Shown piece by piece: positions 1 through 42,013 of a stretch of DNA of 42,013 bases. The DNA is from a virus: the IMG/VR virus record IMGVR_UViG_3300025009_000208. One strand, written 5' to 3'. The translations under genes were made by a program, and so were the position numbers. Numbering within the stretch: the stretch's first letter is position 1; each line of letters starts with the position of its first letter. Under the pieces are notes generated by a model, which saw nothing but the letters and a program-made list of their open reading frames with translations, did no database searches and was not told where the DNA came from.

Positions 1-127
1 ATGGTTGAAATCAAACCTGGCAGATGGCATGGTTTTCAGATATTGGGAGATGAACTTGGGGTAATGCTTGAGCACTCTACACATAAATATGAGATGGATA
101 ACCCTGACGATTTTCGCAAACCTTATA
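1..127. repeat. Terminal overlap: bases 1-127 are identical to 41887-42013, giving a circular or circularly permuted genome with a 41886-bp unit
   Basis: I compared both ends base by base and found an identical 127-mer. The repeat lies inside a CDS that continues in frame across the junction. Confidence 0.95.
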
Positions 128-162
128 ATGAGTTTACTAATTGGGAGATAGAAAAAAAATGA
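1..162 (+). CDS. 3' portion of the RmlC-like cupin sugar-nucleotide epimerase/isomerase (same gene as 41677-42013)
   Basis: Frame 1 is open from base 1 to TGA at 160-162. The first 127 nt duplicate the end of the window. The joined protein reads ...IKPGRWHGFQILGDELGVMLEHSTHKYEMDNPDDFRKPYNEFTNWEIEKK. Confidence 0.7.
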   Translation: MVEIKPGRWHGFQILGDELGVMLEHSTHKYEMDNPDDFRKPYNEFTNWEIEKK

Positions 163-181
163 GAAAGAAGGTGATTAGAAA

Positions 182-1069
182 ATGAAAGCAATTGTTATCG
201 GAGGAAGTGGTTTTATTGGTGGTCATCTCGCTGAATTATTACTAGCCAAAGGTTATGAAACTACTATAGCAGATGTAAAGCAACCTGAAGGGTTTGAATG
301 GAAAGGAAACTTTATAAAAACTGATGTGGGTAAAATTGAGGATATTGATTTGGTTGTTAATGAATTTAAGCCGGATGTAATTTTTGATTGTTCCGGAGTG
401 CTTGGAACTGCTGAAACTTTCGGCAGGATACATGATGCTATTGATGTCAATATTAAGGGAGTTATTAACGCCCTGGATGTGGCTAAAAAGTATAATGTTC
501 CATTTATTTATTGCAGCCTGACAAACAAATGGCTAAATCCCTACACGATCACGAAAAGGGCAGCGACTAAATTCTGCCTTATGTATGCCAAAGAATATGG
601 CATGAAGGTGGCTGTAGTCAGAGGATTAAATGCGTATGGAGCAAGACAACATTGGAAGAAGATAAGAAAAATTGCTCCTACTTTTATTACTAGAGCTTTG
701 GATAATGTAGATATTGTTTTGAACGGAACTGGAAATCAAGTTGTTGATATGGTTCATGCTAAAGACTTGTCAGAGATCATGATTAGAGCTTTTGAGAAAG
801 ATAATTGTTGGGGTAAAGCAATTGATGGAGGAACAGGGATTCCTGTTACAGTTAAAGAGGTTGCTGAATTGGTAATCAAATTAACCGGAAGTCAATCAAA
901 ACTTGTAAATCAACCTATGCGAATGGGTGAACCTGAAAATTCTGTTACATTAGCAGATCCAGCTCCAGTCTGCCAATTACTAGGTTTTAGACCTCAGATT
1001 GGTTTGGAAGAAGGAATGAAAGAAGCAATAGAATGGTATCGGGAAAATTACAAGACTTTTGATCCATGA
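182..1069 (+). CDS. NAD-dependent sugar epimerase/dehydratase/reductase (extended SDR)
   Basis: ATG at 182 with GAAGGTGA upstream. N-terminal Rossmann motif GGSGFIGGHL and a YxxxK catalytic motif (YTITK). The 295-aa length is typical of extended SDRs. Confidence 0.85.
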   Translation: MKAIVIGGSGFIGGHLAELLLAKGYETTIADVKQPEGFEWKGNFIKTDVGKIEDIDLVVNEFKPDVIFDCSGVLGTAETFGRIHDAIDVNIKGVINALDVAKKYNVPFIYCSLTNKWLNPYTITKRAATKFCLMYAKEYGMKVAVVRGLNAYGARQHWKKIRKIAPTFITRALDNVDIVLNGTGNQVVDMVHAKDLSEIMIRAFEKDNCWGKAIDGGTGIPVTVKEVAELVIKLTGSQSKLVNQPMRMGEPENSVTLADPAPVCQLLGFRPQIGLEEGMKEAIEWYRENYKTFDP

Positions 1070-1923
1070 AAACCATATTAGTTACGCTATACCACAGGCG
1101 AAGCTTGATGTATGAGGAAAGCATTTCAAAGTTTTTGGATGCCGGGTATCCTCTTTATTTGTATGAAACTGTGGACAATAACAGCTTCGGAACTTTTGGG
1201 ATTGTGCATGAAAATGTAATCCACCTGGAAGCACAGCCAGGAAGCTTTGATAATGGAATGGTTGATCTTAAAGAACAGTTAAGTAAATACGATTGGGATA
1301 CTGTGGTGTTTCTGGATAGCGATATTTTCTTTGAGGATATTACTTATGCAGAGGAGCTTATAAAACAGTTTAACGAAAGTGATTATGGTTTCTGCTCTTA
1401 CTTTGAGAATGGCTTTGACTATACTCCAGAATATGAATTTGAAGGCTTAATCGCTAGAGTTAAAAACCAAAGATTTGAATCGGTAGATCAACCTCCTTAC
1501 ACTTTCAAACCAATTCCCCATTACGAAAACGCTTTCATGCTTATTAAAAGAAAAACCTGGGACAGGTTGAAAAAAGATGATTTTATAAATACTCGGGAGA
1601 TTGTAAGAGCAATTTTTGGGACAGGTGTTAAGGTTGGGGTTCACAGAAGGGTGTCTAGGCTAACTTATTCCCACAAAGGTGAGGGGTGGTTTCATATTGG
1701 AAACCTTACCCAATATTATAATATTCTTGATAAGGGTGATCTTCATTTACTAAATTTTAGTTCTGAGATAGACAAGGCTCGTATTGGATATTTTACCTAT
1801 CAAAGAAACCGCTATGAGAGAGAGATTTATTCTGAATTTGTAAATCTATATTTAGACCAGGCAATCAAATTATTTGGCGGGGAGGCTTCTGTTTTAGATG
1901 CCTGGAATAAACTATCTCAATAA
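1066..1923 (+). CDS. Hypothetical protein, possible GT-A-type glycosyltransferase
   Basis: ATGA overlap with the SDR gene. DxD-like motif in VVFLDSDIFFED. Located inside the sugar island. Confidence 0.4.
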   Translation: MKTILVTLYHRRSLMYEESISKFLDAGYPLYLYETVDNNSFGTFGIVHENVIHLEAQPGSFDNGMVDLKEQLSKYDWDTVVFLDSDIFFEDITYAEELIKQFNESDYGFCSYFENGFDYTPEYEFEGLIARVKNQRFESVDQPPYTFKPIPHYENAFMLIKRKTWDRLKKDDFINTREIVRAIFGTGVKVGVHRRVSRLTYSHKGEGWFHIGNLTQYYNILDKGDLHLLNFSSEIDKARIGYFTYQRNRYEREIYSEFVNLYLDQAIKLFGGEASVLDAWNKLSQ

Positions 1924-1961
1924 GTCTTGACTTTTAACTATCACCATGATTAAATCATATA

Positions 1962-2327
1962 ATGATAAGCGAAGCGGATAAAAGATGGAAAAAAAGTCCA
2001 AAAGGAATTGCGAGTAGAAAGAAATATGATAGGTCGGAAGTTGGCAGGGCTAAATATAAAAGATACCGAAATACAAAGGAATATAAAGAAAAAGCGAGGG
2101 AGAGATACCATTTAACTGATGAAAATATCAGAAAAGCTCATTATACTGTAAGTAATGCGGTTAGAGATGGAAGGCTTTTTAGACCAGATTATTGTGAAAA
2201 ATGTGGAATTAAAGATTGGGGAATTAAAAGAAGTATGATTGAAGCACATCATCATTTAGGTTATTTGCCAGAAAACTGGCTTAGAGTGCAATGGTTGTGC
2301 ACCAATTGCCACAAGGAGGTGGTGTAG
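1962..2327 (+). CDS. HNH endonuclease
   Basis: CEKCG ... EAHHHLGY ... LCTNCHKEV, which is Cys pairs plus the His-Asn-His core. Confidence 0.75.
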   Translation: MISEADKRWKKSPKGIASRKKYDRSEVGRAKYKRYRNTKEYKEKARERYHLTDENIRKAHYTVSNAVRDGRLFRPDYCEKCGIKDWGIKRSMIEAHHHLGYLPENWLRVQWLCTNCHKEVV

Positions 2328-2361
2328 TATGTGCAATATCTTCTGTGATTTGCACCATTAG

Positions 2362-2398
2362 CTAGGAGGATTATATTACTCACTACATCTTCTCCTAG
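2362..2398 (+). promoter_or_regulatory. 9-bp hairpin that contains the only AGGAGG upstream of the 2407 gene
   Basis: CTAGGAGGA (2362-2370) pairs with TTCTCCTAG (2390-2398), including one G-T wobble, around a 19-nt loop. No T tract follows. Confidence 0.4.
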
Positions 2399-2406
2399 AA
2401 AAACGA

Positions 2407-3372
2407 TTGGGACATAAACTTTTTAGACCTATTGGGACTGAATGGTTTGAGGAGGGTTTCTGGAGAATCGCAGAACCCTACGGAAATGCACCAGATACAA
2501 TTGGACAGTTCTTGGGAATAGATCAGACCGATTGGGATCAGTATAAAAATCTCAATGGCAATTATGTTTTAGAGGATGGAATCTACCATATCTATGACAC
2601 TCATTACCATTATCATCAAAAAGCAATTACTCCGGATAAGTTCAGAGAGATGCAGATTGATGTAGTTATATCTAGTTATCCAGGTCATGATGAAACCTAT
2701 GATCTCCTTTGTAAAACCTATAAACCTAATGCTAAAAGAGTTTGTCAACTTGGTAATAACGGACAAACTTCAAATGGAAAAAACCTCCTGATCTCAACCA
2801 ATTTTGTTCCGGACTATCTCTGTAACGCTGTTAATTATCACCAGGAATTTAATGAGGATACTTTCTGTTTCACCCCCTTGCGAAATTACAATAAGATAAC
2901 TTCTTTCATGAACGCACTTCAATCTCAGCCTGATTATCAGCTTTATTGGCAACTCAAAGACTTGATGCCTGACTTTGATTGGAAAAGCTACGGAGGTGGC
3001 TGTGAGGATGGAGCATTTCATGATGAGGAAGGAATAGCAGAGGAAATGAAAAACTCGTTATTTATTTGGCAAGTCAAATCTCAAGGTGATGGATATGGTC
3101 ATTTACCCCACCAAGCAGCAGCAATTGGCAGACCTTTTATTTACAAAGGTTCTTATTATAATGGACAAATGCCCGGAAGATTGGCAAATGATGATACCTG
3201 TATAAATATTGACAGTATGAGTCCAAATGAAATTGCTGATAAAATCCGATTCTTTTCAAGACCGGAAGTGGCAGATCAGATGAGTAAAGCAATTAGGAAT
3301 AAATTTGAAAGTGAGGTCAACTTTGAGGAAGATGCTAAAAAGGTCGCTGCGTTTCTTGACAACCTGATTTGA
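2407..3372 (+). CDS. Hypothetical protein of the sugar island, possibly GT-B-like
   Basis: 321-aa ORF. The first possible in-frame start after the TAG at 2359-2361 is TTG at 2407, and the first ATG is 81 codons further in. The C-terminal half (GHLPHQAAAIGRPFIY...) loosely resembles GT-B C-terminal domains. Confidence 0.35.
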   Translation: MGHKLFRPIGTEWFEEGFWRIAEPYGNAPDTIGQFLGIDQTDWDQYKNLNGNYVLEDGIYHIYDTHYHYHQKAITPDKFREMQIDVVISSYPGHDETYDLLCKTYKPNAKRVCQLGNNGQTSNGKNLLISTNFVPDYLCNAVNYHQEFNEDTFCFTPLRNYNKITSFMNALQSQPDYQLYWQLKDLMPDFDWKSYGGGCEDGAFHDEEGIAEEMKNSLFIWQVKSQGDGYGHLPHQAAAIGRPFIYKGSYYNGQMPGRLANDDTCINIDSMSPNEIADKIRFFSRPEVADQMSKAIRNKFESEVNFEEDAKKVAAFLDNLI

Positions 3373-3386
3373 GTTGGTGTTATAAT
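3356..3386 (+). promoter_or_regulatory. Sigma70-type promoter TTGACA-N19-TATAAT with TGn extended -10
   Basis: TTGACA at 3356-3361, TGT then TATAAT at 3381-3386. The ATG of the next gene is at 3398 and there is no SD between. Confidence 0.6.
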
Positions 3387-3397
3387 GAATTATTGCT

Positions 3398-3952
3398 ATG
3401 AACGCTAAACTTCATCTCACAGAGAATGTTACCTATCGGGTATTTGATAAAAGTGGTAAACCCAAAAAGATTTTCAAAGAGAATAAACTTTGGAAGTTAA
3501 TCAAGAAATTCCTTCATTTAGATCTTCAAATTCCTTACTTCACAGGCAACTTTGGTTATACCAAAACCCTTGCAAACTTAGTTACTACAGCAGGGAAAGC
3601 TGGTGTTGCCTCAAGAATCAATGGAGATGGAGCTTTGGCAGCCTTTACTTACCTAGCAGTTGGAATTGGAACTACTGCTGCTGATGCTGCTGACACCGCA
3701 CTTGAATCGGAGATTGTTGACTCCGGGCTTGAGAGAGCTGCAGCCACTTGTTCCAGGGTAACTACGGATGTAACTAATGATACCGCACAACTTCTTAAAT
3801 CTTGGTCTGTTACTGGAACAAAAGCAGTAACTGAGGCAGGAGCACTTAACGCAGCTTCAACCGGGACACTTCTTGGTAGACAGGTATTCTCCGCAATCAA
3901 TGTAGTTTCAGGAGATACCCTCCAAATCACTTATAAATTCGACGTCGATTAG
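3398..3952 (+). CDS. Virion (tail-module) protein, unknown function
   Basis: 184-aa ORF with ATG start. The segment AAFTYLAVGIGTTAADAADTALESEI resembles the N-terminal pattern of tail-collar/fibre proteins. It is the first gene after the sugar island. Confidence 0.4.
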   Translation: MNAKLHLTENVTYRVFDKSGKPKKIFKENKLWKLIKKFLHLDLQIPYFTGNFGYTKTLANLVTTAGKAGVASRINGDGALAAFTYLAVGIGTTAADAADTALESEIVDSGLERAAATCSRVTTDVTNDTAQLLKSWSVTGTKAVTEAGALNAASTGTLLGRQVFSAINVVSGDTLQITYKFDVD

Positions 3953-4001
3953 TAAGTGGAGTTTGATGTTGACTAATCCTCTAGTCTATACTTAATCTAA
4001 T

Positions 4002-5300
4002 ATGGCAGCACCTACGGGCGGAACAATAACAACAGATGGTGATTATACAGTCCACACTTTTCTTCTAGCTGATAGTGGAACTGATTTTACTGTTTACAAT
4101 TCAGGAAATGTAGCAGTTTTAGTTGTGGCTGGTGGTGGTGGTGGCGGTGGGACTTCTGCTGGAAATGCTGGTGGGGGCGGGGGCGGGGGTGTTTTGTCTG
4201 ACGCTTCTTTTGCCGTAACAGCACAAGCCTATACAGTTACTGTTGGTGCGGGTGGAAATGTCGGTGCATCAAATACAAAAGGTAGTAATGGTGGTAGTTC
4301 CGTATTTTCTACATTAACCGCAGTTGGCGGTGGAGGAGGAGGTGCATATAATACTGGCTCTAACCAATCCGCAGCAGCAGGAGGTTCAGGTGGTGGTGCT
4401 GGGCAAAATGATGATGTTAGTAGTGATGTTGGTGGTGCTGGAACTGCAGGTCAGGGTAATGATGGAGGAGATTTAAGTTCGACAAGTGCATACGGAGGAG
4501 CAGGAGGTGGAGGTGCTGGAGCTGTTGGAGCAAACACATCAGGAACAAATGGAAAAGAGGGTGGTGCAGGTGGTGCAGGAGTATCCTCAACAATTTATGA
4601 TGGCTCAACAAAATATTACGGAGCAGGAGGAGGAGGAAGCACTCATAATTCAGGAAGCGGAGTAGCAGCAGGAGGTTCAAGTATCGGGGGAAGTGGTCAT
4701 TACACCACTACAGCAGGAACAAGTGGTGCGGTAAATACAGGTAGTGGTGGAGGTGGAGCAGGAGAAACTGTTGCAGGAGGTAACGGAAGTTCAGGTGTCG
4801 TCATTATCAGATATTTAACAAGTGATTTTCCAGCAAATACTGATTGGACAACAACTCTTACAGATGTTGTAACAATAGTTGATACCATTATTAGAAATGA
4901 AACAAGAATTTTATCAGACATTGTTACAGTCGTTGATACTTTTATAAGGGGTAAAATTATTACCGAAGTCATAACTATTACTGATTCCGTAAACAAGAGT
5001 GCAGGAAAAGTTATAAGCGACATAGTAACAATCACAGAGTTCATTATCAAATCTATCCAAAAAATATTAACAGATCAAATATCAATTTCAGATACTATTG
5101 AAAAACTCTTTAACTATGCAGGAAGATTACCAGCTTATATCTATGCTAAGATAACAAAATCGGTAGGAATATTTGGAAAGAAAGATAAGCCTGGTGTCGG
5201 AGTATCGGGTTCAGTTGCTTCTCCCACAGGCTTTATTAACGACAAGGACAAACCTGGTATTGGAGTAGCTCACTCTGTTGACAAACCAGAGAGGGTTTAG
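4002..5300 (+). CDS. Glycine-rich tail fibre-like protein with C-terminal ~17-aa repeats
   Basis: N-terminal YTVHTF...VLVVAGGGGGGG followed by long GGxGG runs. Five repeats of type (S/T)D(I/V)VT(I/V)xD... are encoded at about nt 4850-5110. Confidence 0.6.
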   Translation: MAAPTGGTITTDGDYTVHTFLLADSGTDFTVYNSGNVAVLVVAGGGGGGGTSAGNAGGGGGGGVLSDASFAVTAQAYTVTVGAGGNVGASNTKGSNGGSSVFSTLTAVGGGGGGAYNTGSNQSAAAGGSGGGAGQNDDVSSDVGGAGTAGQGNDGGDLSSTSAYGGAGGGGAGAVGANTSGTNGKEGGAGGAGVSSTIYDGSTKYYGAGGGGSTHNSGSGVAAGGSSIGGSGHYTTTAGTSGAVNTGSGGGGAGETVAGGNGSSGVVIIRYLTSDFPANTDWTTTLTDVVTIVDTIIRNETRILSDIVTVVDTFIRGKIITEVITITDSVNKSAGKVISDIVTITEFIIKSIQKILTDQISISDTIEKLFNYAGRLPAYIYAKITKSVGIFGKKDKPGVGVSGSVASPTGFINDKDKPGIGVAHSVDKPERV

Positions 5301-5308
5301 TCTATAAT
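5278..5308 (+). promoter_or_regulatory. Sigma70-type promoter TTGACA-N19-TATAAT
   Basis: TTGACA at 5278-5283 (inside the end of the previous CDS), TATAAT at 5303-5308, ATG at 5318, no SD. Confidence 0.55.
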
Positions 5309-5317
5309 GAAATCAAT

Positions 5318-6187
5318 ATGGCAGTAAAACTTGATTTAAGAAATCCTGACGATTTAACCTCCACATACAATCAAATAGAAATACAGAGGGCAACTTCCAA
5401 TTCTGCAGGAGCAATGGCAGATATTTCTACCGATACCTCCATTGATACAACTTACGCCTCAGATCTTTCTACAGGATACACTTCATATACTGATGCTGAT
5501 GGAGTAGAGGGAACTCATTATTATCGTTTTAGATATAAAAATGCAGCTTCCGGTGCAGTTTCTTCCTATTCAGATATTTTTCCCGCAGGTGGATCTGTTT
5601 TTCACACTCGTTTTAGGAGAAGGATGAGGGATACAAATTCCAATAATTATTTCTTTACTGATGATGATATTGAAATCTTTGGCACAGAAGTGGTTGAAGA
5701 ATTATATCCGATTACTTGGATTGAAACTTATACCGATACTATGATTGTCCCAGATGGATCAACAAAGATATTTACTTTTTCTACCGGGGTTACTAGAGTT
5801 ACCGGAATTGAGAGGGTAGATAGTGATGGAAATAATCAAGGAGCAGTCAAAGGATGGCAGATAAGAGGAAGGTATGTGATTTTTGATGATGCTCCAAGTA
5901 GCGGAGATACTTACAGAGTTTGGGTTGAAAAGAAATTCACAAGACTTGCTGAAGTCCCTGAGCAATGGGATGGTTATATTCTTCACAAGTTTATGCTTAA
6001 AGGTTATGAAACACTTGAAGCTGATCGTGCAAGATACTATAAATATACTTCGGTTGTAAAACCGGATGGAGGAAACCTTCCTTCTCTTGATAGAATAATC
6101 ACCCGCTTGGAGGTGCAAATACAAAGACAAGAACGATTATTAAGGAGAGTTCGTAAGCCTACAGATATAAATCTGACAGGCGTTTAA
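5318..6187 (+). CDS. Virion structural protein, unknown function
   Basis: 289-aa ORF in the tail module. The N-terminal part (YNQIEIQRA...YYRFRYKN...SSYS) looks like a small beta-sandwich module. Confidence 0.4.
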   Translation: MAVKLDLRNPDDLTSTYNQIEIQRATSNSAGAMADISTDTSIDTTYASDLSTGYTSYTDADGVEGTHYYRFRYKNAASGAVSSYSDIFPAGGSVFHTRFRRRMRDTNSNNYFFTDDDIEIFGTEVVEELYPITWIETYTDTMIVPDGSTKIFTFSTGVTRVTGIERVDSDGNNQGAVKGWQIRGRYVIFDDAPSSGDTYRVWVEKKFTRLAEVPEQWDGYILHKFMLKGYETLEADRARYYKYTSVVKPDGGNLPSLDRIITRLEVQIQRQERLLRRVRKPTDINLTGV

Positions 6188-6207
6188 GGAAGGGAGGTGA
6201 ATAAAAT

Positions 6208-7089
6208 ATGATTAGATCAATCGGTTCGTCATTACTAGCAAAAGCAGGAACAGGTAGTCTTACCCGTAAAAAGGATGAGATGAGAATAACGAAACCTGAA
6301 GTTCCGGGCAAAGGAGCTGTGGGAACAGCAGAACGCAATTTGGTTCAAGAAACCAATATTACTCCAACAGCACCAGGATCAGAGAAAGTCATCAGGTCAG
6401 CACCTGGAATAGAGTCGGCTTCTTTGCCTGGGGTTGCAGGGGTTGCACCATCAAATGTGCCATTAGTAGCAGGAATTGGATCTCCGGGTGGAGCACCAGC
6501 AGGAGGAGCACAGGGAAATCAACCCATGTTCCAAACCAATAACGCAGGTGGAGCACCGGCATCAGCACCTGGGCAAGCAGGGCGACAAGCCACAGTAGGA
6601 GCTTCAACAGGAGCACCTATGGGTGCGGTTGCAACAACTAAAGCTGCAAGAGCAGCAGAGGCAGCCAAAGCAGCAGAAGCTGCTAGGTCTGCTGAAATGA
6701 TGCCAATGGGTTATCAAGCTCCTAGGGCACAAGATGTTGTGGGAAGTTTCTGGCCTGGTATTGCCAATTTCGGTAGTAGAGTTTCTGCAGAAGGCGAAGG
6801 TGGTAAGAATATAGAAAAAAATTTTGGTCAAGCGTTTTGGGGAACAGTTGGTAACGTTGGATCAAAACTTGGGATTATATCTCCGGCAGCTAATGCCAAG
6901 ATGCAATCCTATGCAACAAATCCGGCAGTTACCAAGAGTGGAGTAGGTTCAATTTCCCAACCGGGAAAGAATTTACAAGCTATTGTTAATTCCCCTGTGG
7001 CTCAAAATATTGGTAGTGCGTTGAGAAGTGTAACCCAAGCAGCCAAAAATACAGTTAGCAAGTTAAGAAGCAAAATTTTTGGTAGATAA
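6208..7089 (+). CDS. Ala/Gly/Pro/Ser-rich low-complexity protein (probable virion or ejection protein)
   Basis: Strong SD (GGGAGGTGA) 8 nt upstream of ATG at 6208. The 293-aa product is largely low-complexity (APGSEK..., AKAARAAEAAKAAEAARSAE). Confidence 0.5.
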   Translation: MIRSIGSSLLAKAGTGSLTRKKDEMRITKPEVPGKGAVGTAERNLVQETNITPTAPGSEKVIRSAPGIESASLPGVAGVAPSNVPLVAGIGSPGGAPAGGAQGNQPMFQTNNAGGAPASAPGQAGRQATVGASTGAPMGAVATTKAARAAEAAKAAEAARSAEMMPMGYQAPRAQDVVGSFWPGIANFGSRVSAEGEGGKNIEKNFGQAFWGTVGNVGSKLGIISPAANAKMQSYATNPAVTKSGVGSISQPGKNLQAIVNSPVAQNIGSALRSVTQAAKNTVSKLRSKIFGR

Positions 7090-7091
7090 AA

Positions 7092-7541
7092 ATGGGTTAC
7101 TTACAATTCAAAACCACTCCAAAGGCGGTAACTGAAGGATCAGATATAGGCTCTGGTCAAGTAGAGCTTAGACATCTTCATCCCGCTTTTTTTCTTGAAA
7201 TGCAGTTGATTAAATTGCATACGCATGAGGGTTCTGATTCAAGGAAACTTGATGCAGAAGCTACCCCATATGTTATTCGTGGATTCCAAGCCAATGAAAG
7301 GGTTGAGCATGGGACAGCTACTTGGACAGGAACTGCAGCAGCAGCCGGAAGTGTAGCTCTATCTTTTGGCACAGTTTTTAATTCTGCTCCCACAGTCTTT
7401 GTTACTGTAGCTGATGGAAGTTCTAACTTCTCTATCGGAATTTCTACCTCTGCAGTAACAGGCATAACCATATACTGGGAGGATTTAACTTCAGCTACGC
7501 ATACTAGTCTTGATATTCATTGGATAGCAATCGGGCGTTAA
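7092..7541 (+). CDS. Small tail-module protein, possible H-type-lectin-like domain
   Basis: VALSFGTVFNSAPTVFVTVADGSSNFSIGISTSAVTGITIYWED matches the F..F...P.V...//..GF.. pattern of H-type lectin domains found in phage fibres. Confidence 0.35.
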   Translation: MGYLQFKTTPKAVTEGSDIGSGQVELRHLHPAFFLEMQLIKLHTHEGSDSRKLDAEATPYVIRGFQANERVEHGTATWTGTAAAAGSVALSFGTVFNSAPTVFVTVADGSSNFSIGISTSAVTGITIYWEDLTSATHTSLDIHWIAIGR

Positions 7542-7545
7542 AAAT

Positions 7546-8100
7546 ATGGAAACTAAAAAAGTCATAGGCAAACCATTTAATAAAGGAAATACCCCTTGGA
7601 ATAAAGGTTTGAAAGATTACAATCTTGGACACCCTAACTATCTAAAAGTTCAAACCAAAAAGACGAGATTGAAAATACGCAAAAAACTTCTAGGTATTAA
7701 AAGAAGTCCTGAAACTATTGAGAAAGTTAGACAAGCAAATCTAGGTTCGAAAAGCCACCTCTGGGGTAAGGTGGGATTCTGGAAAGGGAAGCACCGACCT
7801 AATATGATGGGGGAGAAACACTTTAATTGGAAAGGTGGAAAAGGCAAAGAGCTACACAGGGTAAGAACTTCTCTTGAATATAAACTTTGGAGAGAGTCAG
7901 TCTTTGAAAGAGATAACTATATCTGTCAGATGTGTGGAAAGAGAGGTGGGGACTTGGAAGCACATCACATATTTCCTTTTTCGGACTTTCCTGAATTGCG
8001 TTTCGCTATCAATAACGGAATTGCTTTATGCCTCAGTTGTCATGCTAAAATGGATAAACATAGGAGATTGAAAGGACAAAAAATAAATGGCAGCAATTAA
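7546..8100 (+). CDS. HNH endonuclease with N-terminal NUMOD-like repeats
   Basis: GNTPWNKGLK-type repeats, then CQMCGKRGGDLEAHHIFPF...NGIALCLSCHAKMD. Confidence 0.8.
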   Translation: METKKVIGKPFNKGNTPWNKGLKDYNLGHPNYLKVQTKKTRLKIRKKLLGIKRSPETIEKVRQANLGSKSHLWGKVGFWKGKHRPNMMGEKHFNWKGGKGKELHRVRTSLEYKLWRESVFERDNYICQMCGKRGGDLEAHHIFPFSDFPELRFAINNGIALCLSCHAKMDKHRRLKGQKINGSN

Positions 8101-11100
8101 CAGTAAGTATCACATCAAGATTGGCGACTTCGGATTTCTTTTAGCTCGTATGGCTAGAACTGATAGGCATTATTATTCCCGAAAAGAAGCTCCACATTTC
8201 GTAAATAAGTTTTCTTCCGGAGAACCAAATTATCGGGACTCCACATTCTTTCCACATTGGGTTCAACTTAACTGGCTTAATGGATATGATCAGGAGTTCT
8301 TTGATGATGGTGGTAAGTTCTACCGATCAAATGGACTTGATACCACTAGCCAATTAAAACTCCAATTAGAGAAAAACTTTTCTTCAGCCGGACAAACTCA
8401 AGCCGGAGTCAATGTAACAGTTTTGGATTCATGGAGGCAGACAACCGGGACATCAGCTTTTGGTGATGGTTCTGATGAAGCTTTAACTATATCAGCAGAT
8501 ACTACAGAAGCTCCGATTGATTCTGCTTGCACAGGAACATCTGGTTCTACAACTTTATCTGCAACTAATGCGTCTTTTGCTGCAGGACAAAAGGTTTTGA
8601 TTCATCAGACTCAAGGCACAGGGGCTGGAACTTATCAGTTTAATGAAATTTCAAGTTATTCTGCGGGAACAATTACTTTGACGGATGCTCTTAATGCTAC
8701 CTATGGAACAGGAGCACAAGTCAGAGTAATGAAACAATATACAGATGTAACCATTGATTCTGGTAAAACCTATACAGCAAAAGCTTGGGATGGGACTGTT
8801 GGAGGAATTTTGGCTTTCTATGCAAATGGAACAGTAACGGTGACAGGAACGATTACTGCTACAGGAAAAGGATTCAGAGGTGGTGCTGGAAGAAGTCCAT
8901 CTTCATCTGCTTTAATTGGTTATCAAGGAGAATCTTCTACAGGAACAGGAACAACAGCAACTACAGCTAATGGTATGGCAGGAGGAGGTGCTTATGGTGG
9001 TGATCCTGGGAGATATGGTGGAGGTGGTGCTGGACATGCTGCTGCGGGAACTGCTGGATCAGGATCTTCACCAGGAGCTGCTGGTGGAATAGGAGGAGAA
9101 GCAGATTTAGATACTATTTTTATGGGTGGTGGAGGTGGTGCTGGAGGACAAGATAGTTCACAGGCAGGTAGTGATGGAGGAAGGGGTGGAGGAATTATAA
9201 TGATAAAAGGTAAAACCGTTACTGTTTCTGGAAATATAACCAATAATGGAAATAATGGAAGTAATGGAGGTCAAGCTGGTGGTGGAGGTGGTGGTTCAGG
9301 TGGTTCTACTTATATAGCAACGCAACAAGGAACATTAGGAACAAATCTTTTGACTGTTGCCGCTGGTTCAGGTGGAACATCTACTTACATGTATGCTGGA
9401 GGAAATGGTGCTGTAGGAAGAATTGCAATAAAATATTTAACTTCTTACACAGGCACAACGACCCCAACAATAGATGCAACTCAAGACGGCACATTAACAG
9501 AAACTTCTGTAGACCCCTCTGCTGCACAAATAGTTGGAGATTCGGATGGAAAGATTTACTCGTGGGATGGAGCTTCTACCTATACGGAATTGTTTGATAC
9601 CAGGAGGCTTGAATGGTTTGAAACTGGAACTGATGCAGATAAAGTCGTGGGAGATACCGGGGGAACTGAAACAGCTCAAGCTCAAAGCTTTCAAGTAGAT
9701 GCTGCCTGTCAGATGAAAGCTGTGCAGGTCTATCTTAAAAAGGCAGCCGGAACTCCGGGAGATATTACAGTTAGAATTGAAACCAATTCAACGGATAAAC
9801 CATCAGGAACTTTGGTTAATGATAGTGGAGCAACCACAATCACCGCTTTTACTACCGCAACCTATGGTTGGATTACAGTAGAATTTCCGGCTGCGTTTTC
9901 TCTTTCAGCCACGACAACTTATTGGATTGTTCTCAAAACTGCAGCAGCAGCCAATGATCAAAATTATGCTTGGGCTGCGGATGCTTCATCTCCAGGTTAC
10001 TCTGCAGGAACTATGGCAGCCTCAACAGATGGTGGTTCTACTTGGTCTGCAGTTACAGGATCAGATGCTTACTTCAGGGTTCTTGGAAATGAAACCTCAA
10101 TTAACTGTTCTATATTAAGCACCCTAAGTGGATCAAATAAGATGTATTTTGGAACTGGACTTCAAAGTGGAACTACAAATGGAGATGCGAGAATTTACAG
10201 CTATGACGGAACAAATTTCGCATTGGTAAAGATATTTGCTACCGCAAATGAGTCCTCAGTAAATGCCATGTATCTGTTTGGCACTACTCAAAAGATGTAT
10301 ATCGGACTTGGAGCTGAGGCTAAGATTTATACCACAACAGATTTCTCAACATTTACTCTTACTAAAACGATTGATGTTCCGGGTGATCCCGGATGGGTTC
10401 TTGCAATAACAGAATATAATTCCAAGCTTTATGTGGCAGGTGGTTATCCGCAACAGCTTACAGGTAACAATTATCAATATCAGGGTTTTCTATATGCCTA
10501 TGATGAATATACCTGGACTAAGGTTGGAGATTTTGATCATACAGTTATTACATCTTTGGAATCTTTTGACTCCTTACTATTTATAGGAACGATTAAGAAA
10601 AAGATTTATGTATTTAACACCGCTTCTATTGATAAATTGTTTGAGTTTCCACATGATCTACAGATTACAGCGATTAAGAAGTGGGATGACAAACTTGCTT
10701 TTGCAACAGCTCCTACTCCTGGGAGTGCTGTTTCAGGATATGAAGGAATTTATCTCTTTGACAGAAACGGATTCCATCTTGCCTTTTCAGCTACAAGCAG
10801 AAGTTGGTATGCCATGACTGTCTTTAAGAATAACCTAATGGCAGGAAATGATGATGGATATGTATATCAAACTAGCTCAAACACATACATATCTACGGGT
10901 TGGTTGCAATCTTCTTATGACGAAGCCCAACTTCCCTCAATAGATAAACTCAGGAGATCGGTTACTTTGATGTATGAAAGTATGCCAAGCGGATGCACGA
11001 TTGTTGTTTCTTACAAAACAGATGAATCAGAAGCGGATTGGACTAGCCTAGGAACTGCATCCACCGGAACTGAAACCACTATCAATTTTGGTGTTGCGGT

Positions 11101-11716
11101 CTATTCCAAGAAGATTTCATTTAAGGTAACTTTTGCAACGACATCATCAGCAAACACGCCCAAACTTAAAAAGGTAATTCATAAATATGTTCTTGCTCCA
11201 GACTTCAAGTATATGTGGGATATGAAATTGCTTTGTGCTGATAATATTACCTGGCTTGACGGAGAAGAACCTATCGCAATTTTGCAAACCGCTACAACAG
11301 GAGGGGAAACAACACTCACTCTCAAGTCCTCAGATGATGCTTCTCCCCTGGGCGGTTTTCCAGATCCAAATGGAAGCACAATGTATTGTTCAATCATTAA
11401 CCCAACAACGGGGGTGGCAGATAGATTTACTTACACAGGTTTAACTGCAACAACTCTTACCGGAGTTCCATCAACAGGAGCTAACGCTGTGGGTGCACAC
11501 GCTGCAGGTAGTGTTGTAAGAATAACAGGAGGAGATATGCACCAGAAATTGCTTGATTTGAAAGAAGCCAAGACACTATATACATTTACAGATATTGACG
11601 GACTTACTTACACAGTTTTGTTCCATGCTTTCTCGGAAGAAAACTTTGTTATCAACCAGGATGATTATTGGGGAGGTTTGGAAAATGAAGTGCCGATCAC
11701 ACTACTAGAAGCTTGA
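8087..11716 (+). CDS. Large (1209-aa) tail / host-recognition protein with glycine-rich segment
   Basis: This is the largest ORF. It has a central GGGGAGG/GGQAGGGGGGSGG tract and a long beta-rich C-terminal part with repeated YxG/FxT-type blades. It sits in the tail module. Confidence 0.6.
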   Translation: MAAINSKYHIKIGDFGFLLARMARTDRHYYSRKEAPHFVNKFSSGEPNYRDSTFFPHWVQLNWLNGYDQEFFDDGGKFYRSNGLDTTSQLKLQLEKNFSSAGQTQAGVNVTVLDSWRQTTGTSAFGDGSDEALTISADTTEAPIDSACTGTSGSTTLSATNASFAAGQKVLIHQTQGTGAGTYQFNEISSYSAGTITLTDALNATYGTGAQVRVMKQYTDVTIDSGKTYTAKAWDGTVGGILAFYANGTVTVTGTITATGKGFRGGAGRSPSSSALIGYQGESSTGTGTTATTANGMAGGGAYGGDPGRYGGGGAGHAAAGTAGSGSSPGAAGGIGGEADLDTIFMGGGGGAGGQDSSQAGSDGGRGGGIIMIKGKTVTVSGNITNNGNNGSNGGQAGGGGGGSGGSTYIATQQGTLGTNLLTVAAGSGGTSTYMYAGGNGAVGRIAIKYLTSYTGTTTPTIDATQDGTLTETSVDPSAAQIVGDSDGKIYSWDGASTYTELFDTRRLEWFETGTDADKVVGDTGGTETAQAQSFQVDAACQMKAVQVYLKKAAGTPGDITVRIETNSTDKPSGTLVNDSGATTITAFTTATYGWITVEFPAAFSLSATTTYWIVLKTAAAANDQNYAWAADASSPGYSAGTMAASTDGGSTWSAVTGSDAYFRVLGNETSINCSILSTLSGSNKMYFGTGLQSGTTNGDARIYSYDGTNFALVKIFATANESSVNAMYLFGTTQKMYIGLGAEAKIYTTTDFSTFTLTKTIDVPGDPGWVLAITEYNSKLYVAGGYPQQLTGNNYQYQGFLYAYDEYTWTKVGDFDHTVITSLESFDSLLFIGTIKKKIYVFNTASIDKLFEFPHDLQITAIKKWDDKLAFATAPTPGSAVSGYEGIYLFDRNGFHLAFSATSRSWYAMTVFKNNLMAGNDDGYVYQTSSNTYISTGWLQSSYDEAQLPSIDKLRRSVTLMYESMPSGCTIVVSYKTDESEADWTSLGTASTGTETTINFGVAVYSKKISFKVTFATTSSANTPKLKKVIHKYVLAPDFKYMWDMKLLCADNITWLDGEEPIAILQTATTGGETTLTLKSSDDASPLGGFPDPNGSTMYCSIINPTTGVADRFTYTGLTATTLTGVPSTGANAVGAHAAGSVVRITGGDMHQKLLDLKEAKTLYTFTDIDGLTYTVLFHAFSEENFVINQDDYWGGLENEVPITLLEA

Positions 11717-11743
11717 CAATGAGTAAGCTAGGTATGACATAAT
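11713..11743 (+). promoter_or_regulatory. Promoter TTGACA-N19-CATAAT (TGn upstream of -10)
   Basis: TTGACA at 11713-11718, TGA then CATAAT at 11738-11743, ATG at 11750, no SD. Confidence 0.5.
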
Positions 11744-11749
11744 GAATAT

Positions 11750-11935
11750 ATGAGCAAGAAAAAGGAATCGGCACTTAACAAAAAGATTGTTGATGGATTT
11801 GATGCTCAAGACATTATTGCGATTCTAGTTATAGTAGGTGGTTTTATTTTAATGGCATTTAAGATTGATACAGTTGTTGCCGGGCTGATGACATTAGTTG
11901 CAGGGTTTTATTTCGGAAAAAAAACTAAACAATAA
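11750..11935 (+). CDS. Small membrane protein (two hydrophobic segments)
   Basis: 61 aa with IIAILVIVGGFILMAF and VVAGLMTLVAGFYF. Confidence 0.55.
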   Translation: MSKKKESALNKKIVDGFDAQDIIAILVIVGGFILMAFKIDTVVAGLMTLVAGFYFGKKTKQ

Positions 11936-12132
11936 TGAAAGAAAACAAAATAAGATTCGCATTTTATGCTTTTATAGGAATATTCGGATTTTTATTGCTT
12001 ATTGTTGATACAACTCCAGGGCACAGATTGACAGATCATCTTGGTTTCTTCAAAGAAAATCTTGACGCAGTAGAAGGAGTCATCTTTATATTCTTTTCAG
12101 GATTTGAAATAGGGAAGCTGAAGCAAAAATGA
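11935..12132 (+). CDS. Small membrane protein
   Basis: TAATG overlap with the previous gene. 65 aa with FAFYAFIGIFGFLLLIV and VIFIFFSGF. Confidence 0.55.
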   Translation: MKENKIRFAFYAFIGIFGFLLLIVDTTPGHRLTDHLGFFKENLDAVEGVIFIFFSGFEIGKLKQK

Positions 12133-12464
12133 GTGATCCATCACAATTAAAAGCACAAAGAGAGGCTATGGAAAAGCAGCGTTTTGGTTTTACTCGTGCT
12201 GAAGTAATTGCAGCCAAAGGTAATAAATGTGCCATACCACTTCAATACCCTGGAGATTTTCATGAAGGTGATCTTGTTATTGATCATATCAAGGGTGGGG
12301 GTAGGCATGACACCGAGATGGGAATGTTTGTCCAGGGTAAAACTCGCAGCATGAGTAATCTTCGGGTGCTTTGTAGGCGACATGCAGGAATGATAGATAG
12401 ACTAGACTTTACAAAAGGAATTGGTCATAATACTAAGGGTAATCCTAATAACCCATCACAATGA
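12129..12464 (+). CDS. HNH-like endonuclease
   Basis: GDLVIDHIKGGG ... SNLRVLCRRHAG, a His ... Asn ... His arrangement. ATGA overlap with the previous gene. Confidence 0.5.
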   Translation: MSDPSQLKAQREAMEKQRFGFTRAEVIAAKGNKCAIPLQYPGDFHEGDLVIDHIKGGGRHDTEMGMFVQGKTRSMSNLRVLCRRHAGMIDRLDFTKGIGHNTKGNPNNPSQ

Positions 12465-12601
12465 TAGTAAGAACAAAAGGTGGTTATATGCTCAGGAGCA
12501 AGACAACCGGGAGAAATCTCGGAACGGCACAATCGCTTGAAGGAATTAAAAAGCGTGAAAGACAAGTAGAATATTTCAAACATTTAAGGAGTAAAAAATA
12601 A
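12461..12601 (+). CDS. Small basic protein (46 aa), below the ORF-track cutoff
   Basis: ATGA overlap with the HNH stop. Translation is MIVRTKGGYMLRSKTTGRNLGTAQSLEGIKKRERQVEYFKHLRSKK. It ends 1 nt before the next start. Confidence 0.5.
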   Translation: MIVRTKGGYMLRSKTTGRNLGTAQSLEGIKKRERQVEYFKHLRSKK

Positions 12602-12602
12602 T

Positions 12603-12992
12603 ATGGCATTTCCTACCATTCCAGAAAAATATTTAGAAGATGAGTTTCCTAAAAAAACCTTACCCCAAAAGGTTGAAGATACAGTTGTAGTTGCTGCAAG
12701 TAAAATTTCCGGAGGAGCTTCTAGTTTTTTAGACTTCTTAATCGTTTTGGTCGCAGCATTTTGGTATTTTTTCTTCACCGGGATTGCAATTGTTCTCAAT
12801 AGAAAGCTCCCTGTTCAATGGTTGAGGCTTGGAACACATCTTGGGATGAGTAGAGTAACATCTCTCATTAAAAACGCCTCGCAGAATCCACTACAGAAGG
12901 TCATAGCCACGAAAAATGAACCAAAAAGGCAATTCAAAGTGGTTGATATAGATACTAAACGACCTTTTAAGCCTATGAAGGTTTCTAAATAG
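12603..12992 (+). CDS. Membrane protein, last gene of the rightward arm
   Basis: AAGGAG SD upstream. Hydrophobic core FLDFLIVLVAAFWYFFFTGIAIVL. Confidence 0.55.
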   Translation: MAFPTIPEKYLEDEFPKKTLPQKVEDTVVVAASKISGGASSFLDFLIVLVAAFWYFFFTGIAIVLNRKLPVQWLRLGTHLGMSRVTSLIKNASQNPLQKVIATKNEPKRQFKVVDIDTKRPFKPMKVSK

Positions 12993-13120
12993 TCTTTCCG
13001 TTACCCGCCCACCCCAAACTTCGTCTTTCTGCTAAAATTTTTTCTTTATTTTTATGCCACCACCTAAGTTTCGTTTGTCTTATTCTCTCCTTTTTGTTCT
13101 TATCAGATGATAGTTGACTT

Positions 13121-13732
13121 CTAAGCATTTTTCTTAATTCTTAATAGCATCCATTGACCTCTATTATATCTTAATACATTTTCAATTCTTTTTCCAAATA
13201 CACCTCGCCAGTCCCTATTTGGTTTGACTGCACAAACTACTTCATTCACCCCCTCCAATAGATGATTGACATAGCTTTCAGCATTATGATCATCCCAATG
13301 ATCTATGATTCCAATGAAGATTGCGATTCTACTTGCCGGGAAACCTTCTCCATCTAACATTATTTTTTTGAAGAACCCCGCTTGTCTTTCTGCATCTCTT
13401 TTGGCACGACTTCTTTCCTCCTCATTTTTGACAATGACATTAACAGGGTAAGTCCATTCGGAAAGTTCAATGGCAAGAGGCAGAGCCTCATAGCCAATGA
13501 CAAGAAGTGGAGCATCAGATTCTGTGGTATAGGTTGTTATAATATAACGCCACAGGGGATTGTGGACTCCTAAACGATCATTATATGTGGCATCATCAAG
13601 ATAATTGGCTTCCTCAAGAGTTCGTGAAGGGTGATAGCTATTATCTTTCCACCCTTGTTGTTGGCTTGGGTGATTGTAACCTCCTCTTTGACCTCTTTGA
13701 GTCCCGCTTTTTAAGTGATCGTGTATGTTCAT
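13121..13732 (-). CDS. Hypothetical protein (possibly Rossmann-like), last gene of the leftward arm
   Basis: 203-aa ORF with ATG at 13732. LLVIGYEALPLAIELSE ... IAIFIGIIDH weakly resembles a class I methyltransferase fold, but no catalytic motif is recognisable. Confidence 0.4.
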   Translation of the reverse strand: MNIHDHLKSGTQRGQRGGYNHPSQQQGWKDNSYHPSRTLEEANYLDDATYNDRLGVHNPLWRYIITTYTTESDAPLLVIGYEALPLAIELSEWTYPVNVIVKNEEERSRAKRDAERQAGFFKKIMLDGEGFPASRIAIFIGIIDHWDDHNAESYVNHLLEGVNEVVCAVKPNRDWRGVFGKRIENVLRYNRGQWMLLRIKKNA

Positions 13733-14021
13733 GCCATTTTCTAGATTTTACAGGATATTTCAAAAATTCAACATTTATCTCACCGCAAGGAGAATCGGTT
13801 ACTACATAGAGGTGCTGAAACTGACGGAGATTTTCAGATACTTTTACCTGCAAAAACCTTACTTCAAAGTGAGAAGCGTTCCCACAATCGGCAGGTTTAA
13901 TTGCTATAACATCTGCTATTCCTTTGCTTCCGGCAGCTCTAATAGCGTAATAGCCTTCCTTCTCAAGTTTGAGTTTGAGTTGTGATTCCCTTGCTCGGCT
14001 TCTGCGATAATTTATATTCAT
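13641..14021 (-). CDS. Hjc-type (archaeal-like) Holliday junction resolvase, PD-(D/E)XK fold
   Basis: RARESQLKLKLEKEGYYAIRAAGSKGIADVIAIK...VRFLQVKVS parallels the Hjc pattern ERELV..L...G..v.RA.gS...DiiA...l.iEvK. The 3' 92 nt overlap the next gene. Confidence 0.6.
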   Translation of the reverse strand: MNINYRRSRARESQLKLKLEKEGYYAIRAAGSKGIADVIAIKPADCGNASHFEVRFLQVKVSENLRQFQHLYVVTDSPCGEINVEFLKYPVKSRKWHEHTRSLKKRDSKRSKRRLQSPKPTTRVER

Positions 14022-14283
14022 GTTTTTTGCCTCTGGTATTTTCTAATATATTGAAAAGTAACTTGGTTATTTTCTTGAGCTTGATCTCTATTAGTTTATA
14101 CCTTCTACAGGCTTTACATCTAGTAGGAAGCGGAATCTTTTTATCCTTGAAACGCCCATATTCCTCAATAGAAACCTTGAAAGGATTGCCACACTCAATA
14201 CAGTTTGACTCTGTTGAGAGTAGTTTGCTCCTATGAACCCTAACCATTGTTGTTTCAGTTGTTATTTTTATTGGTTTTTCCAT
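13963..14283 (-). CDS. Zinc-ribbon protein
   Basis: CIECGNPF...EEYGRF...PLPTRCKACRR. I chose ATG at 14283 (GGGTGA 8 nt upstream). The track ORF starts at a GTG at 14295. Confidence 0.5.
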   Translation of the reverse strand: MEKPIKITTETTMVRVHRSKLLSTESNCIECGNPFKVSIEEYGRFKDKKIPLPTRCKACRRYKLIEIKLKKITKLLFNILENTRGKKHEYKLSQKPSKGITTQTQT

Positions 14284-14569
14284 CTTTCTTTTCACCCGCC
14301 TTTTCTAATGTTGGTTTGGGCGTGGGTATTCTAGTGCAAACAAGTTTTCCGGTTAGGAAAGCCTGTTGCCAATTCGGACTCCATTTAGCAGGATCAATTG
14401 CTTCACTTTTAAGAATATCTAATTCAATTTCTTTTAGTTGATTCTGCCAAAACAACATCTCCATCTGCCTTTCTTTTAAGGGCTTCAGAACAAACAATAA
14501 ATCTCCCATCATTCCACCTGATAGACTTACTGTTTTTGTATTCGGATCTTTTTGATTCTTTTTACTCAT
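14255..14569 (-). CDS. Hypothetical protein
   Basis: 104-aa ORF with ATG start. It overlaps its upstream neighbour by 4 nt and its downstream neighbour by 29 nt. Confidence 0.5.
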   Translation of the reverse strand: MSKKNQKDPNTKTVSLSGGMMGDLLFVLKPLKERQMEMLFWQNQLKEIELDILKSEAIDPAKWSPNWQQAFLTGKLVCTRIPTPKPTLEKAGEKKDGKTNKNNN

Positions 14570-14988
14570 ACAAAATAAAAACCTCCGGATTTTAATAATC
14601 TGCGAACTTCCTCCTCATATTCAACCGGGACTTCAATTTCTTTACCTACCCAGATTTCCCTTCCAACGGAGGCTTCAAGTTCACGACCATCAACTGACTT
14701 GATTATTACTGTTCCTTCAGGTTTCACGATTACACTTGCAGTTACATTTTCAGCCGGGACTTTAGCTTTCGTTCCGTCTTTAAGAGTAACTTCAACCATA
14801 TCAACAACTTTAACTTTCTTTTCTGTGGGTTTGACTTCTTTCTTTTCGGGTTTAGAAACCTCACCTGTTGAGATAATTTTCTCAATAAGTTCTTTCTTTT
14901 TCATTCCCTTGAAATCAATGCCTCTAGCCCTAGCTAACGACCAGAGTTTGCCCATATTCATGTCTTTTAACGATTCTTGACCTTCCAT
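14566..14988 (-). CDS. Protein with N-terminal Rho-N/HeH (SAP-like) DNA-binding motif
   Basis: LWSLARARGIDFKGMKKKELIEKII matches the helix-extension-helix pattern, followed by a Lys/Glu-rich linker. Confidence 0.45.
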   Translation of the reverse strand: MEGQESLKDMNMGKLWSLARARGIDFKGMKKKELIEKIISTGEVSKPEKKEVKPTEKKVKVVDMVEVTLKDGTKAKVPAENVTASVIVKPEGTVIIKSVDGRELEASVGREIWVGKEIEVPVEYEEEVRRLLKSGGFYFV

Positions 14989-15248
14989 TATTGACTCACC
15001 CCCTTTTCTTTTTCATCATTCACCATTTCAGTATTCTTTAAGAACTCAACCTGGCTTTGATCAACCACTCCAGCAACAATCTGACCATCTTCTGCTGCTT
15101 TATCAATTGTCCAATGGGATTTACGAAATTCCCGGGCTGCTTCATTATCCGGAACTCTGAGGTTTTCCTGAGAAGCAGGACTATTAGGTGTAGAAACCTG
15201 TGGTATTTGTGGAGTATTCTGAACTCCTGAAAAATCTGTTAGATCCAT
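14988..15248 (-). CDS. Hypothetical acidic protein
   Basis: 86-aa ORF with ATG at 15248. It shares 1 nt (14988) with the next gene's start codon. Confidence 0.5.
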   Translation of the reverse strand: MDLTDFSGVQNTPQIPQVSTPNSPASQENLRVPDNEAAREFRKSHWTIDKAAEDGQIVAGVVDQSQVEFLKNTEMVNDEKEKGVSQ

Positions 15249-15249
15249 A

Positions 15250-15387
15250 TTATTTGCTAATTACCTTTTTTATTCCTTTTCCAGTTACCGCATAGAATAA
15301 GTGTATTGGTAATAAATATAATAAAATTATCGGTAACAATAATAATATTAGGAGTAACTTCCTAATCATGTCAACTAGATACTTCAT
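15250..15387 (-). CDS. Small (45-aa) membrane protein of the lysis cassette, below the ORF-track cutoff
   Basis: ATGA overlap with the stop of the holin-like gene. Translation is MKYLVDMIRKLLLILLLLPIILLYLLPIHLFYAVTGKGIKKVISK. Confidence 0.45.
   Translation of the reverse strand: MKYLVDMIRKLLLILLLLPIILLYLLPIHLFYAVTGKGIKKVISK
15345..15379 (-). promoter_or_regulatory. Copy of the 13-mer promoter motif TCTAGTTGACATG plus TAATAT -10 (18-nt spacer)
   Basis: Reverse strand reads TATCTAGTTGACATGATTAGGAAGTTACTCCTAATAT. TTGACA is at 15374-15369 and TAATAT at 15350-15345. Confidence 0.5.
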
Positions 15388-15620
15388 TTCCCTCCTATCT
15401 TTTGAGCAATCTTATAAACTCCTGAGCTTGAGATACCTACAGCCAAACCTATTTCAATACCTGGCAATCCGAACCAGCCCAAGTAGCCAAAGACTCCTCC
15501 GGCAACAACTGCTGTCATGAACATAATAAAACTTTTCCAATTCTTATCTATAGCAAATTGGATGCCATTGACTAAACCTATTAAAACGAATCCTGCCATT
15601 GCAAATTCTTGAAAATCCAT
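15384..15620 (-). CDS. Holin-like small membrane protein
   Basis: ATG at 15620 with GGGAGTGA 8 nt upstream (the track ORF starts at GTG 15629). Several hydrophobic segments (FAMAGFVLIGLV, FIMFMTAVVAGGVFGYLGWF, IGLAVGI). It lies close to the endolysin. Confidence 0.55.
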   Translation of the reverse strand: MDFQEFAMAGFVLIGLVNGIQFAIDKNWKSFIMFMTAVVAGGVFGYLGWFGLPGIEIGLAVGISSSGVYKIAQKIGGK

Positions 15621-15636
15621 AATACTCACTCCCTTT

Positions 15637-16008
15637 CTAACTATTCATTCTACTCCACCAAGCTTTAATTTTGGTGATCAAACTTTCAGCCGGGATGTGA
15701 ACCCGAACAACCTTCTTATTTACAAACTGTTTCATTTGCTTTGCCATTGGAGCATTGGCTTCAGTTACGGCATCCATAACTGCATCTTTAGTTTTTACCT
15801 GAAAGCGGGTAAGTATTTCCATAATTCCCTTAAGCGAGGCTTGGATTGTAGCCATGTCAATCTTGAGATTTTCAATATCTTTCCTGTCAGTTGAAAGATC
15901 CCGATCTATTCTATTTACATCTTCATCCAGGTCGGACAGTCTTTTGTTCATTGATTGTAACTCCGAGAAGATAGGATTTGTTTGTGCACCATTTGTGTTT
16001 TCAGTCAT
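15637..16008 (-). CDS. Coiled-coil protein of the lysis cassette
   Basis: ATG at 16008, 11 nt after the endolysin stop. The longer track ORF would overlap the endolysin by 92 nt. Heptad-like LSDLDEDVNRIDRDL...IENLKIDM and a Trp-rich tail KIKAWWSRMNS. Confidence 0.45.
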   Translation of the reverse strand: MTENTNGAQTNPIFSELQSMNKRLSDLDEDVNRIDRDLSTDRKDIENLKIDMATIQASLKGIMEILTRFQVKTKDAVMDAVTEANAPMAKQMKQFVNKKVVRVHIPAESLITKIKAWWSRMNS

Positions 16009-16018
16009 AATAGTATGA

Positions 16019-16768
16019 TTATTGCGGAAGAAGTGCTTTGATCTTAGCCCATTTCTGCCACCACCATCCCGAACCATACAAAACATCATGGATGGATTTG
16101 AGAAGTGCAAGAGAAGTATTTGGCAAGGCTTCTAATTCGGTTATTTTATTGTTAAGTTTAATTAGATCTACCTGCATGGTATCAACCCTTGTTAGCAAAG
16201 CATCCTTCTCGTTTAAGAGAGTTACTATTCTTCTTTCCTGGTCTGCAATTAAGCTTCTTACTGCCTGGACTTCCATGTTGTTGCCATTCGCATCAATAAT
16301 CGGAAGTATGGTTTGATCAGTTATCTCCGGAGCTATGGATCTGAACCTCAGAAAGCCCAGGACATTATCATAGACATGGGTAATAAGCATACATTTGTTA
16401 TTGTAATCATCCGAAGTCGTGTTCCAGTTTTGATCAAAGGTCTGGAAAGTGCTCGTATCTCCAATTCCGTTTGCTACTGATACATGCCCGGCTGTGCCAC
16501 CCTTGAACACAACAATATCTCCCACCTTTGGAACTGCAAGTGCGGTATTAGGAACTAACTCAAAATACTTAACTGTTAAATCATTTGGTTTTGTGTAGAT
16601 CTCTGAAGCATATAAGTGCCTGATTGTATCTCGTGGAATATTAAGTGCATCCAACCAAGCATAGGCTAAGTCCATACATTGATTGATGTTTGATGGATCG
16701 TTTACCTCACAAGGTTTTCCATTCCACTTGCTGAAAAACGCATTGAACTTGTCTTTCATGTTATTCAT
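16019..16768 (-). CDS. Endolysin: N-terminal CHAP amidase/peptidase domain plus C-terminal coiled coil
   Basis: Catalytic Cys context NINQCMDLAYAW and His context GDIVVFKGGTAGHVSVANG. The C-terminus is coiled coil ending in GWWWQKWAKIKALLPQ. Confidence 0.85.
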   Translation of the reverse strand: MNNMKDKFNAFFSKWNGKPCEVNDPSNINQCMDLAYAWLDALNIPRDTIRHLYASEIYTKPNDLTVKYFELVPNTALAVPKVGDIVVFKGGTAGHVSVANGIGDTSTFQTFDQNWNTTSDDYNNKCMLITHVYDNVLGFLRFRSIAPEITDQTILPIIDANGNNMEVQAVRSLIADQERRIVTLLNEKDALLTRVDTMQVDLIKLNNKITELEALPNTSLALLKSIHDVLYGSGWWWQKWAKIKALLPQ

Positions 16769-17157
16769 TATACTCTACTTCTTTGTCTTGGTGTCAATTT
16801 TTCTATTCTTATTTTACCAACTAATTTTGCAGATCCTTTTGTTTCCGTTTCTATCTTTATATTTTTTCCACCCTTGTATGTAGTGAAAACGATATTCTCA
16901 GATCTTGGTCTAGCCATATCAAGACCTGCATATACTAATTTCGGAGCTGCAGCATTTAACATTAACGCTGTGTAGTAATCAAGAGTTTCGGATACTTTTA
17001 TTTTTTTCTTTTTAGATCCGATTTTGATCCAATTAAATTCTCTTGTAGCTAAATAAAGATGATCATATTCATCACATCTTTCCAACCAGGGAAGCCTGAA
17101 TTTAAGTAAGTATTTGTTTTCTGTAATCGTTATGTATTTACTTTTAATCTTTGCCAT
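16768..17157 (-). CDS. Hypothetical protein
   Basis: ATG at 17157 with GGAGGA 8 nt upstream. The track ORF starts 18 nt further upstream. Confidence 0.5.
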   Translation of the reverse strand: MAKIKSKYITITENKYLLKFRLPWLERCDEYDHLYLATREFNWIKIGSKKKKIKVSETLDYYTALMLNAAAPKLVYAGLDMARPRSENIVFTTYKGGKNIKIETETKGSAKLVGKIRIEKLTPRQRSRV

Positions 17158-17362
17158 GTTCAGTTTCCTCCACAAGCTCCGCTAACTTAATTTGAGTTAC
17201 ATCTTTTGCGATCAATACAAACACAGGCACAGGATCAAAGAACTTAGCCACAGCAGGAGCAAGGCTTGTAATGTTAGCAGACTCTGGCATGATTAGCAGA
17301 TACTTGCTTCGTTTGCTAATCTTAAATGCCTTACCTTTTTCAATTATTAGTTTCTTATTCAT
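17144..17362 (-). CDS. Hypothetical protein
   Basis: 72-aa ORF with ATG start, overlapping its upstream neighbour by 8 nt. Confidence 0.5.
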   Translation of the reverse strand: MNKKLIIEKGKAFKISKRSKYLLIMPESANITSLAPAVAKFFDPVPVFVLIAKDVTQIKLAELVEETEHGKD

Positions 17363-17540
17363 TTTCTTTTAACCAGATTAAAAAATCTTGAGCATTGTCT
17401 TTGTAAACAGTTTTGTAACCACCGCCACTACCGCTTCCAGCATAACTCCCAGATGAAACATACTCGGTTATTATTACCCTTCTAAACTTCCAATACTTTT
17501 CCATCAATTGTCTAACTGTATATTTATTTTGTTTTTTCAT
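17355..17540 (-). CDS. Hypothetical protein
   Basis: 61-aa ORF with ATG at 17540. There is no SD, and a structured element lies directly upstream. Confidence 0.45.
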   Translation of the reverse strand: MKKQNKYTVRQLMEKYWKFRRVIITEYVSSGSYAGSGSGGGYKTVYKDNAQDFLIWLKENE

Positions 17541-17548
17541 AAACTTTA

Positions 17549-17621
17549 GATGGGCTGCGAAATCGGGTTTCCCCTTAAATCCTCAGTTGGCTTCGCACAC
17601 CTACAGTCAGATCAGCCCATC
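17549..17621 (-). other. Nested-helix structured element in an intergenic gap (candidate cis-regulatory RNA)
   Basis: GATGGGCTG (17549-17557) pairs with CAGCCCATC (17613-17621). The inner pair is GCGAA/TTCGC (17557-61 with 17592-96). On the - strand there is a GGG-GAAA-CCC hairpin. No ORF. Confidence 0.3.
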
Positions 17622-17638
17622 CTAAAATCTACGAACTA

Positions 17639-17872
17639 TTATTTTTTCCCATTTCTTTTTATATGTTTCTTCATTACTTCCGGCAACCTCATTGGTATAG
17701 CCGGAACTGACTTAATATGTTTCAAATGATTTGGCTGATGAAATATTGATCTAGCTACATGATGTGGTTTGTCGCACCCCCTTACATCTGCTTCCTCATT
17801 AAAAGCCATTCCATTCATATCTCCCATCTGAAAAGCCAACTCATCTTCACCTGTCCAAATCTCTCTCGTCAT
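17639..17872 (-). CDS. Hypothetical protein with basic C-terminal tail KKHIKRNGKK
   Basis: 77-aa ORF with ATG start. Confidence 0.5.
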   Translation of the reverse strand: MTREIWTGEDELAFQMGDMNGMAFNEEADVRGCDKPHHVARSIFHQPNHLKHIKSVPAIPMRLPEVMKKHIKRNGKK

Positions 17873-18122
17873 ATTGTTTCTTAGATATTATTCCTGGAAA
17901 GCTATCTGCGTCAACTGTGCCCTTGCTCTTGAGCCTAAGTCCCATGATATAAGTCCCTGGCTCTGATGCAATGATTGGCTTCCACCTGGCATAGTTCCTA
18001 AAGTCCGGGCATACATCTGTCTTAGCCCATTCACCCCCTGCCATTGTAAATTCTATACGCTGGTAGAGGTTGCCATTGACGGATCTTTTAACTGGTAAGA
18101 CTTTTAGTAGTGTTGCTTTCAT
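17847..18122 (-). CDS. Hypothetical protein
   Basis: The first in-frame ATG is at 18122 (MKATLLKV...). The track ORF starts at a TTG at 18191. Neither has a clear SD. Confidence 0.4.
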   Translation of the reverse strand: MKATLLKVLPVKRSVNGNLYQRIEFTMAGGEWAKTDVCPDFRNYARWKPIIASEPGTYIMGLRLKSKGTVDADSFPGIISKKQYDERDLDR

Positions 18123-18210
18123 TTTACAAGTGATGTCCCAAGTATAAAGCCAATAAACATTGCTAAGGCAAAAACAATTCCCAACATACAATTATAAATA
18201 AACGGATCTT

Positions 18211-18387
18211 TCATTTTAGTTTCTTTAATATCTCAAAACATAACTGTGTCAATGCAATGGAAGTATCACAAGCCCGGAGCATAATGTCATTAAGATTTTC
18301 GGAGGCAAGTTTCATATCTTCAATAGACTTCCTATTTTCCTCAGCAAGTTTTAGAAGGGCAACTGATAGTTCATCTTTAGTTTTCAT
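18211..18387 (-). CDS. Hypothetical small helical protein
   Basis: ATG at 18387 (track start is GTG at 18396). It lies 10 nt downstream of a -10 box. Confidence 0.5.
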   Translation of the reverse strand: MKTKDELSVALLKLAEENRKSIEDMKLASENLNDIMLRACDTSIALTQLCFEILKKLK

Positions 18388-18397
18388 ACTAATCACT

Positions 18398-18430
18398 ATA
18401 CTACACTATGAATTATTAAATGTCAATAGG
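18398..18430 (-). promoter_or_regulatory. Leftward promoter CCTATTGACA-N11-ATAGTGTAGTAT (TTGACA-N17-TAGTAT)
   Basis: Reverse strand has TTGACA at 18426-18421 and TAGTAT at 18403-18398. It shares the extended motif with the promoter at 22597-22629. Confidence 0.55.
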
Positions 18431-18812
18431 GGAATTGATGAGTAATAACACCATTAACTATTGCATTTTTTGCAATAGAGTCCATACTTTGTATATGAAA
18501 AGAAAATATTATAATGCCCTGAAAATAATAAGGAGAGATGATTATACCTGCCAAGACTGCAAAAAAGCGTTTGAATTGAATCAGTTATTGGTTCATCACA
18601 TAGACAAAAACCCAAGCAATAATTCTGATTCAAATTTGATTACCCTCTGTCAATATTGCCACAAGGCACGACATGGACTTCTTGCTGGTAAAAGAGAAGA
18701 TGTTGCTGAAATGAGAAGTATGGGACTAACACTTCAAGAAATTGGGGATGTCTTAGGAGTTACTCATCAAAGAGTTCAACAGATAGATGCCAGAAATAGG
18801 AAACTGACATAG
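18420..18812 (+). CDS. HNH endonuclease fused to a sigma70-region-4-like HTH
   Basis: CIFCN...CQDCKK...LLVHHIDKNPSNNSDSNLITLCQYCHKARHG, then MRSMGLTLQEIGDVLGVTHQRVQQIDARNRKL. It lies on the opposite strand to the surrounding arm. Confidence 0.75.
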   Translation: MSIGELMSNNTINYCIFCNRVHTLYMKRKYYNALKIIRRDDYTCQDCKKAFELNQLLVHHIDKNPSNNSDSNLITLCQYCHKARHGLLAGKREDVAEMRSMGLTLQEIGDVLGVTHQRVQQIDARNRKLT

Positions 18813-18843
18813 TTTGATTCTTTTATACCTCTTGCAAACAAAA

Positions 18844-18864
18844 CCCCAGAGGTTTAGTCTGGGG
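18844..18864. terminator. Hairpin terminator, probably bidirectional
   Basis: CCCCAGA-GGTTTAG-TCTGGGG. TTTGTTTGC follows on the - strand and TATGTCTT follows on the + strand. Confidence 0.55.
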
Positions 18865-18951
18865 TATGTCTTACAACTTCTATTCTATCACCCCCTCACA
18901 AGTAAATCCATTTTGTGCGTTTTTTGTTAGACAGTCCTGGGGAACATAAGT

Positions 18952-19084
18952 GGAGGCGGGACTTTAATAGTGCCTCCCGGATCACGAAGCTCATCCTTCA
19001 GCATACAGGGATGAATTTGTGAAAGGACATGTGAACCTTTGAACGATAGGAGGGAATGTCCCCCGGAAATGAAACAAGTTCCGG
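18952..19084 (+). other. Four consecutive hairpins in a 318-nt ORF-free gap (candidate structured leader or ncRNA)
   Basis: GGAGGC/GCCTCC (18952-57 with 18972-77); TCATCC/GGATGA (18991-96 with 19009-14); GGACAT/ATGTCC (19025-30 with 19056-61); CCGGAA/TTCCGG (19063-68 with 19079-84). Confidence 0.3.
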
Positions 19085-19130
19085 CTGAAGCAATCGTTTA
19101 GAAAATACCTGGTGGGGGGTTGGGGGGAAC

Positions 19131-19382
19131 ATGATTCTAGCCCAAGCCTTAGCTCCAGGGATAGTTTTTAACATGACCAAACAAGAAGTAATGAAATTGA
19201 TTAAAGCCAAAGGAAGCAAAGGCAATGCCATAGCTCAAGCCTTGAAGGATTACTTTGCCCAAGAGATAGGGAGTGGAGGGATAAAGCCAATGCAATACTA
19301 TCATGCTGGGGATCTCCAAAGAGAAAATATAAACGGAAAAAATGATATAGTTAAAGTGGCACAGCAGATCTTTGCTGTCTAG
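19131..19382 (+). CDS. Hypothetical protein (+ strand island)
   Basis: ATG at 19131 preceded by GGGGGGAAC. The composition is protein-like (MTKQEVMKLIKAKGSKGNAIAQALKDYF...). The stop TAG is part of the 13-mer promoter motif. Confidence 0.5.
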   Translation: MILAQALAPGIVFNMTKQEVMKLIKAKGSKGNAIAQALKDYFAQEIGSGGIKPMQYYHAGDLQRENINGKNDIVKVAQQIFAV

Positions 19383-19412
19383 TTGACATGACTTGGAGTT
19401 ACATCATAAAAT
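19378..19412 (+). promoter_or_regulatory. 13-mer promoter motif TCTAGTTGACATG plus TAAAAT -10 (18-nt spacer)
   Basis: TTGACA at 19383-19388, TAAAAT at 19407-19412. No protein-like ORF lies downstream on this strand. Confidence 0.5.
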
Positions 19413-19443
19413 TGAAAAGCTAGAATACTTCAAAAAAGTATCC
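19405..19443 (-). terminator. Rho-independent-type terminator for leftward transcripts
   Basis: Reverse strand reads GGATACTT-TTTTG-AAGTATTC followed by TAGCTTTTCAATTTTA. The stem has a G-U pair on the - strand that becomes an A-C mismatch on the + strand. Confidence 0.4.
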
Positions 19444-19500
19444 TTAGTTCTCAGGCAGAGGCTAATCGTTTGGGCAAGCGGTTAGCCTTTTGCTATTATT
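19419..19500 (+). ncRNA. Candidate ~80-nt small RNA, antisense to the 3' region of the leftward transcript
   Basis: It is bounded by the promoter at 19378-19412 and the + strand terminator at 19460-19500. No ORF. Two hairpins. Confidence 0.3.
19460..19500 (+). terminator. Rho-independent terminator for rightward transcripts
   Basis: GGCTAATCG (19460-68) pairs with CGGTTAGCC (19479-87) and is followed by TTTTGCTATTATT. The stem has a G-U pair on the + strand that becomes a C-A mismatch on the - strand. Confidence 0.55.
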
Positions 19501-19675
19501 TGAGGGTGGCTCTGCAGAGTTGTATTAAGCTCCAAAGCGTAGGAAGAACAACCAAAAACATAAACCATATAATGATGTCATTGTGTTCAACTATTCCGAA
19601 CTTGGTTAAGAAAAATCCGACAGCTAACCACGCAACTAAGGAGTGCCACGCTATAATTTTATTTAGAAGACTCAT
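19496..19675 (-). CDS. Small (59-aa) hydrophobic protein, below the ORF-track cutoff
   Basis: Strong SD AAAGGGGGTGA 7 nt upstream of ATG at 19675. Translation is MSLLNKIIAWHSLVAWLAVGFFLTKFGIVEHNDIIIWFMFLVVLPTLWSLIQLCRATLK. Confidence 0.55.
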   Translation of the reverse strand: MSLLNKIIAWHSLVAWLAVGFFLTKFGIVEHNDIIIWFMFLVVLPTLWSLIQLCRATLK

Positions 19676-19690
19676 CTTGATTCACCCCCT

Positions 19691-19873
19691 TTATTTGCGA
19701 CCATCACGCTTAATGTGTTTCTTTTGACATTCAGGTTTTCTATCCGGGATGATTGGTTTGGTAGGAGTTGGACTCTGAGGAATTTCAACTTTAAGGAAAG
19801 TAACTTTCCCATTCTCTGCAACAAATGGTTTTCCAAGCATAACGCCTGTGTAAATATCATGTTCGTGTGTCAT
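19691..19873 (-). CDS. Hypothetical protein with basic C-terminal tail KKHIKRDGRK
   Basis: 60-aa ORF with ATG start. Confidence 0.5.
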   Translation of the reverse strand: MTHEHDIYTGVMLGKPFVAENGKVTFLKVEIPQSPTPTKPIIPDRKPECQKKHIKRDGRK

Positions 19874-20123
19874 TACCTTTATTGTAGTCTGCGGGAGATA
19901 TTACTGCAATTTTCTGGATACCTATGAGGGGAAATTCCCTGTAATCATTCCGGAGATAACAGTTCGCTTCCACATAATCTTCTCCGTTCTTAACCTTTAA
20001 CCGCATGGGTTCAATCACTCTATCTCGGGTGATCTTTAGTTTTTTGTCAACGAAGTCAATCTTCAACCACCGCTTATCAAGGATGGCTTTCTCAATTGAT
20101 TGTCTGAGGTATATTTGATTCAT
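19857..20123 (-). CDS. Standalone WYL-domain protein (88 aa)
   Basis: WLKIDFVDKKLKITRDRVIEPMRLKVKNGEDYVEANCYLRNDYREFPLIGIQKIAV follows the WYL pattern (..R.v.P..l....g.wYl.a.C.lr.d.R.F.l.rI..i..). Confidence 0.6.
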   Translation of the reverse strand: MNQIYLRQSIEKAILDKRWLKIDFVDKKLKITRDRVIEPMRLKVKNGEDYVEANCYLRNDYREFPLIGIQKIAVISPADYNKGNDTRT

Positions 20124-20265
20124 GATTTTTTCCTATGCCACATTTACATCTAGTGGCAGTTCTTATTGGTTCACCAATGTTTATTATCTCTTTCCTTCCA
20201 CCAGGCGTAAGAACTATGGTTTCTTTTCTTTGAATGTATCCGTATTTAATATGATCCCTTTTCAT
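20092..20265 (-). CDS. Possible small protein (57 aa), below the ORF-track cutoff
   Basis: ATG at 20265. Translation MKRDHIKYGYIQRKETIVLTPGGRKEIINIGEPIRTATRCKCGIGKNHESNIPQTIN is protein-like. There is no clear SD and it overlaps the WYL gene by 32 nt. Confidence 0.3.
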   Translation of the reverse strand: MKRDHIKYGYIQRKETIVLTPGGRKEIINIGEPIRTATRCKCGIGKNHESNIPQTIN

Positions 20266-20292
20266 AATAATTGTCTAAGGATACCCTGGGCT

Positions 20293-20955
20293 TTAGCCCT
20301 GGGAGGAATTAGACTTATCCCCTAAATTTAATAACCGTTCTTGTCTTTGAGTTCTTAAATTGTATGTTCTTTGTGGTAATACCTCGTTCAGTATTTTGAG
20401 TGAATCTTTGTTTGAGTAATAGAGTTTGAAGAAAATTTGAAGTTTCATCACATCCAAGTATTTTAGTGTTTTCTTTTTGCCGTCATAATCAATACACCAA
20501 GCATCGGGATTGACCAGATTTATGTAGTGAAAAAGTTCATCCCTCCATAAAACCTCACAAACCTTGTCTATCAATACCCAACCTTTTTGGTTTTGCTTTA
20601 TTCTTGGTGACTTGTTACCCTTTTCCAAATCTTCTAAAATATAAACACCGCAATCTCCTATTCTTCCAATGTCGTATTTGATGTATTCTTCTAATTTAGA
20701 TTCTGGTATTACTAGAAATCTATGAGTAAACAAACCTAAAGCACCGTTAAACTGGCTTGTTAATCTATCAAAAGTATCATATTCCGTCTTTATTTCAAAA
20801 TAAGTGAAGGAATCTTTATCTAAAATAACAAAATCAGGTCTTAAACTACCACCAAAAGAAGTAAATTCAAATTGTTGGAAATTACCGTTACCTTCAAAAA
20901 CTTTAGCCAAAACTTCCTTATAATACTTTTCGTCTTTTTTAATTATATCTGCCAT
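20293..20955 (-). CDS. MmcB-like PD-(D/E)XK nuclease-fold protein
   Basis: RPDFVILDKDSFTYFEIKTEYDTFDRLTSQ...FLVIPESKL shows D-x13-E-x-K spacing, as in PD-(D/E)XK enzymes of the MmcB type. Its start codon shares one base with the tnpA-like stop. Confidence 0.5.
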   Translation of the reverse strand: MADIIKKDEKYYKEVLAKVFEGNGNFQQFEFTSFGGSLRPDFVILDKDSFTYFEIKTEYDTFDRLTSQFNGALGLFTHRFLVIPESKLEEYIKYDIGRIGDCGVYILEDLEKGNKSPRIKQNQKGWVLIDKVCEVLWRDELFHYINLVNPDAWCIDYDGKKKTLKYLDVMKLQIFFKLYYSNKDSLKILNEVLPQRTYNLRTQRQERLLNLGDKSNSSQG

Positions 20956-21500
20956 TAAAATAACCTCCCTTGGGTGAAATCACCAATAGTCTGGTGCTTA
21001 TTCCCATAAACATTAAATTGAAAAACATCCTTACCTTGTTGCTCTAAAATGTAGCGTTTCACCGCATCCTGTGATACGTGACCAGCACTACCAATGTAAT
21101 ATCCTCTTGCCCATAGGAAAGGAAACTTTTTGTAATGTATTCGGTAGCCAAGATAATTTAGGTCTAAAAATGCCTGTCTTAATCTTCGTGAAGTATTGCC
21201 TTTAATCTTCCTCACTATCTCGTAGGGTGTATGGGTAGGTAAGGCAGAAACAAATAAGTGAATGTGGTCTGGCATTACTTCCAATGCCAACATTTCTAAA
21301 TTCAATTCTTTACACTGTTCCCCGATAATTTGCTTTAGAAAATCTGCTACCTTACCCACCAGTAATTTCTTCCGATATTTTGGTATCCAGACAATGTGGT
21401 AATTGATATTGTGTTTACAATGGCTACCACTTTTGACACTAGATATTTTGACTTGAATATCGTAGGTTTTAGGATTAAAGTGTGGGTATTGGTTAAGCAT
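20955..21500 (-). CDS. tnpA: IS200/IS605-type Y1 HUH transposase homolog (TnpA-like)
   Basis: NYHIVWIPKYRKKLL; HUH motif in MPDHIHLFV; C-terminal ARGYYIGSAG and catalytic-Tyr helix AVKRYILEQQ. Confidence 0.85.
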   Translation of the reverse strand: MLNQYPHFNPKTYDIQVKISSVKSGSHCKHNINYHIVWIPKYRKKLLVGKVADFLKQIIGEQCKELNLEMLALEVMPDHIHLFVSALPTHTPYEIVRKIKGNTSRRLRQAFLDLNYLGYRIHYKKFPFLWARGYYIGSAGHVSQDAVKRYILEQQGKDVFQFNVYGNKHQTIGDFTQGRLF

Positions 21501-21720
21501 ATGTTTTGTTTGAAACTATCGGCTTTAGCCGATAGGTGTCTAAAACATTCCGGGTAATCAATCTACTAAATTCAGCATAAAATCTTTTGTTTGGTTTTGC
21601 TGTTGTTTCAATCGCATTAGAATACATCTCTCCATCACTATCAATTAAAAAGAATTGGAAACGCCAATGTCCCTTCTTAGATGGAATCATAATCTGAACT
21701 GTTTTATATTTTTCTTCCAT
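21493..21720 (-). CDS. Hypothetical protein
   Basis: 75-aa ORF with ATG start. The 3' end overlaps the tnpA-like start by 8 nt and runs through the hairpin at 21516-21535. Confidence 0.45.
   Translation of the reverse strand: MEEKYKTVQIMIPSKKGHWRFQFFLIDSDGEMYSNAIETTAKPNKRFYAEFSRLITRNVLDTYRLKPIVSNKTYA
21516..21535 (-). promoter_or_regulatory. Perfect 8-bp hairpin 16 nt upstream of the tnpA-like start
   Basis: CTATCGGC-TTTA-GCCGATAG. On the - strand it is followed by TTTCAAACAAAACAT then ATG. Confidence 0.4.
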
Positions 21721-21732
21721 AAGCTTACTAAT

Positions 21733-21762
21733 GCGGAGGCGGGGTGATAAGTTCTCCTCCGC
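21733..21762 (-). promoter_or_regulatory. Intergenic hairpin (7-bp GC-rich stem)
   Basis: GCGGAGG (21733-39) pairs with CCTCCGC (21756-62). It lies between the SSB-like gene and the next gene. No T tract. Confidence 0.35.
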
Positions 21763-21775
21763 ACTATAAACCTAC

Positions 21776-22420
21776 TTAGCTTTCACTATCTCCATTGAGA
21801 TTGTAGGCTGCTTCCAATGAAACACCGGAATCGGCTATCATTGTTACCTCTTTATCAGACAATTCTGATTTATTTGGTGAAGGCATAATTGTATAGGTCG
21901 TATTCCTTGCGATCCCTTCCTTATTGATTGTGATGTCATACTTGCGTATATCACCATATTCGGCATTGGTTTCGTAAGCAACAATCTGTCTGAATACTGT
22001 GATCGGAGATTCGTAAACATAAGGTTTACCATCTTTACGATTTAACACAAGAAATGCGTATTTGAATTTCTTTGGCTTTCCGGCTTTACAAAGCTCACAG
22101 CCTGTATCAGAACAAATTGTTGTTGAATATTTACCCCCGGACTTATCTTCGTGATAAGCTACTTCTAAGGCTTTTGTGCAGATGCGGATTTTATTCGCAC
22201 CATCCTCAAGCTTGAGAAAGTTACCACTTCCGGAAGGAATATCATATTTTGTTACATCTTCTATAAATTTTGGCATATTATTTTTGTTGCTCACCCCCTT
22301 TCTAATTTCGCTAACTTCTTCCAAATCAAATATATTATTGTCAGTAGTAGTCTTAACATCCTTGTTCTCCTCAATGATTCCGTCAATAAAAAGCTGATCT
22401 CCCTTACTTAATTGATCCAT
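21776..22420 (-). CDS. T4 gp32-like single-stranded DNA-binding protein
   Basis: H-x12-C-x4-C-x2-C zinc motif (YHEDKSGGKYSTTICSDTGCELCKAG) parallels the gp32 sequence as I recall it (HGFKKNGKWYIETCSST...CPVC, from memory). It is preceded by GNFLKLEDGANKIRI. Confidence 0.65.
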   Translation of the reverse strand: MDQLSKGDQLFIDGIIEENKDVKTTTDNNIFDLEEVSEIRKGVSNKNNMPKFIEDVTKYDIPSGSGNFLKLEDGANKIRICTKALEVAYHEDKSGGKYSTTICSDTGCELCKAGKPKKFKYAFLVLNRKDGKPYVYESPITVFRQIVAYETNAEYGDIRKYDITINKEGIARNTTYTIMPSPNKSELSDKEVTMIADSGVSLEAAYNLNGDSES

Positions 22421-22595
22421 GCTTAATTCTCAAGAGTTCAGAAGCCGGAATCCGGTAGAACTTTCGTTCCTTACCGAATCCGACATTCTGTGCCTTGATC
22501 CTATGGGTTTCAATCATTCTAGTGATAGTCCGTCTGCTTACTTTCAAGATCCCGGCTGCTTCCTCAACTGTGTATAATTCGTCTGTCATTTCCAT
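22404..22595 (-). CDS. Excisionase/MerR-type helix-turn-helix DNA-binding protein
   Basis: YTVEEAAGILKVSRRTITRMIETHRIKAQ...YRIPASELLRI. The functional start may be the second ATG at 22589. Confidence 0.65.
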   Translation of the reverse strand: MEMTDELYTVEEAAGILKVSRRTITRMIETHRIKAQNVGFGKERKFYRIPASELLRIKHGSIK

Positions 22596-22596
22596 T

Positions 22597-22629
22597 ATAT
22601 TACACTATAGATACCTATTTGTCAATAGG
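22597..22629 (-). promoter_or_regulatory. Leftward promoter CCTATTGACA-N11-ATAGTGTAATAT (TTGACA-N17-TAATAT)
   Basis: Reverse strand has TTGACA at 22625-22620 and TAATAT at 22602-22597. The ATG codons at 22595 and 22589 follow immediately. Confidence 0.55.
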
Positions 22630-22994
22630 ATTCTGATTAAACCTGAATCATATTTCCGGTGGCAAGATGGACAAAGCATGATATAGTTCTCTCTATCTTT
22701 AGTATATTTCTTGCCATGTATCAGGGCATATTCAAATCTTTTCGGTTTCCGTAATGTTATCCCGGCTGCATTTTTTCTCGGATAAATACAATCAGGATTC
22801 TCACAATGGGTTGCTCTTTTCCAACGATACCGGATGTAAGTATGCAAACTCGTGTAGGTAATATTGTTTCCTTTCCACCTTGCACTTTTCTCACCCGATT
22901 TGCCCACCATCCAGGGAGCACCTGTCCTTTTATGTGCTTCACTCATTTTTTTACGAGTCGTTTTTGAATGTTTAGTATGAATCCTTCTCGCCAT
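22605..22994 (-). CDS. HNH endonuclease
   Basis: THCENPDC...EYALIHGKKYTKDRENYIMLCPSCHRKYD. Confidence 0.6.
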   Translation of the reverse strand: MARRIHTKHSKTTRKKMSEAHKRTGAPWMVGKSGEKSARWKGNNITYTSLHTYIRYRWKRATHCENPDCIYPRKNAAGITLRKPKRFEYALIHGKKYTKDRENYIMLCPSCHRKYDSGLIRILLTNRYL

Positions 22995-23289
22995 TGTAAC
23001 CTCTTTCTATGACTCTCAAATTTCGGCAAATTTCTATCAAACATTCCTTAGTTGTCAAAAGCACCCGGACTTTATACTTCAGTCCCAGGTATTTTTCTGC
23101 AATAGGTTCTTGGGCTAGTTGTAACTTTGAACTGGCTTCCCTTTGCCCTTCCGTCTTTTCCATAGCGTGTAACAATTTCTTGTAATACGATCCGTAATAT
23201 TCCGATTCCAATTTTTCAAGTTGTGGAATCAGAACTTCCAGTTCTTCCATCACTCCAACCATTTTTTCATTAGCTTCTTTTAATGTCAT
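22972..23289 (-). CDS. Hypothetical coiled-coil protein
   Basis: 105-aa ORF with GGAGGTGA SD upstream of ATG at 23289. Confidence 0.5.
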   Translation of the reverse strand: MTLKEANEKMVGVMEELEVLIPQLEKLESEYYGSYYKKLLHAMEKTEGQREASSKLQLAQEPIAEKYLGLKYKVRVLLTTKECLIEICRNLRVIERGYNGEKDSY

Positions 23290-23346
23290 AATTTTTTCAC
23301 CTCCGATCCGTCAATCTCCTCAAAACTTAACTGTCCTTTCCATCCG

Positions 23347-23514
23347 TCAAGTAGTCTGCGTAGTTCCGCAGTCCAGGCACTCCCAAACTGTTTCATAATC
23401 ATCCGGGCTAGTCTGTTGATTGTATTTTATAATTCTATGGCTTCCACAATCCGGGCAAGTTTCATTGTCCAGGTGTTCCGGTTCTTCAATGTCCCGATCT
23501 TGATCTTCATCCAT
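23347..23514 (-). CDS. Small zinc-ribbon protein (55 aa), below the ORF-track cutoff
   Basis: Translation is MDEDQDRDIEEPEHLDNETCPDCGSHRIIKYNQQTSPDDYETVWECLDCGTTQTT, with two CxxC pairs. The start overlaps the end of the upstream gene. Confidence 0.5.
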   Translation of the reverse strand: MDEDQDRDIEEPEHLDNETCPDCGSHRIIKYNQQTSPDDYETVWECLDCGTTQTT

Positions 23515-23695
23515 AATAGTTCACCCCCTCGCTACTTAATACAAACAAAAATATAAATAGTATGTATAAAGTAAATCCGAACACTACTCCTTCAATGAAT
23601 GGAATCATTAAGCGATAGTTTTTCTGTCCTCTTAATAGTTTGTGGTGTCTTAACCATTGTCCGGCTAAAACTTTAATATCTCTAATAGTTCTCAT
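23507..23695 (-). CDS. Small membrane protein
   Basis: ATGA overlap with the SprT-like stop. Hydrophobic VVFGFTLYILFIFLFVL. Confidence 0.5.
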   Translation of the reverse strand: MRTIRDIKVLAGQWLRHHKLLRGQKNYRLMIPFIEGVVFGFTLYILFIFLFVLSSEGVNYYG

Positions 23696-24132
23696 AGTAG
23701 TTTGAATTTTAGTAAATACTTTTTGTTAAATCGTGGGCTACATTTTCCACATGATAATTTTCTTTTTCTGTTGTAATGGCTAATATCTCCGCAGTTTTTA
23801 CAGGTCGCTATATACTTATATTTTGGTTTTAATACATTATTTGGATACAATCTTTGACCATCACACCCGATTGATATAGCCTTTTGTTTCCATTCGTTTC
23901 CATGATGTATTCCTTTCGGTAGTAAGGCGTGGGCTATTTCGTGAAGTATTGTATTTTTAACTCTTGCTCCGTCATTTAATAGTGTTAGTTCTCTTGAGAG
24001 TGTTATTTTCTTTTTTGAATAATGGCAACACCCGAAACGCCTTACCGAATAGTCAAACTCAAATGACCAATCAGTCAAGTTGTGCAGTTTCATCAGATCA
24101 TGGGCTAGTTTTATAGTGTCCTTAATTCTCAT
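23692..24132 (-). CDS. SprT-like zinc metalloprotease with C-terminal zinc ribbon
   Basis: HEIAHALLP...HHGNEW (HExxH) plus CKNCG...CGKC. I chose ATG at 24132. The track start at 24147 is a GTG that lies inside the TATAAT box. Confidence 0.7.
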   Translation of the reverse strand: MRIKDTIKLAHDLMKLHNLTDWSFEFDYSVRRFGCCHYSKKKITLSRELTLLNDGARVKNTILHEIAHALLPKGIHHGNEWKQKAISIGCDGQRLYPNNVLKPKYKYIATCKNCGDISHYNRKRKLSCGKCSPRFNKKYLLKFKLL

Positions 24133-24138
24133 AATTTT

Positions 24139-24167
24139 ATTATACACCTATTGTCAAGTATTAACAA
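24139..24167 (-). promoter_or_regulatory. Leftward promoter TTGTTA-N17-TATAAT, 6 nt upstream of the ATG
   Basis: Reverse strand reads TTGTTAatacttgacaataggtgTATAATaaaattATG. No SD. Confidence 0.55.
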
Positions 24168-24228
24168 TTATTGAAGTGTATTGTCTTTATTCTCGGTTAT
24201 AATTATTGCTATGTCAATAGTCATTTAC

Positions 24229-24272
24229 TTGCACCGGGATTGTATAAGTATTGCTCCGGGCATTGTAATGTC
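24229..24272. repeat. Two tandem 22-nt direct repeats (operator- or iteron-like)
   Basis: TTGCACCGGGATTGTATAAGTA and TTGCTCCGGGCATTGTAATGTC, followed by a third CCGGC. Confidence 0.6.
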
Positions 24273-24312
24273 CCGGCTTCGTTTATATCCTTAGTAATTG
24301 CTATGTCTTACC

Positions 24313-24660
24313 CCCTTGATCATGATCATGACCTTGATCTATGTCTTAGCCTTAGCTCATGCCCTTGATCAATGCCTTAGCCTATGCCTTGACCTATGAT
24401 CATGACCTTGATCTTAGTTAATAACATGACCAATGGCATAGCCTTGATACTGTATAGTCCCCATAGTCATGTCTTAGACTTAGCACTTAGCCTAAGGCAT
24501 TGCCAATGCTATGACCTTGATCATGATCATAGCTATAGCTAAGCCTTAGCTATGACTATGATCTATACCATGACCATGACCATGATCATGACCATGATAT
24601 ATACCATGATCAGTGCAAGGCTATGGCTTAGGCTTGACCTTGACCAATGGCTTAGGCTTT
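24313..24660. repeat. Hexanucleotide-periodic, palindrome-dense non-coding block
   Basis: Runs of 6-nt words: CCTTGA TCATGA TCATGA CCTTGA TCTATG TCTTAG CCTTAG ... CCATGA CCATGA CCATGA TCATGA CCATGA. I counted 11 GATC and 13 CATG. Stops occur in all frames. Confidence 0.8.
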
Positions 24661-24810
24661 GCGTTTCCAATAATCACAGCTAGAGGGTAGGTATAGCTCA
24701 ATGCTATGCCCATGCATTGCCGTATTATGTCATTACCTTCCCAAACCCAGGGCAGTATCAATCCCCAAGGCTATGCTCATCCCCCATGTTCAAGGCTAAG
24801 GCTTTTCTCA

Positions 24811-24846
24811 TCTAGTTGACATGGGCATTACCTAAGTCAATACTAA
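24811..24846 (+). promoter_or_regulatory. 13-mer promoter motif TCTAGTTGACATG plus weak -10 (ATACTA/TACTAA) just upstream of the first rightward gene
   Basis: TTGACA at 24816-24821, -10 candidates at 24840-24846, ATG at 24851, no SD. Confidence 0.5.
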
Positions 24847-24850
24847 GTCT

Positions 24851-25411
24851 ATGCCAATGCCTAAACCCATATATAAGTCTTTGCCTGTATCTTTGCGTGA
24901 GGAAATAGAAGAATCAGTTAAGAAGGTAGGGGCTTTTGAAACCGCAACTAAGTATGCTAAGAAGGCAGGGATGAGTGCTTGGGGACTTTATCACAACCTA
25001 AATAAGAAAGTTAAGAGTGGGGAGATTGTAACTAATCGGGTAGTGCAACCGTATAATGCAAAACCTGTTAAGAAGGCTCAGAAATTATCAGACACCGAAA
25101 AGCAGTTCCTGGAAGATCTCAAAACCGGGAAGAAAGATATATCTGAAATTAGTCGGATGGTTGCCGTAAAGGTTTTTGAGAAGATGCTTAAATATCCGGA
25201 TGACTTCAAGTTCTACGACTTCTACCAAGCCCAATTACTTCAGCTTAAACAGGAGGAGGCTAAGAGTAAAAACACTTTGGCAATGGAACTTATTAATCGC
25301 TTATTTAACGGAAAGCTTCCCCCAACACATTGTCCTAATTGCGGGTTTGAAATAATCAAAATGGAAACGACTCAGGCGATTGAGGAAGGGGAGATTGTCA
25401 AAGATGATTAA
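24851..25411 (+). CDS. Probable small terminase subunit
   Basis: It sits immediately upstream of and overlapping terL. N-terminal HTH-like segment (FETATKYAKKAGMSAWGLYHNL), coiled middle, C-terminal CPNCG. Confidence 0.4.
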   Translation: MPMPKPIYKSLPVSLREEIEESVKKVGAFETATKYAKKAGMSAWGLYHNLNKKVKSGEIVTNRVVQPYNAKPVKKAQKLSDTEKQFLEDLKTGKKDISEISRMVAVKVFEKMLKYPDDFKFYDFYQAQLLQLKQEEAKSKNTLAMELINRLFNGKLPPTHCPNCGFEIIKMETTQAIEEGEIVKDD

Positions 25412-26969
25412 CCCATATGATATTCAGACTGCTATAACCACTCGGGATGTTGTTGCTTTTGCGGAGGATGTTCTCGGGATGCACCTTCACGAAGGTCAGA
25501 AGTATTGGCTAAGAAATTCTACTAAACCAATCAATGTCCTAAAACCTGCTAACCAATGGGGAAAGACTACGGCTGAAGCAATTAAACATGTCTTTCACGC
25601 AGTAACTAAGCCTCAACTTGACCGCTTTGACATGACTCTGGAGGATAGGATGCGGTTTGATTACAGGACTTTGAATGTGGGTAAAACCTACGAGATTGCC
25701 CGGGGAGTTTTGGAACAGGCTGTGGACATTACAGAGGGAAAGTATCTTCTACCTACAGGGCAATATAACAAATCTTTACTCCGGGGGTGGGCTATTAAAG
25801 AGGTTTGGGATGCTCCCCCGAAACTTCCCCAGATCGCTTGGTGGAATCACTCCCGGACTTTGATCAGATCTTTTGACGGACTTGGGGAAGCGTTCAAAAG
25901 ACTACGACTCGCATTTATCTCGGCTGATGAGTGCGGAGATATTCCCGATCTAAAGCTTTTCTTAAACGGAACTATGCTCCCTCGTCTTTTCTTCTTTCAG
26001 GGTTCGGTAGATTTAGTTGGGACTTCCCAACCCAAAGGTGTTGAGTATGAGGAGATTGCGGAGGATGCGGAGGAAGATCGGGATCAGTATTTTATTATAT
26101 CCGCAAATACGAATCCGGAGATGGCTTCAGTTTATACGAATGAATTTATGCCGGGAGATTCTATCAGAAAAATTGAAGCGATTGCAGATCCGGAACTTCG
26201 TAAGCAAATCATTTACGGACAATATGTGGATTGGGCAAAGCATTTATATTCTTGGGAGGAAATTGCTCAGATGTTTAGAAGCGATTTAGAATATGACCAA
26301 GAATCGGGCTTTTGTGAAGAACCGGAAGAAAACGGATACTACGCTTTTGCTACAGACCTGGCTGCAAGTGAAGATGAAACTTCCGTTACTTGCATTAGAT
26401 ATAATTTAAGGACTAAACTTGAAGATGGAAAGTTCAAACAACATCCCCACCGGGTTGTTTTTCATAAAGCCTGGAAGGGTGAGTCCCTACCACTCTCGGT
26501 TCAATACGAGATGATTAAGGAAATGTTCAACAAATTCCACCGGGTTTCTCCCGCAAGAACCAAGTTCATTTATGATGCAGGAAGTTTGGGAGGAAAAAAT
26601 GCGGAGGATGCTTTCAAAGAATTACATGGTTATCCTTTCCCACCAAAAGGTAGGGGTTACGCAGAAATAAAAGCTGAGGGAATGGGTAAAGTTAAAGAGG
26701 TTTTGGGTAGAGAAAGGGACTTTATAGTTGGGGAAAATGGTCTGATAGTTGACAAGAATAAAGATTGGGGAGGCATAAAAGCATCTCCAAAACTTACCGG
26801 ACTACGCAGACAACTTGAAATTGCTAGTAAGGATGATGTTAAAATAAAGAATGACCAGTTCTCAAGTTTTATGATGGCTCTACATTACATTGAAATGAGA
26901 GCACCGAAGTCAGGATTTTACAAAGCTGTAGATTTTAATATAATGAAAGGAACTGTAGTAAATTATTAA
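25404..26969 (+). CDS. terL: Terminase large subunit
   Basis: P-loop-like NQWGKTTAEA, Walker B-like FISADECGDI, and a C-terminal nuclease-size domain. ATG at 25404 (track start is TTG at 25380). Confidence 0.75.
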   Translation: MINPYDIQTAITTRDVVAFAEDVLGMHLHEGQKYWLRNSTKPINVLKPANQWGKTTAEAIKHVFHAVTKPQLDRFDMTLEDRMRFDYRTLNVGKTYEIARGVLEQAVDITEGKYLLPTGQYNKSLLRGWAIKEVWDAPPKLPQIAWWNHSRTLIRSFDGLGEAFKRLRLAFISADECGDIPDLKLFLNGTMLPRLFFFQGSVDLVGTSQPKGVEYEEIAEDAEEDRDQYFIISANTNPEMASVYTNEFMPGDSIRKIEAIADPELRKQIIYGQYVDWAKHLYSWEEIAQMFRSDLEYDQESGFCEEPEENGYYAFATDLAASEDETSVTCIRYNLRTKLEDGKFKQHPHRVVFHKAWKGESLPLSVQYEMIKEMFNKFHRVSPARTKFIYDAGSLGGKNAEDAFKELHGYPFPPKGRGYAEIKAEGMGKVKEVLGRERDFIVGENGLIVDKNKDWGGIKASPKLTGLRRQLEIASKDDVKIKNDQFSSFMMALHYIEMRAPKSGFYKAVDFNIMKGTVVNY

Positions 26970-26971
26970 AT

Positions 26972-28891
26972 ATGTCTAATTTTATTATTGATGATTCGGT
27001 AGGAAAGAAAACGATTGAGAGGATTAGTTCTAAAGTCAAGGAAAGGATCAAGCAATCTTCTAGTGAGATCTCCGATAGAAAAACAATTATTGAAAAACGC
27101 CAGGACTTTTTCAATGGGCTTCATCACAAGTGGACAAATGTTATCGGGCAAGGAATCAAACAACAGGAAGGACACATCCAGGTAGTTATAAACTATATCG
27201 GCAAATTCTGTCAGAAACTTATTTGGATTTTAACCAACTTCCCGGCAAAAATTAAAATCGTTCCGGAAGATGAATCAAATGATATTGAAGTTTCAAGAAC
27301 AGAGGCACTTGAGGATGCAGTTAGAAGAACCTTCAAAGAAAATAAATTCCAAACTTTGATTCTTGAGAAACTTGCAGTCAACCAAGTAAGAGATGGCGAT
27401 TTTGTTTTTGAATGTAAGGTTACAGAAGATGCTGAGGGTAAAAAGAAAATTGTTATTTCTCCAAATGAGGATCTTCTAAAAATTTCTGTTGGTTGGGATG
27501 ATGCTTCCGGGACTACATTTTCCTTCGTATCCTTTGCGGATACCTGGAGCATAGACAAAATAAAGCGGGAATTTGATTATGATGCAGAACCAATTTCTGA
27601 AAAAGAAAATACTTCAGAGAGCAAAGGTTCGCATCTTAATGATCAATACGGAATCCTGTCAACCCCATCAGGAACTGACGCTGGAAAAATTCCTTCTGGT
27701 AAATCAAATATTCCAAAAGCAAACATTGAGGATTATTGGGGGTATGAAGTTTTGAAATCAAAAGGCGAGAAACAATCTTCAGTCAAGGTTGTTAATTTGG
27801 TTTATATCAATAAAGAACTTGTGCAGTTTGTTGTTACCAAATATAAGAGGATTCCAAGATTTATCGGTCATTCCTTTATGGTTGCGGGTAAGCCATGGAG
27901 TAAAGGATTTATTGACGATTTGGTTGATCCACAAATTGAGCTTAATGATAGAAGTGGTGAGGAAGGTGATCTTGTTAGGGTAGGTTCACACATGAAATTC
28001 TTGGTTGTGAATATGCCTGATTTTGATCCTTCTTCAATTAAGCCTGGTAGTGGTCAGGTTATTTTCCTTGAAGGAGAGGATGTTGATTTTAGACCGCTTC
28101 AAATGTCAATTACTCCGTTCCCATCTGAATCTTATATTGACCGAAATCTTGAGCATATCTTCAACCTCGGACTTCCAAAGATTGCTCTTGCTGCAGGAAC
28201 TGCACCCTATACAGGCAGGGTAGCTGCAATTCAATACCAACCAGTTGCGGATATAACTCAAAATCTTCGTATGAAATGGGAGGATGTTTTAACAGATTTG
28301 ATTGGAACAATTCAGCAATACTTCATTGACTTCTTCCCGGAAACCCATCAGTTTATGCGTGAAAGTATTTACAATGAGGCTTCAAAAACATATGAAGATG
28401 GTGAACTTATTATTCGGGATGTGGAATTTGATTGGGAGAATATCCTACCACTTTCAAGGTCAGACAAAGTTGTTGATGCTTCCACAATGCGTGATAGGAA
28501 CGCCATCTCGCTTTCAACTTATCTTGAACTTACAGGATTCAAAGATCCTCAAAAAGAAATCAAGAAACTTGTCAAAGAAATGGCTAATGAAGATTTGGTT
28601 TCTACAATGACCAAGTTCCAGCAACTATCCCCGGGTGCTGTTAAGGCTCAGATTGATGCTTCTCAAGAAGTCAGAAAAACGGAGGAAGCCAATGCTGAAA
28701 CAATGGGAACAATGACTGAACTAGCTCAAACTGCATCAACCCCAACCAAAGCTCCAATTCTTTCTCCGGAACAGAATCAGGAGAGGAGGGGAATCTCCAC
28801 TTCAACGGGAACACCTACTGGACAAACAGCAACAGCTAAAGGTGCAGTTGCTCAAACAAGTCAAAATATAAATGCACAGCAAGGTGTCTAA
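26972..28891 (+). CDS. Portal protein
   Basis: 639 aa, directly after terL. The size and position are typical. The C-terminal tail is Ser/Thr/Pro-rich. Confidence 0.65.
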   Translation: MSNFIIDDSVGKKTIERISSKVKERIKQSSSEISDRKTIIEKRQDFFNGLHHKWTNVIGQGIKQQEGHIQVVINYIGKFCQKLIWILTNFPAKIKIVPEDESNDIEVSRTEALEDAVRRTFKENKFQTLILEKLAVNQVRDGDFVFECKVTEDAEGKKKIVISPNEDLLKISVGWDDASGTTFSFVSFADTWSIDKIKREFDYDAEPISEKENTSESKGSHLNDQYGILSTPSGTDAGKIPSGKSNIPKANIEDYWGYEVLKSKGEKQSSVKVVNLVYINKELVQFVVTKYKRIPRFIGHSFMVAGKPWSKGFIDDLVDPQIELNDRSGEEGDLVRVGSHMKFLVVNMPDFDPSSIKPGSGQVIFLEGEDVDFRPLQMSITPFPSESYIDRNLEHIFNLGLPKIALAAGTAPYTGRVAAIQYQPVADITQNLRMKWEDVLTDLIGTIQQYFIDFFPETHQFMRESIYNEASKTYEDGELIIRDVEFDWENILPLSRSDKVVDASTMRDRNAISLSTYLELTGFKDPQKEIKKLVKEMANEDLVSTMTKFQQLSPGAVKAQIDASQEVRKTEEANAETMGTMTELAQTASTPTKAPILSPEQNQERRGISTSTGTPTGQTATAKGAVAQTSQNINAQQGV

Positions 28892-28894
28892 AAC

Positions 28895-31804
28895 ATGGCA
28901 ATCACACTTAGAAGCTTATTATCAAAATACAAAAGCATAAGCAGACCTTCCGTTTTCTCTGGGAGTTCTTCTACATATTCCTCGGTTGCTAAAAAACAAA
29001 CTTCGGCAGAGGATGCAATTATTGATGATCAATATGAGCAGGGTAACTTATCGGCTGAAAGTTATCTTACAAAACTTCAAGAAAGATTGGGCAGATCTGG
29101 TAATACACCACTCCAAAGTCAGAATTTAACTGAAAAGATTAGGAATGTTCAACAAGATGTAACTGATGCTGATTATTCAAGGGCTTATCAGGGAGGACAA
29201 ATTGGTTCAAAGGAAATGTATGATTACGAAAAAGCCAAGTTGGATAAAATGACCGAACCCGGATCTCAGGCTTATATCAAACAGGAACAAAAGGTTCAAG
29301 GGCTTTTAGATAAGTCAGAAAGAGAAACAAGGTCATCTGCCAGAACTGCAAGAATGTTAGAAATTTCACAGATGCCGGAAGATAGTTCTGCAAAAACCTG
29401 GGAGAAATATAATCTATATGATCAGCTTGAACAACAGGCTAGGGTTGATGGAGATATTTCACAGGCTGATCAATTGGCTATTCAGAAAAACAATTATGCT
29501 TCTGCTGCGAAAAGAGCTGACATCAACGATCTTATTACCGGAACAAAACTCCAAACTTCTGAAACATTTGGTGCGGGAATAGGAGTTCCAACCGCAGAAG
29601 GTGGACAAAGTTTATATTCCGAATTAACAGGAGGTAAGATTGGTATAATTTCTCCAACTGTTAAAAACGCACTTGAGAGTTTAGATCGCCAAAAGAAAAC
29701 ATTGGATCGTTTATATCAAAGCAAGGATGATAAAAACGCTATGGTTTCAACTTATGAACAGGCGGTCAATGCTGCTACTGGAGATCAGAAAACCCAACTC
29801 ACAATTGCTCTTAATAATCTAAAGAACGATATTGTGAGTATTGATAATCAGATTAGTAATACAACCCAAAATATCACAGACACAGTTTATAAGATTCAGG
29901 ATGCAAACGGCAAAGCTGCTGCATCTTCTTTCAAACAAGAATTGAGAAAGAAACTCGCTGAAGCTGCCAAGAAAGAAACAGAGATTGAACAGAAATTCCA
30001 AAAAGGGGAAATCAATAAAATTGATTATATAGCTTCGGCAATTCAAGCAGCAGAACTTAAAGGATTTTTGTATGAACAGGCATCAAATGGGTTTGCTCAA
30101 TTTGGGGATGATGATAATGCTCAAAAGTATTTGGATAGTATGAATGAAACTTTGGATCTACATGAAGGGCTTATTACTTATGCTCAAAATATTGACGATT
30201 ATGAACCCATTATGGTTGATAAAGATAGCAATCTGACAAATATTCATGGGGATAAACTTCGCAAGGGAGATATTGTTTTGAGTGATGTTCGGGATTTGAA
30301 AATATCTGGGAGATGGAATGAAAACTATGCAAATGTTGATGGGGTTTTTCACAGAATTAAATACGATTCCAAGTTCCTTGATAAGGATGGGTTCTTGATC
30401 CCCGGACTTAGTGGAAGTGATACTGCGGAAATATTGGGTAATGCCTATGTTGATACAGTTAAAAACGGAGTAGTTTCACAGGAAAGAATCAGATTTCTTA
30501 AATCTCCGGAAGGAATTAAGGCAGTAACTGAAACCGAAGCACAGAAATTACTTAATGAACAAGCTGCTATTCAGAATCAAAAAGGTGAGTTGATCGTTAA
30601 ACCTAATACTCCTGTTAAAAATTTAATGAAATCAGTAGAAGATATAAAAAGCTTTGTTCAGGGGGTTGTGCCAGGATATAAACAATATACCAACACATCT
30701 CCTAAATCTTTGAATATTGTTGATTATTATAAGAAAAATCTTTCACCGATTGTGCAAAAAGGAGTTGAGGGAGCTAAAAACATATTCCAGCAAGGAAAAG
30801 AATTTGCTTCAACGGCAATCAATAAAGCAAAGGATATTTTCCGGGGAATGAATATCTTTAATCCTCCTACTGTTAGTGGAAAACAGTTAACCCCAGGAGA
30901 GAATCAAACTCCATACGATAAAGAAATTAACTCTATTTTCGGAGAAGAAGCTACAGATGCTGCTAGGGTTTTGAGATATACAGACGAGAATGGGGCAGTT
31001 AAGGGAGAAAATACTAGATACCAGATTGGGACTGAAGTTGATATTCCTAATCGTGATGGTTCAATTGATCGTGGACTTTTTAGAATTAACTCAAATACAT
31101 TTAAGGATTTCCAGAGAAGAAAAGGTCAACTTATGGCACAGTATGGAATTAAATCCTGGGATGACATGCTTAATCCTTTGAAAAATACAGCTATGGCTAA
31201 GATTATAAAAGATGAGCAGGGATGGGCTGCTTGGTATGCAGCTCCTGAAGATTTAAGATCTGGTAAAGAAGCAACTGTTTCGGCAAGTCAGAACTCAAGA
31301 GATCTCAGAACCAAGAATATTGAATTAGCTCTCGGACTTCCTGAAGGTTCTTATAAAAAGGGAATTGCTGTTGATCAGGCTGCAATTGATAAAGCGTATA
31401 GAAGCAATAACCAGGACATGATTAAACTTATGAAAGAAGAAGGATTTAATCCTTCACCAGAGCCTACACCAATGCCCACCGGAACTCCAACTCCTTCTTA
31501 TCAGGGATCTTCTTCAGGTGGTAACTCATCTTGGAATCCACCTAGAATTGAGATTCCTAAAATCAATATTCCTCAGATTGCATCAAATATTGGACAGGCT
31601 GCACAAAAAGCATCAACTGCGGTTAAAAATTACTTTACCCCAACCTCTAATGCAGGACAGAATTTCTGGTCAACACCTGTTGCTTCTGGACTTGCCAATA
31701 TCCAAAGAGCGGTTCAAAATGTTACTCAACCTGTAGTGAACAAAGTTTCACAGGCTGTAAATACCGCAAAGAGTTGGGTTAGCAATTTGTTCAAAAAGAA
31801 GTAA
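28895..31804 (+). CDS. Large (969-aa) virion protein with coiled-coil N-terminal two thirds and a lysozyme-like segment
   Basis: DGSIDRGLFRINSNTFKDF...GWAAWYAAP resembles the DYGIFQINS..W core of lysozyme-fold / lytic transglycosylase enzymes. It lies between the portal and scaffold genes. Confidence 0.45.
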   Translation: MAITLRSLLSKYKSISRPSVFSGSSSTYSSVAKKQTSAEDAIIDDQYEQGNLSAESYLTKLQERLGRSGNTPLQSQNLTEKIRNVQQDVTDADYSRAYQGGQIGSKEMYDYEKAKLDKMTEPGSQAYIKQEQKVQGLLDKSERETRSSARTARMLEISQMPEDSSAKTWEKYNLYDQLEQQARVDGDISQADQLAIQKNNYASAAKRADINDLITGTKLQTSETFGAGIGVPTAEGGQSLYSELTGGKIGIISPTVKNALESLDRQKKTLDRLYQSKDDKNAMVSTYEQAVNAATGDQKTQLTIALNNLKNDIVSIDNQISNTTQNITDTVYKIQDANGKAAASSFKQELRKKLAEAAKKETEIEQKFQKGEINKIDYIASAIQAAELKGFLYEQASNGFAQFGDDDNAQKYLDSMNETLDLHEGLITYAQNIDDYEPIMVDKDSNLTNIHGDKLRKGDIVLSDVRDLKISGRWNENYANVDGVFHRIKYDSKFLDKDGFLIPGLSGSDTAEILGNAYVDTVKNGVVSQERIRFLKSPEGIKAVTETEAQKLLNEQAAIQNQKGELIVKPNTPVKNLMKSVEDIKSFVQGVVPGYKQYTNTSPKSLNIVDYYKKNLSPIVQKGVEGAKNIFQQGKEFASTAINKAKDIFRGMNIFNPPTVSGKQLTPGENQTPYDKEINSIFGEEATDAARVLRYTDENGAVKGENTRYQIGTEVDIPNRDGSIDRGLFRINSNTFKDFQRRKGQLMAQYGIKSWDDMLNPLKNTAMAKIIKDEQGWAAWYAAPEDLRSGKEATVSASQNSRDLRTKNIELALGLPEGSYKKGIAVDQAAIDKAYRSNNQDMIKLMKEEGFNPSPEPTPMPTGTPTPSYQGSSSGGNSSWNPPRIEIPKINIPQIASNIGQAAQKASTAVKNYFTPTSNAGQNFWSTPVASGLANIQRAVQNVTQPVVNKVSQAVNTAKSWVSNLFKKK

Positions 31805-34302
31805 TGGGATATTTTGATAATATAAAATTTAATGATATTACAGTAGGAACTCCGAAAAGCACACCTTCGGCTACACCTTCATTTCAACAAAAGGTTGAAA
31901 TAAATAGGGCGAGATTAACTACTACTCCTGCACCCATACCACAACCAGCACCAGCTCCCACAGTTCCACTTAAACCTATGGTGCAACAGCCTAAAACAGG
32001 AATGGGTAAAGTATTCGCTGCACTCAATAAACCCTCAGAATGGACACAGAGTTTATTAACCAAAGGTAAAACTTATGAAGAAGCTTTGGGAAATGAAAAT
32101 AGCGGTTATCATAAATTTAATGAATTTGTTGCCAAAACCAATCTATTAAGAATTATTCCTTCTTATAAGAAAAAACAGGATGAAAAATGGGAAGCAGCAA
32201 TGAAAAATGATACTGCTAAAAAGATTGCAGGATCTGCAGCTAGATTTGTTTTTGATCCATTAAACTTTATTCCTTTCGGAAAGGTTGTTAAGGTGGTGGG
32301 TAAAGGTATATCTAAAGTTGATGATGTGGTCAAGGTTTCTAAAATGGCAGATAAAATGATGGATTGGGCAAGAACAACCCCCGCAATTTATAAAGTTGCT
32401 GAAAAGTTTAGTCCGTTTTTCAGGAATCCAGAGTTCGGTAAGTTAATGAAAGATTCGGAAGGAATTACAAGTAATAGATTAAATGATCTTTATAAGTTAA
32501 TTAAAACTACTGCTAAAAACATGTCCCCGGCAGAACAAACTAGAATTGGTCAGCTTCTTGAGGGTGGAATTGATACAAGTGCGAAATACGAAAAACTAGC
32601 TGCTCCCCTGAGAGAATTAACAGAGAAGATCGGAAAAGAGGCTGTTGATTTGGGAATACTCAGTCGTAAGAGTTTCAATACTTACAAAGGAGTTTATATG
32701 AAACACATCTTTGAAAAGTATATTGATAACGCTGGGAAACAAGGATTTGTTAGGCGTGTAGCTCCGGGAATTGGGCAGCAATTTAGTAAAATGCGTAAAG
32801 GAGCTGAAGGTTATATCAGAGAATTTAGTGCACCCACATTTGCAGGAATCGGAGCAGGGATTAAAGATATTGAAGCTGCTAAGTTTTATAAGAAGATAGC
32901 TTCAGATTTTGGAGCTGGAATTGAAGTTGTTAAGAAAGGAAGAAAGATTGTTAATAGAATTGTTCCAGAAGGATTTGAATATGCACCCAAAGCTATTGAA
33001 AATAGTAAGATAGCTAAGTTTTTCAAGAACAAAGCTTTACCAAATTCAATTATTGAATATATAAACAAAACCTCTCAGATTAAAAAGGTTAGTGGATGGG
33101 ACAAACTACTTAATGCTTGGAAGGCTGGTAAGACAATCTATAATCCCGCTTACCATATCAGAAATGTGGTTTCTAATCAGATCTTATCAGACATGAGCAC
33201 AGGCAAGGGACTGGTTCAAACTGCATCAGACTATATCGGTGCTGTTAGACAATATATTGGGAAAGGAAATCAGAAGTTTGTTAATGCAGCAGAAGCTTTT
33301 GGGCTTATTAAACAGAAAAGATTTGGTGCAGCCTTAGATGAGTTTCTTGATGCTTCCAAAGTTGTAGAACAAAGTAAAGGAGCAAAGATTTTGGACTTTC
33401 CAAGAAAACTTCAGACTGTTACTGAAGAAACTTCCAAGCTTAATGTATTTAAGTCATGGATAGAGAAATTAGCTAGAAAAGCAGGTAAGTCAGTAGATGA
33501 TGCCCTAAAAGATCCAGAGATAGTGCAGAAAGCGGTAAGTAAAGCGGAGGAGGCAATCTTTTCCCCTTATCGGTTAAGTCAGACAGAAAGAGGTTTAGCA
33601 AAAGATTTAATTCCATTTTATTCATTTACTAGACAGGTAGTTCCTTTTACGGCTAAAACTCTTGTTACTAATCCAGCAAGAATTGCTAAATATGGAAAGA
33701 TGAAGCGGGAAGTTGAGAACTTTAGCAAAGATCAGGCTAGACCGGGATACGCAGAAAACTTCATTAGGCTTCCCTGGAAGAATAAACAGGGTGAAAATGC
33801 TTATCTTGATCCTACCTATATCTATCCTTTTGGGAATGTTTTTGAGGGTGGACAGAACGGAAAACTTCCTTTTGGGCTTGGATTTAATCCCATCTTTACA
33901 GAAGTTGCACAACAGATGGCAAACAAAGATTTCTACTATGATCAGCCAATAGCCAAGTATGAATCAAAGGCAATGCGTGGAGAAAATCTCAAAGCTCGTG
34001 CTGCTCATGTGTTTAGAACTGGTGCTCCACAGTTTGTGAGTAATGCAATCTCAAAGATACTTCCGGCTGCCACAGGACAAAAAGACTTTGCAGGTAGAGA
34101 AAGAAGTATGGTTCAAGCTTTAGCAGATACAATCATGGGTATTAAAACATCTTTTATTAGTGAGGATAAGGGAGTTTTGGATCAGTTTTATCAACAAAAT
34201 AATATTATGCGAAGTAAGCAAAACGATATTAAGAAGGTTATGCAAGACAATTCTATGTCAGATGAAGATAAGAGAATGTTGCTTGAAAAGATACTAAAAT
34301 AA
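31804..34302 (+). CDS. Large (832-aa) virion protein, unknown function
   Basis: TAATG overlap with the previous gene. Pro/Thr-rich N-terminal tract. No recognisable catalytic motif. Confidence 0.45.
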   Translation: MGYFDNIKFNDITVGTPKSTPSATPSFQQKVEINRARLTTTPAPIPQPAPAPTVPLKPMVQQPKTGMGKVFAALNKPSEWTQSLLTKGKTYEEALGNENSGYHKFNEFVAKTNLLRIIPSYKKKQDEKWEAAMKNDTAKKIAGSAARFVFDPLNFIPFGKVVKVVGKGISKVDDVVKVSKMADKMMDWARTTPAIYKVAEKFSPFFRNPEFGKLMKDSEGITSNRLNDLYKLIKTTAKNMSPAEQTRIGQLLEGGIDTSAKYEKLAAPLRELTEKIGKEAVDLGILSRKSFNTYKGVYMKHIFEKYIDNAGKQGFVRRVAPGIGQQFSKMRKGAEGYIREFSAPTFAGIGAGIKDIEAAKFYKKIASDFGAGIEVVKKGRKIVNRIVPEGFEYAPKAIENSKIAKFFKNKALPNSIIEYINKTSQIKKVSGWDKLLNAWKAGKTIYNPAYHIRNVVSNQILSDMSTGKGLVQTASDYIGAVRQYIGKGNQKFVNAAEAFGLIKQKRFGAALDEFLDASKVVEQSKGAKILDFPRKLQTVTEETSKLNVFKSWIEKLARKAGKSVDDALKDPEIVQKAVSKAEEAIFSPYRLSQTERGLAKDLIPFYSFTRQVVPFTAKTLVTNPARIAKYGKMKREVENFSKDQARPGYAENFIRLPWKNKQGENAYLDPTYIYPFGNVFEGGQNGKLPFGLGFNPIFTEVAQQMANKDFYYDQPIAKYESKAMRGENLKARAAHVFRTGAPQFVSNAISKILPAATGQKDFAGRERSMVQALADTIMGIKTSFISEDKGVLDQFYQQNNIMRSKQNDIKKVMQDNSMSDEDKRMLLEKILK

Positions 34303-34304
34303 TA

Positions 34305-34339
34305 TCTAGTTGACATGAAGCTGTAGAAGTATCTTAATT
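34305..34339 (+). promoter_or_regulatory. 13-mer promoter motif TCTAGTTGACATG plus TTAATT -10 (18-nt spacer) ahead of scaffold and capsid genes
   Basis: TTGACA at 34310-34315, TTAATT at 34334-34339. Confidence 0.5.
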
Positions 34340-34398
34340 GATATAGTTTGATAGTTCGGGGGTGGACTGGTTTCAAGTTTTGTTACGAGTCCAACCCT

Positions 34399-34413
34399 GA
34401 GCTTATTAAGCTC
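34399..34413. promoter_or_regulatory. Perfect 15-nt palindrome next to the scaffold gene SD
   Basis: GAGCTTATTAAGCTC, with AAGGAGG starting 7 nt downstream. Confidence 0.35.
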
Positions 34414-34430
34414 TTAGAAAGGAGGTTGTA

Positions 34431-35135
34431 ATGGAAAATAATAATAACGCAAATGATCCCGCAGGAAATCCGAGTGCAGCGAGTCCTGGTGCTTCCGATC
34501 CAGGAAGTCAGGGCGGTGAAACTACACCCCAGGGTGCTTCTCAAGGTCAAAATGGAACTCCACCCACAGATGATAAGGATGGAGAAATAAAAATTCTCAA
34601 AGAGAATATATCAGGCTTGAATAAAGCTTTGATTGATGCCAGGCGTTCAGGTAGGCAGAAAACTACTACTCCAGGTGGAGATGAAGGTAATCCTTTTGAT
34701 TCCGAAGCAGGGCAATACGCTGCTGCATTAGAGTTATCTGATGCAAGGTTGAGAGGGAATATGGAAGAAAGACTAGCTCTTTATCCAGAACTTTCACCAG
34801 ATGAGTTGCAAAGAATCAGGCTAAATCCCTGGGCTTTTGCTTCTCGCCAGTCTTTTCTTACAGGTGATTGGGAAACCGCACTTGATGAGATTGAAGATAA
34901 GATTGCTAATAGAGTGGAAGAACTTGCTGCCGGAACTCCCGCACAACCACAGGGACAACAGCCAAGTGCTCCAGTAGCACCTGCGACTGTTAATGCTAAT
35001 CCAGCACCCGAAGGCGAAGCAGATAATGCAGAGCCGGGTAGTCCAGAAGATCAAAATCTTTGGACAATGCCATTAGGCAAATTGGAAAAGCTAAAAGATA
35101 AAGCTGTTGCAAAAATGTCCCAACCACAGCAATAA
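34431..35135 (+). CDS. Probable scaffolding protein
   Basis: Immediately upstream of the capsid gene. Acidic and low-complexity N- and C-terminal regions with a helical middle. Confidence 0.55.
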   Translation: MENNNNANDPAGNPSAASPGASDPGSQGGETTPQGASQGQNGTPPTDDKDGEIKILKENISGLNKALIDARRSGRQKTTTPGGDEGNPFDSEAGQYAAALELSDARLRGNMEERLALYPELSPDELQRIRLNPWAFASRQSFLTGDWETALDEIEDKIANRVEELAAGTPAQPQGQQPSAPVAPATVNANPAPEGEADNAEPGSPEDQNLWTMPLGKLEKLKDKAVAKMSQPQQ

Positions 35136-35155
35136 GATTGGAGGTGAAATAATAT

Positions 35156-36073
35156 ATGGCAGAAATGACACGCACACTAGGCACAGATACGATTGAAACT
35201 TACAATGTTCGTAAAACATTGGAATTCGCTAAACCTAAATTGGTTTATCCTCAATTCGGTGCACCCGATTTGACATTGCGAAGAAAAGGACAAACCGCAT
35301 CCTGGTTGAAATTCACAAAGATGACAGTCCCAAGCACAGTCTTGGATGACTCTCCTACATGGAGTCCAGCAACTGTTGCAGATTCTACTGTTACAGCTAC
35401 TTTGGAGCTTTGGGGAAATGGAGTAACCTTGTTAGAAGCCTTGAAGGAAACTTCCTTCTTGGACTTGCCTGATGAGTATAAAAAACTTGTTGGACAAAAT
35501 GCAGGTGAAACTATCAACGAAAAAGTCAGAGATGTTTTAGTAGCAGGAACTAGCGTTAATTACGCAAATTCCAAGACAGCTAGAACCAACCTTTTGACCT
35601 CGGATACGATTGACCTTAATGACATCTTGGATACTGTGGAATCTCTTGAAACCGCAGATGCTCCAATGATCGGAGATAATTATGTCGCTATAATCTCTCC
35701 TTATGTCAAAACCCGCTTAATGAAGGACACAGACTTCAGAGAAGCTACTAGATACTTAGCAAAAGACAACTCCCTGTTTACAGGTGAAGTTGCTACTATT
35801 GATGGTGTAAAGTTCGTAAGAACTTCTACAGCTCCATCCATTGCAAACTCAGGATCAAATTCAACAGTTAGTTATGTTGAACAAACGATCATTCTAGGAG
35901 AGGGTGCTTACGGAATAGCTAGGTTACTACCTGGCGACTTTGATGTTATCGTTACACCTCCGGGTGGACATGGTGATGAATACAAAGTTAAAACCGCAAT
36001 CGCTTGGAAGGCATATCTCAAGTCCGTTATCTTACAGCAAACCTTCATGAGAAGGCTTGAGTCCGCAAGATAA
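35156..36073 (+). CDS. Major capsid protein (HK97-fold type)
   Basis: 305 aa with strong SD GGAGGTGA. The position after the scaffold gene and the sequence style (LWGNGVTLLEAL..., AIISPYV..., GVKFVRTS...) are typical of HK97-like capsid proteins. Confidence 0.7.
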   Translation: MAEMTRTLGTDTIETYNVRKTLEFAKPKLVYPQFGAPDLTLRRKGQTASWLKFTKMTVPSTVLDDSPTWSPATVADSTVTATLELWGNGVTLLEALKETSFLDLPDEYKKLVGQNAGETINEKVRDVLVAGTSVNYANSKTARTNLLTSDTIDLNDILDTVESLETADAPMIGDNYVAIISPYVKTRLMKDTDFREATRYLAKDNSLFTGEVATIDGVKFVRTSTAPSIANSGSNSTVSYVEQTIILGEGAYGIARLLPGDFDVIVTPPGGHGDEYKVKTAIAWKAYLKSVILQQTFMRRLESAR

Positions 36074-36160
36074 GCAGGTTGAGTAGTGAGATGGGTATTG
36101 TGCGACCATATGACTCAGCACAAGGTTAGCCCTAGCCTTATAGGGCACAAAAGTAAAAAT

Positions 36161-36427
36161 ATGTTAAGACCTAAATCAAAAAAAGAAATCTTGCCTTTTA
36201 AGGCAGTATTTGGCAAACGAAAGTTTGTCTTTCCTATGGAATATGCTACTGAGAATGTGGATGGTAAGAAAGGAATGTTGATTTCCATCAACAACAAAAA
36301 CACATTCGTTCCATGTGGTGAGCCTGTTGACCTTACCTGGGAGGTATGGTCTTTGTTGAAAAACATAGGCAGGGTTGCCCGGATTGTAAATGTAGCAATT
36401 GACGAAGATGACAAAAAGAAATTATGA
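36161..36427 (+). CDS. Hypothetical protein
   Basis: The track ORF starts at GTG 36086. I chose ATG at 36161, downstream of the hairpin GCCCTA-GCCTTA-TAGGGC (36127-36144). The start is uncertain. Confidence 0.35.
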   Translation: MLRPKSKKEILPFKAVFGKRKFVFPMEYATENVDGKKGMLISINNKNTFVPCGEPVDLTWEVWSLLKNIGRVARIVNVAIDEDDKKKL

Positions 36428-37493
36428 GGAGAACCTCAATTGGTATGGTTGGACTACGCCATTTTCAGGCTACGGAATAGTAAGCCTTGAATATATGGTT
36501 GCCCTTGAGAGGCTTACAGGTAAAATTTCTGTGGGTTGGCAGAGGAGAGAACCGGATAATTCTTCAGAATGGAGGATCTTATCCACAGAACAACAGAACT
36601 TAATTCATTACAAACCTTTTGATAAAGCTAGACTTGGGATAATTAAAACAACTCCAGAGCTTTTTCATAACAATATTTCAGATATTAAGATCGGATATAC
36701 AATGGTTGAAAATAGTCGGGTAGGTAAGAATTGGGTTGACAAATGTATGGCTATGGATGCCCTATTTGTTCCTTCTAAATACTTAGTGGATGTGTTCAAA
36801 GAAAGCGGATTTACAAAACCAATCTATACAGTTAAACAGGGAATCAATCCTGAACTTTTTAAGTATGTAGATCGCAGGAGAGTTGAAAGGAAACCCCGAG
36901 AGAAATTCATATTTGCTACTGCCGGATGGCTTGATGAAAGAAAGAATTGGCAAGAAATGGTAACTGCTTTTACTTCAGAATTTGATAATAACGAGCCTGT
37001 AGAATTATGGCTCAAAAACTCCAATAATATGTTCGGTTACGAACAACCTGCAGACGAAAGGGTAAAACTAATTGACGAACTTCTTTCTTTTGAGCAGATG
37101 CAGATCTTCTACAAGAATATAGATTGCTTCCTTTTCTGTTCCAGAGCTGAGGGTGCGGGTATGCCCGGGAGAGAAGCTATGGCAACAGGGCTTCCTGTAA
37201 TCATTACCAATTGGTCTGGTATGGCTGATGTGGCAGATTCCCGATACAACTATCCCCTTGATCCTGTGGCAATTGACATGCCTGATGCCAGGATGCAGGA
37301 GGAACAACCAGGATTCCAGGCAAGAATTAGTGTTGAGGAGCTTATGTATTGGATGCGTTACATTTACGAGCACCAGGATGAAGCCTATGAAAAGGGTAAA
37401 TTAGCCTCAGCTTGGATGCACAGGGATTGGAATTGGGAAGTTTGTGCAGAAGATATGCTTGACACTTTGGTTAAAAACTTTGATTATAAATAA
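36408..37493 (+). CDS. GT-B glycosyltransferase (GT4/GT1-like)
   Basis: CFLFCSRAEGAGMPGREAMATGLPVIITNWSGMAD is a typical E-x7-E region of retaining GT4 enzymes. ATG at 36408 (track start is TTG at 36399). Confidence 0.75.
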   Translation: MTKRNYEENLNWYGWTTPFSGYGIVSLEYMVALERLTGKISVGWQRREPDNSSEWRILSTEQQNLIHYKPFDKARLGIIKTTPELFHNNISDIKIGYTMVENSRVGKNWVDKCMAMDALFVPSKYLVDVFKESGFTKPIYTVKQGINPELFKYVDRRRVERKPREKFIFATAGWLDERKNWQEMVTAFTSEFDNNEPVELWLKNSNNMFGYEQPADERVKLIDELLSFEQMQIFYKNIDCFLFCSRAEGAGMPGREAMATGLPVIITNWSGMADVADSRYNYPLDPVAIDMPDARMQEEQPGFQARISVEELMYWMRYIYEHQDEAYEKGKLASAWMHRDWNWEVCAEDMLDTLVKNFDYK

Positions 37494-37495
37494 GT

Positions 37496-38107
37496 ATGGA
37501 TGAATTTATTGCATGGAATGATTGGTGGAGTCTAAAATATCGCTTCAAGATGGGCGAGGGCGTGAGATATTTCTCAACTAAAATTGCTCTTAATTTGTTT
37601 CACTTCAGAGGAGGCACTAATATAGTTGAAACAGGCACGATTAGAATGGCTGACGATATGAATGGTGGAGGCTATTCTACCCTTCTTTACGGAGATTACG
37701 CACAACACTATGACAAGCACTTTTGGACTGTTGATATTCTTCCGGAGGCAATAGAACTTTCAAAGAAAGAAACGGAAGGGTTCAATAAGAATACAAATTT
37801 CGTTACAAGTGATTCGGTTGAGTTTCTCAAGAACTTCCCGGAGAAAATTGACCTTCTTTATTTGGATTCAATGGATTGCCCAGAGAATGACGAGGCTGAT
37901 TCTCCTCATCTAATAGCTTCACAAGAACACCAGTTAAATGAAATCAAAGCTGCATGGGACAAATTAACTGATAAATCTGTAATCCTTTTGGATGATAACA
38001 ATTTTACAAACGGAGGAAAGTGTAAGCTTTCGGTTCAGTTCTTAATAGATAACGGATGGACACCTTTGATGGCAGATAAACAGGTTCTATTTATTAAAAA
38101 TGCTTAA
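37496..38107 (+). CDS. Class I SAM-dependent methyltransferase
   Basis: NIVETGTIRM...GGGYST and IDLLYLDSMD match the motif I and post-I pattern of small-molecule/sugar O-methyltransferases. Confidence 0.6.
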   Translation: MDEFIAWNDWWSLKYRFKMGEGVRYFSTKIALNLFHFRGGTNIVETGTIRMADDMNGGGYSTLLYGDYAQHYDKHFWTVDILPEAIELSKKETEGFNKNTNFVTSDSVEFLKNFPEKIDLLYLDSMDCPENDEADSPHLIASQEHQLNEIKAAWDKLTDKSVILLDDNNFTNGGKCKLSVQFLIDNGWTPLMADKQVLFIKNA

Positions 38108-38654
38108 ACTAAATTTGGGTTGTTGGAAAAGGAAGTTGCCGAAATTTACAAATGTAGATATTTGTAACCTACCTGGCGTTGATTATGTCAGGAATATTGA
38201 CGACCTTTCCTGTTTTGATGATGCAACTGTGGAACTAATTTATGCCAGTCATTGTTTTGAATACTTTGATCGTGAAAAAGGTGCCCATGTATTAAAGGAG
38301 TGGAAAAGAGTTTTAGCTTCAGGAGGAACGCTTCGGATTGCAGTTCCTGATTTTGAAAAGATTATCAAAGCTTATAAATTCTTTGGAGATATAAATAGAA
38401 CTCTTGGATTGTTATATGGAAAGATGCAGATTGATACAGTTAATGGTAGTAAAACCATATATCACAAGACAGTTTATGACTTTGATTCCTTAAAAGAAAT
38501 GCTTGAAGCTGCCGGATTTGTAAATGTTAGAAGGTATGATTGGAAGAAAACTATTCATAAAGATTATGACGACCATTCTCAAGCTTATATTCCGCACATG
38601 GATAAAGAGCATGGGGTGTTGATGAGCTTAAATGTGGAGGCAGACAAACCATGA
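38100..38654 (+). CDS. SAM-dependent methyltransferase (type 11-like)
   Basis: LNLGCWKRKLPKFTNVDI ... ELIYASHCFEYF ... VLASGGTLRIAVPDF. Confidence 0.65.
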   Translation: MLKLNLGCWKRKLPKFTNVDICNLPGVDYVRNIDDLSCFDDATVELIYASHCFEYFDREKGAHVLKEWKRVLASGGTLRIAVPDFEKIIKAYKFFGDINRTLGLLYGKMQIDTVNGSKTIYHKTVYDFDSLKEMLEAAGFVNVRRYDWKKTIHKDYDDHSQAYIPHMDKEHGVLMSLNVEADKP

Positions 38655-39655
38655 AAATACTTTATCTATCGTGCCATTCAATTTTAGAATATGACGAAAC
38701 CAAGCTTTTAACTGAGCTTGGACATGAGGTTTTCAGTCATGGAGCATATGTTAATCCTCAAGCTCCGCAGGATATTAAACGACCTGCAACTGATGCTAAA
38801 TATAACGAACATATGGCAGTTCTTGCTACCCGATTTTCAAAAGACAAGCTAAGTGAGGAGATGATTGAATGGGCTGATACTATTATTGTGCAGCATGTGC
38901 CTGAATGGATTATGAATAATTGGGATCAGATCAAGCACAAAAATGTAATTTGGAGAACAATTGGACAGTCAACAGCAGCCACAGAAATTCAACTTGCTGA
39001 CTACCGCTATGAAGGGATGAAGATTGTCAGGTATTCTCCAAAGGAAAAGAATATTCAAATGAATTTGGGAGAAGATGCCATGATTCGTTTCTACAAAGAT
39101 CCGGAGGAATACAAAGATTGGAATGGAAATGTGGAAAGGGTTATTACTCTTGGTCAAGCCATTCAAAAGCGTGGTGCTTTCTGCAATTACCAGGCATTTG
39201 ATGCTGCAACTGCACCTTATCCAAGAATTGTGTTTGGAGCTGATAATGATGACTTGGGTGCTATGTGGGGTGGGCAGTTAAGCTATGAAGATTTGAAGCG
39301 TGAACTTCGGGATAACCGAGTTTTCCTTTATACAGGGACTCAACCTGCTTCTTATACGCTTGGATTTATTGAAGCTATGATGACCGGAATACCCATTGTT
39401 GCGGTTGGTAACGATATTGGAAATAGTCTTTTTAAGCAAGAACAAAATACCTACGAGATCCCGGAAATAATAGATAGTGGTCTTAGTGGCTTTGTTAGTG
39501 ATAGCATAGAAGTGTTGAGTGATAAAGTTGGACAGCTTTTGAAAGATGAACCCCTGAGAAAACGCATCTCAGAGGCGGGTAGGGCTAGAGCCATAGAGCT
39601 TTTTGGCAAGGAAACAATTAAGAAACAATGGGAAACCTTTTTGAATAATTTATAA
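38651..39655 (+). CDS. GT-B glycosyltransferase
   Basis: RVFLYTGTQPASYTLGFIEAMMTGIPIVAVGND is a C-terminal nucleotide-sugar-binding-type region. Confidence 0.6.
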   Translation: MKILYLSCHSILEYDETKLLTELGHEVFSHGAYVNPQAPQDIKRPATDAKYNEHMAVLATRFSKDKLSEEMIEWADTIIVQHVPEWIMNNWDQIKHKNVIWRTIGQSTAATEIQLADYRYEGMKIVRYSPKEKNIQMNLGEDAMIRFYKDPEEYKDWNGNVERVITLGQAIQKRGAFCNYQAFDAATAPYPRIVFGADNDDLGAMWGGQLSYEDLKRELRDNRVFLYTGTQPASYTLGFIEAMMTGIPIVAVGNDIGNSLFKQEQNTYEIPEIIDSGLSGFVSDSIEVLSDKVGQLLKDEPLRKRISEAGRARAIELFGKETIKKQWETFLNNL

Positions 39656-39657
39656 AT

Positions 39658-40578
39658 ATGTTATCAATCTGCACCAGTATCTATAGGGAAACCGACAGCC
39701 TAGAGGTATTTGTCAGAACAGTATTCGGGAACGCTTCAACTCCTTCAGAAATAGAAATTATTGTAGCTAATGATGAAACCTCACCAGCAACCGCAGATCT
39801 TCTTAGCAGACTAGCTTTAGAGTTTCCCAACCTTCGTTCTTTTAGTAGAACTAAAACCCAAAGGATTAAGTTTTTAAGAAATCGTGTTGAATTTTATAAG
39901 AGAGAAAATATTTTTAGTCCAGAGGAATTGACAAATATGGATGAGAGAATAAACCAATATGAAAGCGGGGAGCTTGAAACCCTATGGTTTCCCCCGGGAG
40001 TTCTATATAACAAAGCAGCTAAGATGGCGAGTGGGGATGTTCTTCTTTTAGTCCCGGCTGATTATATTTGTTTCGGAGATTTGAGTAAAATTTACGAAGC
40101 TTTCAAGAATATTCCTGGAGATATTGTTGGACATTTTGATTGGCTTGACACAACCTCTCTTGATCCAATGCCTGATATTCTAAATATTGTGCGAAAGACC
40201 AAACCTAAAGATGAATTTCACGCAGTTACAAATGATTGGTTACAACAGGCTTTTGCCAATAATGTTGGTCATGTTTGGCAACAACATGGTATGAGAATGG
40301 TCAAGAAGGATGTATTTGAAAAAGCAGGGTGCTATGATGGAAGGTGGTTTACAAGGTCGTGGAATGAAGATAGTCTTAATAGAAGGATGGAGCAATTCGC
40401 AAATGCTCACAGGCTTATGGAACTAGATCAAACTAAATCATTTAATCCTTACTTCGGAACTCTGAGGGGTAAATCCTGGAGAGAACCAAACTACCTCTGT
40501 TCTTTTTATTCAGGTTTACCCGAAATTCATAGTCAGTTTTTGAGTAGAATCCAATTCTATTTAGAAAGGGAAGCATGA
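39658..40578 (+). CDS. GT-A (family 2-like) glycosyltransferase
   Basis: LSICTSIYRETDSLEVFVRTV...EIEIIVANDETS is a typical GT2 N-terminus. Confidence 0.6.
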   Translation: MLSICTSIYRETDSLEVFVRTVFGNASTPSEIEIIVANDETSPATADLLSRLALEFPNLRSFSRTKTQRIKFLRNRVEFYKRENIFSPEELTNMDERINQYESGELETLWFPPGVLYNKAAKMASGDVLLLVPADYICFGDLSKIYEAFKNIPGDIVGHFDWLDTTSLDPMPDILNIVRKTKPKDEFHAVTNDWLQQAFANNVGHVWQQHGMRMVKKDVFEKAGCYDGRWFTRSWNEDSLNRRMEQFANAHRLMELDQTKSFNPYFGTLRGKSWREPNYLCSFYSGLPEIHSQFLSRIQFYLEREA

Positions 40579-41690
40579 AAACAATTCAAATGTTCAACGC
40601 TAAAATATCTCACAATGTAGCCCCCGCATTGTCTGAACTTATGGCGGGTGGATTTATCGGGGAAGGCGTAAAGGTTGTGGAATTTACTAAGAAACTTGAA
40701 AGCTACTTCGGCTGTAAAAACTTATTGCTTCTTAATAGCTGCACAAGTGCAATTACTCTTGCAGCCAGGTTAATTGGACTCAAGCCAGGAGATGAAGTCA
40801 TTTCTACCCCTTTCACAATGATCGCTACAAGCGTGGCTCTGATGCCTTTTGGAGTTAAGATTGTTTGGGCTGATATTAACGAAACGGATGTGAATATCTC
40901 TGTGGATAGCGTGAGGAAAAGTATTACCCCCAATACAAAAGCCATTGTTGTAGTGCATGTTGGGGGGTTGCCTTGCAATATGGAGGGATTGTCCAAACTT
41001 GGGCTTCCAATTATATCTGATTGTGCACATGCGATTGACACTTGCTATCAGGGTGAGCACATTTCCAAATGGGCTGATTACTCGTGCTTTTCCTTCCAGG
41101 CAATCAAGCAATTGAATACCGGAGATGGGGGAGCACTTGTGATCAGAGATGATGCTCAATTTGCCCGGGCTGAGAAGCTTAAATGGTTTGGTATGAGCAG
41201 GAAAGTCCCGGAGGGAATGACCAGACTTGAGCATCAAATGACTGCGGATGTGCCTGAGTGGGGTTATAAATTCCATATGAATGATATTGCAGCTACAATC
41301 GGATTAGCAAATTTTGAGTGCCTGGATGATGTAACAAGTAGTAATGTGGATAACGCAGAGTTTTACATGAAAGAATTACAGGGAATCAAAGGTATAACTC
41401 TGCCCACAATTGAGAAAGATGCTTTACCTGATTGGTGGGGATTCTATATTTTTACAGATGAAAGACCAAAATTGATGGATTTTCTTAATAAGAAAGGAAT
41501 CATCACAACTCCAATGTGGAGAAGAAATGACCAATATTCTGCTTTCAAAGAGGACTTCCCGAAGCTACTTCCAAATATGACCGCCCTTCAAAATAAGATT
41601 CTATTTATTCCTTCGGGCTGGTGGCTAACTAAAAAAGACCGAGAATATATAGTAGAATGTATTAAGGAATTTTCAAATGCGAATCAATAA
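40575..41690 (+). CDS. DegT/DnrJ/EryC1/StrS-family PLP-dependent sugar aminotransferase
   Basis: GDEVISTPFT..., ISDCAHA, and FSFQAIKQLNTGDGGAL (PLP Lys context). Confidence 0.85.
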   Translation: MKTIQMFNAKISHNVAPALSELMAGGFIGEGVKVVEFTKKLESYFGCKNLLLLNSCTSAITLAARLIGLKPGDEVISTPFTMIATSVALMPFGVKIVWADINETDVNISVDSVRKSITPNTKAIVVVHVGGLPCNMEGLSKLGLPIISDCAHAIDTCYQGEHISKWADYSCFSFQAIKQLNTGDGGALVIRDDAQFARAEKLKWFGMSRKVPEGMTRLEHQMTADVPEWGYKFHMNDIAATIGLANFECLDDVTSSNVDNAEFYMKELQGIKGITLPTIEKDALPDWWGFYIFTDERPKLMDFLNKKGIITTPMWRRNDQYSAFKEDFPKLLPNMTALQNKILFIPSGWWLTKKDREYIVECIKEFSNANQ

Positions 41691-42013
41691 AGATACCAGA
41701 GGAAAAGGTTTTTACGATTTATTCCCAAGAGAATGTGGGCAGACAGATATTTCCTTCAGTTACCCTGGCACAATTCGTGCCTTCCATATGCACAAAATTA
41801 AGACAGAATGGTTTTTCTGTGCTGGTGGAATTATTAGGCTTGTTTTAACAGATCCTTTTGAGGAGTTTTTCATGGAGAGAGGAGATATGGTTGAAATCAA
41901 ACCTGGCAGATGGCATGGTTTTCAGATATTGGGAGATGAACTTGGGGTAATGCTTGAGCACTCTACACATAAATATGAGATGGATAACCCTGACGATTTT
42001 CGCAAACCTTATA
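41677..42013 (+). CDS. RmlC-like cupin sugar-nucleotide epimerase/isomerase, 5' portion (continues at 1-162)
   Basis: ATG at 41677 overlaps the aminotransferase end by 14 nt. DTRGKGF...ISFSYPGTIRAFHMH...IKPGRWHGF matches the cupin pattern of dTDP-4-dehydrorhamnose 3,5-epimerase-like enzymes. Confidence 0.7.
   Translation, partial: MRINKDTRGKGFYDLFPRECGQTDISFSYPGTIRAFHMHKIKTEWFFCAGGIIRLVLTDPFEEFFMERGDMVEIKPGRWHGFQILGDELGVMLEHSTHKYEMDNPDDFRKPY
41887..42013. repeat. Second copy of the 127-bp terminal overlap (identical to 1-127)
   Basis: Direct comparison of both ends. Confidence 0.95.

Follow-up and report, generated by a model that had tools for sequence, protein, structure and literature searches.

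The transposase gene and its surroundings

The locus lies on the minus strand of the window, by which we mean the whole 42,013-nt (42-kb) stretch of viral DNA analysed here. Its central gene, tnpA (20955–21500), encodes a Y1 HUH transposase of 181 residues. The first-pass annotation had recognised this protein from its HUH and tyrosine motifs, and family, structure and residue comparisons all agree with that assignment: the product matches Pfam Y1_Tnp (E = 1.5e-35, cut-off 23 bits), PHROG transposases (5.6e-41) and, over residues 22–158, the solved structures 2EC2 (5e-32), ISHp608 (1.6e-22) and ISDra2 (8e-20), with 2F4F aligning as well. H79 and H81 of the H79-I-H81 motif, and Y150 and Q154 of the YxxxQ motif (Y150-x3-Q154), are those of a Y1 HUH enzyme of the IS200/IS605 type, and about 21 additional N-terminal and 23 additional C-terminal residues extend the protein beyond the solved TnpA structures.

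The genes here are tightly packed, as had been read from the sequence before: the start of tnpA overlaps the upstream 75-aa ORF (21493–21720, minus strand) by 8 nt, and its stop has one base in common (TAATG) with the start of the next ORF, 20293–20955. The left end of the element described below supplies the last 17 codons of the 75-aa ORF, which ends in ATGCTTAA; this part is probably a hybrid tail coupling translation into tnpA. Further upstream lies an SSB-like gene (21776–22420, minus strand), for which matches to PHROG SSB families (5e-12 to 1e-7) bear out the earlier assignment. Of the window ORFs that were scanned, none could be recognised as a polymerase, primase or initiator. On the other side, the ORF list contains a 57-aa ORF (20092–20265, minus strand), the presumed target gene, which recurs in each of this phage's 19 contigs.

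The ORF following tnpA (20293–20955, minus strand) encodes a 220-aa protein that we refer to as the cargo. Pfam gave nothing above threshold for it, but D41, E54 and K56 are invariant among 11 homologs, and an AF2 model made with the alignment reached a pLDDT of 86.9 (32.5 from the single sequence). All Foldseek matches to this model are weak, with E above 1e-3; the top-ranking ones are 3DNX (E = 5e-3, probability 1.00), VC1899 and the Can2 nuclease domain, which we take to be PD-(D/E)XK nucleases, 3DNX presumably representing the MmcB-like family. Model and alignment together thus contain the core fold and the D...(D/E)xK motif, in line with the nuclease-like character proposed earlier, and we tentatively describe the cargo as a PD-(D/E)XK-like predicted nuclease, perhaps MmcB-like. 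Its last codons and TAA stop are read from within the right end of the element, the stop falling in a hairpin loop. Cargo homologs in other phages, encoded without tnpA, are about 10 residues shorter at the C-terminal end, and the right-end motif is absent near them.

Two direct, folded ends

The left end (LE) occupies 21501–21545 on the minus strand, up to the tnpA start, and consists of TTTT-AGACAC, a hairpin and TTTCAAAC..., aligning with the left ends of the related loci L001, L292, L293 and L003. The hairpin, CTATCGGC-TAAA-GCCGATAG (21516–21535), has the perfect 8-bp stem noticed in the first-pass annotation; it folds as single-stranded DNA with z = –3.5, and all five of the five stem pairs examined covary among 22 LE variants. 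Immediately 5′ of the element is an ATG (21546–21548, minus strand, context ggAATG), the presumed target or cleavage site. Homology to L001 on this side begins at 21533. The left end of the window copy is atypical: the ATG is followed by four unusual nucleotides, TTTT, giving ATG+TTTT+AGACAC-CTA, whereas all other copies read ATG+A(C/A)A..CTCTA/CTCCC. Compared with these, it has 2 nt more spacing and has lost some of the conserved pyrimidines (CTCT/CTCC). Two further pairings were considered, ATGTTTT/AAAACAT as an outer stem enclosing the window LE and GAAAC/GTTTC in both L001 and L003; neither is general across the family, and both were dropped.

It had been stated that this hairpin has no matching counterpart at a right end, which proved incorrect. 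The 10-mer GGCTAAAGCC occurs in the 42-kb window as only two exact copies, both on the minus strand, at 21521–21530 in the LE hairpin and at 20289–20298, where it forms the top of a 46-nt, two-helix motif that constitutes the right end (RE; 20271–20316, minus strand). The motif is built from an outer stem GTCTAA/TTAGAC (20314–20309 with 20278–20273), an internal loop TTCCT / TATCC between the two stems, an inner stem CCCAGGGC/GCCCAGGG containing an A-A mismatch (20303–20296 with 20291–20284) and a hairpin loop TAAA (20295–20292). The covariance model R1 of the motif finds it with 59.4 bits (E = 2e-15) as its sole match in the window, and the L001 RE matches it at 93% identity. Across the family 12 of the 14 base pairs show changes on both sides, with a covariation score of 0.591 compared with 0.131 for shuffles.

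Both hairpins (21516–21535 and 20284–20303) have GGC-TAAA-GCC in common, and in some clades (L295, L298, L327) the LE core is the RE core, TCCTCCCA-hairpin-GGGGTATC. The two ends are therefore direct, non-inverted copies of one core, placed subterminally on the same strand as in IS200/IS605 elements, and there are no terminal inverted repeats, the extremities (TTTTAGACAC.. and ..AATTATTATG) being non-complementary. On the right the element closes with an ATG (20263–20265, minus strand, context ..AATTATTATG) which is the start codon of the 57-aa ORF. The ATG found at both boundaries, which on each side may be part of the flank or of the element, represents either the target and the element end, as in IS200/IS605 insertion 3′ of a tetra- or pentanucleotide with no target-site duplication, or a 3-nt repeat. 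Neither TnpB nor IscB is encoded inside the element (21545–20263), in agreement with the earlier remark on a missing partner, and a search of 19500–22500 with the Rfam 15 families gave no match at E ≤ 1, hence no HEARO RNA or intron.

The element in unrelated phages

Relatives of this TnpA with 56–84% identity are found in dozens of viral contigs that have no other relationship to one another. Where sufficient sequence is available, the RE motif follows tnpA by 338–2113 nt in 26 of 28 loci, and in one of the two others it is split by the insertion of an HNH gene. What lies between differs from copy to copy: DNA methyltransferases, nucleases or small ORFs. The window and L001–L005 or L046 have nothing in common beyond the blocks of tnpA and of the RE, and between L001 and L292 homology is confined to the interval delimited by the two ATGs, in which the cargo differs. 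These comparisons, together with that to L052 below, reveal one element in unrelated contexts, as expected of a mobile unit. The RE abuts an LE in L338, L305 carries a tandem copy, and 5′-truncated or internally deleted relatives occur in L005, L046 and L112. In L112 both ends persist, enclosing a methyltransferase gene and a tnpA with an internal deletion.

The junctions reveal a clear preference. The left flanks, in 40 distinct contexts, are unrelated through AAATG and conserved beyond it. Among 44 regex matches (the 40 valid junctions and 4 false matches), A is found at positions –1, –2 and –3 in 34, 38 and 31 cases; SD-like 4-mers are present in 43% of the flanks compared with 20% of controls, and the upstream ORF ends exactly at an ATGA or TAA-ATG junction in 15/33 cases. 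On the other side, in about 47 distinct copies the RE is followed after 8–17 nt by (T)TATG, beyond which the copies are unrelated. This ATG opens an ORF of at least 40 codons in 24 of the 30 closed cases, against 29% for random ATGs, and an SD-like purine run often stands directly 5′ of the RE stem.

The RE motif is present in 118 loci, 104 of which have no tnpA in the fetched stretch. In one locus (L098) the same motif, again followed by ATG, closes an element consisting of IscB and a HEARO RNA; its LE hairpin has the same stem as the RE, and its left flank is not AAATG. The TnpA clade was found in viral or metagenomic contigs only. Against GenBank phages, megablast of 19000–24000 and blastn of an RE variant gave no match, and tblastn of TnpA returned only relatives below 45% identity; a scan of the viral contigs with a loose LE pattern (CTCTA..TAAA..TAGTTTC) produced chance matches only, none with a hairpin. 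In the literature searched, this TnpA clade, the RE motif and start-codon targeting were not found described; the clade with its insertion at start codons would apparently represent an undescribed, phage-only group.

An element-free relative

A true relative of this phage, L052 (~77% nucleotide identity), keeps the SSB, HTH and downstream WYL genes, while tnpA and the nuclease gene are absent at the locus and no RE match was found in it. As SSB and WYL are kept and the element is absent, TnpA is, on genomic grounds, dispensable in L052; by the same comparison the SSB gene is only an ordinary phage neighbour, and no linkage of tnpA to SSB was seen in any other locus. The clean empty site that had been named as the mark of an ordinary IS was thus found in part: the relative lacks the element, but the gap, corresponding to window 20124–21717, exceeds it and takes in the 75-aa and 57-aa ORFs as well. 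We considered the entire 1597-bp gap, likewise running from ATG to ATG, as the mobile unit and rejected it because the LE hairpin would then lie ~185 nt from the left boundary, as opposed to within ~10–25 nt of the junction ATG in roughly 40 other copies.

For the window copy itself, no clean empty site with its borders precisely at LE and RE was found. Searching for the predicted site ACCCGGAATGAAAAGGGA as an exact string yielded a single chance match with no further similarity, comparison of flanks against all loci by BLAST gave no pair with an element-free counterpart, and database matches to the 75-aa ORF came from the same phage only. These are the 19 contigs (assemblies) of this phage, all of which carry the element in an identical arrangement and thus give no hint that it moved recently. 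Since its left end is atypical, the window copy may no longer move.

Proposed mechanism and alternative explanations

We conclude, with a probability of roughly 0.78, that the 1283 bp from 21545 to 20263 on the minus strand are an IS200/IS605-family transposon, comprising LE hairpin, tnpA, cargo gene and an RE ending in ..TTATG. The earlier suggestion of a very compact IS200-like insertion was therefore right about the insertion, and its dimensions have to be revised to a 1.28-kb element of IS200/IS605 type that includes a cargo gene and whose right end is clear. The objection that the locus is not arranged like a free IS falls away because the cargo gene belongs to the element.

The chemistry of transposition, the precise positions of the cuts and the part played by the ends in translation are inferred, and for the mechanism we reason by analogy. 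The minus strand would be the active, ‘top’ strand. As in IS608 and ISDra2, a TnpA dimer would bind the hairpins of both ends while the DNA is single-stranded, and Y150 would cut the left flank after (A)AATG and the RE after TTATG, on the 3′ side in each case. Excision would yield a single-stranded circle, to be pasted 3′ of another AAATG. For the window copy the predicted circle junction is ..AATTATTATG joined to TTTTAGACACC.. (..GACAATTATTATG joined to TTTTAGACACCTATCGG..) and the predicted empty site ..TTGATTACCCGGAATG joined to AAAAGGGATCAT... AAATG typically represents the spacer and start codon of a phage gene, often in an ATGA stop/start overlap, so that insertions fall precisely on the borders of genes. 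The A with which the element begins would preserve the TGA stop of the upstream gene and its last three bases would provide a new start codon for the interrupted gene, while the former SD-ATG would now drive a short leader into the LE, toward tnpA. It is quite possible that the RE plays a dual role, as DNA and as RNA. The PD-(D/E)XK-like cargo gene would have been captured from the phage gene pool.

How do other explanations fare? The first-pass annotation had leaned towards a domesticated TnpA which, together with the nuclease and the SSB, would nick a hairpin origin and so start rolling-circle replication or recombination. The lack of a recognisable replication protein among the scanned ORFs speaks for this, as do the atypical LE, the arrangement fixed in 19 contigs and the apparent translational coupling of tnpA to the adjoining ORFs. 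However, the tnpA-nuclease pair sits between ends that recur, with sharp ATG-to-ATG boundaries, in unrelated phages beside unrelated genes, the nuclease family also occurs without tnpA while other copies carry different genes, and L052 retains the same SSB/HTH/WYL backbone without tnpA. An HUH initiator module would be expected to stay with its partners in related phages, and neither L052 nor the single occurrence of the tnpA-SSB pairing conforms to this. We therefore find this reading unsupported and very improbable. We give slightly less credit still to the view that the 46-nt motif acts solely as structured RNA, in the translation initiation or regulation of phage genes and apart from transposition, with tnpA and its single hairpin an IS200 remnant upstream by chance. 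An SD-like GGAGG indeed often precedes the outer stem by 3–5 nt with an ATG 8–17 nt after the motif, an anti-SD-like CCUCC is found in the internal loop, the predicted RNA fold agrees with the covarying structure, and most motif loci (104/118) come without tnpA in the fetched stretch. Against this view, the motif stands after this tnpA clade in 26/28 loci and is missing near tnpA-less cargo homologs, the LE has the same core, IscB/HEARO transposons terminate in the motif, and it abuts an LE in L338; the SD-like run is, moreover, missing in L297, L299, L300, L315 and L342.

More serious, though we still consider it unlikely, is that the window copy is a fossil: transposon-derived, immobilised by a degenerate LE and kept for the start codon supplied by its RE and/or for its cargo. 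The 4 extra nt and the loss of the conserved CTCT/CTCC in the LE would fit, as would the identical arrangement across 19 assemblies and the existence of truncated or deleted relatives (L005, L046, L112). On the other hand the tnpA ORF is intact with every catalytic residue present, the RE is canonical and the LE hairpin is perfect.

Returning to the transposon, phage genomes are tightly packed and a transposon insertion normally destroys a gene. We would give even odds to a wider proposal, namely that the group forms a virus-restricted branch of IS200/IS605 acting as a near-harmless cassette shuttle, which inserts exactly 3′ of a start AAATG (often within an ATGA stop/start overlap), preserves the upstream stop through its first base and brings in its RE a portable translation-start cassette of SD-like run, stem and ATG. 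If so, methyltransferases, nucleases and IscB guide-RNA nucleases would hop between unrelated phages leaving operons unbroken. The spread of accessory genes at gene boundaries has long been noted in phage mosaicism, and few mechanisms are known for it; insertion at start codons, with a new start delivered by the element itself, would account for the way in which anti-restriction methyltransferases, nucleases and IscB spread at precise boundaries among unrelated phages. Phage-borne IscB/HEARO elements would also gain defined ends and a candidate TnpA acting in trans, and LE/RE plus AAATG, as a short defined ssDNA site, would be a candidate tool for programmable insertion. As regards the window, the proposal of a novel HUH-based replication module falls away.

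Comparison with known systems

IS200/IS605 elements have subterminal hairpins on the same strand, lack terminal inverted repeats and insert 3′ of a short specific sequence (PMC13565253). The window element has the same hairpin arrangement and likewise lacks inverted repeats, the short sequence preceding the insertions in its group being AAATG, and its TnpA is of the same fold family as those of IS608/ISHp608 and ISDra2, as indicated by the PDB matches. In contrast to this family, where TnpB is the accessory gene, the window group carries variable cargo (here PD-(D/E)XK-like), an RE consisting of a 46-nt two-helix motif with a conserved 5 × 5 internal loop, and conserved N- and C-terminal extensions on TnpA; the target would be AAATG at start codons, the element end is ATG, and the clade has been found in viral or metagenomic contigs only. 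ISC/IscB elements (OMEGA, HEARO), which include the TnpA-bearing ‘ISC2Y’, are linked to the group through L098, where the same RE motif is followed by an ATG, but the window element has neither IscB nor HEARO RNA, and the left-flank context in L098 differs from AAATG.

IStrons, such as CdISt1, are IS605-like elements fused to a group I intron, and the damage they cause is repaired by RNA splicing. The logic is the same, in that insertion spares the gene landed in, whereas the window element would achieve this at the start codon with a replacement ATG, no intron having been found (no Rfam match). RAYT (TnpA-REP) genes are single-copy, chromosomal, flanked by inverted REPs and without cargo. They likewise combine a Y1 HUH protein with short conserved hairpins that are also found away from any such protein gene, in contrast to which the ends in the window group are direct, have cargo between them and travel from one phage genome to another. 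Finally, although a tyrosine integrase operates there and an HUH enzyme here, and the window element has no attI platform or array, integron cassettes with their attC sites provide an analogy, and only that: very diverse cassettes, in which a promoterless gene is followed on its 3′ side by a folded single-strand site.

An IS200/IS605-type element with a structured right end

The element at window 21545-20263 (minus strand, 1283 bp) comprises a left end, tnpA, a cargo gene encoding a 220-aa protein, a right end and an ATG. The ORF at 20955-21500 (minus strand) matches Y1_Tnp in Pfam (E = 1.5e-35) and 'transposase' in PHROG (5.6e-41), the solved TnpA structures 2EC2, 2F4F, ISHp608 and ISDra2 align to its residues 22-158, and it carries the motifs H79-I-H81 and Y150-x3-Q154, all of which bears out its first-pass annotation as a Y1 HUH transposase. 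The measurements made then on this locus are all present in the sequence: tnpA overlaps the upstream 75-aa ORF (21493-21720, minus strand) by 8 nt and has one base in common with the 220-aa ORF, the left-end hairpin at 21516-21535 (minus strand) has a perfect 8-bp stem, and the 214-aa ORF upstream matches phage SSB families in PHROG. The statement that there is no right-end hairpin was wrong. At the top of the left hairpin stands the 10-mer GGCTAAAGCC. The whole window contains only two copies of it, 21521-21530 and 20289-20298 on the minus strand, and the second is the centre of a 46-nt right-end motif at 20271-20316. This motif consists of an outer stem (GTCTAA/TTAGAC), an internal loop (TTCCT/TATCC), an inner stem (CCCAGGGC/GCCCAGGG) interrupted by an A-A mismatch, and a hairpin loop (TAAA). 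Within this loop the 220-aa ORF ends with its stop codon, and the ATG of the next ORF (57 aa, 20092-20265, minus strand) lies 7 nt past the outer stem.

Comparison of 60 distinct right-end sequences shows that 12 of the 14 base pairs have changed on both sides; the covariation score is 0.591, against 0.131 with shuffles and no more than 0.125 with slid controls. This set was pre-filtered for pairing of the inner stem but not of the outer stem, where 6/6 pairs covary. All five pairs of the left-end stem covary as well, with the stems picked by a best-pairing search that biases the percentage paired. In several clades the two ends have the same core, TCCTCCCA-hairpin-GGGGTATC.

Boundaries and target

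Left flanks, in 40 distinct contexts, are unrelated as far as AAATG, and conservation sets in immediately after it, with an invariant A. Upstream of the ATG, A is found at positions -1, -2 and -3 in 34, 38 and 31 of 44 regex matches (four of the 44 being false positives), and Shine-Dalgarno-like 4-mers precede 43% of left ATGs versus 20% of random ones. In 15/33 cases the stop codon of an upstream ORF (40 codons or longer) falls exactly at this junction, either as part of an ATGA overlap or as a TAA immediately before the ATG. On the right side (T)TATG comes after the motif, and the sequence beyond it is unrelated. Of the 30 closed cases, 24 have an ORF of 40 or more codons starting at this ATG, as against 29% of control ATGs. 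Sequence by itself cannot assign the boundary ATGs to flank or element; the precedent of IS608, whose target remains part of the left flank, favours placing the left one in the flank and the right one in the element end.

Relatives, cargo and IscB elements

Relatives of the TnpA (56-84% identity) are found in viral and metagenome contigs. Six of these loci (L001-L005 and L046) have only the tnpA block and the right-end block in common with the window, and between L001 and L292 homology is limited to the stretch from left to right ATG, within which the genes differ. In 26 of 28 loci with sufficient sequence, tnpA is followed at a distance of 338-2113 nt by the right-end motif. L292, which is one of the two exceptions, carries an inserted HNH endonuclease gene within the right-end loop, a mobile element nested in a transposon end; at L292:6260-6700 the hairpin is split in its loop into ..CCCAGGGCTAAA and ..TTAAAGCCCAGGGTA by ~430 nt holding a small gene that bears an endonuclease VII/HNH-like motif (DHDHKTGKIRGLLCSSCN). 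In L338 a right end is joined directly to a left end via a single ATG (L338:1124-1200), and L305 contains a tandem copy (L305:3865-5230); these tandem-insertion or junction-like arrangements show that the ATG supplied by the right end is itself a target.

Degraded copies also occur. L005 and L046 are 5'-truncated, and in L112 both ends are still present, enclosing a methyltransferase and a tnpA with an internal deletion. Deleted derivatives at L046:10001-10114, L112:6981-7073, L143:22-93 and L147:7562-7633 retain only the last 25-40 codons of tnpA, a clade-specific C-terminal tail ending in ..GDFTQGRLF, whose DNA includes a GGGAGG shortly before the cargo start; it may be kept as a ribosome-binding region for the cargo gene.

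A Pfam scan of 45 ORFs of at least 100 aa between tnpA and right end identified N6_N4 (seven) and C5 (five) DNA methylases, D12 methyltransferases (two) and single cases of Dam, RNA ligase, LAGLIDADG, GIY-YIG and HNH, while many others were without known family. For the window's own cargo, first annotated as nuclease-like, residues D41, E54 and K56 are invariant; the model (pLDDT 86.9) gave only weak Foldseek matches, all above E 1e-3, the top ranks being what we take to be PD-(D/E)XK nucleases. In other phages this family occurs without tnpA or right end, and the protein ends ~10 residues earlier.

Many apparently 'solo' right ends terminate IscB elements. The one in L098 (3070-4690) consists of HEARO RNA (3070-3309, 84.6 bits), an IscB gene (3372-4634; RRXRR, 4e-59, and HNH) and a right end (4644-4672) followed by ATG, and its left-end hairpin (3078-3097) has a stem identical to that of the right end. 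Similar motifs ending IscB elements are also seen in many contigs of IMG sample 3300045988.

The window copy and alternative readings

L052 is a true relative of the window phage (~77% nucleotide identity over terminase, SSB, HTH and WYL genes), from which window 20124-21717 is absent and in which no right-end match was found. That backbone can therefore do without tnpA and the nuclease gene, and the SSB, retained there without the element, is a resident phage gene. The relative thus lacks the element, but it does not offer a clean empty site, because the 75-aa and 57-aa ORFs are also missing and the gap exceeds the element.

The reading preferred in the first-pass annotation, a domesticated TnpA acting with nuclease and SSB in replication or recombination, is contradicted by three observations: tnpA is absent from L052, the transposon boundaries are sharp, and the partner genes vary. 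A role of the covarying 46-nt motif solely as RNA is likewise contradicted, since the motif is tightly linked to this tnpA clade, has a core in common with the left end and is used in IscB elements. An additional role in translation is plausible. As a transposon copy, the window element has an unusual left end, which reads ATG, TTTT, AGACAC-CTA where relatives have ATG-A(A/C)ACACTCTA, and therefore the 75-aa ORF reads through it and stops on the tnpA start codon. All 19 of 19 assemblies of the window phage are identical at the element, so this copy may be fixed or immobile; that it is a fossil we consider a realistic, though less likely, reading.

Several features of the surroundings were also observed. 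The SSB gene is followed immediately by a G+C-rich hairpin (21722-21773; L052 counterpart 6521-6548) with changed stem bases (GCGGAGG..CCTCCGC in the window vs the GCGGGGG..CCTCCGC region in L052), which is probably the SSB transcript terminator and marks the boundary of the native operon on the upstream side of the insertion. The SSB-like protein has 214 aa in the window (21776-22420) and 168 aa in L052 (6007-6513), where the first ~40 residues of the window protein have no counterpart. Directly downstream of the insertion, an 88-aa protein (19857-20123, minus strand), conserved in L052, consists of a WYL domain alone (Pfam 1e-10). An HNH/NUMOD3 endonuclease gene (ORF 22605-22994, minus strand; window 22629-23011) is missing from L052, where the genes flanking this site (105-aa ORF and HTH) are adjacent; a separate insertion of a free-standing homing endonuclease is the probable explanation. 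Another HNH gene is found at 18420-18812 (plus strand). Short tandem repeats at 24317-24612 (TGATCA units, a 31-nt unit x2.5 and ATGACCATGATC x5), between the divergent minus-strand early genes and plus-strand terminase operon, are a candidate origin or regulatory region; they had been proposed as a TnpA substrate, and nothing ties them to the element.

Proposed mechanism and comparison with known elements

The TnpA clade has a best match of 44% identity among 50,697 GenBank phage records and is found in genome collections in MAG contigs only. Rfam gave no match for the 46-nt right end. A literature search returned no description of the clade, this right end, the AAATG/start-codon target or the cargo spectrum, all of which appear to be undescribed in a comparison that did not extend to ISfinder entries. 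The element itself belongs to the known family IS200/IS605, and the transposition biology of IS608 and ISDra2 serves as its model (PMC13565253). By analogy with these, TnpA would bind both hairpins in single-stranded DNA and make its left cut 3' of AAATG and its right cut 3' of TTATG, releasing a single-stranded circle to be pasted 3' of another AAATG. Judging from the boundaries, the preferred insertion site would be a gene start, where the first base of the element would preserve an overlapping TGA stop and its last three bases would provide a new start codon for the interrupted gene.

Follow-up and report, generated by a model that had tools for sequence, protein, structure and literature searches.

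A conserved, 6-bp-periodic block upstream of the presumed small-terminase gene of a groundwater phage as a candidate packaging region

Between the two divergent arms of a phage genome from Rifle groundwater lies a non-coding block that is built from 6-nt words and crowded with short palindromes. What could such a block do? The genome is complete (41,886 bp) and was analysed as one stretch of 42,013 nucleotides (IMG/VR record IMGVR_UViG_3300025009_000208; here called the window), which assembles as a circle with a k-mer overlap of 127 bp; many sister contigs are likewise circular. A sequence-only reading of the window had put forward three roles: a replication origin or methylation-sensed switch, a packaging recognition region upstream of the small-terminase gene, and a landing pad for a multimerising DNA-binding protein.

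For comparison we used ten relatives with an equivalent block (terS-terL nucleotide identity 68–76%); islands were compared in 12 genomes, among them L016, which has no hexamer array. The clade that carries the hexamer signature consists of phages from groundwater, landfill and sediment. The INPHARED phages yielded neither a DNA nor a TerL protein match, and the GTDB genomes yielded no TerL relative and no I1-I2 module (see below). A scan of IMG/VR with island I1 returned three already known relatives and three chance coding matches. When the region was approached from the left arm, via SSB-like homologues, none of the contigs retrieved extended to the block.

The repeat unit and its palindromes

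The periodic block spans approximately 24290–24662 (~370 bp) and consists of ~60 degenerate 6-bp words; word-like sequence continues at lower density past 24662, up to a promoter at 24816–24844. The chain of hexamers described in the sequence-only reading stood, while its extent (given as 24313–24660) and its unit (given as Y-C-W-T-R-R) had to be corrected: the unit is W-T-G-R-Y-C (equivalently T-R-R-Y-Y-W), as in ATGACC, ATGATC, TTGACC and TTAGCC. The periodicity is strict. Identity at lag 6, proposed there as a check, was 0.46–0.50 in the block versus 0.29 genome-wide, with lags 1–4 and 8–10 depleted. In a cyclic hidden Markov model, period 6 gave a log-likelihood of −3785, compared with −4492 for period 5, −4557 for period 7, −4550 for period 3 and −4919 for the null, and was ahead of periods 3, 5, 7 and 8 by more than 700 units. 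The repeat families found are built up from whole numbers of 6-nt units, at 60–80% identity, and the longest perfect tandem run comprises ~3–5 units.

A recount reproduced all the site numbers reported before: 11 GATC (24318–24608, within 294 bp), 13 CATG (24321–24605, with three further ones up to 24820), six TTGAT, the 12-nt palindrome TGATCATGATCA at 24317 and 24518 (201 bp apart), each within the 16-mer CCTTGATCATGATCAT (24314 and 24515), and the run of three CCATGA, one TCATGA and one CCATGA at 24568–24597. AGCTATAGCT is found at 24531. From the rest of the genome, 1.09 GATC and 0.67 CATG would be expected in the block, against the 11 and 13 observed (P=2e-8 and P=5e-13, respectively); the richest equal-sized windows elsewhere in the genome hold 6 and 5. 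TGATCA occurs 8 times versus 0.15 expected from the rest of the genome (P=6e-12), and the enrichment of the three palindromes in the block is 10- to 50-fold relative to the rest of the genome. TTGAT is weakly enriched (6 observed, 1.1 expected; maximum in other windows 5). The palindrome enrichments are not independent of each other but reflect one repeat, since CATG forms wherever two TGAYCA units meet in tandem, and a unit that has T as its Y contains GATC. TTGAT, which had been tied speculatively to a TnpA homologue of the IS200/IS605 family, is a by-product of CCTTGATC words and is not kept in the relatives; in L009, L011 and L013 the equivalent flank lacks an IS200-type TnpA although each of them carries the block, and the link was dropped. 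The block was likewise rejected as a target or end of an ISDra2-like element: TnpA is 2.8 kb away and found in the window phage only, and block-bearing relatives have no TnpA within 5 kb.

Stops are present in all six reading frames (4–21 per frame), in agreement with the earlier statement that every frame is closed, and phase slips occur as well; frame +1 of the window block, with 4 stops, is relatively open. Recoding of a stop codon to open a frame was dismissed, as TAA, TGA and TAG each end long ORFs in the window phage. Hexamer words are found elsewhere in IMG/VR in at least 120 contigs, and the periodic ones are unrelated, in-frame Gly-His/Gln coding repeats; given the phase slips and stops, a Gly-X coding array, (GGTCAN)n, was rejected for the block, the arrays of other viral contigs being phase-perfect inside ORFs. 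Microsatellite-like length polymorphism was looked for. L017 and L018, the same phage from other samples, proved 100% identical to the window over 2,061 bp including the block, and together with the shortness of the perfect runs this led us to reject a microsatellite or contingency locus. An iteron-type origin was rejected on the basis of the repeat lengths and identities given above and the lack of a recognised initiator gene.

The UAG, UGA and AUG triplets every 6 nt, and the one relatively open frame in each block, would suit a transcribed repeat RNA (a protein sponge or a TRAP-like target of NAG repeats) or small peptide ORFs. This explanation is barely credible, because neither a conserved promoter nor a conserved terminator that would serve the transcript emerged from the promoter scan, no frame is conserved (every frame of every block contains stops), the orientation of the words differs between genomes, and neither conserved structure nor covariation was found. 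The Rfam search gave no match; for RNA structure across I1-I2, a closing helix recurs with no covariation and z-scores of −2.7 to +0.9.

Layout of the intergenic region

The features of the region are listed from left to right, with window coordinates.

24139–24217, minus strand: candidate sigma-70-like leftward promoters from the promoter scan, TTGACA-17-GAGAAT (24217–24189) and TTGTTA-17-TATAAT (24167–24139)
24231–24290, unstranded: left-boundary region with three CCSGG (24234, 24256, 24272) and CGTTTATAT (24279–24287)
24309–24317, unstranded: island A, the C-rich boundary motif ACCCCCTT at the array start, CCYCCTT in relatives (alignment)
24313–24450, plus strand: left hexamer array, ~23 units (CCTTGA, TCATGA, TCTTAG, CCTTAG, CCTATG)
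24451–24460, unstranded: central island TGTATAGTCC between the two arrays, single-copy in the genome, recognisable in nine of the ten block-bearing relatives
24461–24610, plus strand: right hexamer array with the CCATGA-rich run (24568–24597), the second TGATCATGATCA (24518) and 5 GATC
24611–24622, unstranded: island R, CAGTGCAAGGCT, with the core AGTGCA/AGTGGC in the window, L008, L043, L002, L013, L020, L023 and L010
24623–24662, plus strand: short distal array (GGCTAT, GGCTTA, GGCTTG, ACCTTG, ACCAAT, GGCTTA)
24665–24701, unstranded: islands I0 (TTCCAAT, 24665–24671) and I1 (GGGTAGGTATAGCTCAA, 24685–24701), single-copy (alignments)
24729–24743, unstranded: island I2, GTCATTACCTTCCCA (alignment)
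24816–24844, plus strand: rightward promoter TTGACA-N17-AATACT, present in all relatives (promoter scan and alignment)
24851–25411, plus strand: gene of the presumed small terminase, 186 aa, overlapping the terL start
25380–26969, plus strand: large-terminase gene (phrog_2, E=3e-13)

The stretch with the leftward promoter candidates (~24130–24219) is the sole AT-rich part of the intergenic region (GC 0.22–0.23), and relatives have a 'cttgtcaata' motif in the corresponding place. These promoters would drive the early, left arm, which holds SprT-like, HNH, HTH_17 and SSB-like genes. In the left-boundary region, CCCG..TTTATAT recurs in L001, L013 and L043. Of the 11 GATC sites, 6 lie in the left array, which also has a higher-order repeat of 31 nt, and the eight TGATCA of the window fall into two groups (24317–24413 and 24518–24613) around the central island. 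The arrays stop 190 bp upstream of the terS-like ATG and ~150 bp upstream of the −35 element. At the rightward promoter, the spacer is made from each genome's own hexamer words, and between the end of the −10 element and the ATG there are 6 nt in the window (6–8 nt across genomes), which implies a leaderless mRNA. Downstream, the order is terS-like gene, terL, portal; the portal proteins of relatives gave weak matches to the Pfam family SPP1_portal.

Throughout the block the flexible pyrimidine-purine steps are enriched (z=+3.3) and AA/TT is depleted (z=−3.6). These properties fit recognition through many weak contacts, as in the helix-turn-helix ring of the SF6 small terminase, for which weak, low-specificity and cooperative recognition has been described (PMC4737164). 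The 186-aa protein would be the candidate for such binding in the window phage. Its model (AF2, pLDDT 66) shows an N-terminal bundle of three helices, predicted with confidence, and a long central helix. The protein and its homologues (n=31) have no match to a TerS family in Pfam or PHROGs; a PDB profile search of the protein gave nothing significant, and Foldseek returned insignificant helix-turn-helix proteins alone. Between the block vocabulary and the variable N-terminal domain of the protein no covariation was found beyond phylogeny (partial rho −0.06, P=0.61).

A binder of a different kind has to be considered, namely a multimerising phage or host regulator that coats the track and switches the divergent promoters independently of packaging; the 63-aa HTH_17/Xis-like protein, kept in the left arm of the window, L009, L011, L034 and L038, or a nucleoid protein would be candidates. 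Such an operator or architectural array would account for the location of the block between two divergent sigma-70-like promoters and for the extension of the words into the rightward-promoter spacer. Precedents exist in the P2 Cox boxes, in Fur boxes, readable as arrays of GATAAT hexamers, and in the direct and inverted WATCACW heptads of omega (pSM19035), a type of system that tolerates words independently of their orientation. The Fur and omega arrays resemble the block in their contiguous 6–7-bp units, their orientation tolerance and their position at promoters, but they comprise 3–10 units, whereas the window has ~60 units over ~370 bp, far beyond known operator arrays, and among the phage proteins none was recognised as Fur-like or ribbon-helix-helix. 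Moreover, the densest hexamer-word windows of the genome all fall within 24050–24850, with no similar cluster at any other promoter, and a regulator would leave the clustering of contig ends at two islands (see below) unexplained. We consider this explanation unlikely.

Conservation among relatives and contig ends

Comparison with the control regions of related phages, also suggested by the sequence-only reading, located an equivalent hexamer block of 270–420 bp at the same site in at least ten relatives, with lag-6 z-scores of 5–13. Unconstrained sites should be largely randomised at 68–76% identity, and the persisting block was therefore counted as conserved. The number of GATC per homologous block ranges from 0 to 13, with none in L009 and L013 and 2 in L010, all with equally periodic blocks; TGATCA is likewise absent from L009 and L013 and present 2–4 times in most other relatives. 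It follows that Dam control is not the conserved principle.

These counts bear directly on an oriC- or P1 oriR-like origin and/or a switch with SeqA/Dam-type methylation sensing. GATC clusters are carried by both E. coli oriC and P1 oriR (in the latter as GATC heptamers), and with 11 GATC in 294 bp the window is as dense in this site as oriC. The block also lies in the gap that separates divergent units, where the cumulative GC skew has its minimum, and an AT-rich stretch is close by (24130–24219). The skew minimum, however, coincides with the switch in gene orientation and is hence not independent evidence, the AT-rich stretch corresponds to the region of the leftward promoters, and GATC results from units of the TGATCA variant. 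The block itself has a GC content of 0.37–0.45 and is not AT-rich. No DnaA box is present in 24148–24850, AT-rich 13-mers and iterons of 15–22 bp are lacking, and no replication initiator, helicase, primase or Dam-type methylase was recognised among the phage genes. As a conserved role, the proposed origin or methylation switch is thus not supported, and we hold this explanation to be highly unlikely.

The relatives also differ in word orientation, with a TGACC:GGTCA ratio of 10:0 in the window and 0:14 in L020, which counts against a strictly oriented recognition code. In L016 the islands and their ~320-bp spacing are kept, with quite different repeats and no hexamer periodicity; the words are thus dispensable in at least one lineage. 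Islands I0/I1 are kept in 12 of 12 genomes, L016 included, and the spacing from the I1 start to I2 (the GGGTAGGTATAGCTCAA / TCATTACCTTCCCA pair) is 46 bp in 11 of 12 and 45 bp in L013. The distance from the central island to I1 is 214–218 bp in five of ten genomes, and that from island A to I1 varies between 288 and 374 bp.

Such findings would be expected of a passive spacer that holds islands and promoters ~300–400 bp apart, in which units are duplicated and lost within a narrow vocabulary that avoids restriction sites, A-tracts and curvature, spurious promoters and ORFs, and to which no word-specific protein binds. The variable array length, the reversal of the words from genome to genome and the different repeats of L016 agree with this explanation, as do the closure of all six frames, the strong depletion of AA/TT, the extreme genome-wide avoidance of six 4-bp palindromes and the lack of covariation between vocabulary and TerS. 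On the other hand, ten lineages at 68–76% nucleotide identity keep a strict 6-bp phase with the same class of unit, the perfect tandem runs are so short that slippage alone should not maintain the arrays, and the block is identical across independent samples. We judge a passive spacer decidedly unlikely.

Contig ends were considered in 17 relatives within ~1.1 kb upstream of terS, and in 8 of these they lie at the left boundary or the central island. On the left side of island A there are five, at distances of 9–34 nt (L002 and L008, 9 nt; L045, 13 nt; L016, 19 nt; L010, 34 nt), L002 and L008 starting at the identical homologous nucleotide, 9 nt 5' of CCTCCTT. Three contig starts (L022, L026 and L027) fall within 1 nt at TA|TAGTC in the central island. 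Instead of physical ends, these clusters could represent branch points of the assembly graph where mosaic segments meet.

A proposed packaging-initiation region and its known counterparts

Its position, bipartite layout, conservation in relatives and the clustering of contig ends at two islands lead us to favour packaging for the block. We infer, at somewhat under even probability, a bipartite pac-like loading region, comparable to pacL-pacC-pacR of SPP1 or the hexamers of P1, combined with upstream control DNA. Of the three roles suggested earlier, a packaging region upstream of the small-terminase gene is thus the best supported. Nucleoprotein would assemble on a region that has the block as its core and the divergent promoters for early (leftward) and late (rightward) expression on either side; initiation of pac-type packaging is the most likely role of the block. 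The two long W-T-G-R-Y-C arrays would offer a register-tolerant, flexible and A-tract-free track with many weak sites. An oligomeric DNA-binding protein may load onto this track, presumably the 186-aa helix-turn-helix protein, translationally coupled to TerL and the presumed TerS. The single-copy islands (the C-rich left boundary, TGTATAGTCC, AGTGCAAGGC and the I1/I2 pair) would provide specificity, asymmetry and a point of cutting or nucleation. As the words reach into the terS promoter spacer, the same binding would also set expression of the late operon, like SPP1 gp1 at pac/PL1. The proposed landing pad for a multimerising protein is compatible with packaging; it may also take another shape, for instance that of a regulator acting on the divergent promoters.

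Set against packaging are the circular assemblies, the alternative origin of the contig ends as branch points, the lack of a TerS family match, the missing covariation of the vocabulary, the reversal of word orientation between genomes and the absence of the words from L016.

The SPP1 pac site consists of pacL, pacC and pacR, is bound by the small terminase gp1 and overlaps the PL1/PL2 promoters and the start of gene 1 (PMC6316719). The predicted layout of the window is similar in that two array regions flank a central island at the start of a terS-terL-portal late operon, and recognition would follow the same logic of many weak contacts. As to an overlap with the late promoter, word-like sequence fills the promoter spacer in every genome, and the arrays end ~150 bp upstream of the −35 element. 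The differences are that the 186-aa protein has no sequence or family relation to gp1, and that SPP1 has a few boxes with intrinsically bent A-tracts, whereas the block is A-tract-free and 6-bp periodic. In P1, pac comprises 161 bp with seven TGATCA/G hexamers (HEX4 and HEX3) flanking IHF and cleavage sites (PMC10028697). Shared with the window are hexamer words including TGATCA (eight in the window) and an adjacent gene for the small terminase, presumed in the window; two clusters around a distinct centre would be a further parallel. Here, however, ~60 units are contiguous and phase-locked compared with seven dispersed ones in P1, the window block is intergenic whereas the P1 site lies inside pacA, and TGATCA/GATC is not kept in the relatives. 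The function of the P1 site depends on Dam methylation of the GATC sites in its hexamers, which does not fit homologous blocks with no GATC or hardly any, or a phage in which no Dam-type methylase was found.

The T7 sequence was checked and contains CCTAAAG 11 times in the first 340 bp, with TAAAG every 13 bp at 177–334, beside its terminal repeat and ahead of its first promoters. It shares with the window a non-coding array of short words (~160 bp or more), which in the window would likewise separate a packaging or concatemer junction from the first promoters, but T7 repeats a single well-defined heptamer every 13 bp instead of a degenerate 6-bp word, and it has defined direct terminal repeats and its terminase genes at the opposite end of the map. 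For a lambda-type cos site, the five contig ends to the left of island A are no more than suggestive; the window and many of its sisters assemble as circles.

Consequences for uncultivated phages

An unlikely though conceivable alternative to these models is an undescribed type of cis-element: an orientation-free track of ~60 degenerate, strictly 6-bp-phased units, rich in flexible steps, in which a phage protein that forms filaments or rings would recognise periodic shape and flexibility instead of a base code and so nucleate packaging or an early/late switch, with the short single-copy islands supplying position and polarity. Such a track would be an evolvable scaffold, in which units are gained, lost or inverted while the function stays. 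Should the track act as a loading pad whose periodic shape is recognised, small-terminase recognition through many weak contacts would be extended to an extreme and testable case.

The example of this phage illustrates that a striking cluster of GATC and CATG can arise as a by-product of a repeat unit rather than as a methylation signal. In uncultivated phages, the regions for packaging and control are hardly ever defined. In this clade, a conspicuous and easily recognised signature shows where the early module gives way to the late one, and probably also where packaging starts. If the hexamer track is such a loading pad, pac regions and genome polarity would be predictable directly from metagenomic sequence.

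Genome layout and the intergenic region

The ends of the window are exact duplicates (1–127 equals 41887–42013). This 127-bp duplication is an assembler k-mer overlap, so that the window represents a genome of 41,886 bp, assembled as a circle, whose start coordinate is arbitrary. A record identical to the window was found in a Rifle groundwater metagenome (SRR1658472, PRJNA268031), and the same TerS-like protein (the presumed small terminase encoded downstream of the hexamer block) was present on at least 23 contigs, 21 of which measure 20–50 kb. INPHARED and GTDB genomes yielded no relatives of the phage. The genome has two arms:

24851 onward: rightward structural arm with the 186-aa ORF, TerL (phrog_2), a portal-sized ORF, two ~900-aa proteins, the major head protein, a sugar-modification cluster and tail genes
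24147 down to ~13100: leftward arm with a SprT-like gene, HNH, HTH_17, an SSB-like gene, an IS200-type TnpA, a CHAP lysin and an Hjc-like nuclease

The sugar-modification genes within the structural arm (36399–41690 and 182–1923) encode a glycosyltransferase, a small methyltransferase, an aminotransferase and a nucleotide-sugar epimerase. The 42-kb genome carries as many as three genes for HNH-type endonucleases (22605–22994, −; 18420–18812, +; 12129–12464, +): two are supported by Pfam, one of which includes a NUMOD3 motif, and support for the third is limited to a weak PHROG match. The IS200/IS605-type Y1 transposase (20955–21500, −; Pfam Y1_Tnp, E = 1.5e-35) lies with 20293–20955 in the early arm. 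Three relatives (L009, L011 and L013) lack it in the corresponding 5 kb, and it therefore looks like a recent insertion in the lineage of the window. The speculative link between this transposase and the TTGAT pentamers of the block was rejected, the transposase being strain-specific and TTGAT a by-product of CCTTGATC words.

The intergenic region (24148–24850) holds hexamer arrays and short motifs, termed islands:

Left end, − strand: candidate leftward promoters within an AT-rich stretch
24231–24290: CCSGG-motif stretch with CGTTTATAT, between the leftward promoter and the array
24309–24317: island A, C-rich boundary ACCCCCTT
24313–24450: left array
24451–24460: central island TGTATAGTCC
24461–24610: right array
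24611–24622: island R CAGTGCAAGGCT
Between island R and TTCCAAT: short distal array
24665: TTCCAAT
24685–24701: island I1 GGGTAGGTATAGCTCAA
24729–24743: island I2 GTCATTACCTTCCCA
Between I2 and the rightward promoter: some words in opposite orientation
24816–24844, + strand: rightward promoter TTGACA-N17-AATACT, conserved at the same site in 11 relatives

In the 24231–24290 stretch, a span of 40 bp contains three CCSGG motifs, of which two read CCGGG(N)ATTGTA; at the matching site the relative L043 carries TGTCCCGGTGTTGTA twice. Genome-wide, CCGG occurs at twice the frequency predicted from composition. The islands are single-copy in the genome and conserved across relatives. In 11 of the 12 genomes I1 and I2 lie exactly 46 bp apart, with 25 variable nucleotides between them. 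A helix pairing I1 with I2 was often predicted, but it showed no covariation and no significant stability, and both islands were therefore treated as DNA sites. I1 superficially resembles the 5' end of a tRNA gene (an acceptor strand and then TAGCTCA); ARAGORN and Rfam gave no tRNA or RNA family at 24685–24743. For the block itself, a role as transcribed repeat RNA is very improbable.

In every genome, 6–8 nt separate the end of the −10 element of the rightward promoter from the ATG of the TerS-like gene, and no Shine-Dalgarno sequence precedes this gene in the window (24816–24853) or at the same site in 11 relatives, so that the late operon probably begins with a leaderless mRNA. The promoter spacer is made from the words of the respective genome (ATGACCTTGACC in both L043 and L023, ATGGTCTATGGTCATGGTC in L020). 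A regulator of the divergent promoters might use the block as its operator or as an architectural array, which we consider unlikely.

A six-base unit and its palindromes

The counts of the sequence-only reading were all reproduced, and three palindromes proved to be in excess over the rest of the genome: GATC (11 observed, 1.09 expected, P = 2e-8), CATG (13 against 0.67, P = 5e-13) and TGATCA (8 against 0.15, P = 6e-12), for which the maxima in equal-sized windows elsewhere were 6, 5 and 2, respectively. The proposed hexamer structure was likewise borne out by autocorrelation, the identity at lag 6 being 0.46–0.50 in the block versus 0.29 genome-wide; lags 1–4 were depleted and the lag-3 (coding) signal was absent from the block. 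When a cyclic hidden Markov model was trained on ten homologous blocks, the log-likelihood was −3785 for period 6, compared with −4492, −4557, −4550 and −4797 for periods 5, 7, 3 and 8 and −4919 for a composition-only model. The resulting unit is W(A.62/T.33)-T(.82)-G(.64)-R-Y-C(.65), with words such as ATGACC, ATGATC, TTGACC, TTAGCC and ATAGTC. In the register T-R-R-Y-Y-W the word density is 8.4 times that of the genome, and neighbouring matches are mostly 6 or 12 nt apart. CATG is formed where units ending in YCA meet units starting with TGA, and GATC is formed if Y is T; both enrichments are thus by-products of one tandem unit. Stops occur in all six frames (4–21 in the block of the window, at least one in every frame of every relative's block), and TAA, TGA and TAG each end long ORFs in the phage, which makes the block non-coding.

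Six palindromic 4-mers are nearly absent from the genome (1–41886): GTAC (0; 85–147 expected), GCGC (0), CGCG (0), GGCC (1, at 6752), TCGA (4) and ACGT (3). The other ten, GATC and CATG included, occur at 0.8–1.1 of expectation. This near-absence is strong restriction-site avoidance, a pattern indicative of a host with numerous restriction-modification systems of the 4-cutter type.

Conservation among relatives

Relatives (L001, L002, L003 (= L011), L008, L009, L010, L013-15, L016, L020-22, L023-27, L043-45) were found via TerL and the TerS-like protein in IMG/VR, JGI, ENA and Logan assemblies. Their terS–terL DNA is only 68–76% identical to that of the window, and a periodic block of 270–420 bp is present at the same position in ten distinct genomes (6-nt periodicity, z = 5.2–12.8). 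The arrays of the nearest relatives (L008, L043 and L002) are still collinear at 70–75% identity; in more distant ones the array alignment is lost and the vocabulary alone survives. The phage of the window was recovered from two other samples with 100% identity over 2,061 bp, block included. The block is thus no hypermutable microsatellite.

CATG numbers 9–22 in all ten blocks, and GATC varies from 0 (L009, L013) or 2 (L010) up to 13 (L003). By these counts GATC is not the selected feature of the block. The lack of GATC conservation and of origin features weakens the earlier proposal of a replication origin or methylation switch, which now appears quite improbable; no polymerase, primase, helicase, initiator or Dam-type methylase was recognised among the genes of the window. 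Word direction is strong within each genome and differs among genomes, the ratio TGACC:GGTCA being 10:0 in the window, 14:0 in L008 and L002, 0:14 in L020 and 4:4 in L010. In L016, whose TerS-like protein is 41% identical, the flanking islands are kept around a ~320-bp repeat-rich spacer of other words (CCTTTAG, CTTGCTAC) in which 6-nt periodicity is absent.

The L003/L011 block (L003 4990–5340) carries an extra 11-nt word, CTTGTAGGTGG(T), in at least six copies inside and beside the hexamer arrays; the N-terminus of its TerS-like protein is the most divergent among close relatives. Phase-perfect (GGTCAN)n or (GGYTAT)n arrays of 300–1000 nt were also seen inside ORFs of many unrelated viral contigs in IMG/VR (L049, L053, L055, L059, L064, L072, L094, L102, L123, L144, L154 and others), where the products are proteins of repeated Gly-His, Gly-Gln or Gly-Tyr dipeptides. 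Of these contigs, two share metagenomes with relatives of the phage.

The TerS-like protein and DNA packaging

The gene of the 186-aa protein is the first of the late operon and overlaps the start of TerL. An AlphaFold model gave a confident three-helix bundle (11–56), two more helices and a long helix (122–152); in a set of 31 homologues, variation is found in the N-terminal domain, and the rest is highly conserved. A variable N-terminal domain and helix bundle with a conserved remainder is the usual build of small terminases. Searches for TerS family, PDB sequence and fold matches gave none in support, and the assignment thus rests on position and architecture. Block vocabulary did not covary with the N-terminal domain when the conserved part served as phylogenetic control (partial rho −0.06, P = 0.61). 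This failed test, the aperiodic L016 spacer and the flips in word orientation favour a constrained passive spacer, its limited vocabulary stemming from unit turnover together with the avoidance of ORFs, promoters, curvature and sites for restriction enzymes; we regard this as rather improbable.

The best-supported reading, held tentatively and with less than even confidence, is that the block is a pac-type nucleoprotein assembly region and also upstream control DNA of the late promoter. Of the packaging role suggested in the sequence-only reading, the array, its conservation and its architecture are observed; a protein would bind the block, the DNA would be cut there and the promoter would be co-regulated. 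In SPP1, pacL and pacR are the regions bound by gp1, the intervening pacC is cut by gp2, and pac overlaps PL1/PL2 as well as the beginning of gene 1 (PMC6316719); in P1 the cut is flanked by HEX4 and HEX3 TGATCA/G hexamers (PMC10028697). The layout of the block matches these two best described bipartite pac sites. The SF6 small terminase recognises pac via many weak, poorly sequence-specific HTH contacts (PMC4737164), the kind of recognition that a long degenerate track would serve. Flexible pyrimidine-purine steps are enriched in the block (z = +3.3), AA/TT is depleted (z = −3.6) and A-tracts are absent.

Contig ends of relatives within ~1.1 kb upstream of terS (17 in total) are placed far from randomly. 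Five lie 9–34 nt left of island A: L002 and L008, from different JGI samples, both start exactly 9 nt before CCTCCTT, and L045, L016 and L010 (a 40.2-kb contig, near full genome length) start 13, 19 and 34 nt left of the island. Three others fall within 1 nt of one another in the central island, between TA and TAGTC (L022 from one phage, L026 and L027 from another). Real DNA termini or a preferred region of cleavage would fit these positions, which are no more than suggestive; recombination between strains present together, with the de Bruijn graph branching at conserved islands or mosaic boundaries, would explain them just as well.

A further precedent is the short-word array beside the packaging junction of T7 (11 copies of CCTAAAG; TAAAG every 13 bp at 177–334). 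Repeat-rich packaging and control regions are already known. The ~60 phase-locked, degenerate and orientation-free hexamers conserved across this clade are an unusual variant of them, with a putative function.

Follow-up and report, generated by a model that had tools for sequence, protein, structure and literature searches.

To our knowledge, sugar-coated virions of this kind have been demonstrated so far in mycobacteriophages and giant viruses alone. Virion glycosylation is described for the mycobacteriophages Che8, Corndog and Myrna (Freeman et al. 2023, as cited in PMC11600133 and PMC12363180), and according to these two sources the glycosyltransferase (GT) and methyltransferase genes of Corndog modify its capsid and tail tube. 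In Mimivirus, a cluster of a methyltransferase, a PLP aminotransferase (L136), an SDR-type dehydratase (R141) and several GTs leads to 2-O-methyl-N-acetylviosamine, a methylated 4-amino-4,6-dideoxyhexose, on the virion fibrils, and across the Megavirinae such clusters keep their genome position while their content is clade-specific (PMC10117803).

Here, we describe a sugar-modification locus in a groundwater phage which is uncultivated and known only from metagenomes. The window, i.e., the whole stretch of 42,013 nucleotides analysed, ends in 127 bases that copy its first 127 (1–127 duplicates 41887–42013), and the genome is therefore circular with 41,886 bp. From 36408 the island runs to the window end and continues at 128–3372, covering 8,851 bp or 21% of the genome between a capsid gene (phrog_1357) and tail-fibre-like genes, as anticipated in the sequence-only reading (about 8.9 kb, one fifth of the genome). 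All features given below lie on the + strand. The locus comprises 12 tightly packed genes, neighbours overlapping by 4–20 nt or being spaced by 1–38 nt, and a search within the island gave no convincing internal promoter or terminator. It encodes five GTs (GT4a, GT4b and, by prediction, p321 with GT-B fold; GT2 and, by prediction, p285 with GT-A fold), two methyltransferases, a probable C4 sugar aminotransferase, a CapF-like metal cupin, a short SDR and a mobile HNH gene. The genes listed in the sequence-only reading are all present where it had placed them, with each call backed by profile or structure searches, and its count of three to five transferases closes at the upper end with the folds of p321 and p285. 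Island G+C (0.36–0.41) equals that of the remaining genome, and divergence among relatives is similar for island and structural genes. None of the island proteins contains a membrane segment (maximum 19-residue hydropathy at most 1.57, no stretch above 1.6), and all look soluble. The island is embedded in a long same-strand block spanning terminase to tail genes; its products are therefore probably synthesised along with those of the capsid and tail genes, and gene order suggests that this co-expression would be late.

The upstream anchor is the major capsid protein of 305 aa (35156–36073; phrog_1357 major head protein, E = 1e-40), whose copy in one relative matches PF25209 (Phage_capsid_4). 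Judged by this protein, which is 29% identical to the capsid protein of Bacillus phage Page, the nearest isolates are Bacillus podophages. It features a serine/threonine-rich loop (T223-STAPS..NSGSN) with core residues invariant in 10 relatives; the equivalent loop of Page, a phage without glycosylation genes, is not S/T-rich. The 335 nt after the capsid stop, previously read as a gap, are occupied by a small ORF of about 88 aa (36161–36427), the 3′ end of which shares 20 nt with the start of GT4a and which gave no match in Pfam, PHROG or PADLOC. An ORF of similar size follows the capsid gene in all 10 aligned relatives (L001–L004, L006, L008, L009–L011 and L018), with clear sequence similarity in eight and weak similarity in the two most distant ones, L006 and L008 (14 and 26% aligned identity, respectively, and a BLAST match in neither). 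Downstream, the island is flanked by weakly annotated tail-fibre-like genes, starting with p184 (3398–3952; phrog_5417, E = 4e-13, and weaker PHROG matches to tail-fibre and virion-structural proteins). This gene stands just after the cassette also in L003, L004, L008, L010, L018 and L034, with one small ORF in between in L004 and L018.

All known relatives of the phage possess such a block as well. In about a dozen related genomes, a cassette is found at this same site, directly after the capsid gene and the small ORF and always with GT4a first. The post-capsid cassette is seen in L001, L003, L004, L006, L008, L009, L010, L011, L018 and L021, the capsid proteins of cassette-bearing relatives being 63–95% identical to that of the window, and in the partial contig L034 the genes between and including GT4b and p184 are arranged in the same order. 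The conserved core consists of GT4a, MT24, p321 and, in most cases, GT4b, and the tailoring genes in between are swapped, e.g., for VOC/glyoxalase-fold proteins, hexapeptide acetyltransferases, an RmlD-like reductase, extra methyltransferases or GT2+GT4 fusion proteins. The locus is thus of fixed position and variable content throughout the phage family. A recently acquired mobile cassette, for which a synteny comparison had been proposed, can be rejected, since the relatives share the site and vary the cargo. As tailoring genes are exchanged, the lineages would display differing glycans, and this swapping around a fixed core resembles bacterial O-antigen loci as well as the clade-specific fibril clusters of Mimivirus relatives.

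Within the core, GT4a (36408–37493; Glycos_transf_1, E = 1.9e-11; phrog_2170, E = 6e-39; GT4-conflict, 27.2 bits at a cut-off of 26) is a GT-B enzyme of the GT4 type in which the EX7E motif can be read directly as E-GAGMPGR-E. It alone among the island genes occurs in all examined members of the family, its copies being 40–89% identical and placed after the capsid gene. MT24 (37496–38107; Methyltransf_24, PF13578, E = 1.3e-8; phrog_24975, E = 8e-32) is a class I SAM methyltransferase of the TylF/CmcI-like O-methyltransferase clan found in L001, L004, L010, L011 and L018; paralogues in L001 and L003 also match the O-methyltransferase and RMNT_CmcI models. A second GT-B enzyme, GT4b (38651–39655; Glycos_transf_1, E = 8.8e-8, and Glyco_trans_1_2), has copies of 60–85% identity in L001, L003, L004, L010, L011 and L018. 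The 321-aa protein p321 (2329–3372) belongs to a family without a Pfam model, as none of its 87 homologue clusters carries a Pfam domain. Its AlphaFold2 model (pLDDT 95.4) matches BshA, SdgB, MshA, PimA and GtfA at E of about 1e-10 in Foldseek, as well as viral GTs, the best of which are those of giant viruses, and its profile matches the GT4 enzyme HepE (E = 0.0016); p321 is accordingly predicted to be a third GT-B glycosyltransferase. The frame starts with ATG at 2329 and the mechanically called ORF with TTG at 2407; because an in-frame TAG (2359–2361) interrupts it, p321 may be a low-level product here.

Outside this core, MT11 (38100–38654; Methyltransf_11, PF08241, E = 2.5e-6), the second SAM methyltransferase, occupies a position specific to the lineage of the window, as GT4b directly follows MT24 in the relatives; in L010, from which the SDR gene is missing, a different Methyltransf_11 gene is found at the SDR site. 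The GT-A enzyme GT2 (39658–40578; Glycos_transf_2, E = 3e-8, N-terminal part only), variable cargo like the aminotransferase that follows it, has copies of 39–77% identity in L001, L010, L018 and L034. The PLP-dependent sugar aminotransferase of the DegT/DnrJ/EryC1 family (40575–41690; PF01041, 258.7 bits) is closest to the solved structures 4zwv/4xau (AtmS13; E = 4e-63), followed by CalS13 (1e-52) and ArnB (3e-36). In the alignment to the best hit, the lysine of its SFQAIK motif pairs with the corresponding lysine, and all scores against NCBIfam equivalog models remained under their cut-offs; judging from these similarities, it probably acts at C4 of an NDP-4-keto sugar. The cupin of 123 aa (Cupin_2, E = 6e-8) was rebuilt across the window junction (41677–42013 continuing at 128–162, which equals 1–162 with the duplicated 1–127; stop codon 160–162), and this 123-aa gene is likewise called in contigs unbroken at that point. 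Its former designation as RmlC-like has to be given up, as RmlC matches have E values of at least 0.1; instead, it resembles the C-terminal cupin of the CapF/WbjC type (WbcJ, Cap5F) and metal cupins, with an HxH..E..H motif. The short extended SDR of 295 aa (182–1069; Epimerase, E = 5.6e-37) has GxxGxxG, the Ser and YxxxK; when it is aligned to SDRs of solved structure, the match is interrupted at residues 112–118, where about 23 residues are missing. A role as 4,6-dehydratase is rejected by 91 bits against the 365-bit cut-off of TIGR01181 and by a sequence without an Asp-Glu pair after the aligned catalytic Ser, and the enzyme is best classed, from its sequence, as an NDP-sugar epimerase or 4-ketoreductase. 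As already noted in the sequence-only reading, the enzyme set includes neither a nucleotidyltransferase nor a true 4,6-dehydratase. Finally, the 285-aa protein p285 (1066–1923), without a match in family-profile searches, has only 18 homologues, almost all from the same phage family, in which the DxD motif (D84, D86) is invariant. Its AlphaFold2 model (pLDDT 93) matches TarP, STIV A197, B4GALNT1 and RmlA in Foldseek (TM 0.40–0.45), and p285 is predicted to be a divergent, GT2-like glycosyltransferase of GT-A fold.

The suggested likeness to mycobacteriophages holds for gene arrangement and fails for sequence. Corndog carries a methyltransferase and three GT genes (gp35–38) a short way upstream of gp41, the major head gene, and shares with our phage the possession of its own GTs and an O-methyltransferase in the head-gene module, with capsid and tail subunits as proposed target. 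However, no sequence similarity was detected between the Corndog enzymes and the island proteins; the Corndog GTs are small (206–289 aa), whereas the core described here comprises three GT-B enzymes of 334–364 aa, and the island adds an aminotransferase, a cupin and an SDR, reaches 8.9 kb and follows the capsid gene instead of preceding it. Our phage also differs from the mycobacteriophages in its groundwater source, its Bacillus podophage affinity and a capsid protein without the C-terminal tail that serves as acceptor there. Mimivirus relatives and chloroviruses similarly encode GTs clustered with enzymes of NDP-sugar tailoring (PMC10117803; PMC9614988), but these are giant viruses of eukaryotes with 6–33-gene clusters and a true 4,6-dehydratase, compared to a 42-kb tailed phage without dehydratase or nucleotidyltransferase, and no homology was seen beyond the superfamily level. 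The island is analogous, not homologous, to the Corndog and Mimivirus systems. Bacterial O-antigen and capsule loci (e.g., CapE/F/G for L-FucNAc, or the AtmS13 and CalS13 aminopentose pathways) draw on the same enzyme families, i.e., DegT C4 aminotransferase, CapF-type cupin, SDR, methyltransferases, GT4 and GT2, and likewise show conserved flanks and swapped cargo, yet the island lies in a phage structural operon and has no initiating phosphoglycosyltransferase, flippase, polymerase, transporter or membrane protein. GtrABC serotype conversion and TarP of S. aureus also involve phage-borne GT-A/GT-B enzymes, but as one- to three-gene morons of temperate phages, membrane-bound in the case of Gtr, whereas 12 genes for soluble proteins are found here in the structural module of a phage without integrase.

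We favour the reading that the island is a phage-encoded pathway glycosylating virion proteins, and give it about an even chance. For it we count the position, packing and family-wide conservation of the site, the variable content, the soluble proteins, the Corndog and Mimivirus precedents, the S/T-rich capsid loop, the genome-like G+C and divergence, and the assignment of p321 and p285 as GTs; the missing C-terminal capsid tail, the lack of sequence similarity to Corndog and the TAG in p321 count against it. As with the timing of expression, we infer sugar and acceptor. By homology, the host would provide an NDP-4-keto sugar, most simply NDP-4-keto-6-deoxyhexose, which the CapF-like cupin would epimerise or isomerise; DegT would aminate C4, the short SDR would reduce or epimerise at this carbon to yield a second deoxysugar, and MT11 could methylate an amino or hydroxyl group. 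GT4a, GT4b, p321, GT2 and p285 would then assemble a short glycan on an acceptor in the cytoplasm, with O-methylation by MT24. Position and analogy suggest capsid and/or tail-fibre proteins as acceptor, modified before or during assembly. If true, the virus particle would be coated with an unusual sugar by the phage's own enzymes.

Alternatively, the enzymes could act during infection, from the cytoplasmic side, on glycans of the host envelope (teichoic acid, S-layer or O-antigen precursors), which we regard as rather unlikely. A cell surface altered in this way could, e.g., block superinfection or prevent progeny from binding to debris. The island encodes no flippase, polymerase, phosphoglycosyltransferase or Gtr-type membrane protein. 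However, intracellular glycosylation of teichoic acid is carried out by soluble GT4 and GT2 enzymes, TarM and TarP among them, so that an envelope target is compatible with this absence, and both TarM and TarP occur together with PimA and PglA among the structural matches of p321 and p285. The need for a host precursor means that envelope metabolism would already be tapped, and GT and sugar genes beside tail-fibre genes of pelagiphages and cyanophages were interpreted in this way (PMC7029224). On the other hand, as stated in the sequence-only reading, no integrase is present among the scanned ORFs (all of at least 180 aa included); a repressor was not found either, and the sole recombinase-like gene encodes an IS200-type Y1 transposase. 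Moreover, the site is in the middle of the structural block in every relative and not a separate moron, and a surface change would come too late for a lytic phage if expression is late.

Another cytoplasmic target, i.e., a host protein or small molecule modified for host takeover or counter-defence without relation to the virion surface, appears improbable. GT4a narrowly passes the GT4-conflict cut-off, and the nearest folds to p321 include transferases acting on small molecules (BshA, MshA) as well as protein O-GlcNAc transferases (SdgB, GtfA), but PADLOC gave no defence-system match save one weak methyltransferase-domain match, and a fixed capsid–tail site with O-antigen-like cargo diversification is unexpected for an intracellular effector. 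Sugar hypermodification of phage DNA against restriction, known from T4, SP-15 and the glycan pathways linked to TET or ThyS, is highly improbable here: p321 fold matches include T4 alpha-glucosyltransferase and a GT of Bacillus phage SP-15 and multi-GT DNA glycan pathways are known (bioRxiv 10.1101/2023.12.21.572611), but the island sits in the structural and not the replication module, and no thymidylate-synthase-like hydroxymethylase, C5 cytosine methyltransferase, TET/JBP dioxygenase, DNA polymerase or nucleotide-metabolism gene was found with all ORFs of at least 180 aa scanned; that neither a DNA-hydroxymethylation enzyme nor a polymerase turned up agrees with the sequence-only reading.

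Apart from the sugar pathway, the island contains a homing-type HNH endonuclease gene (1962–2327; phrog_2340, E = 1.7e-17), shared by the window and L010. Because close relatives are without it (L001, L018, L033 and L034, where p285 abuts p321), it is a mobile insertion, as had been proposed.

Between the major capsid gene (35156–36073) and the tail-fibre-like gene p184 (3398–3952), the phage carries an island that encodes five glycosyltransferases together with a set of sugar-tailoring enzymes. The last 127 bases of the window are an exact direct repeat of its first 127 (1–127 and 41887–42013), which indicates a circular genome with an assembly overlap at k = 127 and a true length of 41,886 bp; features crossing the junction are counted twice in window coordinates. 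Once the duplicated bases are discounted, the island measures 8,851 bp (21% of the total), and its neighbouring genes overlap by 4–20 nt or are separated by gaps of 1–38 nt. The gene list of the sequence-only reading, i.e., the GT-B-type GT4a, the SAM methyltransferases MT24 and MT11, GT4b, GT2, DegT, a cupin, an SDR, p285, an HNH gene and the 321-aa protein p321, was upheld by profile searches against Pfam, PHROG and NCBIfam, with all genes present. The 335-nt gap reported after the capsid gene is, in fact, occupied by an ORF of about 88 aa (36161–36427), with which the island starts 87 nt past the capsid stop. This placement is the same in 10 relatives. All 10 of the aligned genomes have a counterpart of similar size, although those of the two most distant resemble it only weakly. 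Family searches gave no match for this small ORF, for which the roles of decoration protein, adaptor and glycan acceptor are all conceivable. The cupin ORF (123 aa) crosses the junction, and unbroken contigs agree. Promoter and terminator scans of the island stayed at background level and revealed no convincing internal element.

The same phage was found in contigs of about 41.7–42.0 kb from at least 19 samples, including the groundwater metagenome PRJNA268031. A single same-strand block begins at the terminase genes (24851), crosses the junction and ends near position 12992. It encodes, in this order, the large terminase (phrog_2), a portal-sized protein of 639 aa, two large proteins without assigned function, a scaffold-like protein and the major capsid protein (phrog_1357, E = 1e-40), followed by the island and the tail-fibre-like proteins, among them a glycine-rich protein, one with a Gp53-like C-terminal domain and one of 1209 aa. 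Between 13 and 24 kb lie small genes, most of which are encoded on the other strand. Proteins of 969 and 832 aa, encoded between the portal-sized and scaffold-like genes (28895–34302), have no match in Pfam or PHROG; their N-termini are S/T-rich, and they belong to the fastest-diverging genes of the family (23–70% identity).

Comparison with eleven related IMG/VR loci (capsid 63–95% identical) and further ENA, Logan and GTDB contigs revealed the order capsid gene, small ORF, GT4a in every relative with downstream sequence. In the minimal versions of about 4 kb (L004, L011), GT4a is followed only by MT24, GT4b and p321, while L003 continues with GT4b, three GT2-like genes interspersed with a methyltransferase gene, and p321. 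The window and L034 feature GT2, DegT, cupin, SDR and p285 between GT4b and p321, with MT11 being present in the window only. L010 carries the window's cargo with a Methyltransf_11 gene replacing the SDR, L001 and L018 have a VOC-fold protein in place of the cupin (L001 additionally a hexapeptide acetyltransferase), L008 an RmlD-like reductase and another DegT, and L006 extra methyltransferases. Moreover, L006, L008 and L021 each contain an ORF of 672–684 aa, assigned to GT2 and GT4 by Pfam in the first two and not annotated in L021. Island genes diverge about as much as the adjacent structural genes. Judged from these alignments, the locus is one of fixed position and variable content, and the idea of a mobile cassette gives way to a fixed site in all relatives, where only the HNH gene was recently inserted. 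A recent acquisition of the whole island was rejected, as its G+C content matches that of the rest of the genome and no relative lacks the locus.

The count of five glycosyltransferases depends on recognition of the folds of p321 (GT-B) and p285 (GT-A); of the three to five transferases estimated earlier, the upper figure holds, with these two added by predicted structure. GT4a and GT4b reached 44.2 and 32.3 bits, respectively, against Glycos_transf_1 (cut-off 26.4 bits). Read from the sequence, the EX7E motif is present in GT4a as E-GAGMPGR-E and its first E is apparently replaced in GT4b; by alignment, the corresponding positions in p321 are D and N. Family searches gave no match for p321, whose 87 homologue clusters are all metagenomic, and none of them contains a Pfam domain. 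A profile–profile comparison of p321 with GT4b (probability 1.9%) was set aside and structure used instead. The model built from 84 homologue clusters (pLDDT 95.4) adopts a GT-B fold, and its top matches are the GT4 enzymes and protein O-GlcNAc transferases BshA, SdgB, MshA, PimA, PglA and GtfA (E of about 1e-10), with glycosyltransferases of giant viruses and archaeal viruses as best viral matches. The p321 profile also retrieved the GT4 enzyme HepE (E = 0.0016). For p285, 18 homologues were found, nearly all in the same phage group and all with an invariant DxD. Its model (pLDDT 93) has a GT-A fold matching TarP, STIV A197, B4GALNT1 and RmlA-type nucleotidyltransferases, all at a TM-score of about 0.40–0.45. 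The invariant DxD, the GT2-like N-terminal TLYHRR and the missing GxGxR nucleotidyltransferase motif favour a GT-A transferase, and the nucleotidyltransferase suggested by the RmlA match was rejected on the same grounds.

Homologues of p321 also reside inside glycan cassettes of other, unrelated phage types. These include a 204-kb contig (L015, 3111–13983) with GT9, GT4, GFO/IDH/MocA, DegT and hexapeptide genes, a 61-kb contig (L017, 5314–13947) with a family-B polymerase (PolB), two p321 paralogues and two SDRs, and a 53-kb contig (L020, 4846–15365) with four hexapeptide transferases and a sulfotransferase. The L015 and L020 cassettes were also checked for a neighbouring capsid gene, but nothing resembling a capsid protein came up.

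Among the tailoring enzymes, DegT is the clearest case, with 258.7 bits against PF01041 (cut-off 19.8) and the lysine of its SFQAIK motif aligned to the equivalent lysine of 4zwv; no cut-off was reached against NCBIfam equivalogs. Its nearest solved structures are 4zwv/4xau (AtmS13), CalS13 and ArnB. These three enzymes are C4 aminotransferases acting on NDP-4-keto sugars. For the cupin, previously described as RmlC-like, the match is instead to metal cupins and to the C-terminal cupin of CapF/WbcJ. GxxGxxG, Ser and YxxxK are conserved in the SDR, and the segment that follows its catalytic Ser is shorter than in solved SDRs by about 23 residues. In the region CSLTNKW-LNPYTITK, no Asp-Glu pair, the acid/base residues of dehydratases, follows the aligned catalytic Ser, and a role as 4,6-dehydratase or UDP-glucuronate decarboxylase was therefore rejected. 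The proposed absence of a nucleotidyltransferase and a 4,6-dehydratase is thus borne out by the SDR, which scores 91.3 bits against TIGR01181 (cut-off 365.1), and by p285 with its lack of GxGxR. Consequently, the NDP-4-keto sugar would have to be supplied by the host. Since L010 has DegT and the cupin without the SDR, the latter is not required to feed DegT and would probably make a second, reduced sugar. For the methyltransferases, comparison with solved structures was uninformative with regard to substrates.

We favour virion proteins as acceptor of the resulting glycans, a reading to which we assign about even probability. It is suggested by the location of the locus, which is flanked by capsid and tail genes throughout the family, by the cargo, which diversifies like a surface-antigen locus, and by the matching precedents of Corndog for the layout and Mimivirus for the enzyme logic. 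A weak pointer in this direction is an S/T-rich loop at capsid residues 223–240 (window 35822–35875; TSTAPS(I/V)(A/S)NSGSN(S/N)(S/T)V), whose core is invariant in all family capsids and which could, speculatively, be a candidate glycan acceptor site; the equivalent loop of the capsid of phage Page is not S/T-rich. In the Che8/Corndog type, mass spectrometry has placed O-linked glycans at the C-termini of capsid and tail-tube subunits; the capsid C-terminus of the present phage (..FMRRLESAR) features no S/T-rich tail.

An alternative, in our view less likely, option could be a modification of host envelope precursors on the cytoplasmic side. Soluble enzymes of the TarM/TarP type are cytoplasmic glycosyltransferases able to modify wall polymers, and marine-phage gene sets near tail fibres, similar to the island, are read in this way. 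DNA is a very unlikely acceptor: the described DNA-glycan pathways, such as T4-type, 5mYOX- or ThyS-linked hypermodification, are defined by acceptor-making genes, and among the scanned ORFs of the window, including all of at least 180 aa, we found no hydroxymethylase, C5-methyltransferase, TET-like enzyme, polymerase or nucleotide-metabolism gene, in line with the argument made earlier from the missing hydroxymethylase and polymerase. Classical serotype conversion does not fit, as GtrABC/TarP prophage modules come with an integrase and a membrane-embedded Gtr, neither of which was found here; the missing integrase sustains the earlier objection, and no island protein has a predicted membrane helix. 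A defence system was discarded for lack of a meaningful PADLOC match.

Glycosylation of virion proteins by the island would, by analogy, function like the systems of mycobacteriophages and Megavirinae, without membership of either. As in the Che8/Corndog type, glycosyltransferases are combined with an O-methyltransferase (five transferases and a Methyltransf_24 protein in the island). The noted match to the mycobacteriophage arrangement also stands, as Corndog carries a methyltransferase and three glycosyltransferases beside its head gene, so that in both phages the genes adjoin the major capsid gene within the head module. However, no homology to the mycobacteriophage system was found: BLASTP of Corndog gp35–gp39, which include the essential glycosyltransferase gp38, against all window proteins yielded nothing below E = 0.1, and none of the 163 phage records matching GT4a is a Mycobacterium phage. 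Like the Megavirinae, the island unites tailoring enzymes (DegT, cupin, SDR, two methyltransferases) and its five glycosyltransferases in one cluster, and shows lineage-specific content at a conserved genomic position (PMC10117803). Mimivirus uses a methyltransferase, an aminotransferase, an SDR and glycosyltransferases for a methylated 4-amino-4,6-dideoxyhexose, encoded in clusters that are clade-specific (PMC10117803). In contrast to the island, which is devoid of this first committed step, Megavirinae supply their own 4,6-dehydratase and thus have a host-independent pathway. What is notable about the island is its occurrence outside actinobacteriophages, its own sugar-tailoring enzymes and a family-wide design of core plus cargo.

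To our knowledge, a few mycobacteriophages are the only phages shown to glycosylate their virions with enzymes of their own, and the abstract of the study describing this reportedly mentions little evidence in other phages. Tentatively, and with rather less than even confidence, we propose a family of uncultivated groundwater phages of about 42 kb with a hypervariable, serotype-like locus at a fixed site between the capsid and tail genes. Its products would coat virions in glycans of methylated amino-deoxysugars that differ between lineages. No virion glycosylation system would then have been known before outside actinobacteriophages, and none in a tailed phage with its own nucleotide-sugar tailoring; the locus would be a small counterpart of the Mimivirus fibril glycosylation clusters, with a core including the p321 GT-B family, for which no Pfam model exists and which recurs in cassettes of several unrelated phage types. 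If true, the trait would be older and wider than thought, and its presence in environmental phages that never meet an immune system would mean that shielding from antibodies could not be its general purpose. Instead, it might help virions adhere to particles or host surfaces, protect them from proteases or grazers, or let competing phages recognise each other. The conserved core with swapped cargo would offer glycan variants that form a natural series and can be compared, and the island a compact toolkit of soluble enzymes with which rare methylated amino-deoxysugars could be made and attached. In addition, the p321 family might serve as a metagenome marker for such cassettes.

By capsid protein, the nearest isolates are the Pagevirus phages of Bacillus megaterium (Page, Pony and relatives; 29% identity), presumably podophages; in Page, no glycosylation genes are found downstream of the capsid gene. 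The host search gave no identification, with capsid matches to Saccharibacteria prophages being distant (27%). L021 (CAZQTZ010000030.1), a 16-kb family contig with a capsid 77% identical to the window's, stems from a 'Candidatus Bathyarchaeia' MAG, and a further family member is filed as 'Candidatus Wunengus'; both placements are taken to be mis-binned phage contigs and no host evidence. The cellular homologues nearest to the island DegT share at most 49% identity. Two other proteins, the CHAP endolysin and one resembling XhlA, are suggestive of a host wall of the Gram-positive type.

The p321 gene contains an in-frame TAG (2359–2361) ten codons past its ATG, in a two-codon insertion TAG CTN (window 2329–2410; L010 18287–18370). 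This insertion occurs only in the window and L010, the two genomes with the upstream HNH gene, and p321 is intact in relatives without the latter. From the TAG to a TTG at 2407, a stretch without canonical start codon, 10 of 15 codons differ between the window and L010, all synonymously, which indicates that it is translated. The TAG was confirmed in four independent assemblies, and elsewhere in the genome TAG acts as a normal stop (9 of 60 ORFs). At the level of codons, this would suggest read-through as the simplest explanation, or another recoding event.

Profile scans of the 42-kb genome gave no recognisable DNA polymerase, primase or helicase; likewise, the genome has no tRNA genes and the window no Rfam family. 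Five HNH-type endonuclease genes (1962–2327, 7546–8100, 12129–12464, 18420–18812 and 22605–22994) and an IS200-like Y1 transposase on the minus strand (20955–21500) amount to a load of selfish elements that is unusually high for a small phage.
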